A stretch of 37,726 nucleotides of DNA. Origin: Burkholderiaceae bacterium. Its GTDB lineage: Bacteria; Pseudomonadota; Gammaproteobacteria; Burkholderiales; Burkholderiaceae_C. This document shows positions 1-37,726 of the stretch, in pieces. The first letter of the stretch is position 1; the number at the start of each line of letters is the position of its first letter. The notes under the pieces were generated by a model, which was not told where the DNA came from, did not search any database, and worked only from the letters and a program-made list of their open reading frames with translations. The stretch covers positions 1-37,726 of the forward strand of contig DASURM010000171.1 in NCBI GenBank assembly GCA_036280035.1, written 5' to 3'. The translations under genes and the position numbers were made by a program.

Positions 1-432
1 CACGCCACCAGCTCCCACCAGGCGCTCGACCGCATCATCAACTTCTGCCCCGAGGAGCGGCGCGCGCAGCTGCTGATGGACCTCTCGCTCAACCTCAAGG
101 GCATCATCTCGCAGCGGCTGCTGCCGCGCGAGGAGGGCAAGGGTCGCATCGCCGCGGTGGAGATCATGCTCAACACGCCGCTGGTTTCGGACATGATCTT
201 CAAGGGCGAGGTCGGCGAGTTGAAGGAGCTGATGAAGCGCTCGCGCGAGCTGGGCATGCAGACCTTCGACCAGTCGCTGTTCGATCTCTACGAGCAGCGC
301 CACGTGTCGTACGAAGACGCGCTGCACAACGCCGACTCGGTCAACGACCTGCGGCTGCAGATCAAGCTCAACAGCGCGCGCGCGCGCAATCAGGATCTCG
401 CCGCCGGCACCGAGCACCTGACGATCGTTTGA
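1..432 (+). CDS. pilU: PilT/PilU-family type IV pilus retraction ATPase, C-terminal fragment (5' end outside the window)
   Basis: Frame 1 is open from the window edge. The translated tail (HATSSHQALDRIINFCPEERRAQLLMDLSLNLKGIISQRLLP...GMQTFDQSLFDLY) is the conserved C-terminal region of PilT/PilU ATPases. The long non-conserved tail fits PilU better than PilT. Confidence 0.8.
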   Translation, partial: HATSSHQALDRIINFCPEERRAQLLMDLSLNLKGIISQRLLPREEGKGRIAAVEIMLNTPLVSDMIFKGEVGELKELMKRSRELGMQTFDQSLFDLYEQRHVSYEDALHNADSVNDLRLQIKLNSARARNQDLAAGTEHLTIV

Positions 433-459
433 GCGCCGGCGCGCGGCGCAGCATCGGCG

Positions 460-487
460 GGGCCGCGGCTTACACTGCGGCCCTTTT
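460..487 (+). terminator. Rho-independent terminator after pilU
   Basis: Stem GGGCCGC (460-466) pairs with GCGGCCC (477-483), with a 10-nt loop and then TTTT (484-487). It lies 28 nt after the pilU stop. Confidence 0.55.
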
Positions 488-502
488 CCATCGAGGGCTG
501 CC

Positions 503-1390
503 ATGAAGACCTACGAGTCGACGCCGCCGCGCAAGACTGCCTTCCTCGGACTCGGCGTGATGGGCCGCCCGATGGCGGGTCATCTGGCGCGCGCCGGCCA
601 TGATGTGTGCGTTTACAACCGTACCGCCAGCAAGGCGCAGGCGTGGACCCAGGAGTACGGCGGCCGCTTCGCGCCGACGCCGCGCGAGGCCGCCGCCGGC
701 GCCGATTTCGTCTTCTGCTGCGTCGGCAACGACGACGATCTGCGCTCGGTGGTGCTCGGCGACCAGGGTGCGCTGGTCGGCATGAAGAAGGGGGCAATCT
801 TCATCGACCACACCACCGCGTCGGCCACGGTGGCGCGCGAACTGGGCGCTGCAGCCGGAGCCTCGGGGCTGTCATTCGTCGATGCGCCGGTGTCCGGCGG
901 CCAGGCCGGCGCCGTCAACGGCATGCTCACCGTGATGTGCGGCGGGGATCAGGCGCCCTTCGACGCGATGAAGCCGCTGGCGATGTCGTTCGCGCGCGCG
1001 GTGACGCTAGTCGGGCCCGGCGGGGCGGGCCAGTTGGCGAAGATGGTCAATCAGGTCTGCATCGCAGGCCTGGTGCAGGGCTTGTCCGAAGGCATCGCGT
1101 TCGGCCAGAGGGCCGGGCTGGACATGAAACTGGTACTCGAGGTGATCGGCAAGGGCGCCGCCCAGAGCTGGCAGATGGACAACCGCGGCACGACGATGAT
1201 CGACGACCGGTTCGACTTCGGCTTCGCGGTCGACTGGATGCGCAAGGATCTCGGCCTCCTACTCGACGAGGCGCGGCGCAACGGCGCCCACCTGCCGGTG
1301 ACCGCTCTGGTCGACCAGTTCTACGGCGACGTGCAGGCGATGGGCGGTCGCCGCTGGGACACCTCGAGCCTGATCAAACGCCTGCTCTGA
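503..1390 (+). CDS. NAD(P)-dependent oxidoreductase, 3-hydroxyisobutyrate dehydrogenase / 2-hydroxy-3-oxopropionate reductase family
   Basis: N-terminal Rossmann motif FLGLGVMGRPMAGHL, a typical 6-phosphogluconate-dehydrogenase-like NAD-binding domain and C-terminal helical domain. GAGGG lies upstream of the ATG. Confidence 0.85.
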   Translation: MKTYESTPPRKTAFLGLGVMGRPMAGHLARAGHDVCVYNRTASKAQAWTQEYGGRFAPTPREAAAGADFVFCCVGNDDDLRSVVLGDQGALVGMKKGAIFIDHTTASATVARELGAAAGASGLSFVDAPVSGGQAGAVNGMLTVMCGGDQAPFDAMKPLAMSFARAVTLVGPGGAGQLAKMVNQVCIAGLVQGLSEGIAFGQRAGLDMKLVLEVIGKGAAQSWQMDNRGTTMIDDRFDFGFAVDWMRKDLGLLLDEARRNGAHLPVTALVDQFYGDVQAMGGRRWDTSSLIKRLL

Positions 1391-1405
1391 AGCGGCTGCG
1401 AACCG

Positions 1406-2062
1406 CTACTTCTTCGGTGGCTCGTTCTTCGGCGCAGCGCTCTCGGCGTTGGAGCTCAGGTTGGCGAGTTCGGCATCGCTGATGATCTCGAACACGCGCA
1501 CCACCTTCTGCACGCCGCTGACCGTGCGGGCCAGGTCGGCTGCGCGCGTGGCCTCGCGCTCGGTGAGGCGGCCCATCAGATAGACGATGCCGCGTTCGGT
1601 GACGACCTTGATCGCGTTGGCCTGCAGATCCTTCGCGTCGACGAAAGTGGCCTTGACCTTGGTGGTGATGAACGAATCGTTCGAGCGCGACGAGATCGAA
1701 CTGGGCAATGCCACCGCCAGCTCGTTGACCGTCGAGCGCACGTTGTCGATCTGCTGCACCGCCTGCTCGACCGCCGTGCGGTCGGCCTCGGTGGGCACCT
1801 CGCCGGTCAGCAGCACCGTGCGGTTGTAGCTCGTGATGTTCACGTGCCCGCGGTCGCCGAGCAGCTCGCCCACCCGCTGGCTGGCCTTCAGCTCGATCGC
1901 CGCGTCATCCACCTGCGCGCCGGTGCTGCGCCGATCGACGTACATCATCGTGCCGCCGACCATCGCGCCGCCGACCACCAGCGGAGCACACGCGCCGAGC
2001 TGCAGCGCCGCCACCGTCGCGACGACCAGAAGGCGCGCTCGACCGCGGCGTTGTATCGACAT
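1406..2062 (-). CDS. dolP: BON-domain outer-membrane lipoprotein (DolP/YraP-like)
   Basis: Signal peptide with an LQLGAC lipobox and two BON-type repeats (NITSYNRTVLLTGEV and IKVVTERGIVYLMGRL). Synteny yraN-diaA-dolP matches E. coli. I chose the ATG at 2060-2062 as the start; the ORF extension to 2131 would overlap the upstream gene. Confidence 0.75.
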   Translation of the reverse strand: MSIQRRGRARLLVVATVAALQLGACAPLVVGGAMVGGTMMYVDRRSTGAQVDDAAIELKASQRVGELLGDRGHVNITSYNRTVLLTGEVPTEADRTAVEQAVQQIDNVRSTVNELAVALPSSISSRSNDSFITTKVKATFVDAKDLQANAIKVVTERGIVYLMGRLTEREATRAADLARTVSGVQKVVRVFEIISDAELANLSSNAESAAPKNEPPKK

Positions 2063-2076
2063 GGGTGGTCTTTGCA

Positions 2077-2673
2077 TCATGAGGGGTCCTGTTCTCCCAG
2101 CAATTGAAGATCGATCGTGTCGCACAGGCAATGCAGGATCAGCAGCTGCATCTCCAGCACGCGTGCGGCGCGCTCATGCAGTACGCTGATCGCCGCATCG
2201 GTCTCGCCGAGCGCGGCGCGCAACGCGCCGCCGCCGGCACCCAGCAGGGCGATCACGGCCATGTCGTTGGCGTGCGCCGCCTGCACGGCGGCGAGCGACG
2301 CCTCGTGCTGGCCCTCGACGTCGAGCAGCAACAGCAGGTCACCCGGCGAGCCGAGCGTCGCCACCTGTCGCGCCAGAATCGCTGCCGCGTCGCCGGCGAT
2401 CGACAGCTGGCTGGATAGCACCGCGTCGGCGCCCAGCGCGATCACCGCCAAGCCGGGCCGCTCACGCTCGAAGCGTCCGATCAGCTGCCCTGCACACAAT
2501 GACGCCAGCGCGACACCCGATCCGACGCCACACACCAGCACCTTGCCGCCTGCGGTGAGCACGCCGACGATGGCTTGCGAGGCCTCGGCGATCGGCCGCG
2601 CCAGGGACTCCGCCGATCTGTACTTCAGGTCCGCCGCATCGAAGAACTGCTGCTGGATGCGCTGCTCGAGCAT
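2077..2673 (-). CDS. diaA: SIS-domain protein, DiaA / phosphoheptose-isomerase-like
   Basis: SIS fold motifs VCGVGSGVALASLCAGQLIGRFERERPGLAVIAL and LHERAARVLEMQLLILHCLCD. A start at ATG 2671-2673 (MLEQRIQQQF) aligns with DiaA/GmhA N-termini. Synteny supports the call. Confidence 0.8.
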   Translation of the reverse strand: MLEQRIQQQFFDAADLKYRSAESLARPIAEASQAIVGVLTAGGKVLVCGVGSGVALASLCAGQLIGRFERERPGLAVIALGADAVLSSQLSIAGDAAAILARQVATLGSPGDLLLLLDVEGQHEASLAAVQAAHANDMAVIALLGAGGGALRAALGETDAAISVLHERAARVLEMQLLILHCLCDTIDLQLLGEQDPS

Positions 2674-2754
2674 GGGCGCCGATGATAAGTCAGCCCGCTC
2701 GGGTCGAACTGGAGGCTGCCCGGCGGTGATCATTGCGTCAGGCTCGCGACCCGC

Positions 2755-3126
2755 TCAGGCGTCGAACGCCGCACGCAGCCACTGCACCTGCGCCCCCTCG
2801 ATCGCGACAACGTCGAAGCGGCAAGGTGGCGTGTGCGCCAGCCCCGCCAGATAGTGACGCGCCGCCAGCACGATGCGTTGTCGCTTACGTGCGGTCACGC
2901 TCGCCAGCGCGCCACCGAACGCAACCGTGGCACGCGAACGCACCTCGACGAACACGATCGTGCCGTCTCGTTCGCGCACGATCAGGTCGATCTCGCCGCC
3001 GCGTGCACGCGGCCCGCGCGCCACCCGATAATTGCGGCACAGCAGGGTCAGGCCATGGCGCAGCAAGTGCTCGAGCGCGAGCGCTTCGGCCTGGTCGCCC
3101 GTTGACTTCGGCGTTGTTCCCGCCAA
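2755..3126 (-). CDS. yraN: YraN-family (UPF0102) endonuclease-like protein
   Basis: Only the last ~123 codons of the 312-aa ORF look coding (GEIDLIVRERDGTIVFVEVRSR core). There is no ATG; TTG at 3124-3126 is preceded by AAGGAGG. The upstream part of the ORF is antisense to rsmI. Confidence 0.7.
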   Translation of the reverse strand: MAGTTPKSTGDQAEALALEHLLRHGLTLLCRNYRVARGPRARGGEIDLIVRERDGTIVFVEVRSRATVAFGGALASVTARKRQRIVLAARHYLAGLAHTPPCRFDVVAIEGAQVQWLRAAFDA

Positions 3127-3135
3127 CCAGCCTCC

Positions 3136-4101
3136 TTGAACCTCGACGCATCGCTGTGCCAACAAGCGGCCGCCACCGCCGCCGGCGGTCAGCACTACCC
3201 CGCACCGGCGCTCTACATGGTGGCCACGCCGATCGGCAACCTGGCCGACCTGAGCCTGCGCGCGTTGCACGTGCTGGCACTGGCGGACCTGGTGGCCTGC
3301 GAGGATAGCCGTGTCGCGCGGCGCCTGCTGCGCCACTTCGCGCTCGACCGGCCGTTGCTGGCACTGCACCGGCACAACGAGCGCGAGGCTGCCGACGCCG
3401 TGCTGCAGCGGTTGGCCGGCGGAGCCCGGGTGGCGTACGCGAGCGACGCCGGCACGCCGGCCGTGTCGGACCCGGGTGCCGTCCTGGTGCGGGCGGCGGT
3501 GACGGCGGGCTATCGAGTGGTGCCGATCCCGGGAGCCAGCAGCGTGACCGCTGCGCTGAGCGTCGCCGGCGACGCCATCGCCCACGGCTTTCGTTTCGGG
3601 GGCTTTGCCCCGAGCCGGGGCAGCGCGCGCCAGCGCGCGTGGGATGCCGCCTGTGCCGACGGGTCGACACAGGTGTGGCTCGAGGCGCCGCACCGCATCG
3701 CCGCGCTGGCCGACGAGTGGGCGGCGCGCTGCGGCGCGCGGCTGGTCACACTGTGTCGCGAATTGACCAAGCAGTTCGAGACCGTGACGACGCTACCCGC
3801 GTCGGGCCTGCCGCAATGGTTGCTGGCCGATGCCGAGCGACGGCGCGGCGAGTTCGTGCTGGTGCTGCACGCGTCGGCGCCGGTGCATGCGGTCGACGAC
3901 TCGGGCGACGCAGCACCGGCGGCCGAACCGCTGCGCGTGCTCGACATCCTGCTGGCCGAGGTGCCGTTGAGACAGGCGGTGGCGCTGGCCGCGCGCATCA
4001 GCGGCGCGCCGCGCAACGCGCTGTACGAGCTGGCGCTGAAGCGGCGGGGTTTGACCGCACGGCCGTCCTCCGAAACGGACGATCCTACAATCTGGCCATG
4101 A
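3136..4101 (+). CDS. rsmI: 16S rRNA (cytidine1402-2'-O)-methyltransferase RsmI
   Basis: Motifs LYMVATPIGNLADLSLRAL, CEDSRVARRLL, SDAGTPAVSDPG and CRELTK. The start is uncertain: TTG 3136 is taken from the ORF track, and ATG 3208-3210 (the M of LYMVATPIGN) is an alternative. Confidence 0.85.
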   Translation: MNLDASLCQQAAATAAGGQHYPAPALYMVATPIGNLADLSLRALHVLALADLVACEDSRVARRLLRHFALDRPLLALHRHNEREAADAVLQRLAGGARVAYASDAGTPAVSDPGAVLVRAAVTAGYRVVPIPGASSVTAALSVAGDAIAHGFRFGGFAPSRGSARQRAWDAACADGSTQVWLEAPHRIAALADEWAARCGARLVTLCRELTKQFETVTTLPASGLPQWLLADAERRRGEFVLVLHASAPVHAVDDSGDAAPAAEPLRVLDILLAEVPLRQAVALAARISGAPRNALYELALKRRGLTARPSSETDDPTIWP

Positions 4102-5564
4102 TCTCGCGCGAACCCACGATCGAACGCCTGGCGCTGGCGCGCCGCCTGCTGCTCGACTCCGCGGGCCTCGACGAAGGCGCGTTGCAGGAGGCACTGGCCT
4201 GCATCGGTGGCCACCGAGTCGACGATTGCGACTTGTACTTCCAGATCACGCGGCACGAAGGCTGGAGCCTCGAAGAAGGCATCGTCAAGAGCGGCAGCTT
4301 CGGCATCGACCAGGGCGTCGGCGTGCGTGCGGTGGCTGGCGAGAAGACCGCATTCGCGTATTCGGACGACATCTCTCGCGCCGCGCTGCTCGACGCCGCG
4401 CGCACCGTGCGCAGCATCGCGGCGGCCGGGCAGAGCAAGCAGGTCAAGGTCGGCGCCGGTGCGTCGCAAGTGGCGCCCAGCCACGCGCTGTATTCGGCGA
4501 TCGACCCCATCGCAACGCTCGACAGCACGCAGAAGGTGGCGCTGCTGGAGCGCGCGGAGCGCCTGGCGCGCTCGCGCGACCCGCGCGTCGTGCAGGTGAT
4601 GGCCGGTCTGGCGGCCGAATACGACATCGTGATGGTCGCCCGTGCCGATGGCACGCGCGCGGCCGACGTGCGGCCGCTGGTGCGGATGTCGATCACGGTG
4701 ATCGCCGAGTCCGGCGGCCGGCGTGAGATCGGCAGCGGCGGCGGTGGCGGCCGCTTCGGGCTCGGTTACTTTCAGGACGACGTACTCGCTCGCTACGTCG
4801 ACCAGGCAGTCAATGCCGCGCTGACCAACCTCGAGTCGCGGCCTGCGCCGGCCGGCGAGATGAGCGTCGTGCTCGGCCCCGGCTGGCCCGGGGTGCTGTT
4901 GCACGAGGCCGTCGGTCACGGTCTCGAGGGTGACTTCAACCGCAAGGGCTCGTCGGCGTTCTCGGGTCGCGTCGGTCAGCGCGTCGCGGCCAAGGGCGTG
5001 ACGGTGCTCGACGACGGCACGCTGCCCGATCGCCGCGGCTCGCTCAATGTCGACGACGAAGGGCACGCCACGCAGCGCAACGTGCTGATCGAAGACGGCA
5101 TCCTGCGCGGCTACATCCAGGACGCGCTGAATGCGCGCCTGATGAAGGTCAAGCCCACCGGCAACGGCCGTCGCGAGAGCTACGCGCACGTGCCGATGCC
5201 GCGCATGACCAACACCTACATGCTCGGTGGCGACAAGACCAAGGAAGAGATCGTCGCCGGCCTCGACCGCGGGCTGTACGCGACCAATTTCGGCGGCGGC
5301 CAGGTCGACATCACCAGCGGCAAGTTCGTGTTCTCCGCGAGCGAGGCGTTCTGGGTCGAGAAGGGCCGCATCCTGTATCCGGTGAAGGGCGCCACGCTGA
5401 TCGGCAACGGCCCCGACGCGCTGACGCGCGTCAGCATGATCGGCAACGACATGTCGCTCGACACCGGCGTCGGCGTCTGCGGCAAGGATGGTCAGAGCGT
5501 GCCGGTGGGAGTCGGCCAGCCGACGCTGCGCATCGATCGCCTGACCGTGGGGGGAACCGCGTGA
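4098..5564 (+). CDS. tldD: Metalloprotease TldD
   Basis: MISREPTIERLALARRLLL N-terminus, HEAVGHGLEGDFNRKGSSAF metal-binding motif, and C-terminal GNGPDALTRVSMIGND. ATG 4098 overlaps the rsmI stop (ATGA). The upstream 153 codons of the ORF are a run-on. Confidence 0.9.
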   Translation: MISREPTIERLALARRLLLDSAGLDEGALQEALACIGGHRVDDCDLYFQITRHEGWSLEEGIVKSGSFGIDQGVGVRAVAGEKTAFAYSDDISRAALLDAARTVRSIAAAGQSKQVKVGAGASQVAPSHALYSAIDPIATLDSTQKVALLERAERLARSRDPRVVQVMAGLAAEYDIVMVARADGTRAADVRPLVRMSITVIAESGGRREIGSGGGGGRFGLGYFQDDVLARYVDQAVNAALTNLESRPAPAGEMSVVLGPGWPGVLLHEAVGHGLEGDFNRKGSSAFSGRVGQRVAAKGVTVLDDGTLPDRRGSLNVDDEGHATQRNVLIEDGILRGYIQDALNARLMKVKPTGNGRRESYAHVPMPRMTNTYMLGGDKTKEEIVAGLDRGLYATNFGGGQVDITSGKFVFSASEAFWVEKGRILYPVKGATLIGNGPDALTRVSMIGNDMSLDTGVGVCGKDGQSVPVGVGQPTLRIDRLTVGGTA

Positions 5565-5656
5565 AGCCTCCCTGTCGAGGTTTGGTAGCGGTTGCCGTGT
5601 TTGGCATGCAGGCCGAGCCCCGGGGAGCGGGCGCCGGTCGTGTTAGAGTGCGCGCC

Positions 5657-5734
5657 ATGCGTCGCATGCCGTTCTTCTTTGCGTACTTTTGGTTCTCGCC
5701 CCCGCCCGGCGGCTGGATAAACGTGCGCACCTGA
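5657..5734 (+). CDS. Candidate aromatic-amino-acid leader peptide (MRRMPFFFAYFWFSPPPGGWINVRT)
   Basis: A 25-codon ORF with the run F-F-F-A-Y-F-W-F lies 85 nt upstream of the DAHP synthase start, followed by a terminator/antiterminator pair. The SD is weak (AGAG). Confidence 0.55.
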   Translation: MRRMPFFFAYFWFSPPPGGWINVRT

Positions 5735-5754
5735 AGACGACGCGACCCAGACCA

Positions 5755-5781
5755 AGCCGCCGGCAACCCCGGCGGTTTTTT
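5755..5781 (+). terminator. Attenuator terminator in the DAHP synthase leader
   Basis: CCGCCGG (5757-5763) pairs with CCGGCGG (5769-5775) across a 5-nt loop, followed by TTTTTT (5776-5781). The 5' arm can alternatively pair with CCGGCGGCU at 5706-5714 inside the leader ORF. Confidence 0.65.
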
Positions 5782-5818
5782 CTTGCCTGCCCGCCCCGAA
5801 CACCCGAACCAAGCAGGA

Positions 5819-6958
5819 ATGACCACCGTGACTCCTCGACCGACCCCGACCGACCCGCTCGAGAGCGCCCATCGCTTCTCCTTGAGCGAGCGCACCAGCC
5901 AGACCGACGACCAACGCATCCGCGACGTCATTCCGCTGCCACCACCGGAGCACCTGATTCGCTTCTTTCCGATCGCCGGCACTCCGGTCGAGAAGCTGAT
6001 CGGCCGCACGCGCGCGGCAGTGCGCAAGATCATGCTGGGCGAGGACGACCGCCTGCTGGTGGTGATCGGCCCGTGCTCGATCCACGATCCGGCCGCCGCG
6101 CTCGAGTACGCGCGCCAGCTGAAGGCAGAGCGCGCGCGCTACGCCAACACACTCGAGATCGTGATGCGGGTGTACTTCGAGAAACCGCGCACCACAGTGG
6201 GCTGGAAGGGCCTGATCAACGACCCCTACCTCGACGAGAGCTACCGCATCCACGAGGGGCTGCGCATCGCACGCCAGTTGCTGGTGGACATCAACCGCCT
6301 CGGCGTGCCGGCGGGCAGCGAATTCCTCGACGTGATCAGCCCGCAGTACATCGGCGACCTCATCGCCTGGGGCGCCATCGGCGCGCGCACCACCGAGAGC
6401 CAGGTGCACCGCGAACTGGCCTCGGGGCTGTCGGCGCCGATCGGCTTCAAGAACGGTACCGACGGCAACCTGAAGATCGCCGTCGACGCTATCCAGGCGG
6501 CCGCGCGGCCGCATCATTTCCTATCGGTGCACAAGAACGGCCAGGTCGCGATCGTCCAGACCAAAGGCAATGCCGATTGCCACGTGATCCTGCGCGGCGG
6601 GAAGGCCCCGAACTACGACGCCGCCAGCATTGCGGCCGCCTGCAGGGAGCTCGAAACGGCCAAACTGCCGTGCCGGCTGATGGTCGACTGCAGCCACGCG
6701 AATTCGAGCAAGCAGCACCAGCGCCAGATCGAGGTGGCGCGCGATGTCGCGGCACAGGTCGCCGGCGGCACACGCTGCGTCTTCGGCGTCATGGTCGAGA
6801 GCCACCTGGTCGGGGGCGCACAGAGGTTCAACCCGGGCAAGGACGACCCGGCGGCGCTTGAATACGGCAAGAGCATCACCGACGCCTGCCTCGGCTGGGA
6901 CGATTCGCTGGCCGTTCTGCGACTGCTCGACGCCGCGGTGCGCCAGCGGCGCGGCTGA
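5819..6958 (+). CDS. aroG: 3-deoxy-7-phosphoheptulonate (DAHP) synthase, class I
   Basis: Motifs DDRLLVVIGPCSIHD, KPRTTVGWKGLINDP and DCSHANS. The start is at ATG 5819 after AGCAGGA. The isozyme (Phe/Tyr/Trp-sensitive) cannot be decided from sequence. Confidence 0.9.
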   Translation: MTTVTPRPTPTDPLESAHRFSLSERTSQTDDQRIRDVIPLPPPEHLIRFFPIAGTPVEKLIGRTRAAVRKIMLGEDDRLLVVIGPCSIHDPAAALEYARQLKAERARYANTLEIVMRVYFEKPRTTVGWKGLINDPYLDESYRIHEGLRIARQLLVDINRLGVPAGSEFLDVISPQYIGDLIAWGAIGARTTESQVHRELASGLSAPIGFKNGTDGNLKIAVDAIQAAARPHHFLSVHKNGQVAIVQTKGNADCHVILRGGKAPNYDAASIAAACRELETAKLPCRLMVDCSHANSSKQHQRQIEVARDVAAQVAGGTRCVFGVMVESHLVGGAQRFNPGKDDPAALEYGKSITDACLGWDDSLAVLRLLDAAVRQRRG

Positions 6959-6970
6959 TCGCGCGGCGCG

Positions 6971-7549
6971 TCAGGCCGGCGCCTGGCGTGCGAGCTTGCG
7001 GCTGCGCCAGTAGACGTCGTCGCCGCCCAGGCCGTCGAGGTTGGCGCGATTGAGCACGCGCGCGAGCACGAACAGCAGGTCGCTCAAGCGGTTCAGGTAC
7101 TGGCGCGGCGCCGCGTTGACCGTGTCGATCTCGCCCAGCGCGACCACGGCGCGCTCAGCGCGCCGCGCCACCGTACGCGCGACGTGCGCGGTCGCCGCGC
7201 TGCGCGTACCCCCGGGCAGAATGAATTCGGCCAGCGGTGGCAGCGTGGCGTTGTAGCGCTCGAGCGCCTGGTCGAGATGGTTCACCGCGTCGTCGCCGAG
7301 CAGCGTCTGGCCGGGCCACGACAGCTCGCCGCCGAGGTTGAACAGCTGCTGCTGAACCTCCTGCAGCAGGCTGCGCACATCGTCGGGCAGCGGCTCGCTC
7401 AGCAGCACGCCGAGCTGCGAGTTCAACTCGTCGACGTCACCCATCGCGGCGACGCGGCGGTGGCTCTTGGCAATGCGTGAGCCGCCGGTCAGACCCGTGG
7501 TGCCGTCGTCGCCGGTGCGCGTGGCGATCCGGGTCAGTCGCTTGCCCAT
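6971..7549 (-). CDS. PduO-type ATP:cob(I)alamin adenosyltransferase
   Basis: The N-terminus MGKRLTRIATRTGDDGTTGL and the helical bundle (AAMGDVDELNSQLG, LNRLSDLLFVLAR) fit this family. Only the last 192 codons of the 656-aa ORF are coding. Confidence 0.85.
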   Translation of the reverse strand: MGKRLTRIATRTGDDGTTGLTGGSRIAKSHRRVAAMGDVDELNSQLGVLLSEPLPDDVRSLLQEVQQQLFNLGGELSWPGQTLLGDDAVNHLDQALERYNATLPPLAEFILPGGTRSAATAHVARTVARRAERAVVALGEIDTVNAAPRQYLNRLSDLLFVLARVLNRANLDGLGGDDVYWRSRKLARQAPA

Positions 7550-7639
7550 GGCGGCATCGTAACCCCGCGGGCAGGCGAGGGCGCCTCTTTCTACAATGCA
7601 CCAGCCTCCCGACGCGGGAAACCTCGAAAGGCTGTTGCC

Positions 7640-9058
7640 ATGAACGCGCCCGACCTCGAAGTGATGGTGAAGGTGCAGCGCCGCCCGGTGCTGCCAGCCT
7701 TCCTCGACGCCCTGGCCCAGCGCTTCGGCGATCGCTGCAGCCGCGCCCAGGCGGTACGCGAGCAGCACGGCCGCGACGAGTCGCCGTTCGTGGTTCCGCC
7801 GCCCGACGCGGTGGTGTTCTGCGAGAGCGCCCGCGACGTCGTCGACGCGGTGAAGCTGGCGGCGCAGCATGCGGTGCCGATCATCCCGTTCGGTGTCGGC
7901 TCGTCCCTCGAGGGCCACCTGCTCGCGGTGCAGGGCGGCATCACGCTCGATCTGCAGCGCATGAACCAGGTGCTGCGAATCAACGCCGAGGATCTGACTG
8001 CCACCGTGCAGCCCGGCGTCACCCGCAAACAGCTCAACGAGGCGATCAAGCACCTGGGGTTGTTCTTCCCCATCGACCCCGGTGCCGATGCGTCGCTCGG
8101 CGGCATGGCCGCCACCCGTGCCTCCGGAACCAATGCCGTGCGTTACGGCACGATGCGCGAGAACGTGCTCGCGCTGGAAGTGGTCACTGCCGCCGGCGAG
8201 GTGATCCGTACCGGCACGCGCGCCAAGAAGTCGAGCGCCGGCTACGACCTGACGCGACTGTTCGTCGGCAGCGAAGGCACGCTCGGCGTGATCACCGAGG
8301 TGACGCTGAAGCTCTACCCGTTGCCCGAGGCGATCTCGGCGGCGATCTGTCACTTTCCGAGCGTGGCCGCCGCAGTCGACACGACGATCGCGGTCATCCA
8401 GATGGGCGTGCCGATCGCCCGCGTCGAGCTGCTCGACGCCAATGCGGTGCGCGCGGTCAACAAGCACGACAAGCTCGCGCTGCGCGAGACACCGATGCTG
8501 CTGATGGAGTTCCACGGCAGCGACGCCGGCGTCGCCGAACAGGCGACCACGGTGCAGGGCATCGCGAGCGAGCACGGCGGCGAGGCGTTCCAGTGGGCGC
8601 GCACGCCGGAGGAGCGCACGCGGCTGTGGACCGCACGCCACCGCGCCTACTTTGCCGGGATGGCGGCCAACCCCGGTTGCCGCACGGTCACCACCGACGC
8701 CTGCGTGCCGATCTCGCGGCTGGCCGAGGCGATCGGCGAGTCGGTACGCGAGGCCGACGAGTCGGGGCTGCCGTACTACATCGTCGGCCACGTCGGCGAC
8801 GGCAACTACCACGTGGCCTACCTGATCGACCCCAAGGACAGCGCGCAATTCGACACCGCCGAGCGCCTCAACCTGCGCCTGGTGCAGCGCGCGCTGCGAC
8901 TGGAAGGCACCTGCACCGGCGAGCACGGCGTCGGGCTGCACAAGCAGGGCTTCCTGGTCGACGAGACCGGCGAAGGCAGCGTCGAGATGATGCGCACGGT
9001 CAAACGGGCACTCGACCCGAAGAACATCCTCAACCCGGGCAAGATCTTCGCGCTCTGA
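7640..9058 (+). CDS. FAD-binding oxidoreductase, GlcD / D-lactate (D-2-hydroxyacid) dehydrogenase family
   Basis: PCMH-type FAD-binding domain (VPIIPFGVGSSLEGH) and FAD-linked oxidase C-terminal domain (GTCTGEHGVGLHK, LNPGKIF). Confidence 0.85.
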   Translation: MNAPDLEVMVKVQRRPVLPAFLDALAQRFGDRCSRAQAVREQHGRDESPFVVPPPDAVVFCESARDVVDAVKLAAQHAVPIIPFGVGSSLEGHLLAVQGGITLDLQRMNQVLRINAEDLTATVQPGVTRKQLNEAIKHLGLFFPIDPGADASLGGMAATRASGTNAVRYGTMRENVLALEVVTAAGEVIRTGTRAKKSSAGYDLTRLFVGSEGTLGVITEVTLKLYPLPEAISAAICHFPSVAAAVDTTIAVIQMGVPIARVELLDANAVRAVNKHDKLALRETPMLLMEFHGSDAGVAEQATTVQGIASEHGGEAFQWARTPEERTRLWTARHRAYFAGMAANPGCRTVTTDACVPISRLAEAIGESVREADESGLPYYIVGHVGDGNYHVAYLIDPKDSAQFDTAERLNLRLVQRALRLEGTCTGEHGVGLHKQGFLVDETGEGSVEMMRTVKRALDPKNILNPGKIFAL

Positions 9059-9064
9059 TCCGCG

Positions 9065-9093
9065 GAAGCCGGGGGCGATCCGCCCGCGGCTTC
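9065..9093. terminator. Hairpin between convergent genes (possible bidirectional terminator, no U-tract)
   Basis: GAAGCCG-GGGGCG-atc-CGCCCG-CGGCTTC forms a 12-bp stem with one mismatch. It overlaps the SpoVR stop codon by 2 nt. Confidence 0.3.
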
Positions 9094-10645
9094 AGTCGGC
9101 CTGTTCGGGCGCAGCCACCGACCAGGTTCCCGTCACCTCGTTGGCGGCATTGACGCTCTCGAGCTGCACGCCGAAACCCCACAGCCGCGCCACGTGCTTG
9201 AGCACCTCCTGGGCGCTGTCGGCCAGCGGCCGGTCGTTGTGCTGAAAGTGCCGCAGCGTCAGCGAGCGGTCGCCGCGCAGGTTGACGTTCCACACCTGGA
9301 TGTTGGGCTCGCGCGAGCCGAGGTCGTACTGGCGCGACAGTGCCTCGCGCACGCGCCGATAGCCGGTGTCGTCGTGGATCGCGGCGACCTCGAGCTCGCT
9401 TTCCTTCTCGTCGTCGACGATCGTGAACAGCCGGAACTCGCGCATCAACTTCGGGCTCAGGTACTGACCGATGAAGCTCTCATCCTTGTAGTTGCGCATC
9501 GCGTGGTCGAGCGTCGGCACCCAGTCGGCGCCGGCGATCTCGGGAAACCACTGGCGGTCTTCGTCGGTGGGCGCCTGGCAGATGCGCTTGAGATCGTTGT
9601 ACATCGCGAAGCCGAGCGCGTACGGGTTGATGCCGCTGTAGGCCGGGTGTCCGACCGGCGGCTGGTAGATCACGTTGGTGTGCGACTTCAACCACTCCAT
9701 CATCACGCCGTCGGTGAGGTAGCCGTCGTCGTACATTTGATTGAGGATGTGGTAGTGCCAGAACGTGGCCCAGCCTTCGTTCATCAGCTGGCTCTGGCGC
9801 TGCGGGTAGAAGTACTGCGCCACCTTGCGCACGATGCGCACGATCTCGCGTTGCCAGGGTTCGAGCAGGGGCGCGTTCTTCTCGATGAAGTACAGCAGGT
9901 TCTCCTGCGGCTCCTCGGGGAAACGGCGGCCCTCGGAGGCGTCGCCGCCCTTGCCCGCGCGCTTGGGCAACGTACGCCACAGGTCGTTGACCTGCCTTTG
10001 CGCATACGCCTCGCGCTCCTTGCGCTCGCGCAGCTCCTGCGCCAGCGATTTGCGGCTCGGCCGCCGGTAGCGATCGACGCCGTGGTTGGCCAGCGCGTGG
10101 CACGAGTCGAGGAACAGCTCGACCTCGTCGAGTCCGTGGCGCTCCTCGCACTCGGCCACGTAGTTCCTGGCGTAGACGAGGTAATCGATGATCGACGACG
10201 CGTCGGTCCACATGCGGAACAGGTAGTTGCCCTTGAAGAAGCTGTTGTGGCCGTAGGCGGCGTGCGCGATCACCAGCGCCTGCATCGCCATCGTGTTTTC
10301 CTCCATCAGGTAGCTGATGCAGGGGTTGGAGTTGATGACGATCTCGTAGGCCAGGCCCATGTGGCCGCGGCGGTAGTTCTTCTCGGTGGCAATGAACTCC
10401 TTGCCGTAGCTCCAATGGCGGTAGTTCACCGGCATGCCGACGCTGGCGTAGGCGTCCATCATCTGCTCGGCGGTGATGACCTCGAGCTGGTTCGGATAGG
10501 TGTCGAGGCCGAAGCGCTGCGCGGTGCGTTTGATGACCGCGTGGTACTGATCGATCAGCTCGAACGACCAATCGCTGGGGTCGGGCAAGTGCTCGGCGGC
10601 CCTGCTCGACGGCAACGGACCCCGCATCGGCCGGTCGGGGCTCAT
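9092..10645 (-). CDS. SpoVR-family protein (YcgB-like)
   Basis: Sequence YPNQLEVITAEQMMDAYASVGMPVNYRHWSYGKEF...GLAYEIVINSNPCISYLMEENT is typical of SpoVR/YcgB. ATG 10643-10645 overlaps the upstream stop (ATGA). The 800-aa ORF is a run-on into the upstream gene. Confidence 0.9.
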   Translation of the reverse strand: MSPDRPMRGPLPSSRAAEHLPDPSDWSFELIDQYHAVIKRTAQRFGLDTYPNQLEVITAEQMMDAYASVGMPVNYRHWSYGKEFIATEKNYRRGHMGLAYEIVINSNPCISYLMEENTMAMQALVIAHAAYGHNSFFKGNYLFRMWTDASSIIDYLVYARNYVAECEERHGLDEVELFLDSCHALANHGVDRYRRPSRKSLAQELRERKEREAYAQRQVNDLWRTLPKRAGKGGDASEGRRFPEEPQENLLYFIEKNAPLLEPWQREIVRIVRKVAQYFYPQRQSQLMNEGWATFWHYHILNQMYDDGYLTDGVMMEWLKSHTNVIYQPPVGHPAYSGINPYALGFAMYNDLKRICQAPTDEDRQWFPEIAGADWVPTLDHAMRNYKDESFIGQYLSPKLMREFRLFTIVDDEKESELEVAAIHDDTGYRRVREALSRQYDLGSREPNIQVWNVNLRGDRSLTLRHFQHNDRPLADSAQEVLKHVARLWGFGVQLESVNAANEVTGTWSVAAPEQAD

Positions 10646-11931
10646 GCTGCCGCTGCCGCACCCTCTTTCTTGAAGAGGTCGCGGAACACCGGGTAGATCT
10701 GCGCGGCCTCGGTGGCCTTGCGCATCGCGAAGTGGGCGTGATCCTCGCCCAGTTGCGAGTACTCCTCCCACAGGTTCTGCTCCTCCTCGGCCACCTGCAC
10801 ATACGCGAAGTAGCGCACCAGCGGCAACAGCTTGTCGGCGAGCAATTCGCGACAGCGGCCCGAGTCGTGATGCCAGTTGTCGCCGTCGCTGGCCTGCGCG
10901 CCGTAGATGTTCCACTCGCCGGGCGAATAGCGCGCGCGGATGATCTCTTCCATCAGCACCAGTGCGCTCGACACCACGGTGCCGCCGGTTTCGCGGGCAT
11001 GGAAGAAGTTCTCCTCGTCGACTTCCTGCGCCTGCGTGTGGTGCCGGATGAAGACGAGTTCGATCTTGTCGTAGTGCCGAGTCAGGAACAAATACAGCAG
11101 GATGAAGAAGCGCTTGGCCAGGTCCTTGCGGGCCTCGTCCATCGAGCCCGACACGTCCATCAGGCAGAACATCACCGCCTTCGTGGTGGGCACCGGCACC
11201 TTGATGCGATTGCGGAACCGCAGATCGATCGGGTCGAGGTACGGAATGCGCTCGAGGCGCGCTCGCAGCATCTCGATCTGCTCTTCCAGCTCGTGGATCT
11301 CGCGCTCCTTGACCGCGTCGCTGCGGTCGCGTTGGCGCTTGAGCAGCGCCAGTTGCTCCTCGAGTTCGCGCAGTTCCTTGCGCCAGGTGGATCCGATCGC
11401 GATGCGTCGGCCGATCGCGCCGCGCATCGAGCGCACCACGTGCAGGTTGGTGGGCGTGCCGTCGGCGGTGAAGCCCGCTCGCTGGCTCTTCCACTCGGGT
11501 GTCTCGGCCAGTTGAGTGCGGATCAGGTGAGGCAGTGCCAGGTCTTCGAAGAAGACCTGCATGAACTCTTCCTTGCTGAGCGCGAAGGTGAAGTCGTCTT
11601 CGCCTTCGCCGGAGTCGCTGGCCTGGCCCTTGCCAGAGCCGCCGCCGGCGCCGCCCTTGGGCCGCTCGATGCGGTCGCCGCGCACGTAGTCCTTGTTGCC
11701 CGGGTGCACGACCTCGCGTACGCCGCCCTGGCCGTGGTGGAACACCGGCTCGGAGACGTCCTTCTTCGGGATTCGCACCTCTTCGCCGCGCTCGATGTCG
11801 CGGATGCCTCGCCCGTCGACCGCGCGCTTGACCGCCTCGCGGATCTGGTCCTTGTAGCGACGCAGGAACCGCTCGCGATTGCCGATCGACTTGTTCTTGC
11901 CGGCCAGCCTGCGGTCGATGATCTGGAGCAT
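10642..11931 (-). CDS. YeaH/YhbH-family protein (DUF444, UPF0229)
   Basis: The N-terminus MLQIIDRRLAGKNKSIGNRERFLRRYK and a vWA-like C-terminal part (VMFCLMDVSGSM) fit the family. It sits between PrkA and SpoVR genes, as in the conserved triad. Confidence 0.9.
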   Translation of the reverse strand: MLQIIDRRLAGKNKSIGNRERFLRRYKDQIREAVKRAVDGRGIRDIERGEEVRIPKKDVSEPVFHHGQGGVREVVHPGNKDYVRGDRIERPKGGAGGGSGKGQASDSGEGEDDFTFALSKEEFMQVFFEDLALPHLIRTQLAETPEWKSQRAGFTADGTPTNLHVVRSMRGAIGRRIAIGSTWRKELRELEEQLALLKRQRDRSDAVKEREIHELEEQIEMLRARLERIPYLDPIDLRFRNRIKVPVPTTKAVMFCLMDVSGSMDEARKDLAKRFFILLYLFLTRHYDKIELVFIRHHTQAQEVDEENFFHARETGGTVVSSALVLMEEIIRARYSPGEWNIYGAQASDGDNWHHDSGRCRELLADKLLPLVRYFAYVQVAEEEQNLWEEYSQLGEDHAHFAMRKATEAAQIYPVFRDLFKKEGAAAAA

Positions 11932-11958
11932 TCGGCGACCCTCGTCAGCGTCCTTTCG

Positions 11959-13881
11959 TCAGCTGCTCTTGCGCACGCGCAGATACCACTCGCACAGCAG
12001 GCGCACCTGCTTGCCGGTGTAGCCCTTGTCGATCATGCGGTTGACGAAGTCCTCGTGCTTCTTGGCCTCGTCGGCGCTGGCCTTGGCGTTGAAGCTGATC
12101 ACCGGCAGCAGTTCCTCCGTATTGGAGAACATCTTCTTCTCGATCACCGCGCGCAGCTTCTCGTAGCTCGTCCACACCGGGTTCTTGCCCTGGTTGTTGG
12201 CGCGCGCGCGCAGCACGAAGTTGACGATCTCGTTGCGGAAGTCCTTCGGATTGGCGATGCCGGCGGGCTTCTCGATCTTCTCCAACTCGGCGTTCAACGC
12301 GGCTCGGTCGAACACCTCGCCGGTGTCGGTGTCGCGGAACTCCTGGTCCTGGATCCAGTAATCGGCGTAGGTGACGTAGCGGTCGAAGATGTTCTGGCCG
12401 TACTCGCTGTAGCTCTCCAGGTAGGCGGTCTGGATCTCCTTGCCGATGAACTCGGCATAGCGCGGCGCCAGCTGCTCCTTGATGAAGCCGACGTACTTCT
12501 GCTCCATCTCCTGCGGAAACTGCTCGCGCTCGATCTGCTGCTCGAGCACGTACATCAGGTGCACCGGATTGGCCGCCACCTCCTGGCTGTCGAAGTTGAA
12601 GACCTTGGAGATGATCTTGTAGGCAAAGCGCGTCGAGATGCCGCTCATGCCTTCGTCGACACCGGCGTAGTCGCGGTACTCCTGGTAGCTCTTGGCGCGC
12701 GGGTCGGTGTCTTTCAGGTTCTCGCCGTCGTAGACCTGCATCTTGGAGAACAGCGACGAGTTCTCGGGCTCCTTCAACCGCGTCAGGATCGCGAACTGGC
12801 TCATCATCTTCAACGTGCCCGGGGCGCACTTGGCCTCGGCCAGCGACGAGTTGCGGATCAGCTTCTCGTAGATCTTGGTTTCTTCGGAGACGCGCAGGCA
12901 GTACGGCACCTTGACGATGTAGACGCGGTCGAGGAAGGCCTCGTTGTTCTTGTTGTTGCGGAAGCTCTTCCACTCGCTCTCGTTGCTATGCGCGAGGATG
13001 ATGCCGTCGAACGGGATGGCGCCGAAACCTTCGGTGCCCTTGAAGTTGCCCTCCTGCGTGGCCGTCAGCAGCGGGTGCAGCACCTTGATCGGCGCCTTGA
13101 ACATCTCGACGAACTCGAGCAGCCCCTGGTTGGCCAGGCACAGACCCCCGGCATAGCTGTAGGCGTCGGGGTCGTCCTGCGCGTAGGTCTCGAGCTTGCG
13201 GATGTCGACCTTCCCCACCAGCGAGGAGATGTCCTGGTTGTTCTCGTCGCCGGGCTCGGTCTTGCAGACGGCGATCTGCTTGAGCACCGACGGGTACCGC
13301 TTGACGACCCGAAACTTGCGGATGTCGCCGCCGTACTCCTCGAGCCGCTTGACCGCCCACGGCGACATCACCCGGTTGAGGTAGCGGCTCGGGATGCCGT
13401 ACTCCTTTTCCAGGATCGGGCCGTCCTCGGTGAAGTCGAACAGCCCGAGCGGCGACTCGTTCACCGGCGAGCCCTTGATCGCGTAGAAAGGCACGTGCTC
13501 CATCAACTGCTTCAGGCGTTCGGCGATCGAACTCTTGCCGCCACCGACCGGACCCAGCAGGTACAGCACCTGCTTCTTCTCCTCCAGGCCCTGCGCGGCG
13601 TGCCGGAAGTACGACACCACCTGCTCGATCGAGTCCTCCATGCCGTAGAACTCGGCGAAGGCGGGGTAGATCTTGATGACCTTGTTGGCGAAGATGCGCG
13701 AAAGGCGTGGGTCGTTGCGCGTGTCGACCATTTGCGGCTCGCCGATGGCCTTGAGCATGCGCTCGGCCGCAGTGGCATAGGCCAGCGGGTTGCGCTTGCA
13801 TTCAGCCAGGTATTCTTCGAGCGAGAGTTCCTCTTCTCGCGTGCGCTCGAAGCGGGCTGCAAAGTTGCTGATCACGTCCAT
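11959..13881 (-). CDS. PrkA-family serine protein kinase (YeaG-like)
   Basis: Walker A LLGPVGGGKSS and overall PrkA/YeaG architecture. The start at ATG 13879-13881 (MDVISNFAARF) is preceded by AAGGAGG. The 18-codon upstream extension lacks an SD. Confidence 0.9.
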   Translation of the reverse strand: MDVISNFAARFERTREEELSLEEYLAECKRNPLAYATAAERMLKAIGEPQMVDTRNDPRLSRIFANKVIKIYPAFAEFYGMEDSIEQVVSYFRHAAQGLEEKKQVLYLLGPVGGGKSSIAERLKQLMEHVPFYAIKGSPVNESPLGLFDFTEDGPILEKEYGIPSRYLNRVMSPWAVKRLEEYGGDIRKFRVVKRYPSVLKQIAVCKTEPGDENNQDISSLVGKVDIRKLETYAQDDPDAYSYAGGLCLANQGLLEFVEMFKAPIKVLHPLLTATQEGNFKGTEGFGAIPFDGIILAHSNESEWKSFRNNKNNEAFLDRVYIVKVPYCLRVSEETKIYEKLIRNSSLAEAKCAPGTLKMMSQFAILTRLKEPENSSLFSKMQVYDGENLKDTDPRAKSYQEYRDYAGVDEGMSGISTRFAYKIISKVFNFDSQEVAANPVHLMYVLEQQIEREQFPQEMEQKYVGFIKEQLAPRYAEFIGKEIQTAYLESYSEYGQNIFDRYVTYADYWIQDQEFRDTDTGEVFDRAALNAELEKIEKPAGIANPKDFRNEIVNFVLRARANNQGKNPVWTSYEKLRAVIEKKMFSNTEELLPVISFNAKASADEAKKHEDFVNRMIDKGYTGKQVRLLCEWYLRVRKSS

Positions 13882-14327
13882 GCGGACCTCCTTCATCGGA
13901 CGGATGCCCCGACACAACCTTGGTGCCGTCGACATCTGGGAAGTTCTGATGAAGTCCCGGCTGTACGGGCCCAGGCTCCATCAGAGCTTTCCGGTCTGCA
14001 ACGCTCGAGACCTCAGCCCCTCGCGTGTCTCAGCATAGCGATCCTGCTCGACCCGACGCCTCGAGTAAAGCCCGCACTTGTGCCCTGTTCGATTCGTACG
14101 TCATTCAGCGGTCATCGCGGCGTCGATCGGATGGTAGTGTCTTCAACGCAAGTGTGCGACCTACGGCTGACCCGACCGACTTCGTTGTGGGGCCCACTAT
14201 GCGCCGACTGCGCGGATGCTCAGAGGCGGGGCTCGTGGTCATCCTCTTGCAGAGGCATGAGCCGTGATGTAGCGCACGCGAGGTGTTGTAGCTGGCTCGA
14301 CAGGGCCCGGGGCAGAGGCCACCTCGT

Positions 14328-15221
14328 TCAGCCTTCGATCACTCCGAGCTTGTCGAGCAATCCCTCCAGTTCGTCCAACGACCCGAACGCAATGGCGATC
14401 TCGCCACGGCCACCTGCGCCACGACGCTTGAGGCGGATCTGCACCAGGGCGGTCAGACGATCGGCCAACTGCTCCTCGATCCGCAGGATGTCGCGCGACT
14501 TCTCGGCAGCTTGCGCCGACCTCCCGTTCGCGGCAGCGCGCCCATCGGATCGACGGGCGACCAGGCGCTCGGTTTCGCGCACCGAAAGGTGTTTGGCGAC
14601 GATTTCATTGGCGCACAGGATCTGCTCGGCCGCCGGCAAGGCCAGCAGCGCGCGCGCGTGACCCATTTCGAGGTCGCCAGCCATCAGCAGCTTCTGCACG
14701 GGCCCGGCCAGGTTGAGCAAGCGCATCAGGTTGCTGGCCGCGCTGCGCGAGCGCCCTACCGCCTGGGCGGCCTGGTCGTGGGTGAGCCGGAACTCGTCGA
14801 TCAGGCGCTGCAGGCCCTGTGCCTCTTCGAGCGGATTGAGATCCTCGCGCTGAATGTTCTCCACCAGCGACATCACGGCAGCGGCTTCGTCTGGCACATC
14901 GCGCACCAGCACCGGCACGTCGTCCAGGCCGGCAAGCCTCGCGGCACGCACGCGCCGCTCGCCGGCGATGATTTCGTAGCTACCCACGCCCAGCGGCCGC
15001 ACCAGCACCGGCTGCATCAGGCCCTGGCTCTTGATGCTCTGCGCCAGCTCCATGAGCGAGCCCTCGTCCATGCGCGTGCGCGGCTGATAGCGGCCCGGCT
15101 TGAGCTGGCTGAGCCGCAAGCTGCTCGGTTGCTGAGCCATCGCGGCCGGCGCCTCGGTCACCTTGGGACCCAACAGCGCCTCGAGCCCCATGCCCAGTCC
15201 CTTTGGTCTCTTGGTCACCAT
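14328..15221 (-). CDS. parB: Chromosome partitioning protein ParB
   Basis: Motifs KGLGMGLEALLG, the ParB box IIAGERRVRAARLAGL, and an HTH region. Confidence 0.9.
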   Translation of the reverse strand: MVTKRPKGLGMGLEALLGPKVTEAPAAMAQQPSSLRLSQLKPGRYQPRTRMDEGSLMELAQSIKSQGLMQPVLVRPLGVGSYEIIAGERRVRAARLAGLDDVPVLVRDVPDEAAAVMSLVENIQREDLNPLEEAQGLQRLIDEFRLTHDQAAQAVGRSRSAASNLMRLLNLAGPVQKLLMAGDLEMGHARALLALPAAEQILCANEIVAKHLSVRETERLVARRSDGRAAANGRSAQAAEKSRDILRIEEQLADRLTALVQIRLKRRGAGGRGEIAIAFGSLDELEGLLDKLGVIEG

Positions 15222-15316
15222 GGTGGGTCATTGTCGGCCATCGTGGACCGTGACGGCTCCAGGCAGCGGCGATTGACGATATCCTGTTGCACCGCAAACG
15301 CACCGCGGGTTCCAAG

Positions 15317-16264
15317 ATGAGCTACACCGTATACGTCGATGGCCAGGAAGGCACCACCGGTCTGCAGATCAACGAGTTGCTGGCACGCCGTCGCGACATC
15401 GAGGTACTGCGCATCGCCGGCGACCTGCGCAAGGACGACGCCGAGCGAGCCCGGCTGTTGAACGCGGCGGATGTGGTGTTCCTCTGCCTGCCCGATCAGG
15501 CCGCGCGCGAGGCAGCCAGTTGGGTGACCAACCCCCGCACGTGCGTCATCGACGCGAGCACGGCGCACCGCGTCGATCCGGGCTGGGTGTTCGGCCTGCC
15601 GGAGCTCGAGCGTGAGCAGCGCGATCGCTTGCGCCAACACAAGCGAATCAGCAATCCGGGCTGCCATGCCACCGCGTTCATCCTGCTGATTCGCCCGTTG
15701 GTCGATGCCGGGGTTATCGATGCCGACGCGGCGTTGTCTGCTACCTCGATCACTGGCTACTCGGGCGGCGGCCGCAAACTGATCGAGCAATACGAGACCA
15801 GGCCGCTGCCGCAACGCCTACAGTCACCGCGGCCCTATGGCTTGGCCCTCGGGCACAAGCATGTGCCGGAGATGACGCGTTGGGCCGGGTTGCAGACTCG
15901 CCCCGTGTTCATGCCCATCGTTGCCAATTTCTACAAGGGCTTGGCTGTAAGTGTGCCCTTGCATTTATCAGCATTGACCAGCGGCACCGATGCACGTCGC
16001 CTACACGATGCGCTGGGCGAACGCTATGCCGACGAGCGGTTCGTCAAGACGATGCCGCTTTCGGACGTGGCCGCGCTCGATGCCGGCTACTTCGATGTCC
16101 AGGCCTGCAATGACACCAACCGCTGCGAGGTCTTCGTGTTCGGCGGCGCCGACCAGGCGATTCTGATCGCGCGGTTGGACAACCTCGGCAAGGGGGCGAG
16201 CGGTGCCGCGGTGCAGTCGATGAACCTGCACCTGGGACTCGATGAGGGGTTGGGGCTCGTCTAG
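15317..16264 (+). CDS. argC: N-acetyl-gamma-glutamyl-phosphate reductase, short (type 2) form
   Basis: MSYTVYVDGQEGTTGL N-terminus and catalytic ISNPGCHATA. The start is taken at ATG 15317. Confidence 0.9.
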   Translation: MSYTVYVDGQEGTTGLQINELLARRRDIEVLRIAGDLRKDDAERARLLNAADVVFLCLPDQAAREAASWVTNPRTCVIDASTAHRVDPGWVFGLPELEREQRDRLRQHKRISNPGCHATAFILLIRPLVDAGVIDADAALSATSITGYSGGGRKLIEQYETRPLPQRLQSPRPYGLALGHKHVPEMTRWAGLQTRPVFMPIVANFYKGLAVSVPLHLSALTSGTDARRLHDALGERYADERFVKTMPLSDVAALDAGYFDVQACNDTNRCEVFVFGGADQAILIARLDNLGKGASGAAVQSMNLHLGLDEGLGLV

Positions 16265-17043
16265 TCGGTCAGTTCGGCCGCGGTTCGGTAGTGATACGAG
16301 TAGCCGTCGGCGAAACCCAGCCGCCAGTACACCGCCCGCGCCGGGTGGTTTGACGCATCGACCTGGAGATAGCCGATGCGGGCTCCGCGCTGCCGGGCGC
16401 GATCGAGCAACAGCGCGCAGAGCTTGCGCGCCCAGCCCTGGTTGCGGGATTGACTGGTCGTGAACACGTCGTACAGCCCGACCATGTCGGCCTCGGTGGC
16501 AGTCTGTCCGCACGCCAATGGCGTACTCTGACCATCGCGACGCAACGCCCAGCCTTCGAACGGCACCGGCGACAACTCGAGCCGCTGCGCGTGTGCTTGC
16601 TGCTGCGACAGCGGCGACCCTCGCAGTTGCCCCACCGTCTGTGCGAAGGCTGCATTTCCGAGGCGCTGCAGGCTCACCCCGGTCGGCAGCGGCTCGGCTG
16701 CAATCGTCCCCAGGTCGCCGTTGACCATGACGCGCGTATCGTCGAATGCCCGCAGCCCTTGCGACTCGAGCCATGCGTCGAGTTTCTGCGGCTGCGACAG
16801 GGGCGTCAGGCGCACGATGAGCGGCAGCTGCGCCTGATCGAAAACCTGCTGACACAACGCCAGCTTCTCCGGCAGCGCCAGGCGCCCTTGGGATACCGCG
16901 TTGACACAGCGCGCCCGCTTTGCCTTACCTGGCGAGAACCGCACCAGCCAGCCGTCGATCCAGCGCTGCTGCGGAGGCGCGCTGGCATTCAGGCCCGCGT
17001 CTTCCACGCGAGACAGGAGCGCCGTGGAAACGAGGGACCGCAT
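16261..17043 (-). CDS. GNAT-family N-acetyltransferase (two-domain type)
   Basis: C-terminal GNAT core VFTTSQSRNQGWARKLCALLLDRARQRGARIGYLQVDASNHPARAVYWRLGF. ATG 17041-17043 overlaps the parA stop (TGATG). The upstream 120 codons of the ORF are antisense noise. Confidence 0.7.
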   Translation of the reverse strand: MRSLVSTALLSRVEDAGLNASAPPQQRWIDGWLVRFSPGKAKRARCVNAVSQGRLALPEKLALCQQVFDQAQLPLIVRLTPLSQPQKLDAWLESQGLRAFDDTRVMVNGDLGTIAAEPLPTGVSLQRLGNAAFAQTVGQLRGSPLSQQQAHAQRLELSPVPFEGWALRRDGQSTPLACGQTATEADMVGLYDVFTTSQSRNQGWARKLCALLLDRARQRGARIGYLQVDASNHPARAVYWRLGFADGYSYHYRTAAELTD

Positions 17044-17852
17044 CAGGCGAGCTGCTCGACGCGCGCGACCATTTCGCGAGCGAACTCGAGGTAGGCCTGG
17101 GCGCCCTTCGACGCGGGGTCGAACACCACCCCCGGCTGGCCGTAGCTCGGCGCCTCGGCCAGGCGAACATTGCGCGGAATCACGGCGTCGAACACCTTGT
17201 CGCCGAAGTGGCCCTTCAACTGCTCGCTGACCTGCTGCTGCAGGGTGATGCGCGGGTCGAACATGACACGCAGCAGGCCGATGATCTGAAGTTCCGGGTT
17301 GAGGTTGGCATGCACTTGGCGGATCGTGTTCACCAGGTCGGTCAGCCCTTCGAGGGCGAAGTATTCGCATTGCATGGGCACGATCACGCCGTGCGCGCTG
17401 CACAGGCCGTTCAGCGTGAGCAGACTGAGGCTGGGTGGGCAGTCGACGACCACGATGTCGTATTCGCTGGCCACGGCCTCCAGTGCCCGGCGCAGGCGTT
17501 GGTCACGCCTTTCCAGCCCGACCAACTCGACTTCGGCTCCCGCCAACTCCCTGTTGGCGCCGAGAACGTCGTAACCGCCCACTTCGGAACGCTGGCGCGC
17601 CTCGGTGATCGTTGCCGTCTCGAGCAGAACATCGTAGACGGAGAGGCTCAGCGAGCGCTTGTCGACGCCCGACCCCATAGTGGCGTTGCCCTGAGGGTCC
17701 AAATCGACCAGCAGCACACGCTGCCCGACCTGGGCCAACCCGGCAGCCAGATTAACCGTCGTCGTGGTCTTGCCGACACCGCCCTTCTGATTCGCGATGC
17801 AAAAGACCCGGGACCGCTGCATCTGCGGCGGATCCGATAGATCTGCGGTCAT
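17043..17852 (-). CDS. parA: Chromosome partitioning ATPase ParA/Soj
   Basis: Deviant Walker A CIANQKGGVGKTTTTVNLA and DLDPQGNAT. The ATG overlaps the rsmG stop (ATGA). Confidence 0.9.
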   Translation of the reverse strand: MTADLSDPPQMQRSRVFCIANQKGGVGKTTTTVNLAAGLAQVGQRVLLVDLDPQGNATMGSGVDKRSLSLSVYDVLLETATITEARQRSEVGGYDVLGANRELAGAEVELVGLERRDQRLRRALEAVASEYDIVVVDCPPSLSLLTLNGLCSAHGVIVPMQCEYFALEGLTDLVNTIRQVHANLNPELQIIGLLRVMFDPRITLQQQVSEQLKGHFGDKVFDAVIPRNVRLAEAPSYGQPGVVFDPASKGAQAYLEFAREMVARVEQLA

Positions 17853-18523
17853 GGCGTTGTCCTACGCATCCAGATCAGGTTTCGTTCGGCATTCAACTCC
17901 GGAACCGTGACAGGTTCCACGTGAAACACCTCCACGCCCTTGTTCAATCGGGCGAACTCGTCTGACGGCGCTCGGCCCTTCATCGCGACCCACACCCCGT
18001 TCTGCACAAGGAGCCGCCCGGTCGACGCGATCAGCTTGTCGAGCGATGCGAACGCGCGCGACACCACCACATCGAATCCTTCGACCGGTTGCAGATGTTC
18101 GAGTCTGTCGTGGTGGGCGGTGAGGTTGGCGATTCCGGCCTCAGCAGCTGCCTGGCGGACGAAAGCCACCTTCTTTGCCACTGCATCGACGGCAGCGATC
18201 GCCCAGTCGGGTCGAAGCGCCGCGACCACGACGGCCGGAAACCCCGATCCCGATCCGGCATCGAGTACCCGCAACGATCTCCCCTTCGCGTGACGAGTCA
18301 AAGGCCCCACGAGAGTCATGCTGTCGAAGACATGTTGGACCATGTAATGCGAGAGGGTAGCTTGCGCACTCAGGTTATGAACTCGGTTCCAGCGGTCGAG
18401 ACAGGCTAGGTAGGCGAGCAACCGGAAGGCCTGCTCATCATCGATTGCGAGGCCCAACTGATGCGCACCGCTGACCAGTCGCTGCAAGAGCTCCGGCTCC
18501 GACCTCGAGCCTGCGCGAGGCAT
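17849..18523 (-). CDS. rsmG: 16S rRNA (guanine527-N7)-methyltransferase RsmG (GidB)
   Basis: SAM-binding motif VLDAGSGSGFPAVVVA, positioned downstream of mnmG. Confidence 0.9.
   Translation of the reverse strand: MPRAGSRSEPELLQRLVSGAHQLGLAIDDEQAFRLLAYLACLDRWNRVHNLSAQATLSHYMVQHVFDSMTLVGPLTRHAKGRSLRVLDAGSGSGFPAVVVAALRPDWAIAAVDAVAKKVAFVRQAAAEAGIANLTAHHDRLEHLQPVEGFDVVVSRAFASLDKLIASTGRLLVQNGVWVAMKGRAPSDEFARLNKGVEVFHVEPVTVPELNAERNLIWMRRTTP
17913..17928. other. parS centromere-like site
   Basis: GGTTCCACGTGAAACA matches the parS consensus TGTTNCACGTGAAACA at 15 of 16 positions. It lies inside the 3' end of rsmG. Confidence 0.8.
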
Positions 18524-18529
18524 TCTTCT

Positions 18530-20500
<1,971 letters not shown>

Positions 20501-20578
20501 CGGTGCCCACTCTTCGCAAGGCCCCGCATTGTAGGAAAGCGCACTGGGCGAGAGTGCCCCCGCGGGCGCGGAAGCGAC

Positions 20579-22738
20579 TCAATGGGCTTTCTGCGACGCA
20601 ACGACTCCGCCCACCGAACGCAGCTCATGCGAGACGTTGCCATCGGCGAGCACCACCACCCGATCGGCGCTGGCGATCGTTTCAGGACGGTGGGCGACGA
20701 TCACGCGCGTCAGCTTCAATTGGCGGACGGCCTGATTGACGAGACGCTCACGCTCGACATCGAGCGCGCTCGTCGCCTCATCGAGAAACAAAACGCGCGG
20801 CCGCTTGTAGAGCGCGCGGGCCAGCAGCACGCGCTGCTTCTGGCCTCCCGAGAGCGTGGATCCCATCTCGCCGATCAGCGTGTAGTACCCCATCGGCAAG
20901 GCTGCAATCTCCTCGTGCACTGCCGCCATGCGGGCGCAATCGACCACCCGCTCCATGTCGGGTCGCGGGTCGAAGAAGCTGATGTTGTCGGCAACCGCAC
21001 CTGCAAACAGGGGCTCGTCCTGCATCACTGTGCCGACCATCGCTCGCCATGTCGCCGAGCCCATCGTCTCGAGAGGTCGTCCGCCGATCAACACCTCGCC
21101 CTGCACGGGAGACAGGATGCCCAGCATCAGCTTGATCAGCGTGGTCTTGCCGCAACCCGACGGACCCACGATGGCGATCGATTCGCCCGGCTCGATGCAC
21201 AGGCTCACGTTGCGCAGCACGTCGCCCTCGCTGTCGGAGTAGCGAAAGCCCACGCCCCGCAGCTCGATGCGCGGTGCGGCGGCGTCGCGGTCACCCGACC
21301 GCGACTCGAGGGCCTCGGCGTGCGCTCTCTCCGGCTCGCTGAGCACGATGTCGGCCAGGCGCTCGCCCTGCACCTTGAGCATGCCGAGCTCGGCCCACTT
21401 GTCGATCAGCGCGCCGACGCGTTGCGAGAACTGCTCCTTGTAGGCAACGAACGCGAGCAACATGCCGACCGTCAGGTTCTGGTCCAGCACGAGCGATGCA
21501 CCGATCCAGATCACGAGCACGCGCTCCAATCCGAACAGGCCCCGGTTGGCAACCGCCAGCGTCACCTCGAGGCGGCGCACGACCATGTCGGCATTCATCG
21601 CATCGACCACCAGGTTCATGAAGCGCGAGCGCCGATCGGCCTCGGCCGCGAACAACTTGATCGCCATCACGCCGCGCAACGACTCGAGGAAATGGCTGGT
21701 CTTCTTCGCATCGTGCACCAGCGCTTCCTCCGTCGCGCGGCGCATCGGCGCGAACAGCGCCCAACGCAGCACTGCGTAGACGACGACGAACGCCAGCACC
21801 ACGGCGCTCAACAGCAGGCTGTACAGCGCCATCATCACCAGCGTCGTCACCACCAACGCGCCGTCGAGCAGCACCTCGAGGAAGCTGGTCGTCAGCGTCT
21901 TCTGGATCTGCTGCACGGCGAAGAAGCGCGACCAGATGTCGCCCATGTGTCGCCGCTCGAACCACGCCAGCGGCAGACGCAACAGGTGAGCGAACACGTT
22001 GCCCAGCCACTGCAGGTTGAGGGTGGCCGACAGGTGCAACACCGCCCACGAGCGGATTGCCGCCGCAGCCACCTGGATCGCCACCAGCAGCGCGAACCCG
22101 ATGCCCAGCGTCACCAGCAAGTCGCGATCGGCAGTGACCAGGACGTCGTCGACCACCCACTGCAGGTAGAACGGGCTCAGCAGCACGAAGAACTCGAGCA
22201 CCAGCGCCAGCGCAACGATCTGCCCCAGCGAGCGCCTGAGCCCGACCACCCGCCCCAAGAGCTGGCGCATCGTGATGCGCCGCTGCTCGTCGCGGCGCTC
22301 GAACCCCGCGTCGGGGGTGAGTTCCATCGCCGCGCCCGTGAAATGCCGCGAAAGCCGGGCCCACTTCACCCAGTGCGCGCCACGGGCAGGGTCGTGGATC
22401 AACACCGCGTCGCGGCGCACCTTGACCAGCACGACGAAGTGGTTGAAGTCCCAATGCAGGATCGCAGGCAGCGGCAACTGCTCGAGCTGCTCGGGCTCGG
22501 CACGCACCGCTCTCGTCTGCAGCTTCAACGCGCGCGCCATGGTGGCCAGGTCGGCCATCGTGGCACCCTTGAGCGACAGGTTGAAGCGCTGGCGCAACGC
22601 CGGCAGGTCGACGTGCAGGCCGTGCGAGGCCGCGACCATCGCCAGGCAGGCCAGCCCGCACTCGGCCGCCTCGTTCTGCAGGATCACCGGCGTCCCGGGG
22701 GCGCCGAAGCCGATGCGCAGCGATCGGGCGACGGTCAT
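20579..22738 (-). CDS. Peptidase-containing ABC transporter (PCAT): N-terminal C39 peptidase, TMD and NBD
   Basis: C39 triad candidates are Cys in QNEAAECGLACLAMV, His in WDFNHFVVL and Asp in LIHDPA. Walker A GPSGCGKTTL, signature LSGGQKQRVLLARAL and Walker B LFLDEATSALD are present. The architecture is CvaB/ComA/RaxB-like. Confidence 0.9.
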   Translation of the reverse strand: MTVARSLRIGFGAPGTPVILQNEAAECGLACLAMVAASHGLHVDLPALRQRFNLSLKGATMADLATMARALKLQTRAVRAEPEQLEQLPLPAILHWDFNHFVVLVKVRRDAVLIHDPARGAHWVKWARLSRHFTGAAMELTPDAGFERRDEQRRITMRQLLGRVVGLRRSLGQIVALALVLEFFVLLSPFYLQWVVDDVLVTADRDLLVTLGIGFALLVAIQVAAAAIRSWAVLHLSATLNLQWLGNVFAHLLRLPLAWFERRHMGDIWSRFFAVQQIQKTLTTSFLEVLLDGALVVTTLVMMALYSLLLSAVVLAFVVVYAVLRWALFAPMRRATEEALVHDAKKTSHFLESLRGVMAIKLFAAEADRRSRFMNLVVDAMNADMVVRRLEVTLAVANRGLFGLERVLVIWIGASLVLDQNLTVGMLLAFVAYKEQFSQRVGALIDKWAELGMLKVQGERLADIVLSEPERAHAEALESRSGDRDAAAPRIELRGVGFRYSDSEGDVLRNVSLCIEPGESIAIVGPSGCGKTTLIKLMLGILSPVQGEVLIGGRPLETMGSATWRAMVGTVMQDEPLFAGAVADNISFFDPRPDMERVVDCARMAAVHEEIAALPMGYYTLIGEMGSTLSGGQKQRVLLARALYKRPRVLFLDEATSALDVERERLVNQAVRQLKLTRVIVAHRPETIASADRVVVLADGNVSHELRSVGGVVASQKAH

Positions 22739-22748
22739 GCTCGCGGCC

Positions 22749-23999
22749 TCAGAGACGGCCGGCCACGCCCAGCACCGGTGCGAACAGCCACTCGACGAGG
22801 CGGCGCCGTTCGAGCATCACGTCGGCGTCGAGCTGCATGCCGGCTGCCAGCGGCTGCTCGCGGCCGTACGCCATCACCGATTGCCGCGCCAAGCTCACCG
22901 TCACCCGATACATCGGCTCGTCGGGTTTGACCGCCAGCGGCAACGCGGCCAGCTCGCCGGCTTGCAGCGGCGTGCTCGACACCCGAATCACCGAGCCGAC
23001 CTGGTGGCCGAACTTCTGGTACGGGAATGCGGCCACCCGCATCCGCACCGCCTGCTGCGGGCGGATGAAGCCGAGCGCGCTCGACGGGGCATACAGATGG
23101 GCCTGCAGCCGCGTGTCGGACGGCACCAGGCTGGCGAGCGCGACGTCCGGCGACACGGTTTGCCCGGGCTCGGCCAGCACCGCAGCCAACGTGCCATCCT
23201 GCGGCGCACGAACCAGCAGTTCATGCCTGGCTTCGTTCTCGGCCGACTCCTGGGCCAGCGCCTGCGCCGCGCGTTGCAGCTCGCCGGCGCGTGCCTGCTC
23301 CTGCAGCGGCAACTCGCGGCGCTGGCCTTCGAGCGCGGCGATCTCGCGCTGCAGCGTGTTGCGCTGGCGCTCCAGCGCGACGAGTTGCGCCCGCAGCGCC
23401 AGCACCTCCTCGCCCTTGGTGTTGACCTGGGCGCCCGACACGAAGCGCTCGTCGCGCAGCGACTCCAGCCGCGTCAGCGTCTGCTGTGCCAGCGCAAGTC
23501 GCTGGCGCTGCAGCTCGGTCTCGGTGCCGATCTGCGTCACCTCCTGGCGCAGCCCGGCCAGGCGCTGCGTCAGGGCGGCCTCCTGCTCGCGGCTCAGTCG
23601 CCGGCGCGCCTGCAGAGTCTCGTTCAGGCTCTCCTGGCGCGCGCGCAGGCTGCTTTGCACGCGTTGCTGCGCCGTGCCGTCACCCAGGTGCTGGTCGAGC
23701 GTCAGCACGAACAACACATCGCCGGCATGAACGGCTTGGCCTTGCTGGACGCGCCGCTCGGCCACGGTGGCCAGTTGCGGGGCTACCAGGCGGATCCAGC
23801 CGCGATCGGGCACCAGCACGCCGTGCACATGCGCCTTGCGGGTGTATTCACCCAACGCCAGCCAGGCGCCGACCGCCACCGCGGCGCCGACCAGCACGAT
23901 CACCAGCACCGACAGCGACACCGGGCGCACGAGGCGCACCTCGCCCATCCATTGCTGGCGCTGCGCCTCGAGGGCCTCGTGCCGGAACAACGGCTTCAT
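22749..23999 (-). CDS. HlyD-family secretion adaptor (CvaA/ComB/RaxA-like)
   Basis: N-terminus MKPLFRHEALEAQRQQWMGEV, one TM helix, a long coiled-coil (QRLAGLRQEV...LERQRNTLQREIAALEGQ) and a C-terminal beta-barrel region. It ends 10 nt upstream of the PCAT gene. Confidence 0.85.
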   Translation of the reverse strand: MKPLFRHEALEAQRQQWMGEVRLVRPVSLSVLVIVLVGAAVAVGAWLALGEYTRKAHVHGVLVPDRGWIRLVAPQLATVAERRVQQGQAVHAGDVLFVLTLDQHLGDGTAQQRVQSSLRARQESLNETLQARRRLSREQEAALTQRLAGLRQEVTQIGTETELQRQRLALAQQTLTRLESLRDERFVSGAQVNTKGEEVLALRAQLVALERQRNTLQREIAALEGQRRELPLQEQARAGELQRAAQALAQESAENEARHELLVRAPQDGTLAAVLAEPGQTVSPDVALASLVPSDTRLQAHLYAPSSALGFIRPQQAVRMRVAAFPYQKFGHQVGSVIRVSSTPLQAGELAALPLAVKPDEPMYRVTVSLARQSVMAYGREQPLAAGMQLDADVMLERRRLVEWLFAPVLGVAGRL

Positions 24000-24026
24000 G
24001 GCAAACGCGGCCCCACAAACGCAGAA

Positions 24027-24047
24027 CGGCCCGGTTGTACCGGGCCG
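24027..24047 (-). terminator. Hairpin between the peptide gene and the exporter genes (possible partial terminator)
   Basis: CGGCCCGG-ttgta-CCGGGCCG is a perfect 8-bp stem. On the minus strand it is followed by TTCTGCGTTTGT, which is only moderately U-rich. Confidence 0.35.
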
Positions 24048-24101
24048 CCGACTTGCCGGCCGGAGGGGGGAAGCGCCGGCGCGTCGAGAGAACTCGGGTT
24101 G

Positions 24102-24254
24102 CTACCAGCCGCCGCGCGGCAGGCCCTGGCCGCCGGCGACTTGCGCCAGTTGGCGGGGCTCAAGCGGCTGCAGGGTTTTCTTCGGCTCGATCGCGACGTC
24201 GCGCTTGCCGGCAAACAAGGTCTTGAGCAACGAGGTCTTGCGGGTTTGCTGCAT
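24102..24254 (-). CDS. Double-glycine-leader peptide precursor, 50 aa, predicted 8-aa core QGLPRGGW
   Basis: Sequence MQQTRKTSLLKTLFAGKRDVAIEPKKTLQPLEPRQLAQVAGG/QGLPRGGW. GGAGA lies 5 nt upstream of the ATG and third-position GC is high. The leader has GG at -2/-1, V at -4 and L at -7, -12 and -15. The gene sits directly upstream of HlyD and a C39-ABC gene. Confidence 0.6.
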   Translation of the reverse strand: MQQTRKTSLLKTLFAGKRDVAIEPKKTLQPLEPRQLAQVAGGQGLPRGGW

Positions 24255-24330
24255 GGTGGTCTCCGTTCGGGGTGTCGCGCCTGGCCCATGGCGCATGACG
24301 GAGATTGCAGCAGCGGATGCTCGACCATGA

Positions 24331-24350
24331 AACTGTCAACTCTTACAGGG
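24331..24350. promoter_or_regulatory. lux-box-like inverted repeat upstream of the peptide gene
   Basis: AACTGTCAACTCTTACAGGG has the form CTGT-N8-ACAG and matches the V. fischeri lux box ACCTGTAGGATCGTACAGGT at 14 of 20 positions. A TGCAAT -10-like hexamer (minus strand, 24304-24309) lies about 34 bp from the box centre, which would put the box near -43. Confidence 0.5.
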
Positions 24351-24392
24351 TGACAGCGGCGGCGAATGCGGGCCAAATGTTACGGGCTTGCG

Positions 24393-25103
24393 TCAGCGAA
24401 TCAGGCCCAGCCGCAGAGCCTTGAGTACCGCCTGATGCTTGTTGACGCTGCCGAGCTTGCGCATCGCGTTGTTCAGGTGCAGCACGGCGGTGCGCTCGGT
24501 GATGCCGAGGATCGACCCGACCTCCCAGGCCGTCTTGCCTTCCATCGTCCAGCGCAGCGCCTCCAGCTCGCGCGGCGTCAGCGACGGCCCGTCCTGGCCC
24601 GCGGCCGGCAGCAGCACCCGCAGCGCCGCGTCGAGCGCGTGCACCGCGAACAGCTGCAGGTCGGCCACCACCCGGGTCAGCTCGTGGCGGTCGCTCGGCA
24701 GCGCACGATCACGGTCGACGCCGAGCATGAAGTGTTTGCCCTCGGGCAGATGCAGCGCCATCGCGATGCCGGTCTGATAGCCGTAGCGCGCCTGCTCCTC
24801 CCACAGCTCGCCCTGCCCCTGCGAGGTGTAGGTGCCCTGATCCCAGATGATCGGCAGGCTCTGCCGCTTGCAATGCTGCATCACCGGATCGCGTTGCATG
24901 GCACGCGCGTCGTTGAAGGCACCGCGCCACTCCTGCGGGGTGTTGTCGACGACGACGAACTCGCTGCGCCCGATGCCATGGTCGATCACCGTCACCGCGG
25001 AGACCGTATCGAAGCCCAACGCGCGGCCGAAGCGGACAACCTCCTCGCGGAACTCCTCACGGTTCCTCGCCTGCAGCACCGATGAATAACCGCCTTGCAG
25101 CAT
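24393..25103 (-). CDS. LuxR-family regulator with an N-terminal autoinducer-binding domain (LuxR solo in this window)
   Basis: C-terminal GerE/LuxR HTH LTPRELEALRWTMEGKTAWEVGSILGITERTAVLHLNNAMRKLG. The N-terminal domain shows the TraR-type spacing W-x12-DP-x13-W (EWRGAFNDARAMQRDPVMQHCKRQSLPIIW). Confidence 0.9.
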   Translation of the reverse strand: MLQGGYSSVLQARNREEFREEVVRFGRALGFDTVSAVTVIDHGIGRSEFVVVDNTPQEWRGAFNDARAMQRDPVMQHCKRQSLPIIWDQGTYTSQGQGELWEEQARYGYQTGIAMALHLPEGKHFMLGVDRDRALPSDRHELTRVVADLQLFAVHALDAALRVLLPAAGQDGPSLTPRELEALRWTMEGKTAWEVGSILGITERTAVLHLNNAMRKLGSVNKHQAVLKALRLGLIR

Positions 25104-25140
25104 GTGATCGAGTGCGCACTAGGGCGCTGGGCGCGCGCCG

Positions 25141-25160
25141 ACCTGAAAGGTCTTACAGAT
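25141..25160. promoter_or_regulatory. Second lux-box-like inverted repeat in the luxR / ORF-25218 divergent region
   Basis: ACCTGAAAGGTCTTACAGAT has the form CTG-N10-CAG and matches the lux box at 15 of 20 positions. It shares the 8-mer TCTTACAG and 13 of 20 positions with the box at 24331-24350. Confidence 0.5.
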
Positions 25161-25217
25161 TTCAAACGATTGCCGGTTGCCGAACACTAGTCGACACGGC
25201 AAACAACGAGTCGCATC

Positions 25218-25616
25218 ATGCAAACCAAGACCCACGCCTGTCCCCCCTGGACCCTTCGTGCCTGGCCGCCTCTATTGTGGCAGTTTGACAAGCTGCAGCC
25301 GCTCAGGTTGCGGCACTTGGGCACGCGCGTCACGAACCCCGGCGACCAAGTCTCGCGCACCTCCGGCCAGACCATCTGGGCGGCGGCAGCCGCCGACGGC
25401 CAGGCCGGCATGGCCTGGGACTGGATCCAGTTGTCGGCCGGCGTGGTGGCGATGGCCGACCCGCTGTCGGTGGTCACCAATCTGCACCTGGTCAGCGCCG
25501 ACGGCGACGCACTGAGTCCGCTGGAGTCGCTGCGTCACCTCAATGAAGTCGTGCACACGCTGCGCTGGCAGAACGAAGTCGAGCGCGTGCTCGCGGTCAA
25601 TGCGCAGGCGGCGTAG
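25218..25616 (+). CDS. Hypothetical Trp-rich protein (132 aa), family not recognised
   Basis: Third-position GC stays high across the ORF, most strongly from about 25330. It has 8 Trp in 132 residues and no obvious signal peptide or TM helix. It is divergent from the luxR homologue. The start is uncertain. Confidence 0.5.
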   Translation: MQTKTHACPPWTLRAWPPLLWQFDKLQPLRLRHLGTRVTNPGDQVSRTSGQTIWAAAAADGQAGMAWDWIQLSAGVVAMADPLSVVTNLHLVSADGDALSPLESLRHLNEVVHTLRWQNEVERVLAVNAQAA

Positions 25617-25622
25617 CTGAAC

Positions 25623-26786
25623 TCAACGCGTCGCCGCCAGCCGCAGCCGGCGCGCGACGATGCCCAGACAGAGCGTCGTCCCTGCGACGGCCACCGCCAG
25701 CGGCACCAGCAGATCGGGTGTCGCGAAAGCGTCGCCGCGCAACGCGCGGCCCATCAACGTCACTTGCGCCAGCGCCGGCAGCCACAGGTGCCACGGCCGC
25801 TCGCCGCCGCCGTCGAACAGCGTCACCAGCGGCAGCACCGACACCAGCAGGATCACCACGGTGTTGCTCGCCTGGGCCTCCTTGAAGGTCTTGCAACCGA
25901 TGGCGATGGCCATCATCAGCGCCGACAGCATCGCCGCCAGCGGCAGCAGCAACGCCAGGAACAGGCCGGCCTCGCGCAGGCCGAATCGGAACAGCGCCGC
26001 CAGCGTGTCGCTGCGCATCAGGCTCTGCGCCGGCATGAAGCTGAGGCAACTCAACACGGCGATCAGCATGCCCACGCTGGCTACCGCGGCCCACTTGCCG
26101 ATGACCAGCGCCAGCGGCGACGCCGGGGTCGTCAGCAACGGCTCGAGCGAGCCGCGCTCGCGCTCGCCGGCGGTGGTATCGAGCGCCGCATTGAGTGCGC
26201 CGTACAGCACGGCCATCAGCACGAAGAACGGCAAGATGCCCGTCAGCTGCGCCGCACGAGCGCGCGGGTTCGCGAGATCGCGCTCCTCGATCTGCGCCGG
26301 CTGCAGCAGCGCCGGTGCAACGCCGCGATACACGAGCCGCTGCAACGCCAGCTCCTGGTTGAAGGCCAGCAGCGCGCGCTGCACCCGTCGCACGGAGGCG
26401 GCGGCGCGCGAGTTGGCGCTCGACGTCACCACCTCCAGCAGCGGACGATCACCGCGCGCCAGCGCGGCCTCGAAGTCCGGCGGCACCACCACCACCGGGT
26501 CGGCGAGCCGCCGCTCCACCAGCTGGCGCTCGTAGTCGGCCGGCGCCGGCTTGATCCGCAGGGTCTGACGTTCGAGGAAGTTGCGCAGGCTGGGTGCATG
26601 CTCGATGCCTGCGGCCACGATGTCGCGCGATTCGGCGCGTTCCTCGCTGTTCGCCACCAGCACCGACAGCCCGAACAACAGCACGGGCCCCATCAGCACC
26701 GACGACAGCACCACCGCCAGCAGCGTGCGTCGATCGCGCAACGCGTCGCGCAGCTCCTTGACGAACACGGTCCAGGCGTCGCTCAC
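25623..26786 (-). CDS. ABC-2 type transporter permease (NatB-like)
   Basis: N-terminal TM helix, a large extracytoplasmic loop, the hallmark TAGERERGSLEPLL, and a C-terminal bundle of five TM helices. GTG 26784-26786 overlaps the ATPase stop (GTGA). Confidence 0.85.
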   Translation of the reverse strand: MSDAWTVFVKELRDALRDRRTLLAVVLSSVLMGPVLLFGLSVLVANSEERAESRDIVAAGIEHAPSLRNFLERQTLRIKPAPADYERQLVERRLADPVVVVPPDFEAALARGDRPLLEVVTSSANSRAAASVRRVQRALLAFNQELALQRLVYRGVAPALLQPAQIEERDLANPRARAAQLTGILPFFVLMAVLYGALNAALDTTAGERERGSLEPLLTTPASPLALVIGKWAAVASVGMLIAVLSCLSFMPAQSLMRSDTLAALFRFGLREAGLFLALLLPLAAMLSALMMAIAIGCKTFKEAQASNTVVILLVSVLPLVTLFDGGGERPWHLWLPALAQVTLMGRALRGDAFATPDLLVPLAVAVAGTTLCLGIVARRLRLAATR

Positions 26787-27547
26787 TCGCCAGCCCTGGC
26801 TTCGTCGGCAAAGGCCAGGCTGACGAAGGCCTGCTCGAAGTCGTCGTGCCCGCTCGCCCGGCACAGCTCGCCGACGCTGCCCTCGGCCACCGCGCGCCCG
26901 TGCGCCATCACCACCACGTGATCGCACAGGCGCTGCACCTCCTGCATGATGTGCGTGCAGAACACGATGCACTTGCCGTGCTCGTCGCGCAGCCGGCGCA
27001 GGGCCTGGCGCAACCCGCGGATCGACTGCACGTCGAGCCCGTTGGTCGGCTCGTCGAGCACGATGTTCGGCGGGTCGTGCACGAGCGCGCGCGCCAGCGC
27101 GGTTTTCATGCGCTCGCCCTGGCTGAAGCCGACCGTGCGCCGGTCGAGCAGCGGCTCGAAGTCGAGCGTGCGCGCCAGCGCCAGCGCCCGCGCATCGGCA
27201 GCGTCGCGGGCGATGCCGTGCAGGTGCGCGTGGTAGACGATGTTCTCGCGCGCCGTCAGCCGCGGATACAGGCCGCGCGCATCGGACAGCACGCCCAGCC
27301 GCGCCAGCGCGTCGCGCGGCCGAGCGACCACGTCGATGCCATCGACCTCGATGCGGCCTTCGTCGGGCGGCAGCAACGCCGCCACCATGCGCAGCAGGGT
27401 CGTCTTGCCGGCACCGTTGGGGCCGAGCACCGCGGTGATGCGGCCATCGGCGGCCGAGAGCGTCACGCCCCGCACCGCGTCGACCACACGCCTGGCGCGC
27501 CCACGTCCCTGCACGAAGCGCTTGTGCAGTCGGTCCACCCGGATCAT
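26783..27547 (-). CDS. ABC transporter ATP-binding protein (NatA-like)
   Basis: Walker A GPNGAGKTTLL, signature FSQGERMKTALARAL and Walker B IVLDEPTNGLD. ATG 27545-27547 overlaps the upstream stop (ATGA). Confidence 0.9.
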   Translation of the reverse strand: MIRVDRLHKRFVQGRGRARRVVDAVRGVTLSAADGRITAVLGPNGAGKTTLLRMVAALLPPDEGRIEVDGIDVVARPRDALARLGVLSDARGLYPRLTARENIVYHAHLHGIARDAADARALALARTLDFEPLLDRRTVGFSQGERMKTALARALVHDPPNIVLDEPTNGLDVQSIRGLRQALRRLRDEHGKCIVFCTHIMQEVQRLCDHVVVMAHGRAVAEGSVGELCRASGHDDFEQAFVSLAFADEARAGE

Positions 27548-29010
27548 CGGGCCGACCCCGCGGCCTGGCCGAGCGGAACGAACAGACGAGGCCGCGGCAG
27601 CGCCTGAGCGCAGCTTGCGTCGACCTTCAGCGCAGCGTCGTCGTCGCGCGCCTCGATGAACCGTACCACCGCATCGCGCAGGCACGGCAATGCCATCACG
27701 CCATGGCCGGCGTTGGGCACCTCCGTGTGCCGAGCCTTCGGCCCCAGCGCGCGCGCGATCCGCTCACCGTGGCGCGGCGGCGTCGCCGGGTCCGCTGCGC
27801 CCGACAGCACCCAGGTCACCGCCGGCGCGGGTGGCGTGGTGTAGAAGCTCGCGGCCACGGCACCGCGCGGCCACGAGGCGCACGCCTGCTCGTACAGCCG
27901 TGCGAATGCGTCGCCGAACTGGGCGCCGGGGGCGCCGGGGGCCTGACCCAATCGCGGCACGTCTTCGGCGCACACCACCGAAAAGTGCATGCCGGTGTAC
28001 AGCGCCGCGCCCGGCCCCCTCATCGCCGAGGCCAGCCCCGTCAGCGCATCGAACCGGCCCGCCGCGGCATCGCCGATCGCCGCCGGCAGCACCGCCGCGA
28101 GCGCCGGCACGTACAGCGCCGAACGCACCATGCCCAGCACCTCGTCGCGCGTCAGTCGCACCGACTCGAGTCGGCCCGTCAGCGGGTCGGTCAACTCCAC
28201 CTGGCGCGGCAGCGCGTCGAGCACGCCTAGCCACAGCGCTCGCAGGCGCGGATGGCGGGCTCGACAGTCGACGTCGGCTGCACACCAGTCGAACAGGGCA
28301 TCGAGAGCGGCCTGGTTGTCGATCGAGAACGATGCCGGCAACACCATGTCGGCCGGCGCCACGCCGTCGAGCACGACCCGCCGCACCGCGCGCGGAAACA
28401 GTCGCATGTACTCCAGCGCTGCGCGCGTGCCGTACGACGCCCCCACGAGGTTGATGGTGGGCGCACCGAGTGCAGCGCGCACCGCCTCGACATCGGCCAT
28501 CGCGATCGACGTGGTGTAGCGGCGCAGGTCGCCGTAGGGCAGCTTCGTCAACTGCTCGCGGCACGAGGCCAGTTGCGCCAGCTGCCGCTGCGGGTCGAGC
28601 TGCCCGACCAGCGGGCGCAGCGCCTGGCGATCGCTCTCGCAGCGCAGCGGCGCGCTGCGGCCGGTACCCCGCTGATCGACGAACACCAGGTCGCGCCGAT
28701 TGTTCAGCCGCCCCAGCTGCGCGGCCACGGGGCCGGCGAGTTCGATCGCGCTCTGGCCCGGTCCGCCGGCGAAGAAGAACACCGCGTCCGCCAGCTTGTG
28801 CTGCGCCAGCGCAGGCAGCAGCGCGAAGTGCACGTCGATCTTCGTGCCGTCGGGCTGCGCCGGGTCGAGCACACGCCGCACGCTGCCGCACAGTGCGTCG
28901 TGGGTCACCCCCTCGAGCCGACACGGCGTCAGAGGGGCCGCCTGCGCGGCGGCCGCGAACGCCAGCCCGGTTAAGCCGACGGTCCAGCGCAAGCTCCACC
29001 GGGTCGTCAT
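27544..29010 (-). CDS. Secreted alpha/beta hydrolase (TAP-like / tripeptidyl-aminopeptidase-type)
   Basis: Signal peptide MTTRWSLRWTVGLTGLAFAAAAQA, then FFFAGGPGQSAIE, VDQRGTGRS, nucleophile elbow GASYG and C-terminal PNAGHGV. The upstream 295 codons of the ORF are a run-on. Confidence 0.85.
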   Translation of the reverse strand: MTTRWSLRWTVGLTGLAFAAAAQAAPLTPCRLEGVTHDALCGSVRRVLDPAQPDGTKIDVHFALLPALAQHKLADAVFFFAGGPGQSAIELAGPVAAQLGRLNNRRDLVFVDQRGTGRSAPLRCESDRQALRPLVGQLDPQRQLAQLASCREQLTKLPYGDLRRYTTSIAMADVEAVRAALGAPTINLVGASYGTRAALEYMRLFPRAVRRVVLDGVAPADMVLPASFSIDNQAALDALFDWCAADVDCRARHPRLRALWLGVLDALPRQVELTDPLTGRLESVRLTRDEVLGMVRSALYVPALAAVLPAAIGDAAAGRFDALTGLASAMRGPGAALYTGMHFSVVCAEDVPRLGQAPGAPGAQFGDAFARLYEQACASWPRGAVAASFYTTPPAPAVTWVLSGAADPATPPRHGERIARALGPKARHTEVPNAGHGVMALPCLRDAVVRFIEARDDDAALKVDASCAQALPRPRLFVPLGQAAGSAR

Positions 29011-29127
29011 CGCCGCGCATTGTCCACGGCTGACGCGGCGACGCGCGAGCATGCCCCGACGGCGCGCCGTGAATTCGGTCCGCGCTATGCTGCTTCGCAC
29101 CTTGCCACCCATCAGGAGATTCGACCG

Positions 29128-29736
29128 ATGAAGCTCTACTACAGCCCCGGGGCCTGTTCGCTGAGCCCACACATCGTGCTGCGCGAACTGGGGCTGCCGT
29201 TCGAAGCCGTGCTGGCCAGCACCAAGACGCACAAGCTGACCGACGGCACCGACTACTACGCCATCAACCCCAAGGGCTACGTGCCGTTGCTCGAACTCGA
29301 CGACGGCCAACGCCTCAGCGAAGGGCCGGCGATCGTTCAGTACCTGGCCGATCTGGCACCTGCCAAAGGCCTGGTCGCGCCGGCCGGCACGATGGCGCGC
29401 TATCGGCAGATGGAGTGGCTGAACTTCATCACCAGCGAGATTCACAAGTCGTACTCGCCGCTGTTCAACCCGGCGATGCCCGAGGAGGGCAAGGTGGTCT
29501 ACCGCAAGCGCCTGCGGGGCCGCTACGAATACCTGAATCAGCAGCTCGAAGGCCGCTCGTACCTGATGGGCGATGCCTTCTCGGTGGCCGACGCCTACCT
29601 GTTCACCGTGACCAAGTGGGCGCCGCACGTCTTCGTCGACATCACCGACCTCGCCCATGTGCAGGCATACCAGAAGCGCGTCGCGGCTCGCCCCGCGGTG
29701 CAGGAGGCGATGAAGGCCGAGGGCCTGCCCGGGTAG
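29128..29736 (+). CDS. Glutathione S-transferase (beta class, GstA-like)
   Basis: MKLYYSPGACSLSPHIVLRELGLPFE with the catalytic Cys/Ser region, and INPKGYVPLLELDDG. AGGAGA lies 8 nt upstream of ATG 29128. Confidence 0.9.
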   Translation: MKLYYSPGACSLSPHIVLRELGLPFEAVLASTKTHKLTDGTDYYAINPKGYVPLLELDDGQRLSEGPAIVQYLADLAPAKGLVAPAGTMARYRQMEWLNFITSEIHKSYSPLFNPAMPEEGKVVYRKRLRGRYEYLNQQLEGRSYLMGDAFSVADAYLFTVTKWAPHVFVDITDLAHVQAYQKRVAARPAVQEAMKAEGLPG

Positions 29737-29756
29737 CGTGCGGCCGGGGCGCCGGC

Positions 29757-31346
29757 TCAGGTGCTCGCCCTGGCTGCCGGCTGGAACGTGCGGCCGCAGG
29801 CTGCATGTTCGGCGGCGCCGTCGAGCTTGGCGCACACCGGCTCGAGCCGGCTGCGCAGACGGGCGACCACGGCGTCGTGCCGGCCGTCGCGGTTCCACTT
29901 CGCGAGCTGCTGATCCACGCGCGCCAGCGAGCGGGCGCTGCGGCCGTCGAACGCACCCCGGTCGAGCGCAGCCTGCTCGATCATGCTCCCGACCGCGTGC
30001 TCCAGCCGCGTCTCGTCATTCGGAGCCAGCTCGACCAGCGCGCTCACGTACTGCGCGCCCCATTGCAGGCGCGTGGCCGGCCCCTCGCTGCGGGCGAACG
30101 CCTGCTCGTACCAGCGCAGCGCCTCGTCGTTGCGGCCGAGCTTGCGCGCGTTGCCGGCGAGCTGACTCATCAGGTAGTACGGCGAGTGGCTCTTGGCCAG
30201 ATTGGCCTTCAGCAGCGCGTCGGACTCGGCCCACAGCCCCGCCTGGCCGAGGATGTACGCCGCCGCCGTGACCACCGCCTGGCGCTCGTAGCCGTCGGCG
30301 ACTTCGCGGTCGGCCGCCGTGCTGGCGTCGCGCACCTGCTTCAACAGCGGCGCCGGCATGCGCGGGTGGCGCTCGGCCCTCTGCCGGTCGATGCGCGCGA
30401 GGTCGACGCGCGCGCCCAGCGCGGTCAGGCGGTCGGCGCGCGATAGCGTGGCATCGGCCTGCAGGCGCTGCAGCGCGACATCGAACGCGCTGGCGATGGC
30501 CTTGCGGTCGGCGCTGCCGGGAGTCGACAGCGCTTTCGTGATCTCGGAGGCGTAGTTGGTCAGCACGTCCATCTGCGCGCGCGCGACCAACGGGTCGGCC
30601 AGCCAGCCGCGCACGCGCTGGCGCAGCGCGGCGTCGGGCTTCACCCCCTTGCCGTCGTCGCTGTCGGCCAGCGCCTTTAGCATCAGGCGGGTCGCGCTGG
30701 CGGCCTCGCCGCTCGGGCACGCGGTCGACAGGCTCGCCAGCACTCCCGGCCGCTGGGCCGGCGGCAACAGCTGCGCCTCGTCGTTGATCCACGAATAGAA
30801 CGCCAGCATTCGCCACTCGGCGCCGGGCAGCGGCTTGCCGGCGCGGGCGTCGGCCAGCACGTCCTTGGCGGCGCGGCCCCCGGCCAGTCCGAACTCCAGC
30901 AACCGCAGCACCTGTGGCGGGTCGGCCTCGCCGGGCAGCCGCACCAGCTCGCTGCCGTCGTTTCGCATCAGCACCATCGTCGGATAGCCGCTGACCTTGA
31001 AGCGCGAGCCCAGCTTCTGCGCGCCTGGCAGATCGCCATCGATGTCCACCGCGACCAGCGACTTGCTGCGCTCGATGAAATCGTGGCGGTTGAACAGCGT
31101 GGCCTTCAGCTGGTTGCACGGCGGGCACCACTTGGCGCCCCAGTACAACAGCACCGGTTTGTCACCGGCGCGGGCCTGCGCGAACGCGCGCTCGATGTCG
31201 GCGTCGTTGGCCGCGGGCTGCCAGGCCACGCCGTCGACGGCAGCGCGGGCCGTGCCGGCCAGGCTCAGGGCGAGGCAGGCCGCAAGTCCGAACCGGTGCG
31301 CCGCGGCGAGCCCGCGGCCGGCAATGGCGGCGATCGGTATACGCAT
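29757..31346 (-). CDS. Exported thioredoxin-fold protein with WCPPC motif and a long helical C-terminal domain
   Basis: Signal peptide-like N-terminus (MRIPIAAIAG...LAGTARA), VLLYWGAKWCPPCNQLKATLF, and a repeat-like helical C-terminal region of about 350 aa. The start could be 31346 or 31355. Confidence 0.75.
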   Translation of the reverse strand: MRIPIAAIAGRGLAAAHRFGLAACLALSLAGTARAAVDGVAWQPAANDADIERAFAQARAGDKPVLLYWGAKWCPPCNQLKATLFNRHDFIERSKSLVAVDIDGDLPGAQKLGSRFKVSGYPTMVLMRNDGSELVRLPGEADPPQVLRLLEFGLAGGRAAKDVLADARAGKPLPGAEWRMLAFYSWINDEAQLLPPAQRPGVLASLSTACPSGEAASATRLMLKALADSDDGKGVKPDAALRQRVRGWLADPLVARAQMDVLTNYASEITKALSTPGSADRKAIASAFDVALQRLQADATLSRADRLTALGARVDLARIDRQRAERHPRMPAPLLKQVRDASTAADREVADGYERQAVVTAAAYILGQAGLWAESDALLKANLAKSHSPYYLMSQLAGNARKLGRNDEALRWYEQAFARSEGPATRLQWGAQYVSALVELAPNDETRLEHAVGSMIEQAALDRGAFDGRSARSLARVDQQLAKWNRDGRHDAVVARLRSRLEPVCAKLDGAAEHAACGRTFQPAARAST

Positions 31347-31418
31347 GCCGGGCATTGTGCGCGGGACACGCGGTCTGCGCACGCCTGCCGCCGGGGGTTC
31401 GGCGACCTCGGCCGCGCG

Positions 31419-31435
31419 TATCGCGGTTCGCGATA
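31419..31435. promoter_or_regulatory. Perfect 7-3-7 palindrome in the divergent thioredoxin-like / terC intergenic region
   Basis: TATCGCG-GTT-CGCGATA lies 61 nt upstream of the terC-family ATG. It could be an operator or a 5'-UTR hairpin. Confidence 0.35.
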
Positions 31436-31495
31436 TCGGCGCCGGCCATCGGGCGGCAGAATCGCCGCCGGCCCTGCCGGGCCCGAGGGATCCTC

Positions 31496-32284
31496 ATGGC
31501 CGAGCTGCTGATCGACCCGCAGACCTGGATCGCGTTGGCGACGCTGACCGCACTGGAACTGGTGCTGGGCATCGACAACATCGTCTTCATCTCGATCCTG
31601 GTCGACAAGCTGCCGCCGGCGCAGCGCGAGACGGCGCGGCGCATCGGCCTGGCGATGGCGATGTTCATGCGCATCGGCCTGCTGCTGGTGCTGGCCTGGA
31701 TCGTCGGTTTGGTGGCGCCGCTGTTCACGCTGCTCGGGCAGGAGATCTCCGGGCGCGATCTGATCCTGATCGTCGGCGGGCTGTTCCTGATCTGGAAGAG
31801 CACCAGCGAGATCCACCAGTCGCTCGAAGGCGAGGAAGGCCGCGCATCCAGCGTCGTGAAGGCCACGTTCGCGGCGGTGATCGTCCAGATCATGCTGATC
31901 GACATCGTGTTCTCGCTCGACTCGATCATCACCGCGGTGGGCATGGTCAGCCGGGTCGAGGTGATGGTGGCCGCGGTCGTGCTGAGCGTGGTGCTGATGA
32001 TGTGGTTCGCCGGCCCGATCGGTCGCTTCGTGTCGAACCACCCGACGATCAAGATGCTGGCGCTGTCGTTCCTGGTGGTGATCGGCGTGGTGCTGATCGC
32101 CGAAGGCTTCGACCACCGCGTGCCCAAGGGCTACGTCTATTTCGCGATGGCGTTCTCGGTGTGCGTCGAGCTGCTCAACATCCGCACCCGCCGGCGCGCC
32201 GCCCGGCCGGCGCACCTGCACGCCGCCTACGCCGCGCAACCGGAGCGGGACGACGGCGTGCCGCGCCGAGCCGACGTTTCATAG
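31496..32284 (+). CDS. TerC-family integral membrane protein
   Basis: LELVLGIDNIVFISILV and a second LIDIVFSLDSIITAVG repeat, typical of TerC/Alx/YoaE-type proteins. GAGGGA lies upstream of ATG 31496. Confidence 0.85.
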   Translation: MAELLIDPQTWIALATLTALELVLGIDNIVFISILVDKLPPAQRETARRIGLAMAMFMRIGLLLVLAWIVGLVAPLFTLLGQEISGRDLILIVGGLFLIWKSTSEIHQSLEGEEGRASSVVKATFAAVIVQIMLIDIVFSLDSIITAVGMVSRVEVMVAAVVLSVVLMMWFAGPIGRFVSNHPTIKMLALSFLVVIGVVLIAEGFDHRVPKGYVYFAMAFSVCVELLNIRTRRRAARPAHLHAAYAAQPERDDGVPRRADVS

Positions 32285-33016
32285 TTAGTCGGCGCCGGGT
32301 GGCGCGCCGAGCCAGGCTTGCGACTCGTCGTCGAGCGGTTCGGGCGTGGCGCGCGCCAGCGCCATCCAGACGGCGAATGGCAACTTCAGTGGCCGCTTCG
32401 GCGCCGGTCGCAGCACCTCGAGCGCCGCCTCGCGCGCCACCATCACGCCGTACTCGACGGGAATCTCGTCGGGCTCGCCGATGCCCTCGCGCAGCACGTA
32501 CCAGCACTGGCTGCTGTTGTGCAGGTAGGCCTGCCCCTTCTCGGGTCGGCGCAGATCCGACAGCAGGTCGGCGCGCCGAACCTTGACCTCGTGCGCCACC
32601 GGCTCGACGTAGTCTTCCACCGTGGTGTGGCGGATCGAATACACGTCGGGCAGCCCGATCGCCCACGCCGCCTCGTCGCCGGCGCCCACCTTGGCGCGCA
32701 GCGCCAGACCGCGCCACACCACGCGGCCGGCGCTCTGCATCTCGCGCGCAACCCGCGCCACCAGCGCCTCGTGGGCATCGCGCGCCGCGCGGTTGCGCTG
32801 CAGCGTGGCGGCCAGCACCGCGATGCCGGCGTCGGTGACGCGCAGCGATTCGCGGCCGCCGGCGTCGCGCTGGCGCTGCAGCAAGCCGGACGCCAGCAGC
32901 TCGACCTCGATCAGATCCTGGCACGGCCAGCCGGCCGAGCGCCAGACTTCACGCAGCCGGCGGCGGTGCGGCGCGTCGAGGGCGCGCGGCAGCGCGCCGG
33001 GCAGCGGCTCGCCCAT
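32285..33016 (-). CDS. Hypothetical protein with PD-(D/E)xK nuclease-like motif
   Basis: GLPDVYSIRHTTVEDYVEPVAHEVKVRRADLLSDL resembles a PD...ExK core. Third-position GC is high. The gene starts 4 nt after the Crp-like gene stop. I do not recognise the family with confidence. Confidence 0.55.
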   Translation of the reverse strand: MGEPLPGALPRALDAPHRRRLREVWRSAGWPCQDLIEVELLASGLLQRQRDAGGRESLRVTDAGIAVLAATLQRNRAARDAHEALVARVAREMQSAGRVVWRGLALRAKVGAGDEAAWAIGLPDVYSIRHTTVEDYVEPVAHEVKVRRADLLSDLRRPEKGQAYLHNSSQCWYVLREGIGEPDEIPVEYGVMVAREAALEVLRPAPKRPLKLPFAVWMALARATPEPLDDESQAWLGAPPGAD

Positions 33017-33020
33017 GGCC

Positions 33021-33680
33021 TCACCAGCGCTTGGGCAACGGCTTGCGCAGCACGATGCGCTCGCGGCTGGCCTCGATGTAGCCGCCGGCCGCCAGGTCTT
33101 GCAGGATGCGGTTGATCATGCTGCGCGACGCGCCCACCCGATCGGCGATCTTCTGCTGGCTGAGCGGCCCGGGCACCACGCGCACGCCATCTTCGTCGCG
33201 CGCCAGTTCGCCGAACAGCCGCGCGACGCGGCCGTAGACATCCATCGACACCAGCCCCTGCACGTTGCGGCTGAGTTGGCGCACGCGATCGATCAGGTGC
33301 TGGATCACGTGGAACGCCAGCGCCGGCTGCGCCGCCAGCGCCTGCTCGAACTCCGCGCGCGTGATCATCGTCAGCTTCGCCTTCGAGGTGGTCTGCACGG
33401 TGGCTGTGCGCGCCTGGCTGCCGAGCATCAGCTCACCGAAGTACTCGCCCGCGCCCAAGGTGTTCAGCTCGACTTCCTTGCCCTCCTCGTCGGACACGAA
33501 GACGCGCAGCGTGCCCTCGTGGATCAGGTACATCGACAGCGCCGGCTCGCCCTCGGTAACGACGATCGTGCCCTTCGCGTACGCCCGGGTGTGGCCAAGC
33601 GCCGCCAGCGCGCCGAGCAATTCCTCGGGCAGCGTGCTGGCCGTCGCGGCCGGGCCTGGCAAAGCTCCCACGGCGCGCAT
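33021..33680 (-). CDS. Crp/Fnr-family transcriptional regulator (cNMP-binding domain plus HTH)
   Basis: cNMP-binding motif GAGEYFGELMLGSQARTATV and C-terminal HTH SQQKIADRVGASRSMINRILQDL. Confidence 0.9.
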   Translation of the reverse strand: MRAVGALPGPAATASTLPEELLGALAALGHTRAYAKGTIVVTEGEPALSMYLIHEGTLRVFVSDEEGKEVELNTLGAGEYFGELMLGSQARTATVQTTSKAKLTMITRAEFEQALAAQPALAFHVIQHLIDRVRQLSRNVQGLVSMDVYGRVARLFGELARDEDGVRVVPGPLSQQKIADRVGASRSMINRILQDLAAGGYIEASRERIVLRKPLPKRW

Positions 33681-33710
33681 GATGCCGCATGCGCGGCGCC
33701 GCGCGCAGCC

Positions 33711-34832
33711 TCAAACGCCGTGTATTCGCATCGCCGCCACCGGCCGCTGGAAGCCTTTGAGCTGGATGTCGCCTCGCGGCTCGGTGTCGAAGCCGCCGCC
33801 GAGCGCCGCCACCACCCGCTGCGACACCAGCACCTCGCCGCCCGCGGCTTCGGCGCACAGCCGTGCCGCCAGGTTGGTCACGGTGCCGATCGCGCCGTAG
33901 TCGATGCGACCCTCGAACCCGATCGCCCCGATGGTGGCGAAGCCCATCGCGATGCCCACGCCCATGCTGAGCGCATAGCCGCGCCGCTGCCAGCCCTCGG
34001 CCAGTCGCGCCACCTCGGCCTGCATCCGCAACGCCATGCGCACCGCGCGCGGCGCCGCGTCGGGCATCGGCAGCGGGTCGTTGAAGAACACCATGATGCC
34101 GTCGCCGGTGAAGCGTTCGAGCGTGCCTTCGTGCTCGAGGATCAGCCGGCCCATCGCGGCGTGGTACTCGCGCAGCACACCCATCACCTCTTCGGGGTCG
34201 GCGGTCTCGGTGAACGCGGTGAAGCCGCGCAGGTCGAGAAACACCACGGTGATCTCGCGGCGGTGACTCTGCAGCGGGTCGTTGGTGTCGCCGCCGACGA
34301 TCGCCTGCGCGAGCTGCGGCGAGAAGAAGCGCTTCAACCGCCCCACCCGCTCGAGCTGCGCCACGCCGTCTGCCACCCGCTGCTCGAGCGTGCGGTTCCA
34401 CTGCGCCAGTTCGGCCTTCTGGCGCTGGATCTCGTCGTGAAAGGCCTTGATGCGCAGCAGCGAGCGCACCCGCGCCAGCAGCTCGGCCTGGTTGACCGGC
34501 TTGCTCAGGAAGTCGTCGGCGCCGGCCTCGATGCCTTTGACGCGCTCCTGGTCCGGGTCGAGCGCGGTCACCAGCACCACCGGCAGCATCGCGCTGCGCG
34601 CGTCGGCGCGGATCGCGCGGCATACCGAGTAGCCGTCGAGCCCCGGCATCATCACGTCGAGCAGCACCAGGTCGGGCGGCTCGGCGCCGATCGCCTGCAG
34701 CGCGGCTTGCCCCGACAGCGCCTTGCTGGTGCGGTAGCCCTTGGCCGCCAGCACGTCGGCCAGCAGACGGGCGTTCTTCTCGACGTCGTCGACCACCAGG
34801 ATGTGCGGGCCCGCCGGCCGCTCGGCGCTCAC
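33711..34832 (-). CDS. Response-regulator receiver fused to a class III adenylate/guanylate cyclase
   Basis: REC motifs ILVVDDVEKN and LVLLDVMMPGLDG. Cyclase motifs ITVVFLDLRGFTAF and ERFTGDGIMVFF. GTG 34830-34832 overlaps the upstream stop (GTGA). Confidence 0.9.
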   Translation of the reverse strand: MSAERPAGPHILVVDDVEKNARLLADVLAAKGYRTSKALSGQAALQAIGAEPPDLVLLDVMMPGLDGYSVCRAIRADARSAMLPVVLVTALDPDQERVKGIEAGADDFLSKPVNQAELLARVRSLLRIKAFHDEIQRQKAELAQWNRTLEQRVADGVAQLERVGRLKRFFSPQLAQAIVGGDTNDPLQSHRREITVVFLDLRGFTAFTETADPEEVMGVLREYHAAMGRLILEHEGTLERFTGDGIMVFFNDPLPMPDAAPRAVRMALRMQAEVARLAEGWQRRGYALSMGVGIAMGFATIGAIGFEGRIDYGAIGTVTNLAARLCAEAAGGEVLVSQRVVAALGGGFDTEPRGDIQLKGFQRPVAAMRIHGV

Positions 34833-35209
34833 TTGGCCCTTCCCTCGGTCAGCGCCTTGTTCACCGCGGCGAGAAACGGCTTGATCGAGATCGGCTTGGC
34901 GATGAAGCCGTCGAAGCCCGAGCGCACGATGCGCTGCTGCTCGTCTGGCATCACCGAGGCCGACACCGCGAGCACCGGCATCGCGTCGAGCGACGCGTCT
35001 TCGCGGATGCGCGCCAGCACCGTTGCGCCGTCGATGCCGGGCAACTGGATGTCCATCAGCACGAGGTCGGGTCGTGCGCTCAGCGCCAGCGCAAGACCCG
35101 CTTCGCCGGTGTCGGCTTCCAGCGTGTGGTGCCCGTGGTGCCGCAGCAGATCGCGCACCAGCTTCATGTTCTTCGCGTTGTCTTCGACGATCAAGATGGT
35201 CTTGGGCAT
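34829..35209 (-). CDS. Single-domain response regulator (CheY-like)
   Basis: MPKTILIVEDNAKNMKL, LVLMDIQLPGIDG and FIAKPI. GAGG lies 6 nt upstream of ATG 35207-35209. Confidence 0.9.
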   Translation of the reverse strand: MPKTILIVEDNAKNMKLVRDLLRHHGHHTLEADTGEAGLALALSARPDLVLMDIQLPGIDGATVLARIREDASLDAMPVLAVSASVMPDEQQRIVRSGFDGFIAKPISIKPFLAAVNKALTEGRAK

Positions 35210-35241
35210 TGAGGGCCTCGCTGGATCTGCGACGTCTGAGG

Positions 35242-35462
35242 TCACTCGATCACCTCGTTGGCGCGCAGCAGCAGCGAGCGCGGGATCGCGATACCCAGTT
35301 GGCGCTGGCTTCGGCACGCGGCCCCGCCATGTCGGCCGGCGGCGTGTTGCGCGCGAGGATCGCGATGCGCGGCAGCGCTCGCGCGGGCTGCGCGGCGACG
35401 CGCATCGCCGCCGTCGCCAACGCAGCGGCGGCGACGAAGACGGCGCTACGCCGGCGCGTCAC
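35242..35462 (-). pseudogene. Collapsed remnant of an ABC_sub_bind-type periplasmic binding-protein gene
   Basis: GTG 35460-35462 overlaps the kinase stop (GTGA). The ORF encodes a signal peptide plus PRIAILA (VTRRRSAVFVAAAALATAAMRVAAQPARALPRIAILA). About 20 codons later a +1 frame reads QLGIAIPRSLLLRANEVIE-stop, which is the usual C-terminus of that family. The roughly 250 central codons are missing. Confidence 0.4.
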
Positions 35463-37726
35463 TGCAGCACCTTCACCTCGTGCTGCGGCAGCACGAAGCG
35501 GAAGGTCGAACCCTGGCCGGGTTCGCTCTCCAACGACACCGTTCCGCCATGCAGCTCGACGAAGCGCTTGACCAGCGCAAGACCCAAGCCCGTGCCTTCG
35601 CTCTTGCGCAATACGTCGCCGCCGGCCTGGCGGAACTCCTCGAACACCAGCGCCTGATCTTGCGGCGCGATGCCCACGCCGGTGTCGCTGACGCACACCT
35701 CGGCGAAGCTGCCGGCCATGCCGTTCACGCCGTTCAACTGGCGCGCGCGTACGCTGACGCGACCGCCGTTGGGCGTGAACTTGACCGCGTTCGACAGCAG
35801 ATTGACCGCCACCTGCTTGACCTTGCGCGCGTCGGCCACCCACTCGTTCAAGCCCTCGCCGACATCGAGATCCAGCGTCAACCCGTGGCGCTGCGCGCGC
35901 TCGCGCACCAGCGTGGCCGAATGCTCGAGCAGCAACCCGAGGTCGAAGCACGACAGGTCGAGCTCCATCTTGCCGGCCTCGATCTTCGACAGGTCGAGCA
36001 CGTCGTTGATCAGGCTGAGCAGGTGCTGGCCCGACGAGTGGATGTCCTGCAGGTACTCCATCTGCTTGTCGTTGACCTCGCCGAACATCTGCTCGGTCAG
36101 CACCTCGGAAAAGCCGATGATCGCGTTGAGCGGCGTGCGCAACTCGTGGCTCATGTTGGCCAGGAACTCGCTCTTGTGGCGGTTGGCGGCCTCGAGCTGG
36201 CGGCTCTTGTCGGCGATCTCGTTGAACAGCCGTGCATTCTGGATCGCGATCGCGGCCTGGTCGGCAAAGGTCTTCAGCAGCCCGACCTCCTTGTCGGAGA
36301 ACGGCGCCACCGGGGCGCGGATCACGTAGAGGTACCCCGCGCCGCCGCCCTCCCAGCGCATCGGCGCGAACACCTGCGTGTAGCTGCCCACGCCCAGCCG
36401 TTCGGCGACCCGGCGCGACACGCTGTCGGGCTCGGCATCGCGCAACACGTCGGGGTAGTGCAGCACGCGCTGCCCAGCCATCGCGCGCGCCACCGGCTCG
36501 TCGCCCGCCGCGGTGGGAAACATCGCCGCCAGCTGCTCGCGCGCGCCGCCGCGATGGGCGCCCAGGTGCAACAGGCCGTCGTTGCCCATCAGCACCACGC
36601 CCTGCTCGGAGCTTTCGAACAGGTGGCTGCAGCTGTGCAGGATCTTGTCGAACACCGGCGCGGTGTCGGACACCGAGCTGCTGATCACGCGCAGCACCTC
36701 GGCGGTGGCGGTCTGCTGCTCGAGCGCCTCCTTGGTCTCGTTGAACAGGCGCGCGTTCTGGATCGCGATCACCGCCTGGTCGGCGAAGGTCTTCAGCAGC
36801 GTCAGTTCCTTGTCGGAATAGGGCCGCGGCGGCGTGCGGATGATGTCGATGGTGCCGATGCCGCGGCCCTCCCACATCATCGGTGCCAGCGCCACCGAGA
36901 AATTGCCCGCCTGGAGCGCGAAGTCGCGGATGTACTGCGGCATCTCGTGTGCGACCAGCATGTCGGGCACGTGCACCACCGAGCCGCGGGCGATCGCCAC
37001 GCCGCTGACCGTGCCGGCGAGTGGGCGTGGATAGGTGCTCGCGGTCGTCTTCATCAGGATGCCGCGGTACGCCCCCGGGCGCAGCAAGCCGTCGTCGCCG
37101 GTCAGGAAGATGCCGAGATCGTGAGCGCCGAACAGGCGCTCGCAACTGTCGAGGATCTTCTCGAACACCGGCTGCGCGTCGGCCACCGAACCGCTGATCA
37201 CCTGAAGCACCTCGGCCGTCGCCGTCTGCTGTTCGAGCGCATCGCTCAGCTCGCGTGTGCGCTCCTCGACCTTGCGCTCCAGGCCAGCGTAGGAGGCCTG
37301 CAGCTCGGCGCCCATCTTGTTGAACTGTGCGGCCAGGCCCTCCAGCTCGTCGCCCGAGTGCACCTCGATGCGCTGTTCCAGCTCGCCGGCGCCGATGCGC
37401 GCCGCGCCGTCGCGCAGCGCCTGGATCGGCCGCACCAGCGCGCGCGCCAGAAAGAAGCTGCCCGCCGCGGCCAGCAGCAGGCCTCCGGTCAGCAACAGCG
37501 CCAGCCGCACGATCGATTCGTAGAGCGGCGCCAGTGCCTCGCGGCGCGGCGTCTCGACGAAGACCGTCCAGTTCAGCGCCGGGATCTGTGCGGTGGCGGC
37601 GAACACGTTCTGCCCGTTGAGGTCGCGCGCGTCGACGCCGGCTGCGTCGCCGGAGCCGCCGAGCACCGCCGCCACCTGCGGCAGCGCCTTCATGTCGGTC
37701 TTCTTCAGCACCAGGCTGATGTCGGG
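35459..37726 (-). CDS. Sensor histidine kinase (extracytoplasmic domain-TM-HAMP-GAF-GAF-HisKA-HATPase), 5' end outside the window
   Basis: HAMP (RPIQALRDGAARIGAGELEQRIEVHSGDELEGLAAQFNKM), two GAF modules, an H-box NMSHELRTPLNAIIGFSEVL, and the N/G boxes of HATPase_c (LLSNAVKFTPNGG, DTGVGI, GTGLGLALVK). The frame stays open to the window edge. Confidence 0.9.
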   Translation of the reverse strand, partial: PDISLVLKKTDMKALPQVAAVLGGSGDAAGVDARDLNGQNVFAATAQIPALNWTVFVETPRREALAPLYESIVRLALLLTGGLLLAAAGSFFLARALVRPIQALRDGAARIGAGELEQRIEVHSGDELEGLAAQFNKMGAELQASYAGLERKVEERTRELSDALEQQTATAEVLQVISGSVADAQPVFEKILDSCERLFGAHDLGIFLTGDDGLLRPGAYRGILMKTTASTYPRPLAGTVSGVAIARGSVVHVPDMLVAHEMPQYIRDFALQAGNFSVALAPMMWEGRGIGTIDIIRTPPRPYSDKELTLLKTFADQAVIAIQNARLFNETKEALEQQTATAEVLRVISSSVSDTAPVFDKILHSCSHLFESSEQGVVLMGNDGLLHLGAHRGGAREQLAAMFPTAAGDEPVARAMAGQRVLHYPDVLRDAEPDSVSRRVAERLGVGSYTQVFAPMRWEGGGAGYLYVIRAPVAPFSDKEVGLLKTFADQAAIAIQNARLFNEIADKSRQLEAANRHKSEFLANMSHELRTPLNAIIGFSEVLTEQMFGEVNDKQMEYLQDIHSSGQHLLSLINDVLDLSKIEAGKMELDLSCFDLGLLLEHSATLVRERAQRHGLTLDLDVGEGLNEWVADARKVKQVAVNLLSNAVKFTPNGGRVSVRARQLNGVNGMAGSFAEVCVSDTGVGIAPQDQALVFEEFRQAGGDVLRKSEGTGLGLALVKRFVELHGGTVSLESEPGQGSTFRFVLPQHEVKVLQ
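36221..37245 (-). repeat. Intragenic tandem duplication (two GAF modules, period about 513-519 bp)
   Basis: The DNA encoding LLKTFADQA(A/V)IAIQNARLFNE recurs at 36221 and 36740. The DNA encoding LEQQTATAEVL(R/Q)VIS recurs at about 36713 and 37226. Local nucleotide identity between copies is high. Confidence 0.7.

Follow-up and report, generated by a model that had tools for sequence, protein, structure and literature searches.

A conserved LuxR, small peptide and exporter cassette of Burkholderiales as a candidate peptide-based quorum-sensing circuit

The 37,726-nucleotide stretch of Burkholderiaceae DNA analysed here as a whole (the window) contains a cassette in which a LuxR-family receptor gene lies between an RsaM-like gene and a small peptide gene followed by exporter genes. 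The sequence of the peptide co-evolves with the ligand pocket of the receptor, which suggests a LuxR system that uses a ribosomal peptide. In the favoured reading, with a probability of roughly 0.6, the peptide would be the LuxR protein's own ligand, forming a peptide-based LuxR quorum-sensing circuit in place of one based on acyl-homoserine lactone (AHL). To our knowledge, no peptide ligand has been reported for the LuxR family. No published description of such a cassette was found in the literature, in line with the preliminary description of this DNA, which knew of no described system of this kind. The features are as follows.

20,579-22,738, minus strand: PCAT exporter with C39 double-glycine protease, transmembrane and ATPase domains (Pfam, motif alignment, synteny)
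22,749-23,999, minus strand: HlyD-family periplasmic adaptor
24,025-24,049, minus strand: 11-bp GC-rich hairpin in the gap between the peptide gene and hlyD
24,102-24,254, minus strand: precursor peptide gene, 50 aa (ORF and sequence; counterparts in related loci)
24,102-24,104, minus strand: stop codon of the peptide gene
24,105-24,122, minus strand: conserved unit LPRGGW
24,105-24,128, minus strand: core QGLPRGGW
24,129-24,254, minus strand: leader, ending LEPRQLAQVAGG
24,261-24,264, minus strand: Shine-Dalgarno motif GGAG, 6 nt before the ATG of the peptide gene (sequence reading)
24,304-24,309, minus strand: -10-like hexamer (TGCAAT) in the promoter of the peptide operon, part of a conserved block at fixed spacing
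24,331-24,350, minus strand: lux box 1, CCCTGTAAGAGTTGACAGTT (16-mer core 24,333-24,348), conserved; predicted LuxR site activating the peptide-hlyD-PCAT operon
24,393-25,103, minus strand: LuxR-family receptor, 236 aa, with altered ligand pocket
25,141-25,160, minus strand: lux box 2, ATCTGTAAGACCTTTCAGGT, in the 114-bp divergent luxR/rsaM-like intergenic region, CTG-N10-CAG conserved
25,218-25,616, plus strand: RsaM-like (DUF4902) protein gene, divergent from luxR (Pfam DUF4902, family profile, synteny)

The order rsaM-like gene, luxR, lux box, small peptide gene, hlyD and PCAT gene is found in about 150-160 related loci, whose hosts are soil and water Burkholderiales, and the cassette occupies at least two different chromosomal contexts (160 related loci). 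A GG-leader peptide containing the unit, with an adjoining exporter, stands beside the LuxR/RsaM-like pair at 103 loci, and 103 of about 120 informative loci retain the GG leader and a dedicated exporter. The small ORF is thus conserved beside PCAT orthologues, and the elements grouped in the preliminary description do form one conserved module. Pfam matches and sequence reading located all five of them (LuxR homologue, paired boxes, peptide gene, adaptor and exporter); however, the RsaM-like gene had been overlooked, although it lies within the segment described. The reported absence of luxI holds for the window ORFs scanned, none of which has an Autoind_synth (LuxI) domain. The same is true of modification and immunity genes, none of which was found conserved near the cassette in either chromosomal context; no other conserved accessory gene surrounds it in both contexts, and it lacks a conserved importer, trimming protease and outer-membrane channel, a point against the favoured reading.

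The two related lux-type boxes reported on either side of luxR are both present, and because they are conserved they are not chance matches. Box 1, which may resemble the cep box, was found in 68 of 68 loci in one count and in 150 of 157 in a larger one, and the window has a single exact copy of its 16-mer, where 0.06 would be expected. Its geometry is canonical class II, with the centre at about -43 as judged by spacing to the -10 element, and a gCTGcTGnAAT block is conserved at a fixed distance past it (141 distinct sequences). The conserved box in this position ahead of the operon ties the peptide and exporter genes to the LuxR-type regulator, as had been proposed. Box 2 begins 55 nt upstream of the luxR ATG, and a CTG-N10-CAG box occupies its position in 72 of 80 genome loci; the eight that fail are all without the exporter and read ATGTAAAC... 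there. In 1.88 Mb of sequence from related loci, the pattern matched at the positions of box 1 and box 2 and at one other place only. LuxR at box 1 would activate the peptide-hlyD-PCAT operon in a positive feedback, as with luxI genes, and at box 2 it would control luxR, the rsaM-like gene or both.

The RsaM-like gene adjoins luxR in 79 of 80 genome loci. Its product in the window matches Pfam DUF4902 with E 2.6e-5 and 24.5 bits, just under the cut-off of 25, and 37 of 46 family members have a DUF4902 match; the sole PDB match of the family profile is BcRsaM (4O2H), a weak one (E 0.086). The protein is presumed to be a modulator of the circuit and would damp the loop, like RsaM in AHL systems.

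The window precursor (MQQ...LEPRQLAQVAGG/QGLPRGGW) has 50 codons with exactly eight residues past the GG, as first described, but the conserved element is the hexapeptide LPRGGW and not the whole octapeptide. Related loci contain an equivalent ORF 76-89 nt past box 1, preceded in the great majority by a Shine-Dalgarno-like motif, a feature that the locus screen itself demanded. Thirteen close homologues in the protein database are all named 'hypothetical' and have no Pfam family. Peptide cores consist of one to five copies of a unit x-P-x-x-x-W, and repeated units are identical within one precursor in 46 of 54 cases. In 97 of 125 peptides the chain ends with the last W, and many precursors have residues after W or internal units. 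The unit appears to diversify between species like a pherotype, with the pocket following.

The exporter is syntenic across related loci and matches Peptidase_C39 (1.5e-36), ABC_membrane (2.8e-37) and ABC_tran (1.9e-32) in Pfam; its NCBIfam match to NHLM_micro_ABC1 (8e-151) is under the family cut-off. The best match of its N-terminal 150 aa is the double-glycine protease domain 6MPZ (LahT150; E 4e-21). Its Gln/Cys, His and Asp motifs (LQNEAAECGLACL, NHFVVL and IHDPA) align with their counterparts in PCAT1, and Cys, His and Asp also with LahT150, so that the C39 protease site, noted before as an intact-looking triad, is intact as judged in silico. The syntenic adaptor matches HlyD_3 (1e-14) and HlyD_D23 in Pfam and type_I_hlyD in NCBIfam (4.6e-33). 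Its gene lies only 10 nt upstream of the PCAT gene, and the two therefore probably form one operon. From these sequences we infer that PCAT would cleave the 50-aa precursor after Gly42 and, together with HlyD and an outer-membrane channel from another locus, export QGLPRGGW; the C-terminal unit LPRGGW (x0-P-x1-x2-x3-W), possibly trimmed, would be the active moiety, re-entering the cell and occupying the remodelled AHL pocket of LuxR.

Ligand pockets of LuxR-family proteins are buried, which speaks against a peptide ligand. The receptor matches Autoind_bind (1e-26) and GerE (1.6e-14) in Pfam and LasR with E 7.5e-24 (residues 46-235), and its pocket positions were assigned by alignment to LasR. 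The residue at LasR Y56 (TraR Y53) is T, A, C, S or M across the family and Tyr in none, and that at W60 (TraR W57) varies between W, F and Y, which makes the earlier label of an AHL-receptor-type regulator doubtful. His stands at LasR L125 and Gly at S129, with D73, P74, W88 and G113 retained. Sequence entropy in the ligand-binding domain peaks over LasR 56-72 (2.15 versus 0.87 bits, p 6.5e-6).

Variation in the pocket follows variation in the peptide. Peptides with N or H at x1 pair with receptors that have Lys or Arg at the position of LasR F101 (tip counts 40/3/1/78), and all 15 of the 15 changes at this residue fall on branches where the peptide class changes too (p 3e-21). When all 175 variable LuxR columns were scanned, the LasR-101 column reached 6e-13 and the runner-up 1e-3. 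The association is robust to the choice of tree, since it persists on a tree from which the ligand-binding core was left out (13 of 14 co-changes, p 3e-17). On that tree x2 pairs with LasR64 (6e-6) and x0 with LasR127 (3e-8), LasR52 and LasR36, the last lying in a region (36-40) placed by MAFFT alone, as the HMMER alignment to LasR starts at residue 46. Of the ten columns with the strongest co-change, six are among the 25 LasR ligand-contact residues listed in PMC11231148 (Fisher p 9e-5). A control scan of RsaM-like, HlyD and PCAT columns gave nothing comparable; the lowest p values there were 3e-4 to 7e-4 in 612-2,916 tests. Size complementarity between Gly at x3 and LasR70 is strong at the tips and falls outside the top columns on the independent tree. 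The window and locus L002 have identical pocket residues with units LPRGGW and LPKGGW; thus, K versus R at x1 is not strictly read out.

Nine species-level genomes without hlyD and PCAT keep box 1, the Shine-Dalgarno motif and a leaderless ORF of 10-22 aa that ends in LPR(N/A)GW (MQTMLPRAGW is one such peptide). Among the loci screened, leaderless peptides and the exporter never occur together, and the leaderless class is one derived clade. It shows that the peptide can act without the exporter, so that cell-to-cell signalling is not universal in the family. The preliminary description had allowed for two coupled signalling layers or an effector peptide; both the peptide-pocket co-evolution and the persistence of the unit with LuxR after loss of leader and exporter make this less likely than a peptide that is LuxR's own ligand.

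It is unlikely that the LuxR protein is a solo that senses another cue (foreign AHLs or a small molecule) or nothing, with the peptide merely its output as signal or effector. Such a role would agree with LuxR control of the peptide operon, to which the conserved lux box points, with the retained D73, P74, W88 and G113 of the AHL-binding fold and with the lack of an importer in the cassette. However, it leaves unexplained the column-specific co-change of peptide and pocket, which the exporter proteins do not share, and the leaderless peptides that retain the same unit beside LuxR with the exporter gone; nor are the Y56 and W60 equivalents conserved. The missing importer would equally suit a cell-autonomous switch, in which a precursor or mini-peptide that has not been exported binds LuxR through its C-terminal unit in the cell that makes it (stabilising, activating or titrating the receptor) and the exporter tunes the intracellular level. 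The leaderless peptides of the nine exporter-free genomes and the extreme C-terminal unit of 97 of 125 peptides, exposed in the precursor, also argue for this. It is nevertheless improbable: a GG leader and an intact-protease exporter, kept at 103 of about 120 informative loci, would be costly as a mere sink, the leaderless class is a single derived clade, and residues after W or internal units in many precursors imply a need for processing.

GG leader, PCAT and HlyD together are also the export architecture of colicin V-type microcins, and NHLP bacteriocin exporters score highest in NCBIfam, albeit under the family cut-offs. A LuxR-regulated class II microcin or RiPP-like antimicrobial locus, with modification and immunity genes elsewhere, is nonetheless very improbable, because the core has only six to eight residues, neither context has a conserved immunity or modification gene nearby, repeated identical units and leaderless variants are ill-suited to a toxin, and the co-variation is with the pocket of the regulator.

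The proposed peptide-LuxR circuit shares features with several known systems. CepIR-BcRsaM of Burkholderia and PfsIR-RsaM of Pseudomonas fuscovaginae likewise have an Autoind_bind and GerE receptor with an RsaM-family gene beside luxR, and LuxI/LuxR/RsaM systems have a 20-bp CTG-N10-CAG box at about -43 of the signal-production gene, with positive feedback. In the cassette, however, LuxI is absent, a precursor peptide and exporter take the place of the signal-synthase gene, and the AHL contacts Y56 and W60 (LasR numbering) are not conserved in the receptor. The excerpted text of an RsaM review (PMC10710839) describes a 'type 6' topology, a divergent rsaM-luxR pair with luxI distant or missing from the genome, which resembles the pair found here; that excerpt mentions no downstream peptide gene, exporter or ligand. 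LuxR solos with endogenous non-AHL signals form class C in another review (PMC10134790). Photorhabdus PluR/PpyS (photopyrones) and PauR/DarABC (dialkylresorcinols) similarly combine a remodelled-pocket LuxR with a non-LuxI signal gene, but their signals are enzyme-made small metabolites of polyketide type, whereas the cassette would use a gene-encoded peptide signal, dependent on a leader protease/exporter and differing in sequence from species to species.

ComC/ComAB, BlpC/BlpAB and Xanthomonas RaxX/RaxAB share with the cassette a short LxxxxLxxVxGG-leader precursor, cleavage and export by a C39-ABC protein, an accessory or adaptor protein and pherotype-like diversification. Their peptides have at least 17 residues or are sulfated, and a histidine kinase or host receptor detects them at the surface; the cassette has no two-component system, its core is built of hexapeptide units and its linked receptor, of the LuxR family, is cytoplasmic. 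In RRNPP systems (PlcR/PapR, Rgg/SHP, AimR/AimP), an unmodified peptide of five to eight residues likewise comes from the C-terminus of a small precursor, and a cytoplasmic transcription factor encoded beside it co-diversifies with it. These systems, from Firmicutes and their phages, use TPR-fold receptors, Sec or PptAB export and Opp import, in contrast to the GAF/PAS-like Autoind_bind fold, PCAT/HlyD export and Betaproteobacteria hosts of the cassette.

The hairpin between the peptide gene and hlyD was recognised by folding; the z-score of the region is only -1.38, and a terminator scan made no call at this position. It may be a partial terminator and thereby set how much peptide is made relative to exporter.

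All genes and boxes that the preliminary description placed in the cassette were recovered at the same coordinates by ORF calling, Pfam search and reading of the sequence; its list of elements had overlooked a divergent ORF encoding an RsaM-like protein. The cassette comprises:

20579-22738, minus strand: PCAT exporter gene (Pfam Peptidase_C39, 1.5e-36; ABC_membrane; ABC_tran)
22749-23999, minus strand: HlyD-family adaptor gene
24102-24254, minus strand: precursor peptide gene of 50 codons, with GGAG 6 nt before the ATG
24331-24350, minus strand: lux box 1, CCCTGTAAGAGTTGACAGTT
24393-25103, minus strand: luxR homologue (Autoind_bind, PF03472, 1.1e-26; GerE/LuxR HTH, PF00196, 1.6e-14)
25141-25160, minus strand: lux box 2, ATCTGTAAGACCTTTCAGGT
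25218-25616, plus strand, divergent from luxR: rsaM-like ORF (DUF4902, E = 2.6e-5)

The LuxR homologue has the fold and architecture of its family: both Pfam domains score above their gathering scores, and the protein matches the LasR, RhlR, QscR, CviR, SdiA and TraR structures over its full length. No Autoind_synth (LuxI) domain was detected among the window ORFs scanned, in agreement with the preliminary description, nor does one recur in the flanking regions of related loci. The exporter has the C39, TMD and NBD architecture of a PCAT. The best match of its C39 domain is 6MPZ (LahT150; E = 4e-21), a double-glycine protease domain; the Gln/Cys, His and Asp motifs line up with their counterparts in PCAT1 and LahT150, so the triad proposed earlier is indeed intact. 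HlyD adjoins PCAT, and there is no TolC-like gene within the cassette. The RsaM-like protein scores 24.5 bits against DUF4902 (gathering score 25); 37 of 46 orthologues match this family, and a profile of the 46 finds BcRsaM (4O2H) as its sole PDB match, a weak one (E = 0.086). NCBIfam holds no model for the peptide and none for the RsaM-like protein.

The product of the 50-codon ORF reads MQQTRKTSLLKTLFAGKRDVAIEPKKTLQPLEPRQLAQVAGG followed by QGLPRGGW. Its leader ends in a double-glycine motif, LEPRQLAQVAGG, so a peptide of the kind processed by PCATs is encoded near the exporter. Two in-frame stop codons lie between luxR and the peptide gene. An alternative 64-aa ORF (24102-24296, minus strand, ATG at 24296) has no Shine-Dalgarno (SD) sequence, and its ATG coincides with the predicted transcription start; in orthologues translation starts at the MQQ codon (24254), which makes the 50-aa peptide the likely one.

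A search with the LuxR protein against one genome per GTDB species identified 341 relatives, and 80 loci were kept, from Ideonella, Rubrivivax, Methylibium, Roseateles, Paucibacter, Rhizobacter, Piscinibacter, Leptothrix and many MAGs; a metagenome scan added at least 80 further loci, and the whole family amounts to roughly 800. The cassette is also present in complete genomes, among them those of Rubrivivax sp. RP6-9 (NZ_CP187368), Roseateles toxinivorans DSM 16998 and Roseateles asaccharophilus DSM 25082. The nearest LuxR relatives, from a Burkholderiaceae MAG and an Ideonella MAG, are 94% and 89% identical. At E < 1e-20 the LuxR group comprises 3906 protein clusters and is common in soil, rhizosphere and wastewater metagenomes. 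The rsaM-like gene adjoins luxR in 79 of the 80 genome loci, and about 65 of them continue with hlyD and PCAT. At least two genomic contexts are represented: the cassette lies between an ABC-2 operon and mnmG, as in the window, or between hscA-fdx and tsaD. Beyond rsaM-like, luxR, peptide, hlyD and PCAT, no accessory gene is conserved beside it in either context, which defines these five genes as the mobile unit; the same comparison bears out the earlier remark that modification and immunity genes are missing. Loci with the hscA-fdx/tsaD arrangement (L048, L079 and about 25 others) share a conserved 96-aa ORF (MKEYRLLAWPELPAEYRRTAHRRALSEMSQRF...) that the window lacks; it lies downstream of the rsaM-like gene, about 180 nt from its end, and is encoded on the same strand as that gene.

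Promoters of the LuxR type carry a 20-bp inverted-repeat lux box centred near -42.5. Box 1, with the consensus CTGTAAGAnyTGACAG, is present in 68/68 genome loci with a peptide gene and in 150 of the 157 loci with enough sequence downstream of luxR. It is followed at a fixed distance by a conserved gCTGcTGnAAT block (TGCAAT at 24304-24309 in the window), which places a -10-like hexamer 24-29 nt past the box 1 16-mer and hence the centre of box 1 about 43 nt upstream of the predicted transcription start, a spacing that matches the classic class II arrangement of lux-type promoters. From box 1 to the peptide ATG the distance is 76-89 nt. Box 2 is found in the luxR/rsaM-like divergent region of 72 of the 80 genome loci, and across 1.88 Mb of sequence from related loci the pattern is confined to the box 1 and box 2 positions plus one other site. 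This conservation and confinement make control of the peptide-exporter operon by LuxR well supported in silico, with transcription start and sign of regulation as predictions. Scans with terminator and promoter consensus patterns returned nothing informative.

In every locus the interval between luxR and hlyD contains a small ORF whose leader is of the double-glycine type (consensus L..V.GG). Its cores consist of a hexapeptide unit, x0-P-x1-x2-x3-W, represented by LPRGGW, LPKGGW, APKSTW, GPNGGW, GPHGGW, IPVGGW and GPKKYW. The unit occurs in 125 of 132 distinct peptides; 54 of the 125 carry two to five units, and in 46 of these 54 the PxxxW units are all identical. The last Trp is the C-terminal residue in 97/125 peptides and lies at most four residues from the end in 122/125. 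The preliminary description had taken the product to be an octapeptide; eight residues (QGLPRGGW) do follow the double glycine, but the conserved part is LPRGGW, and QG is replaced in close relatives by ES-, VGETG- or LTETG-. Some close relatives have an extra Q, N or G after the unit. The protein database holds 13 close homologues of the peptide, all annotated as 'hypothetical protein' and none with a Pfam family. A small subclass without Trp (loci L019, L046, L049, L051, L064 and L067) has LPRVG, LPRIGGL or LPRVS repeated at the two ends of its core. In most LuxRs of this subclass, LasR positions 40, 50 and 76 are changed from Val to Met, Phe to Leu and Met to Leu, respectively; all three contact the acyl tail in LasR. 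Two other loci, L093 and L097, have ...SQVAGS instead of the double glycine.

In nine species-level genomes, luxR and the rsaM-like gene occur without hlyD and PCAT (loci L015, L017, L020, L024, L035, L047, L054, L066 and L078). These genomes keep box 1, the SD sequence and, about 80-90 nt past box 1, an ORF of 10-22 aa that has no leader and ends in the unit LPR(N/A)GW, for example MQATHQTQTTTLLPRNGW, MQTMLPRAGW (the shortest) and MQAVKTVSTRPVQLPRAGW. No LuxI is evident downstream of luxR in these exporter-less loci; leaderless peptides are found there instead. The leaderless class forms one clade nested in the family, and in eight exporter-less genomes CTGT of box 2 has become ATGT. A further locus, L062, encodes five TPRGGSW repeats with no double-glycine leader.

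Peptide class and adjacency of the exporter genes.
Double-glycine leader and unit, exporter adjacent: 103 loci
Double-glycine leader and unit, exporter not adjacent: 9 loci
Leaderless, with unit, exporter not adjacent: 8 loci, plus 1 on a short contig
Leaderless, with unit, exporter adjacent: 0 loci

The leader has been lost together with the exporter and the unit kept together with LuxR; thus the leader tracks the exporter and the unit tracks LuxR. The 103 loci also document the co-occurrence of LuxR homologue, small ORF and PCAT in relatives, on which the preliminary description had made its proposal depend. The nine loci with a double-glycine leader (...VVLDDQALSQVAGG) and no adjacent hlyD/PCAT include L057, L079, L089, L092, L101, L106-L108 and L116/L117; their exporter may be encoded elsewhere in the genome.

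The AHL-contact residues TraR Y53, W57, Y61, D70, P71, W85 and G113 correspond to LasR Y56, W60, Y64, D73, P74, W88 and G113, and the window LuxR has T55, W59, F63, D72, P73, W87 and Gly at these positions. The assignments come from an HMMER alignment to LasR (E = 7.5e-24 over residues 46-235) and a family alignment; the alignment to LasR is a distant one, and positions 36-40 are less certain.

State of pocket positions across the family (LasR numbering).
Y56 (TraR Y53): T/A/C/S/M, never Tyr
W60 (TraR W57): W/F/Y, variable
Y64: variable
L125: invariant His
S129: invariant Gly
D73, P74, W88, G113: retained, invariant

These states make the earlier label of an AHL-receptor-type regulator doubtful, with Tyr never present at LasR Y56 and with W60 and Y64 variable. 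Judged from the alignment, the contact residues do not follow the AHL-receptor pattern, in that the conserved contacts of AHL-responsive receptors are not all maintained. The segment LasR 56-72 is the one entropy hot spot of the ligand-binding domain (2.15 versus 0.87 bits, p = 6.5e-6). Hypervariability of the AHL pocket as a whole was rejected (0.98 bits, versus 1.03 bits in the rest of the ligand-binding domain).

Correlated change between peptide and receptor was assessed by Fitch parsimony on a neighbor-joining tree of 122 non-identical LuxR/peptide pairs, counting changes on the same branch. This measure replaced raw mutual information between peptide positions and protein columns, which mainly followed phylogeny and entropy and did not discriminate. 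The strongest pair is Asn or His at x1 with Lys or Arg at LasR F101 (residue 100 in the window, where it is Leu), with tip counts of 40/3/1/78. All 15 changes at LasR101 fall on branches of the 18 peptide-class changes (242 branches, hypergeometric p = 3e-21), under a parsimony and hypergeometric null that ignores branch lengths, a point addressed by the contrast among columns and by the protein controls. In a scan of all 175 variable LuxR columns against x1, LasR101 reaches 6e-13 and the next best column 1e-3, a distance too large for tree error to be the cause. On this first tree, x0 also changes with LasR127 (2e-6) and LasR76, Lys versus Arg at x1 with LasR 60-64, and Gly at x3 with LasR70 (3e-4). 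A second tree, built only from the RsaM-like protein and the LuxR columns outside LasR 30-135, recovers x1 with LasR101 (3e-13; binary test, 13/14 co-changes, p = 3e-17), x0 with LasR127 (3e-8), LasR36 (1e-5) and LasR52 (2e-4), and x2 with LasR64 (6e-6). A bump-hole pairing of x3 Gly with LasR70 was discarded, as its signal disappears on the second tree and is not robust to tree choice. A charge swap at LasR101, pairing basic peptides with a hydrophobic residue and non-basic ones with Lys, was refuted by 25 exceptions in the larger data set; the rule that holds is Asn or His at x1 with Lys at LasR101. The window and locus L002 have the same pocket, yet differ by Lys/Arg at x1.

The co-changing columns are concentrated at the ligand site: with 25 LasR ligand contacts taken from a table in PMC11231148, contact columns make up 6 of the 10 best co-changing columns versus 18 of 171 variable columns (Fisher p = 9e-5). 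The best column in the DNA-binding domain or linker reaches 4e-3, and the best p values are about 7e-4 for the RsaM-like protein (612 tests), 5e-4 for HlyD (2172 tests) and 3e-4 for PCAT (2916 tests). The weak values in these controls indicate that the co-change signal is specific.

Taken as a circuit, LuxR bound at box 1 would activate the peptide-hlyD-PCAT operon, and PCAT would cleave the precursor after Gly42. QGLPRGGW would leave the cell through PCAT, HlyD and an unlinked outer-membrane channel, and the unit, possibly after trimming, would be the ligand that is taken up and binds the remodelled LuxR pocket, with the RsaM-like protein predicted to damp the loop. Aminopeptidases generally stall before an X-Pro bond, so x0-P... 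would be a natural limit to trimming. The LasR pocket takes synthetic agonists of roughly pentapeptide mass; size alone is therefore no bar to peptide binding. With a probability of roughly 0.6, this is the first LuxR-family receptor with a gene-encoded, unmodified hexapeptide autoinducer (x-P-x-x-x-W), exported by PCAT/HlyD in most lineages and diversified into 'pherotypes' that differ between species, with the receptor pocket following them residue by residue.

Well behind this comes the idea that LuxR regulates the peptide and senses something else. The conserved box 1 would suit it in placing the peptide under LuxR control, but it leaves unexplained both the peptide-pocket co-variation and the persistence of the unit in leaderless loci, and we consider it unlikely. 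The leaderless class fits a peptide that works only inside the producing cell; the exporter, being near-universal, intact and coupled to the leader, speaks against this, and such a role seems more doubtful still. That the locus is a microcin or RiPP cluster is very improbable: a double-glycine leader beside a PCAT is the feature it would share, but neither an immunity gene nor a modification gene is conserved next to it, the unit has only six residues (eight in the window core), and the co-variation is with the regulator.

Class II microcins are peptides of tens of residues with a linked immunity gene, whereas the cassette encodes an 8-aa core and no conserved extra gene; RiPP clusters pair a modification enzyme with the precursor, and at the level of the loci none is conserved here. 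Com/Blp-type systems encode a histidine kinase/response regulator pair with the peptide, whereas no locus of the family does so, as the preliminary description had noted for the window cassette. RRNPP receptors have a TPR fold and the cassette receptor an Autoind_bind fold; by analogy, the short C-terminal peptide, adjacent cytoplasmic receptor and co-diversification appear RRNPP-like. The closest systems are LuxI/RsaM/LuxR AHL systems by descent, PluR/PpyS-type LuxR solos with an adjacent non-LuxI signal gene by logic, and RRNPP and ComC/ComAB peptide systems by function.

An extract of the RsaM review (PMC10710839) describes a divergent rsaM-luxR-solo 'type 6' topology in which luxI is absent from the genome or distant, and that extract makes no mention of a peptide or exporter. 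A 2023 review of LuxR solos (PMC10134790) has no class of LuxR with a peptide signal, nor is one mentioned in an excerpt of a 2015 survey. Within a full-text literature search of incomplete coverage, no account of a double-glycine peptide system tied to a LuxR was found, in line with the novelty claimed earlier. The cassette is probably LuxR-type quorum sensing with a new, gene-encoded class of signal.

If so, a peptide signal with double-glycine export would be read by a LuxR-type receptor, giving Gram-negative Burkholderiales a peptide language on an AHL-receptor scaffold and showing that retuning for peptides is within reach of the Autoind_bind pocket. In textbooks, quorum sensing relies on AHL/LuxR in Gram-negatives and, in Gram-positives, on exported peptides that kinases or RRNPP receptors detect; the cassette would join the two. 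A function would also be provided for a large group of 'LuxR solos' (the 3906 clusters) and an explanation for the rsaM-luxR 'type 6' topology, and the derived leaderless, exporter-less form would be a cell-autonomous switch. The co-varying pairs x1/residue 100, x0/residue 126 and x2/residue 63 (window numbering) amount to a natural specificity code, so that synthetic peptides and point mutants allow a direct test of the hypothesis; for synthetic biology, the components could be used as orthogonal, genetically encodable signal-receptor pairs.

The remainder of the window has several other features. Two genes past rsaM-like, 27544-29898 (minus strand) encodes an alpha/beta hydrolase (Abhydrolase_1 and Abhydrolase_4, TAP-like C-terminus) with a signal-peptide-like N-terminus (MTTRWSLRWTVGLTGLAFAAAAQA) in an ORF probably over-extended at its 5' end. 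As a member of a secreted aminopeptidase-type family it could trim the peptide after export, but it does not belong to the cassette where that lies between hscA-fdx and tsaD. The cassette immediately adjoins mnmG (18530-20500), part of an origin-proximal minus-strand region (14328-20500) with parB (14328-15221), parA (17043-17852) and an rsmG-like gene (17849-18523); a plus-strand semialdehyde-dehydrogenase gene (15287-16264) lies between parA and parB. A conserved yeaG-yeaH-type stress module on the minus strand (10642-13935) consists of a PrkA serine kinase gene (11959-13935) and a DUF444/YeaH-like gene (10642-11931). At the other end, the kinase cluster at 33.7-37.7 kb is unrelated to the cassette by position and not syntenic with it. 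In this minus-strand signalling cluster (33021-37726), the gene for a histidine kinase with HAMP and GAF domains (35459-37726) is cut off by the window edge; the others encode a single-domain response regulator (34829-35317), a response regulator-adenylate/guanylate cyclase fusion (33711-34832) and a Crp-family regulator (33021-33680). The cluster looks like a phosphorelay supplying cyclic nucleotide to Crp.

Follow-up and report, generated by a model that had tools for sequence, protein, structure and literature searches.

In the textbook division of bacterial quorum sensing, Gram-negative bacteria use LuxI/LuxR pairs with acyl-homoserine lactones (AHLs), and Gram-positive bacteria use ribosomal peptides with kinases or RRNPP proteins. 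To our knowledge, the ligands known so far for the LuxR-type receptor family are small molecules, with no ribosomal peptide among them. For RRNPP-type signals (Phr, PapR, SHP, XIP) and cyanobacterial PatS, activity resides in the C-terminal 5–8 residues of a small precursor, which in some cases is tiny and has no leader, and the receptor is a cytoplasmic transcription factor; these receptors are TPR-type RRNPP proteins or HetR, which are unrelated to LuxR, and the likeness to the locus described here does not come from sequence similarity. A pentapeptide morphogen system of Nostoc has a link to HetC, a peptidase-containing ABC transporter (PCAT; PMC10986499). The LuxR solos OryR, XccR and PipR of plant-associated bacteria are described as having a proline iminopeptidase and ABC transporters of the peptide type beside them, and PipR, first reported as peptide-responsive, has as its ligand the ethanolamine derivative HEHEAA (as summarized in PMC10134790 and in Schaefer et al. 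2016, cited there).

The window analysed here (the whole stretch of 37,726 nt from a Burkholderiaceae bacterium) carries a precursor peptide gene of 50 codons and stop (24102..24254, minus strand; ATG 24254-24252, TAG 24104-24102; encoding MQQTRKTSLLKTLFAGKRDVAIEPKKTLQPLEPRQLAQVAGGQGLPRGGW) directly upstream of genes for a HlyD/AprE-type membrane-fusion (adaptor) protein (416 aa; 22749..23999, minus strand) and a PCAT with C39 peptidase, transmembrane and nucleotide-binding domains (719 aa; 20579..22738, minus strand). On its other side lie a gene for a LuxR-family regulator of 236 aa with Autoind_bind and GerE domains (24393..25103, minus strand) and, divergently, a gene for a distantly RsaM-like (DUF4902) protein of 132 aa (25218..25616, plus strand). 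The LuxR/RsaM-like cassette, the lux box and the receptor–peptide covariation, which were absent from a preliminary description of this DNA, are the main point of the present analysis. We consider it rather probable, from sequence comparison, that the lux-box-driven, PCAT-exported peptide is the cognate ligand of the adjacent LuxR, the peptide gene having taken the place of luxI; the comparisons suggest that the signal sensed by the neighbouring regulator would be the last five or six residues.

Described LuxR/RsaM quorum-sensing systems share with this locus an Autoind_bind + GerE regulator, a divergent DUF4902/RsaM-like gene, and CTG-N10-CAG boxes at two places, ahead of the 'signal' gene and in the intergenic region of the regulator; here, by contrast, there is no LuxI and a ribosomal peptide gene stands in the synthase place, the equivalents of TraR Y53, W57 and Y61 are replaced or variable, and the pocket segment co-varies with the peptide. 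A review of LuxR/RsaM systems makes no mention of a peptide or a PCAT. OryR, XccR and PipR resemble the locus in their substituted pocket residues, S33-family alpha/beta-hydrolase peptidase and ABC transporter, and differ in having an exogenous ligand, W57M/Y61W, an importer with binding protein and, as far as they are described in PMC10134790, no endogenous precursor or lux-box-driven peptide. The RaxX-RaxB/RaxA system of Xanthomonas is likewise Gram-negative, with a PCAT/MFP-exported signalling peptide and a GG leader of ~40 residues, but RaxX is a sulfated plant-hormone mimic of the 21-residue class that needs RaxST and has no LuxR partner; the present peptide has no Tyr in its core and no sequence similarity to RaxX, and no sulfotransferase domain was found in its neighbours. 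With the Gram-positive ComC/CSP-ComAB and BlpC-BlpAB systems (PCAT1 and LahT serving as structural models) the locus shares the GG leader, the hydrophobic residues at -4/-7/-12, the adjacent C39 exporter, presumably autoinduced expression and a peptide that diversifies rapidly; it differs in its Gram-negative host, the HlyD-type adaptor, a much shorter predicted product (probable active unit of 5–8 residues), a cytoplasmic LuxR-family regulator instead of a membrane histidine kinase, and leaderless sister forms without PCAT.

Comparison covered at least about 150 related loci, each of them from an uncultured member of the Burkholderiaceae; no cultured carrier was among them, the 12 genome matches and all others being MAGs or metagenome contigs. 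Since all loci share one chromosomal neighbourhood beside gidA, the gene linkage is partly inherited synteny. The LuxR homologue matched PF03472 (1.1e-26) and PF00196 (1.6e-14), had LasR, RhlR and QscR as its best solved relatives, and was encoded immediately upstream of the peptide in 83/83 loci with sequence at that place (among the matches listed); all matches listed in the LuxR homologue search had at least 75% identity, and distant relatives are thus absent from that search. Neither the 37.7-kb window nor the flanks of related loci yielded a gene for a LuxI synthase (PF00765). The RsaM-like gene was present in 58/61 loci (among the matches listed), and its divergent position beside a luxR solo corresponds to topology type 6. 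Its orthologues are named 'DUF4902 domain-containing protein' at NCBI; the 132-aa protein itself scored 24.5 bits against DUF4902 (PF16245) at a cut-off of 25, and 9/14 orthologues matched. The only PDB match of the family profile was RsaM (4o2h, E 0.023), the hhalign probability was 37%, and a phmmer search of the 132-aa protein against the PDB gave no matches. An ABC-2 permease (25623-26786, minus strand) and an ABC ATPase (26783-27547, minus strand) were constant companions of the cassette, even in lineages without PCAT, and next to them lies a gene for a secreted alpha/beta-hydrolase of Hip1/TAP-like (S33) type (27544..29013, minus strand, start codon approximate) whose N-terminus resembles a signal peptide and whose nucleophile elbow reads GASYG.

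Upstream of the peptide gene, a lux-type box (CCTGTAAGAGTTGACAGT, box 1, a CTG-N10-CAG dyad; 24332..24349, minus strand) is centred at about -43.5 from the inferred transcription start near 24297, and is a predicted lux-type inverted repeat overlapping the -35 region. Box 1 was invariant across diverged loci with variable flanks, and with up to 3 mismatches allowed the window had no further copy of it. The -10-like hexamer TGCAAT (24304..24309, minus strand) lies within the invariant GCTGCTG.AAT and reads TGAAAT in most relatives. A pattern search with the box and the -10 region retrieved at least 120 further metagenomic loci, and in every pattern-retrieved locus listed a small peptide ORF, preceded by an RBS, stood behind box 1 and began at a near-constant offset of at most ~120 nt from the box start. 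A search signature for the cassette would be CCTGTAAGANNTGACA-N19-GCTGNTG with an ORF behind it that ends in P-x-x-x-W. Metagenomes from soil, the rhizosphere and freshwater contain the cassette in abundance. A second lux-type box (CTGTAAGACCTTTCAG, box 2; 25143..25158, minus strand) lies in the divergent luxR/rsaM-like intergenic region, and the only two occurrences of CTGTAAGA in the window are those in boxes 1 and 2.

The leader of the precursor (residues 1-42; 24129-24254, minus strand) ends in QLAQVAGG (LEPRQLAQVAGG). Leaders of PCAT substrates are recognized by a terminal GG (or GA/GS) behind hydrophobic residues at -4, -7 and -12. In 27 homologues G41, G42, V39 and L36 were invariant and L31 nearly so, and the pattern of GG at -1/-2 with hydrophobic residues at -4/-7/-12 was also found in diverse metagenomic leaders; the GG, -4 V, -7 L and -12 L of the preliminary description thus proved to be conserved, and its position -15 did not. 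The exporter contains a Peptidase_C39 domain (1.5e-36, Pfam), whose best solved relative is LahT150 (6mpz, 4e-21), and aligns full-length to PCAT1; alignment with PCAT1 and LahT150 places Q21 as the oxyanion Gln and C27, H100 and D116 as the catalytic Cys, His and Asp, all of them intact. Among the metagenomic matches listed, HlyD/PCAT genes lay downstream of GG-leader peptides in 53/58 loci and of leaderless peptides in 0/11, and five GG-leader loci were without adjacent HlyD/PCAT. The earlier assignment as a double-glycine precursor was upheld by the adjoining exporter with its intact C39 residues and by this co-occurrence: judged by its sequence and context, the peptide is a genuine double-glycine precursor and the predicted substrate of the adjacent PCAT. 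Sister lineages carry leaderless versions of 17-24 aa (for example MQAFASSCAVMLPKSGW) with the same promoter, C-terminal motif and LuxR, RsaM-like, hydrolase and ABC-2 partners, and GG leader plus PCAT/HlyD is, as far as the compared loci indicate, an export module particular to one clade.

The core (residues 43-50, QGLPRGGW; 24105-24128, minus strand) ends in five codons for the conserved motif, here PRGGW. Among the matches listed, 101/107 distinct peptides ended in P-x-x-x-W and otherwise varied greatly; the conserved unit is a C-terminal P-[RK]-x-x-W, usually preceded by L, S, T, A or G. Between the GG and the Pro, length (0 to 8 or more residues) and sequence are free. The core is 8 residues long in this locus and ranges from 7 to 14 in relatives with a single core, the form GG|LPKGGWQ would give a product of possibly as few as 7 residues, and tandem cores of 2-4 copies occur in P0016, P0027, P0031 and others. 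Because the spacer varies, the C-terminal motif is conserved and tandem and leaderless forms occur, the active unit is probably the last 5-6 residues, and further trimming is possible. The octapeptide QGLPRGGW, given as the mature product in the preliminary description, accordingly keeps its place as the predicted primary cleavage product, and its calculated mass was reproduced from residue masses (869.45 Da); the mature form may be QGLPRGGW or a trimmed (L)PRGGW, the conserved unit being shorter than the octapeptide. The suggested cyclization of the N-terminal Gln to pyroglutamate is no feature of the family, since this Gln is not conserved, whereas the preference for a signalling role over that of a bacteriocin fits all comparative evidence. 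Cleavage at the second GG (PRGG|W) was considered and rejected, as the GG of the core is not conserved (PRNGW, PKSGW, PKGTW and PKKYW occur); strict trimming in tripeptide steps by the TAP-like hydrolase found no support, the GG-Pro spacer being 3 or 6 residues in many peptides but 2, 4, 5, 7 or 8 in others.

Covariation links three residues of the core to LuxR positions 59/62, 64 and 69; in alignment these positions fall in the pocket segment 60-70 of LasR, W60 included (the pocket assignment was made by sequence alignment to LasR); LuxR residues 57-69 were the most variable. The covariation analysis used a simple NJ tree of a single protein, on which changes were mapped by parsimony, and for the pair P+1/LuxR62 the tree was built leaving out the co-varying LuxR segment. 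Arg or Lys at P+1 was concordant with A, S, P or V, T, I, respectively, at LuxR residue 62 in 58/61 loci listed (exceptions L016, L072 and L148), with 8 of 11 and 10 changes coinciding, against a null of 1.95 (P<5e-5), and F59 of LuxR occurred solely with Lys cores (34/34 loci listed). Gly or non-Gly at P+3 was concordant with a bulky residue or Gly at LuxR residue 69 in 84/93 loci listed, with 7 coincident changes (P=0.003) and nine exceptional tips, and Lys at P+2 was accompanied by Glu64 of LuxR in 14/15 (loci listed). In unbiased scans of every LuxR column, columns 62 and 69 ranked first. The co-varying changes were size- or charge-complementary and recurred on independent branches. Visual inspection of the first 15 loci showed no 1:1 match of the whole LuxR segment 55-71 with the whole core; covariation emerged per residue pair only, with ~100 loci. 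It points to co-evolution and is silent on where and when peptide and LuxR would meet.

On these grounds the following course of events is proposed. The LuxR homologue (24393-25103) would bind the box at 24332-24349 and activate the promoter ~43 nt downstream, as the conservation of both suggests. A short, hairpin-flanked transcript of the 50-codon gene would be made, with presumed partial read-through into hlyD-PCAT. The C39 domain is predicted, from the leader motif, the catalytic residues and the co-occurrence of the genes, to cleave after Gly41-Gly42, and QGLPRGGW would be exported by PCAT/HlyD, presumably with an unlinked TolC. N-terminal trimming, speculatively by the secreted S33 hydrolase, may follow, with (L)P-[R/K]-x-x-W as the probable active unit. 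The covariation suggests that the peptide, or a derivative keeping the side chains of P+1 to P+3, is recognized in the LuxR pocket; such recognition would close a positive-feedback loop, which box 2 and the RsaM-like protein would modulate. Alternatively, LuxR could recognize the unexported precursor. Among the points against the peptide as ligand, LuxR-type receptors are cytoplasmic and a charged hexapeptide needs an importer, and the conserved ABC-2 transporter looks like an exporter. The wider proposal of a new Gram-negative quorum-sensing architecture, in which a LuxR of the AHL-receptor type has been retuned to a ribosomal P-x-x-x-W peptide, with co-diversifying specificity types and export by GG/PCAT or other routes, is in our judgement evenly balanced; a literature search found no paper on such a LuxR–peptide system. 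If true, a LuxR-family receptor with a genetically encoded peptide signal would bridge Gram-negative and Gram-positive signalling, a ligand class would be at hand for the orphan 'LuxR solos with RsaM' already noted in Burkholderiales, and the receptor–ligand pair would have a specificity code legible in its sequences (R/K with residue 62, G/T with residue 69, K with E64). Peptides of this length can be synthesized, which makes the hypothesis directly testable. On a conservative reading, too, the peptides would form a new, widespread family of LuxR-controlled secreted mini-peptides.

Under that conservative reading the peptide would be an output regulated by LuxR and would act extracellularly as effector, public good or signal for another receptor, while the LuxR solo would sense an AHL or other small molecule from elsewhere or from neighbours. 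Six residues are conserved in AHL pockets (W57, Y61, D70, P71, W85 and G113, TraR numbering; PMC10134790). In the LuxR orthologues of the cassette D70, P71, W85 and G113 were invariant, and the retention of D70, W85 and the overall AHL-type fold makes an AHL-like or other small ligand possible; the full set of six is not conserved in these orthologues, in which the W57 position was Y in 50, F in 36 and W in 8, the Y61 position F in 66 and Y in 16, and the Y53 position T/A in 98, so that the canonical W57 and Y53 are not retained. The classical CTG-N10-CAG type of the lux box would suit a solo that eavesdrops on AHLs, a well-known kind of LuxR solo, as would the rsaM–luxR solo pairs described in related genera, and no peptide importer was identified. 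An output peptide, however, leaves unexplained why three core side chains co-vary complementarily with the LuxR pocket segment on independent branches, and the peptide gene is the sole constant target of box 1 and persists without the exporter. We regard the output reading as doubtful, and as the most credible of the alternatives to a peptide ligand.

Still less probable is a RiPP, in which the exported peptide would be a scaffold modified by unlinked enzymes (at Trp, at Pro or by cyclization) and the modified product, possibly still the LuxR ligand, would be active. An invariant Pro and Trp at a set distance from each other and precursors with several cores are typical RiPP traits, the long N-terminal segment conserved in the leaders of this clade could serve recognition, and the conserved secreted hydrolase is always present. 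Set against this, Pfam scans and gene tables of the window and the conserved block revealed no gene for a radical-SAM, YcaO, LanM, P450, prenyltransferase or comparable enzyme, the N-terminal leader motif is missing from other branches of the family, and Trp is the free C-terminus in 75/107 peptides (among the matches listed), which argues against head-to-tail cyclization of the protease type. A streptide-like Lys-Trp crosslink was rejected, there being no radical-SAM gene and Arg, Asn, His or Thr being able to replace Lys.

A very small microcin or bacteriocin-like toxin, with the ABC-2 transporter and the hydrolase providing self-immunity, appears quite improbable. GG leader, PCAT and MFP do form the export route of class II microcins, immunity is often conferred by ABC-2 exporters, the ATPase is weakly similar to lantibiotic-protection ABC proteins, and bacteriocins also diversify fast; but a core of 7-14 residues with a conserved unit of 5 is far below class II microcins, which have tens of residues (in precursors of roughly 60-90 aa) and a dedicated immunity gene, and has no Gly-rich or hydrophobic body, no small immunity-like gene was found in the operon, leaderless forms of 17 aa occur without exporter, and covariation of a toxin with a transcription factor would be unexpected.

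Comparison shows the 50-codon ORF to be a genuine and conserved gene, whose small peptide product is predicted to be exported. GC by codon position was 0.67/0.47/0.88 in the peptide ORF and 0.68/0.44/0.89 in the PCAT gene. Differences among orthologues were distributed over the codon positions as 914/804/1425, and mean pS was 0.49 versus a pN of 0.25. Of 547 stop-to-stop segments in the window with 30 aa or more, one, the peptide ORF, had the leader motif 4-20 residues ahead of a stop, whereas 0.43 were expected by chance anywhere in the window (random windows); being the sole such segment and lying exactly upstream of the HlyD-PCAT pair, the ORF goes beyond chance. The Shine-Dalgarno sequence GGAGA (24260..24264, minus strand) has a 5-nt spacer to the ATG and is kept as AACGGAGACC in orthologues. 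The preliminary description was therefore right about the 50-residue ORF with its double-glycine leader (it gave no strand; the ORF is on the minus strand), the GGAGA at 24264-24260 with its spacer and the host-like third-position GC; its expectation that routine annotation would miss the gene did not hold, as the exact 50-aa protein is present in NCBI nr and orthologues are annotated as 'hypothetical protein'. A 64-aa form starting at the in-frame ATG 24296 was rejected because this ATG is not conserved and falls at the inferred transcription start. That the ORF is untranslated and the region merely the 5' leader of the hlyD-PCAT operon is negligibly probable, given that orthologues keep start, frame, stop and RBS, that substitutions are concentrated at third positions with pN lower than pS, that the C-terminal amino-acid motif survives very different nucleotide sequences and leader types, and that a putative terminator comes after the ORF.

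Hairpins flank the ORF on both sides; an Rfam search of 23800-25700 gave no matches. Near the inferred 5' end of the transcript lies a small 5'-UTR hairpin (GCGCC-N8-GGCGC; 24277..24294, minus strand). RNAalifold returned no structure for the 5' UTR, owing to misalignment; for the hand-specified hairpin 89% of cells were paired and 2 pairs had a compensatory change, which is weak support, and in L009, L013, L026 and L028 other sequences fold a hairpin at the same place. Two conserved hairpins lie 3' of the stop codon (24014..24086, minus strand): hairpin 1 (24049-24086, minus strand) has the invariant C-rich loop GCUUCCCCCCUCCG, and hairpin 2 (24026-24048, minus strand) has a 9-bp GC stem followed by a U-rich tract to 24014. 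From their sequence and position, the two look like a terminator or attenuator ahead of the exporter genes. Three of their 19 pairs showed compensatory changes, and terminator-like hairpins were found at the same position in L009, L011, L013, L029 and L030.

On computational evidence, the locus belongs to a widespread and so far undescribed family of uncultured Burkholderiaceae, in which a LuxR-type receptor is paired and co-evolves with a ribosomal P-x-x-x-W peptide. The preliminary description was right that the gene is real and right in its central reading, and understated the locus in missing this LuxR-paired family.

The peptide ORF (24102–24254, minus strand; ATG at 24254, TAG stop at 24104–24102) encodes MQQTRKTSLLKTLFAGKRDVAIEPKKTLQPLEPRQLAQVAGGQGLPRGGW and is preceded by a Shine-Dalgarno sequence (GGAGA) 5 nt 5' of the start. 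GC at its codon positions (0.67/0.47/0.88 versus 0.68/0.44/0.89 in the gene of the C39-peptidase exporter, PCAT) is the signature of real genes in this 68% GC window. A GG-leader motif 4–20 residues before the stop was found only here among the 547 stop-to-stop segments of the window, the random-window expectation being 0.43 on average anywhere in the window. Start, leader end (QLxxVAGG) and LP(R/K)GGW are retained in 13 close homologues (50–54 aa); across 12 orthologous loci, differences at codon positions 1/2/3 numbered 914/804/1425 and mean pS was 0.49 versus a pN of 0.25. The proposed RBS and host-like third-position GC were borne out, and GG motif and core are conserved in homologues; the expectation that routine annotation would miss the gene was wrong, since nr (NCBI) already holds the exact 50-aa protein and orthologues are annotated as 'hypothetical protein'. 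A non-coding leader reading of the region was excluded by the codon-level conservation. Core frameshifts in two nanopore (MFD) MAGs (L019, 6001–6160; L023, 6001–6160) are most likely assembly (homopolymer) errors because adjoining genes are fragmented too; genes of this size break easily in nanopore assemblies. The first 20 leader residues (24195–24254, minus strand; MQQTRKTSFLKTLFxGKR) are as conserved within the clade as the GG region; the segment is missing from other branches of the family and was therefore classed as clade-specific.

Box 1 (CCTGTAAGAGTTGACAGT; 24332–24349, minus strand), an 18-nt lux-type box with a CTG-N10-CAG dyad between luxR and the peptide gene, occurs once in the window, agrees at 12/18 positions with the V. 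fischeri lux box and shows no change among even the most diverged loci, while the surrounding sequence varies. An invariant GCTGCTG.AAT lies 17 nt beyond it; if TGCAAT (24304–24309) is the -10 element, box 1 is centred near -43.5, a typical box position in LuxR-activated promoters. Box 2 (25143–25158, minus strand), in the luxR/rsaM-like intergenic region, has the left half of box 1 (CTGTAAGACCTTTCAG) and is also conserved. Two conserved hairpins follow the stop codon, the first with three compensatory pairs and the second a GC stem with a U-rich tract behind it, so the peptide gene is predicted to be a compact, terminator-bounded unit ahead of the exporter genes; Rfam returned no family in the peptide-gene region. 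The invariant loop of hairpin 1 (GCUUCCCCCCUCCG; 24049–24086, minus strand) includes CUCCG, complementary to CGGAG of the RBS (24260–24268, minus strand) ~190 nt upstream, and translation or stability could conceivably be controlled by 5'-3' pairing. At related locus L056, a truncated HlyD fragment and then a second lux-type box (CCTGTAAGAGTTGCCAGT) lie ~470–700 nt past the first; this box precedes a promoter, hairpin, RBS and second GG peptide (...VSGGDGQSPHGTW), a tandem duplication of the box-peptide module. Locus L137 carries a degenerate second box (CCTGTAAGACCTGCCAGT).

Directly downstream of the peptide gene are an HlyD/AprE-type adaptor (22749–23999, minus strand) and the PCAT, an ABC transporter of 719 aa that carries a C39 peptidase at its N-terminus (20579–22738, minus strand), whose C39 domain aligns to LahT150 (6mpz, 4e-21) and PCAT1 with Gln21, Cys27, His100 and Asp116 in the catalytic positions. 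The gene directly upstream encodes a LuxR-family regulator that has Autoind_bind and GerE domains (24393–25103, minus strand), and divergent from it is a 132-aa RsaM-like gene (25218–25616). The RsaM-like product scores 24.5 bits against Pfam DUF4902 (RsaM family; threshold 25), which 9/14 orthologues match; NCBI names the orthologues 'DUF4902 domain-containing protein', and the sole PDB match of its profile is B. cenocepacia RsaM (4o2h, E 0.023). Exactly such a divergent rsaM-luxR solo layout ('type 6') is reported from related genera in a review of RsaM, which makes no mention of a peptide. Past this gene come an ABC-2 permease, an ABC ATPase and a secreted alpha/beta-hydrolase (27544–29013, minus strand) with a retained nucleophile elbow, its nearest solved relative being the M. 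tuberculosis serine protease Hip1. Hip1 cleaves GroEL2 at an Arg-Gly bond and the core holds (R/K)-G, so by analogy the hydrolase might mature or inactivate the signal. The eight-gene block is unbroken in every locus with enough flank, and the outer flanks differ. The ABC-2 permease is similar to ABC_perm_CPBP proteins over their N-terminal half. In the lineage with four tandem cores (L009, 1–2964), an Opp/Dpp-type oligopeptide importer (permeases and a double ATPase) adjoins the block on its hydrolase side, perhaps as an uptake route and perhaps by coincidence.

Among 1.84 billion representative proteins, a profile search returned only ~20 relatives of the peptide, three of which carry 3–4 tandem cores behind a single GG leader (for example ...VAGG-SGLPRGGWQ-SASGLPRGGWQ-SASGLPRGGWQ-AEATSGLPRGGW). 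Two loci, L029 (Aquabacterium sp. MAG) and L030, were reached through homologues of the RsaM-like protein; in both, the hydrolase/ABC/ABC-2/RsaM-like/LuxR block adjoins gidA, HlyD and PCAT are absent, and leaderless mini-ORFs (MQAFASSCAVMLPKSGW and MTAITTQADTTTLLPRAGW) lie downstream of an identical box and promoter. Scanning a metagenome collection with the pattern box-N19-GCTGNTG gave at least 120 loci; all family sequences come from MAGs or metagenomes and a single syntenic neighbourhood. Among the matches listed, LuxR lies upstream in 83/83 loci with sequence available, the RsaM-like gene follows past LuxR in 58/61, and a small ORF with an RBS begins 85–113 nt from the box start. Leaders differ extremely among the 107 distinct peptides of these matches; in 101 of the peptides P-x-x-x-W stands at the C-terminus or close to it (for example PKGGW, PRGGW, PNGGW, PHKGW, PKKYW, PTGGW, PAAGW), Trp is the final residue in 75, two or three core copies occur in 15, and predicted products go down to GG|LPKGGWQ. 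These matches point to the C-terminal penta- or hexapeptide, not the particular octapeptide, as the conserved functional unit. Again among the matches listed, HlyD/PCAT follows 53/58 GG-leader loci versus 0/11 loci with leaderless forms of at most 25 aa, for which reason GG leader and PCAT were read as an export module. The proposed link of a GG-leader precursor to the C39 exporter is upheld by these counts. GG-leader peptides (e.g. ...LRLISGGTDAPNKGW) without adjoining HlyD/PCAT were seen at L054, L071, L087, L041 and L034, their exporter being either elsewhere or lost; at L054 the 4 kb to gidA contain nothing but a GGDEF/dCache sensor on the opposite strand and a TctC gene. At L013 (1289–1521) the GG-leader gene (…QVVGGTVDTPRGVW), likewise without HlyD/PCAT, is followed directly by a terminator and gidA. 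After the main GG peptide, L057 (~270 nt after the box) and L067 have 7-codon ORFs, MKPTGTW and MTPRGTW, which likewise end in P-x-G-T-W and show no obvious RBS; they could be either relics or additional peptide genes of minimal size.

The LuxR pocket was compared across 98 non-redundant orthologues using the defining residues listed in PMC10134790. Equivalents of TraR D70, P71, W85 and G113 are retained; that of Y53 is T/A, that of W57 is Y (50), F (36) or W (8), that of Y61 is mostly F, and residues 57–69 are the most variable stretch of the entire protein. Core positions after the motif Pro (P+1 to P+3) co-vary with this stretch. In 61 non-redundant Arg/Lys loci, P+1 Arg occurs with a small LuxR residue 62 (A/S/P) in 16/16 and P+1 Lys with V/T/I in 42/45. 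Changes were mapped by parsimony, a simple phylogenetic correction, on a neighbour-joining tree of LuxR built without residues 53–71: 8 changes share branches (11 at LuxR 62, 10 Arg/Lys at P+1) versus 1.95 under a branch-length-weighted null (P<5e-5). At LuxR 59 (TraR W57), Phe occurs solely with P+1 Lys (34/34) and P+1 Arg pairs with Trp or Tyr (6 coincident changes, P=0.016). P+3 Gly pairs with bulky LuxR 69 (M/W/Y/A/I) and P+3 Thr, Asn or Tyr with Gly69 (84/93 loci concordant, 7 coincident changes, P=0.003); P+2 Lys pairs with Glu64 in 14/15 loci. An unbiased scan over all LuxR columns placed 62 and 69 top for their respective peptide positions, and the window's own pair fits (P+1 Arg with A62 and W59, P+3 Gly with M69). 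The co-varying columns align to LasR W60, H63, Y64, D65 and A70, of which W60, Y64 and A70 are ligand contacts in LasR structures. The trends are physically complementary, by size in two pairs and by charge in one. Block recombination is an unlikely cause, because the co-varying sites are separated by most of luxR, the very sequence from which the tree was built.

LuxR would activate the box-1 promoter; the C39 domain would cut the 50-aa precursor after Gly42, and PCAT/HlyD, probably with an unlinked TolC, would export the product. A LuxR-controlled, PCAT-processed secreted peptide is very probable. After release, and perhaps after trimming to (L)PRGGW, the peptide would be sensed by the same LuxR in an autoinduction loop tuned by box 2 and the RsaM-like protein; that the ligand of LuxR is this peptide, or one closely derived from it, is favoured by a narrow measure. 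The peptide may instead be the output of a LuxR solo sensing an AHL or other small molecule, a reading that suits the retention of D70/W85 and the absence of an importer but leaves the covariation unexplained; no LuxI gene is present in the window. It may also be a scaffold that unlinked enzymes modify, although no peptide-modifying enzyme is encoded in the window. A mini-microcin with ABC-2 immunity may be considered, but it would need a larger core, and some leaderless forms occur without an exporter.

Processing and export resemble those of the GG-type peptide pheromones of Gram-positive bacteria, and regulation resembles the luxI-rsaM-luxR cassette; in context the nearest parallel is found in the plant-associated LuxR solos, which have an S33 proline iminopeptidase and ABC transporters on their flanks. 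The locus falls outside class II microcins, RaxX-type peptides, enzyme-linked RiPP clusters and canonical AHL circuits, and a full-text literature search found neither the motif nor a paper joining a LuxR solo with C39 or a precursor peptide. Elsewhere in the window are two unrelated groups of genes: a GAF/HAMP histidine kinase, two receiver proteins (one fused to an adenylate/guanylate cyclase) and a Crp-family regulator (33021–37711, minus strand), and a PrkA/DUF444 (yeaG-yeaH-like) pair (10642–13935, minus strand).

Follow-up and report, generated by a model that had tools for sequence, protein, structure and literature searches.

LuxR-type quorum sensing is the textbook form of AHL small-molecule signaling, and signaling by ribosomal peptides is seen as the Gram-positive way. 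The systems closest to the locus studied here are CepI/CepR of Burkholderia cenocepacia together with RsaM (BCAM1869), TofI/TofM/TofR, and PfsI/RsaM/PfsR, in which, as here, a LuxR-family activator adjoins a DUF4902/RsaM-type gene. The likeness to CepI/CepR extends to the promoter of the gene in the "signal" position, where the box lies ~21 to 22 nt upstream of a TG(T/C)AAT hexamer, and to a second box near the regulator gene, a cep box being reported also upstream of cepR (PMC1766932). The present locus differs from CepI/CepR in that no luxI lies nearby and the gene predicted to be driven by the box encodes a double-glycine-leader ribosomal peptide accompanied by an HlyD/PCAT exporter; moreover, its LuxR carries substituted and variable equivalents of LasR Y56, W60, Y64, and S129, and its RsaM-like protein is merely a borderline DUF4902 match. 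Divergent rsaM-luxR pairs without an adjacent luxI have been described from Pelomonas, Kinneretia, and other Burkholderiales as the type 6 rsaM-luxR solo arrangement (PMC10710839). Type 6 solos share the divergent topology and the taxonomic neighborhood of the loci found here, but the accessible part of that review makes no mention of a peptide gene, an exporter, or boxes, and the LuxR is treated there as a solo whose ligand is unknown (PMC10710839).

More distant systems share single aspects of the locus. The solos PluR and PauR of Photorhabdus and PipR and OryR of plant-associated bacteria also have a substituted AHL pocket and no cognate LuxI, with a ligand or target gene adjacent; however, their ligands are small molecules (pyrones, dialkylresorcinols, and an ethanolamine derivative), and a ribosomal peptide with a PCAT accompanies none of them. 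In the Gram-positive peptide systems (ComAB/CSP, as well as Rgg/SHP, ComR/XIP, and PlcR/PapR), a small precursor gene likewise stands beside a receptor gene, double-glycine peptides are exported by a PCAT, and activity resides in the C-terminal end of the precursor; these traits, together with leaderless mini-precursors, pherotype-like covariation of receptor and peptide, and autoinduction, would all have parallels at the present locus. In contrast to those systems, the receptor here would be a LuxR-family protein and not a TPR (RRNPP) protein or histidine kinase, and the host is Gram negative, with an unknown route of re-entry. Class II microcins and the RaxX/RaxABC system of Xanthomonas are Gram-negative precedents for export of a double-glycine-leader peptide by a PCAT and an HlyD adaptor, but here the core has only ~6 to 8 residues, there is no immunity gene or modification enzyme, and control appears to rest with an adjacent LuxR/RsaM pair. 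Finally, the Vibrio fischeri lux box resembles the boxes described below in being an imperfect 20-bp inverted repeat with arms of CTG-N10-CAG and, going by their predicted promoters, in a low -40s position that overlaps the -35 region; the match is limited to 13 to 15 of 20 positions, and the present promoter depends on an extended -10 element.

In the stretch of DNA analyzed here (37,726 nucleotides in all, hereafter the window), two related 20-mers bracket a luxR gene. We consider it very likely that these are cep/lux-type operators of the adjacent LuxR, whose binding to them is inferred, in a CepI/RsaM/CepR-like circuit in which a peptide and its exporter replace the AHL synthase. The cassette suggests that several hundred soil and water species of Burkholderiales use a form of LuxR quorum sensing, based on a peptide, that has not been described before.

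Results

Box 1 (positions 24331-24350, minus strand) has the window sequence AACTGTCAACTCTTACAGGG and reads CCCTGTAAGAGTTGACAGTT on the strand of the gene that follows it. Box 2 (25141-25160, not assigned to a strand) reads ACCTGAAAGGTCTTACAGAT, or ATCTGTAAGACCTTTCAGGT toward luxR, and is the second operator, within the 114-bp region between the divergent luxR and rsaM-like genes. Both fit the definition of a lux/cep-type box as an imperfect inverted repeat of 18 to 20 bp with CTG...CAG arms. The coordinates and sequences given for them in the first-pass annotation were exact upon re-checking, as were the stated intervals from the boxes to the two ends of luxR (start, 25103; stop, 24393), the peptide ATG (24254), and ORF 25218; of the counts of matches to the V. 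fischeri lux box, 15 of 20 stood for box 2, and the 14 claimed for box 1 had to be lowered to 13 of 20. The CTG-N10-CAG skeleton itself was not enriched in the window (9 matches versus 15.7 expected) and was therefore dropped as evidence in favor of a cross-species weight matrix; a richer motif shared by both boxes, TCTTACAG, occurred twice versus 0.10 expected. The matrix was trained only on other species (80 related species), with the window excluded. Exactly two matches of at least 12 bits were recovered in the 37.7-kb window, namely, box 1 (32.8 bits) and box 2 (30.1 bits), and within 919 kb of related loci no match of at least 14 bits fell anywhere but in the two intergenic regions that carry the boxes.

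Both boxes were kept in position and sequence in all 80 species-representative related loci, and the family consensus was cCCTGTAAGAgcTGACAGTn for box 1 and AgCTGTAAanCcTgtCAGGg for box 2. Box 1 was followed by a downstream peptide gene in 81/81 loci, among which LuxR identity fell to as low as 68%. Box 2 was likewise present in all loci, with a CAT variant in the clade that lacks the PCAT, and some lineages carried two to three tandem copies of it at a spacing of 16 to 18 bp. Box 1 was identical at 18 of 20 positions to the experimentally defined cep box of B. cenocepacia cepI, which is footprinted by CepR and is mutationally required for transcription (PMC1766932). Judged from sequence alone, the box type is that of the Burkholderia cep box, which refines the earlier lux-box label.

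The gene that follows box 1 (24102..24254, minus strand) encodes a precursor peptide of 50 aa, MQQTRK...PLEPRQLAQVAGG followed by QGLPRGGW, which consists of a double-glycine leader and an 8-aa core ending in Trp. The leader criteria (L-12, L-7, V/I-4, G-2, and G-1) were met by LEPRQLAQVAGG immediately before the Q in the window, and the same pattern was found in the PCAT-containing loci. In related loci, the homologous small ORF started 82 to 105 nt (mostly 90 to 99) past the box 1 CTG, and in a close relative the peptide is annotated as a 54-aa gene. The related peptides had the core motif [L/A/S/G]-P-x-x-x-W, sometimes in two to four repeats. No Pfam or NCBIfam family was matched by the peptide, and a literature search returned no paper that deals with its motifs or with a peptide system combining LuxR and a PCAT.

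Farther downstream on the minus strand lie genes for an HlyD-family periplasmic adaptor (22749..23999; Pfam HlyD_3, 1e-14; NCBIfam type_I_hlyD, 4.6e-33, which is under the cutoff of that model), syntenic with the PCAT, and for the peptidase-containing ABC exporter (PCAT) itself (20579..22738; Pfam Peptidase_C39, 1.5e-36; ABC_membrane, 2.8e-37; ABC_tran, 1.9e-32). The PCAT translation contains the catalytic Cys/His/Asp motifs ECGLAC, NHFVVL, and HDP, and the gene was syntenic in ~62 of 80 loci. Folding placed a GC-rich 11-bp hairpin between the peptide gene and hlyD (24025..24049, minus strand); this hairpin is terminator- or attenuator-like without a canonical U tract, and the 109-nt post-peptide region as a whole did not fold significantly on its own (z = -0.99). 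At the site of this hairpin, the PCAT-less relatives have canonical terminators. One clade that lacks both exporter and leader retained box 1 and a peptide of 10 to 22 aa ending in LP[RK]xGW. No extra small membrane-protein gene was found in the cassette, either among the window ORFs or at the locus of the close relative. The peptide does not fit the definition of a class II microcin (a mature antibacterial peptide of tens of residues with a linked immunity gene), its core having 8 aa and the PCAT-less clade having kept it.

An extended -10 element of the peptide gene, TGcTGCAAT (24304..24312, minus strand), was conserved in the alignment and gave a predicted start at ~24297. Its TGCAAT hexamer (24304-24309) lies 34 bp from the center of box 1, as had been noted at first pass, and in 78 aligned loci TGnT(g/t/c)(c/a)AAT was conserved, without gaps, 21 nt past the end of box 1. 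This fixed spacing places the center of box 1 at ~-43.5 from the predicted start, compared with the position near -42.5, overlapping the -35 region, that defines such operators; to the extent that a predicted start allows, this agrees with the class II activator geometry suggested by the first-pass annotation. A generic sigma-70 and terminator scan returned no sigma-70 consensus, and nothing else of use, at either box. A Shine-Dalgarno GGAG (24261..24264, minus strand) was conserved 6 to 10 nt ahead of the start codon in an in-register alignment. The predicted peptide mRNA also has a 5'-proximal hairpin, GCGCC-N8-GGCGC (24277..24294, minus strand). Stems of at least 5 bp near the 5' end were present in 88% of 74 distinct loci versus 41% of shuffles, with stem sequences that varied between loci; the hairpin of the window itself was not significant (z = 0.10) and is noteworthy only by its persistence across species.

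No RNA run of the exact organism was found, and the RNA evidence was therefore drawn from relatives, in the form of assembled contigs and not of reads from the window organism. A soil DNA metagenome was the only run with nearly all of the stretch (96% of sampled words), other DNA runs holding at most 34%. In three sludge metatranscriptomes, the depth of peptide transcript contigs was 84, 28, and 153 versus 2 to 12 for luxR. The most 5'-extended of the high-depth peptide contigs, from a relative, began ~5 nt downstream of the predicted start, and the high-depth peptide contigs of relatives stopped before hlyD. One low-depth contig spanned luxR, box 1, and the peptide gene, indicating that read-through or DNA carry-over exists.

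On the other side of luxR, ORF 25218 (25218..25616, plus strand) encodes a Trp-rich protein of 132 aa that appears to be a distant DUF4902 member (Pfam E value, 2.6e-5; 24.5 bits against PF16245, with a gathering cutoff of 25). DUF4902 was matched at an E value of <0.01 by 12 of 18 orthologues, and the sole PDB match of the family profile was 4o2h, B. cenocepacia RsaM BCAM1869 (E value, 0.042). ORF 25218 is accordingly termed RsaM-like here, as a putative assignment with a borderline family match. The gene was divergent from luxR in 79/80 loci; in the one other locus (L074), the upstream sequence was too short to tell. A -10-like hexamer facing the rsaM-like gene, AACACT (25183..25188, plus strand), is a weak consensus match that puts box 2 at ~-44.5 from an unmapped start. 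In an ungapped alignment anchored on box 2, A-A-n-n-n-T and its fixed spacing were conserved. The spacing of box 2 was near constant on the rsaM-like side, and its distance to the luxR ATG ranged from 48 to 100 nt; in the window, box 2 lies 37 bp upstream of the luxR start codon. Box 2 seems better placed for driving the rsaM-like gene than luxR, and its geometry gives no basis for deducing what it does to luxR.

The regulator itself (24393..25103, minus strand) matched Pfam Autoind_bind (1.1e-26) and the GerE helix-turn-helix domain (1.6e-14); its best solved relatives are LasR, RhlR, and QscR, and a relative of it is encoded in 357 species genomes. The helix-turn-helix domain was nearly invariant (mean column entropy, 0.36 versus 0.96 in the ligand domain), which matches the invariant core of the boxes. 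No Autoind_synth match was obtained in the scanned window ORFs (the region 17862-20578, gidB/gidA by synteny, was left out) or within ±10 kb of the locus in the close relative (whole genomes were outside the scope of the search), and in 11 loci without a PCAT the ORFs listed past luxR included no LuxI-like gene. In other loci, the position downstream of luxR is filled by the peptide gene. When LuxR was compared with the canonical set of AHL-contacting residues (TraR W57, Y61, D70, P71, W85, and G113; LasR Y56 and S129), the set was not met in the 81 orthologues. The equivalent of LasR Y56 was T or A in 75 of these and C, M, P, or S in the others; that of W60 was Y (50 orthologues), F (23), or W (8); that of Y64 was F, Y, I, M, S, A, or L; and that of S129 was variable. 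Retained, in LasR numbering, were D73, P74, W88, the conserved Gly, and also the Y93 equivalent. An RRNPP receptor, which would have a TPR-type peptide-binding domain, was rejected, the sequence predicting a LuxR-type autoinducer-binding fold. Two relatives of 388 to 398 aa (P0122 and P0132) were considered as RsaM-LuxR fusions and rejected, with no DUF4902/RsaM-like signal by Pfam or hhalign.

Since plain mutual information was dominated by generally variable columns, it was replaced by tests for changes co-located on the branches of a tree (neighbor joining with parsimony). LuxR residues aligned to LasR pocket positions Y64, A70, F101, and S129 changed on the same branches as residues of the peptide core. 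Examples are the figures for LuxR column 126 and peptide position P-1 (P = 6e-7 over 668 tests) and for the size class of LuxR residue 69 and Gly or non-Gly at P+3, where 78/80 loci fit and 7 of 10 changes were co-located. The RsaM-like protein, used as a control, showed no comparable co-change with the peptide. As a class, LasR-pocket positions were not more variable than the remaining ligand domain (1.02 versus 0.93 bits), and no pocket-wide diversification is claimed on that account.

Discussion

The layout of boxes and promoters at the peptide and rsaM-like genes implies the circuit logic of CepI/RsaM/CepR, with a ribosomal peptide and exporter in place of the AHL synthase. In this circuit, LuxR would act at box 1, which overlaps the -35 region at ~-43.5 of an extended -10 promoter, and transcription from there would yield the small stand-alone double-glycine-leader peptide gene and, by read-through of the hairpin, the HlyD/PCAT exporter. 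The exporter would then remove the leader and release QGLPRGGW, or a shorter core that ends in Trp, from the cell. Box 2, as a class II-like activator site (~-44.5) for the rsaM-like gene, could also serve in autoregulation of luxR. In such a circuit, LuxR might turn on its signal gene, closing a positive loop, and an RsaM-type modulator, closing a negative one. The small local regulon envisaged at first pass, namely, the peptide/exporter operon plus luxR and/or ORF 25218, is supported by conservation, spacing, and RNA contigs, with LuxR binding, the start sites, and the direction of regulation remaining inferred.

The peptide is probably the regulator's own signal and not merely an output, although its feedback on the regulator is also an inference. 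A more specific proposal, to which we would give even chances, is that LuxR acts in the cytoplasm as the receptor of the peptide, recognizing its C-terminal P-x-x-x-W end, in an autoinducing, pherotype-like system, in which residues 63, 69, 100, and 126 co-evolve with P+2, P+3, P+1, and P-1, respectively, the leaderless, exporterless clade included. If the peptide is in fact the ligand, then the chemical range of LuxR receptors widens, a large group of "LuxR solos" with unknown ligands is explained, and natural co-varying receptor/peptide pairs become available for the study of specificity or for engineering. Several hundred species from the genera Rubrivivax, Roseateles, Methylibium, Ideonella, Piscinibacter, and Rhizobacter, which are often met with in soil, freshwater, and activated sludge, share a conserved cassette with a CepIR-type operator, promoter architecture, and RsaM partner and with a secreted-peptide gene where the synthase would stand. 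Candidate carriers in culture are Rubrivivax sp. RP6-9, Roseateles asaccharophilus DSM 25082, Piscinibacter defluvii SH-1, Methylibium sp. Root1272, and Rhizobacter sp. Root1238.

The most serious competing explanation, possible though in our judgment unlikely, is that the boxes are real LuxR sites and the peptide is only an output, microcin-like or otherwise secreted, while LuxR senses exogenous AHLs, as a classical solo does, or an unidentified small molecule. In favor of this view, class II microcins are exported by such machinery (a double-glycine leader with HlyD and a PCAT), the AHL pocket retains its counterparts of D73, W88, and Y93, and no peptide importer is encoded locally. Peptide binding is not known for any LuxR-family protein, and the literature search turned up no such case. 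A mere output is less easily reconciled with a mature core of only ~6 to 8 residues and no immunity gene, with the retention of box 1 and a short peptide by a clade that has neither exporter nor leader, with the co-change of LasR-pocket-aligned LuxR residues and the peptide core on tree branches, and with T/A and Y/F/W at the equivalents of the AHL-contacting Y56 and W60. Even if the peptide were output only, the boxes would mark out a small regulon open to testing, would offer a promoter and regulator that can be transferred together, and would give a firm handle on the role of solo-adjacent RsaM-like proteins.

It is quite improbable that the boxes are bound by some other regulator, whether a LuxR paralogue or an unrelated dimer, with the adjacency of luxR being incidental. 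There are no binding data, many Burkholderiales have several LuxR paralogues (at least seven in tandem on one related contig), and a paralogue encoded elsewhere could bind; yet the boxes flank luxR in 81/81 loci regardless of the genes farther away, CepR, a homologue, recognizes motifs of this kind, and no further regulator is conserved in the cassette. Hardly any credence is left for chance matches or an RNA element such as a luxR terminator stem at box 1, which is an inverted repeat 43 nt past the luxR stop and has a skeleton that is not enriched in the window: the matrix specificity in the window and the 919 kb, together with the 81/81 conservation, excludes chance, the arms of box 1 pair over only 4 to 5 bp without a U tract, and the AAGAG at the center of the repeat is conserved as sequence with no compensatory changes, so that the conservation data have effectively refuted this explanation already.

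The contigs of more distant LuxR relatives were mostly too short to reveal neighbors. At 46% LuxR identity, a PxGGW peptide was still accompanied by a degenerate box, an extended -10 element, and a hairpin.

Conserved boxes flank the luxR gene

The first-pass annotation had described two related lux-box-like inverted repeats, box 1 (24331-24350), between the luxR stop codon and the ATG of the peptide gene, and box 2 (25141-25160), between the luxR start codon and the divergent ORF 25218. Both 20-mers lay exactly at these coordinates, and all of the distances claimed to neighboring genes were correct; against the V. fischeri lux box, the 15 of 20 matches claimed for box 2 were borne out, but box 1 matched at 13 positions and not 14. 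The CTG-N10-CAG skeleton was not enriched in the window (9 matches versus 15.7 expected), so that by skeleton counts alone the boxes would rank as background. The 8-mer that they share, TCTTACAG, was unusual (2 occurrences versus 0.10 expected).

Species-representative genomes were searched with an alignment of LuxR homologues. A relative was found in 357 genomes, and the best 80 loci (68 to 94% identity) were taken, from Rubrivivax, Ideonella, Methylibium, Roseateles/Paucibacter, Piscinibacter, Rhizobacter, Aquabacterium, and unnamed Burkholderiaceae metagenome-assembled genomes. Box 1, which reads CCCTGTAAGAGTTGACAGTT on the gene strand, had a copy in every one of these 80 loci, 6 to 105 nt past the luxR stop codon, three seeming exceptions having been resolved as CAC variants or a coordinate slip. 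Box 2 was universal as well, with a CAT arm instead of CAG in a clade that lacks the exporter. A weight matrix trained only on other species, with the window left out, scored box 1 at 32.8 bits and box 2 at 30.1 bits; no further match in the 37.7-kb window reached 12 bits, and in the 919 kb of loci no sequence beyond the two intergenic regions reached 14 bits. Judged by this specificity and conservation, the boxes are real, specific, and under selection. Moreover, box 1 is identical at 18 of 20 positions to the cep box of the Burkholderia cenocepacia cepI promoter (CCCTGTAAGAGTTACCAGTT), which has been footprinted by CepR and in which 4-bp substitutions abolish cepI transcription; a cep box upstream of cepR has also been reported (PMC1766932). 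The two boxes add new operator sites to the cep/lux-box type.

Promoters of the peptide gene and ORF 25218

All loci were aligned without gaps, anchored on box 1 or box 2. A second conserved block, TGnT(g/t/c)(c/a)AAT, was found 21 nt past box 1, and in the window this extended -10 element is TGCTGCAAT (24304-24312), on the peptide gene side. It was followed by a variable stretch, GGAG, and a start codon 82 to 105 nt (mostly 90 to 99 nt) past the CTG. If transcription starts 7 nt past the hexamer (at about 24297), box 1 is centered at -43.5; a TGTAAT hexamer lies about 22 nt past the cepI box, as read from oligonucleotide sequences (PMC1766932). The proposed class II geometry at box 1 is supported because the register to the extended -10 element is conserved across loci and so involves more than one hexamer, the start itself being predicted. 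Together with the conservation and the weight matrix, this fixed register supported and sharpened the earlier view of the boxes as LuxR-type operators, to which binding is inferred.

When box 2 was read toward ORF 25218, a weaker conserved A-A-n-n-n-T hexamer was seen at a fixed distance (25183-25188), which puts the box at about -44.5 with respect to this gene, whereas anywhere between 48 and 100 nt separated box 2 from the luxR ATG. Some lineages had tandem boxes in this region, two or three of them at a spacing of 16 to 18 bp. From the fixed spacing on one side, the variable spacing on the other, and the tandem copies, box 2 would appear to belong primarily to the ORF 25218 promoter; an action on luxR itself is possible but undetermined. 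Two overlapping boxes 18 bp apart were seen in L024, L036, L043, L048, L050, L055, L062, and L064, and three boxes 16 bp apart in L068 and L071; such copies may provide separate sites for the two divergent promoters.

The predicted peptide mRNA also opens with a short hairpin (24277-24294, minus strand), which was seen at the same place in the related loci. It was present in 88% of 74 distinct loci versus 41% of shuffles, with stems that vary by locus (GCGCC/GGCGC, GTGCA/TGCAC, and TGCATCGCG/CGCGATGCA), and was not significant in the window taken alone. It could be an mRNA stabilizer or a second operator.

No RNA run of the window organism was found; one soil DNA metagenome contained nearly all of the window (96% of sampled words), and other DNA runs contained at most 34%. 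Relatives were present in sludge metatranscriptomes, for which the data consisted of contigs from assembly, with depths as computed by the assembler. A 240-nt contig (depth, 84) from one run, mapped on the related locus L011, had its 5' end at L011:6831, some 5 nt past the predicted start, spanned the 5' untranslated region and the peptide ORF, and ended before hlyD. The same transcript occurred in two more runs (depths of 28 and 153), and luxR contigs in the same runs had depths of 2 to 12. These contigs are consistent with the peptide gene being a discrete, strongly transcribed unit whose start agrees with the promoter model. A further contig, of low depth and from an organism resembling that of the window, extended from luxR through box 1 and on into the peptide gene, evidence that read-through or DNA carry-over does occur.

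The peptide precursor

The 50-codon peptide ORF (24102-24254, minus strand) encodes a typical double-glycine leader, MQQTRKTSLLKTLFAGKRDVAIEPKKTLQPLEPRQLAQVAGG, followed by an 8-residue core, QGLPRGGW. The peptide belonged to no Pfam or NCBIfam family, and no mention of it was found in literature searches. The precursors were too divergent for tblastn outside close relatives; a small ORF was present at the same place in every locus, with the core [L/A/S/G]-P-x-x-x-W either C-terminal or followed by 1 to 4 residues. In several lineages one double-glycine leader preceded two to four copies of the core motif (GPNGGW four times in L073; LPKGTW three times elsewhere), as in L015, L016, L020, L028, L030, L031, L037, L038, L045, L047-L049, L054, L060, L061, L072, L073, L077, and L079, which implies further processing after a Trp or multicopy signal release. 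The exporter-less clade (L014, L017, L019, L022, L026, L035, L046, L052, L058, L065-L067, and L070) encoded leaderless peptides of 10 to 22 residues ending in LP[RK]xGW, mostly LLPRNGW or QLPRAGW, whose route out of the cell is unknown; canonical terminators followed the peptide gene in the two such loci checked, L014 and L067. Further contigs at 46% LuxR identity (L085 and L086) carried an rsaM-like gene, a degenerate box, TGaTGGAAT, a hairpin, and the peptide MTSSTSSSFPVGGWSALISLIFGG. In L012, the peptide ORF (about 6867-7125) had 86 codons with an atypical tail past VAGGTLPE, probably a frameshift or assembly error, and this locus was left out of the covariation tests.

Covariation of LuxR and the peptide

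The LuxR-family protein (24393-25103, minus strand; Autoind_bind and GerE domains) aligned best with LasR, RhlR, and QscR. An Autoind_synth gene was absent from the window ORFs that were scanned and, in a close relative (2.39-Mb contig), from the 10 kb on either side. Among 81 orthologues (LasR numbering), D73, P74, W88, and Y93 were invariant. The Y56 position carried T or A in 75 and C, M, P, or S in the rest; at W60 there was Y, F, or W, at Y64 any of F, Y, I, M, S, A, and L, and S129 was variable. Given these substituted contact positions, this set did not show the canonical acyl-homoserine lactone (AHL) receptor signature.

The peptide gene sits in the luxI position behind a cepI-like promoter and was kept even where the exporter was lost. 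Changes were reconstructed by parsimony on a neighbor-joining LuxR tree. Peptide position P+3 was Gly in loci with a large LuxR residue 69 (M, F, Y, and others) and non-Gly in those with G, A, S, or N there; 78 of 80 loci followed this pattern, and 7 of 10 changes fell on the same branches (hypergeometric P of about 3e-8). P-1 Gly occurred with F126 (8/8 loci; 5/5 changes colocated) and P-1 Ser with Q126, P+2 Asn paired with I/L63 (5/5 changes colocated), and non-basic P+1 paired with K100, which appeared separately in about four clades. When every LuxR column was scanned without preselection against four peptide positions, column 126 ranked first (P = 6e-7 over 668 tests), followed by columns 62, 63, and 59; the same scan of the RsaM-like protein gave nothing below 2e-3. 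By alignment, LuxR residues 63, 69, 100, and 126 correspond to LasR Y64, A70, F101, and S129, of which F101 is a pocket residue in the LasR structure. Y64, A70, and S129 are among the AHL-binding residues of LasR (PMC11378241).

On these sequence data alone, receptor and peptide co-vary, with the reservations that the tree was built from the same alignment, that the test ignores branch lengths, and that the residue 69 size-class pairing was noticed before being tested. Whether LuxR would sense the peptide directly we regard as evenly balanced. The main alternative, in which the peptide would be only an output and LuxR would respond to some other ligand, remains possible but is the more doubtful reading. 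If peptide binding by LuxR were confirmed, this would be a categorically new signal-receptor pairing. By inference, the arrangement follows the logic of CepI/RsaM/CepR, in which one regulator would drive the signal gene in a positive loop and also control an RsaM-type modulator, but here a ribosomal peptide and a C39-peptidase ABC exporter (PCAT) replace the synthase; the Gram-positive Rgg/SHP and ComR/XIP systems are alike in logic but unlike in protein family. No description of such a cassette was found in literature searches, and the LuxR-peptide module to which the box pair is, on this reading, the regulatory key is widespread and apparently undescribed.

Gene neighborhood

The order rsaM-like gene, divergent luxR, small ORF, hlyD, and PCAT was found in about 62 of the best 80 loci (from 357 genomes), the remainder being without hlyD and PCAT; in the window, PCAT lies at 20579-22738 and the HlyD adaptor gene at 22749-23999 (both minus strand). 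ORF 25218 (25218-25616, plus strand) was a borderline DUF4902 match (24.5 bits versus a cutoff of 25), DUF4902 was matched at an E value of <0.01 by 12 of 18 orthologues, and the sole PDB match of the family profile was B. cenocepacia RsaM (4o2h; E = 0.042). A divergent rsaM-luxR-solo topology is noted for Pelomonas, Kinneretia, and other genera in a 2023 review, in passages that mention no peptide (PMC10710839).

The cassette adjoins parB, parA, gidB (rsmG), and gidA (mnmG), the usual origin-proximal neighborhood, both in the window (14328-20578) and in a further locus, L087; gene identities at 17862-20578 rest on synteny with L087 only, without a Pfam scan. The hlyD/PCAT pair separates the peptide gene from gidA as an insertion. 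Next to the rsaM-like gene lies an ABC-2 permease and ATPase pair (25623-27685, minus strand), which most loci share in synteny and which may relate to peptide traffic or be merely conserved neighborhood. Unrelated to the boxes, two adjacent genes at 10642-13980 (minus strand) encode a PrkA serine kinase and a DUF444 protein. A relative at 52 to 59% identity was also found on a 10.1-kb ENA contig (L081), where at least seven LuxR-family paralogues lie head to tail and the sole other gene between them is one unannotated 70-amino-acid ORF on the opposite strand.
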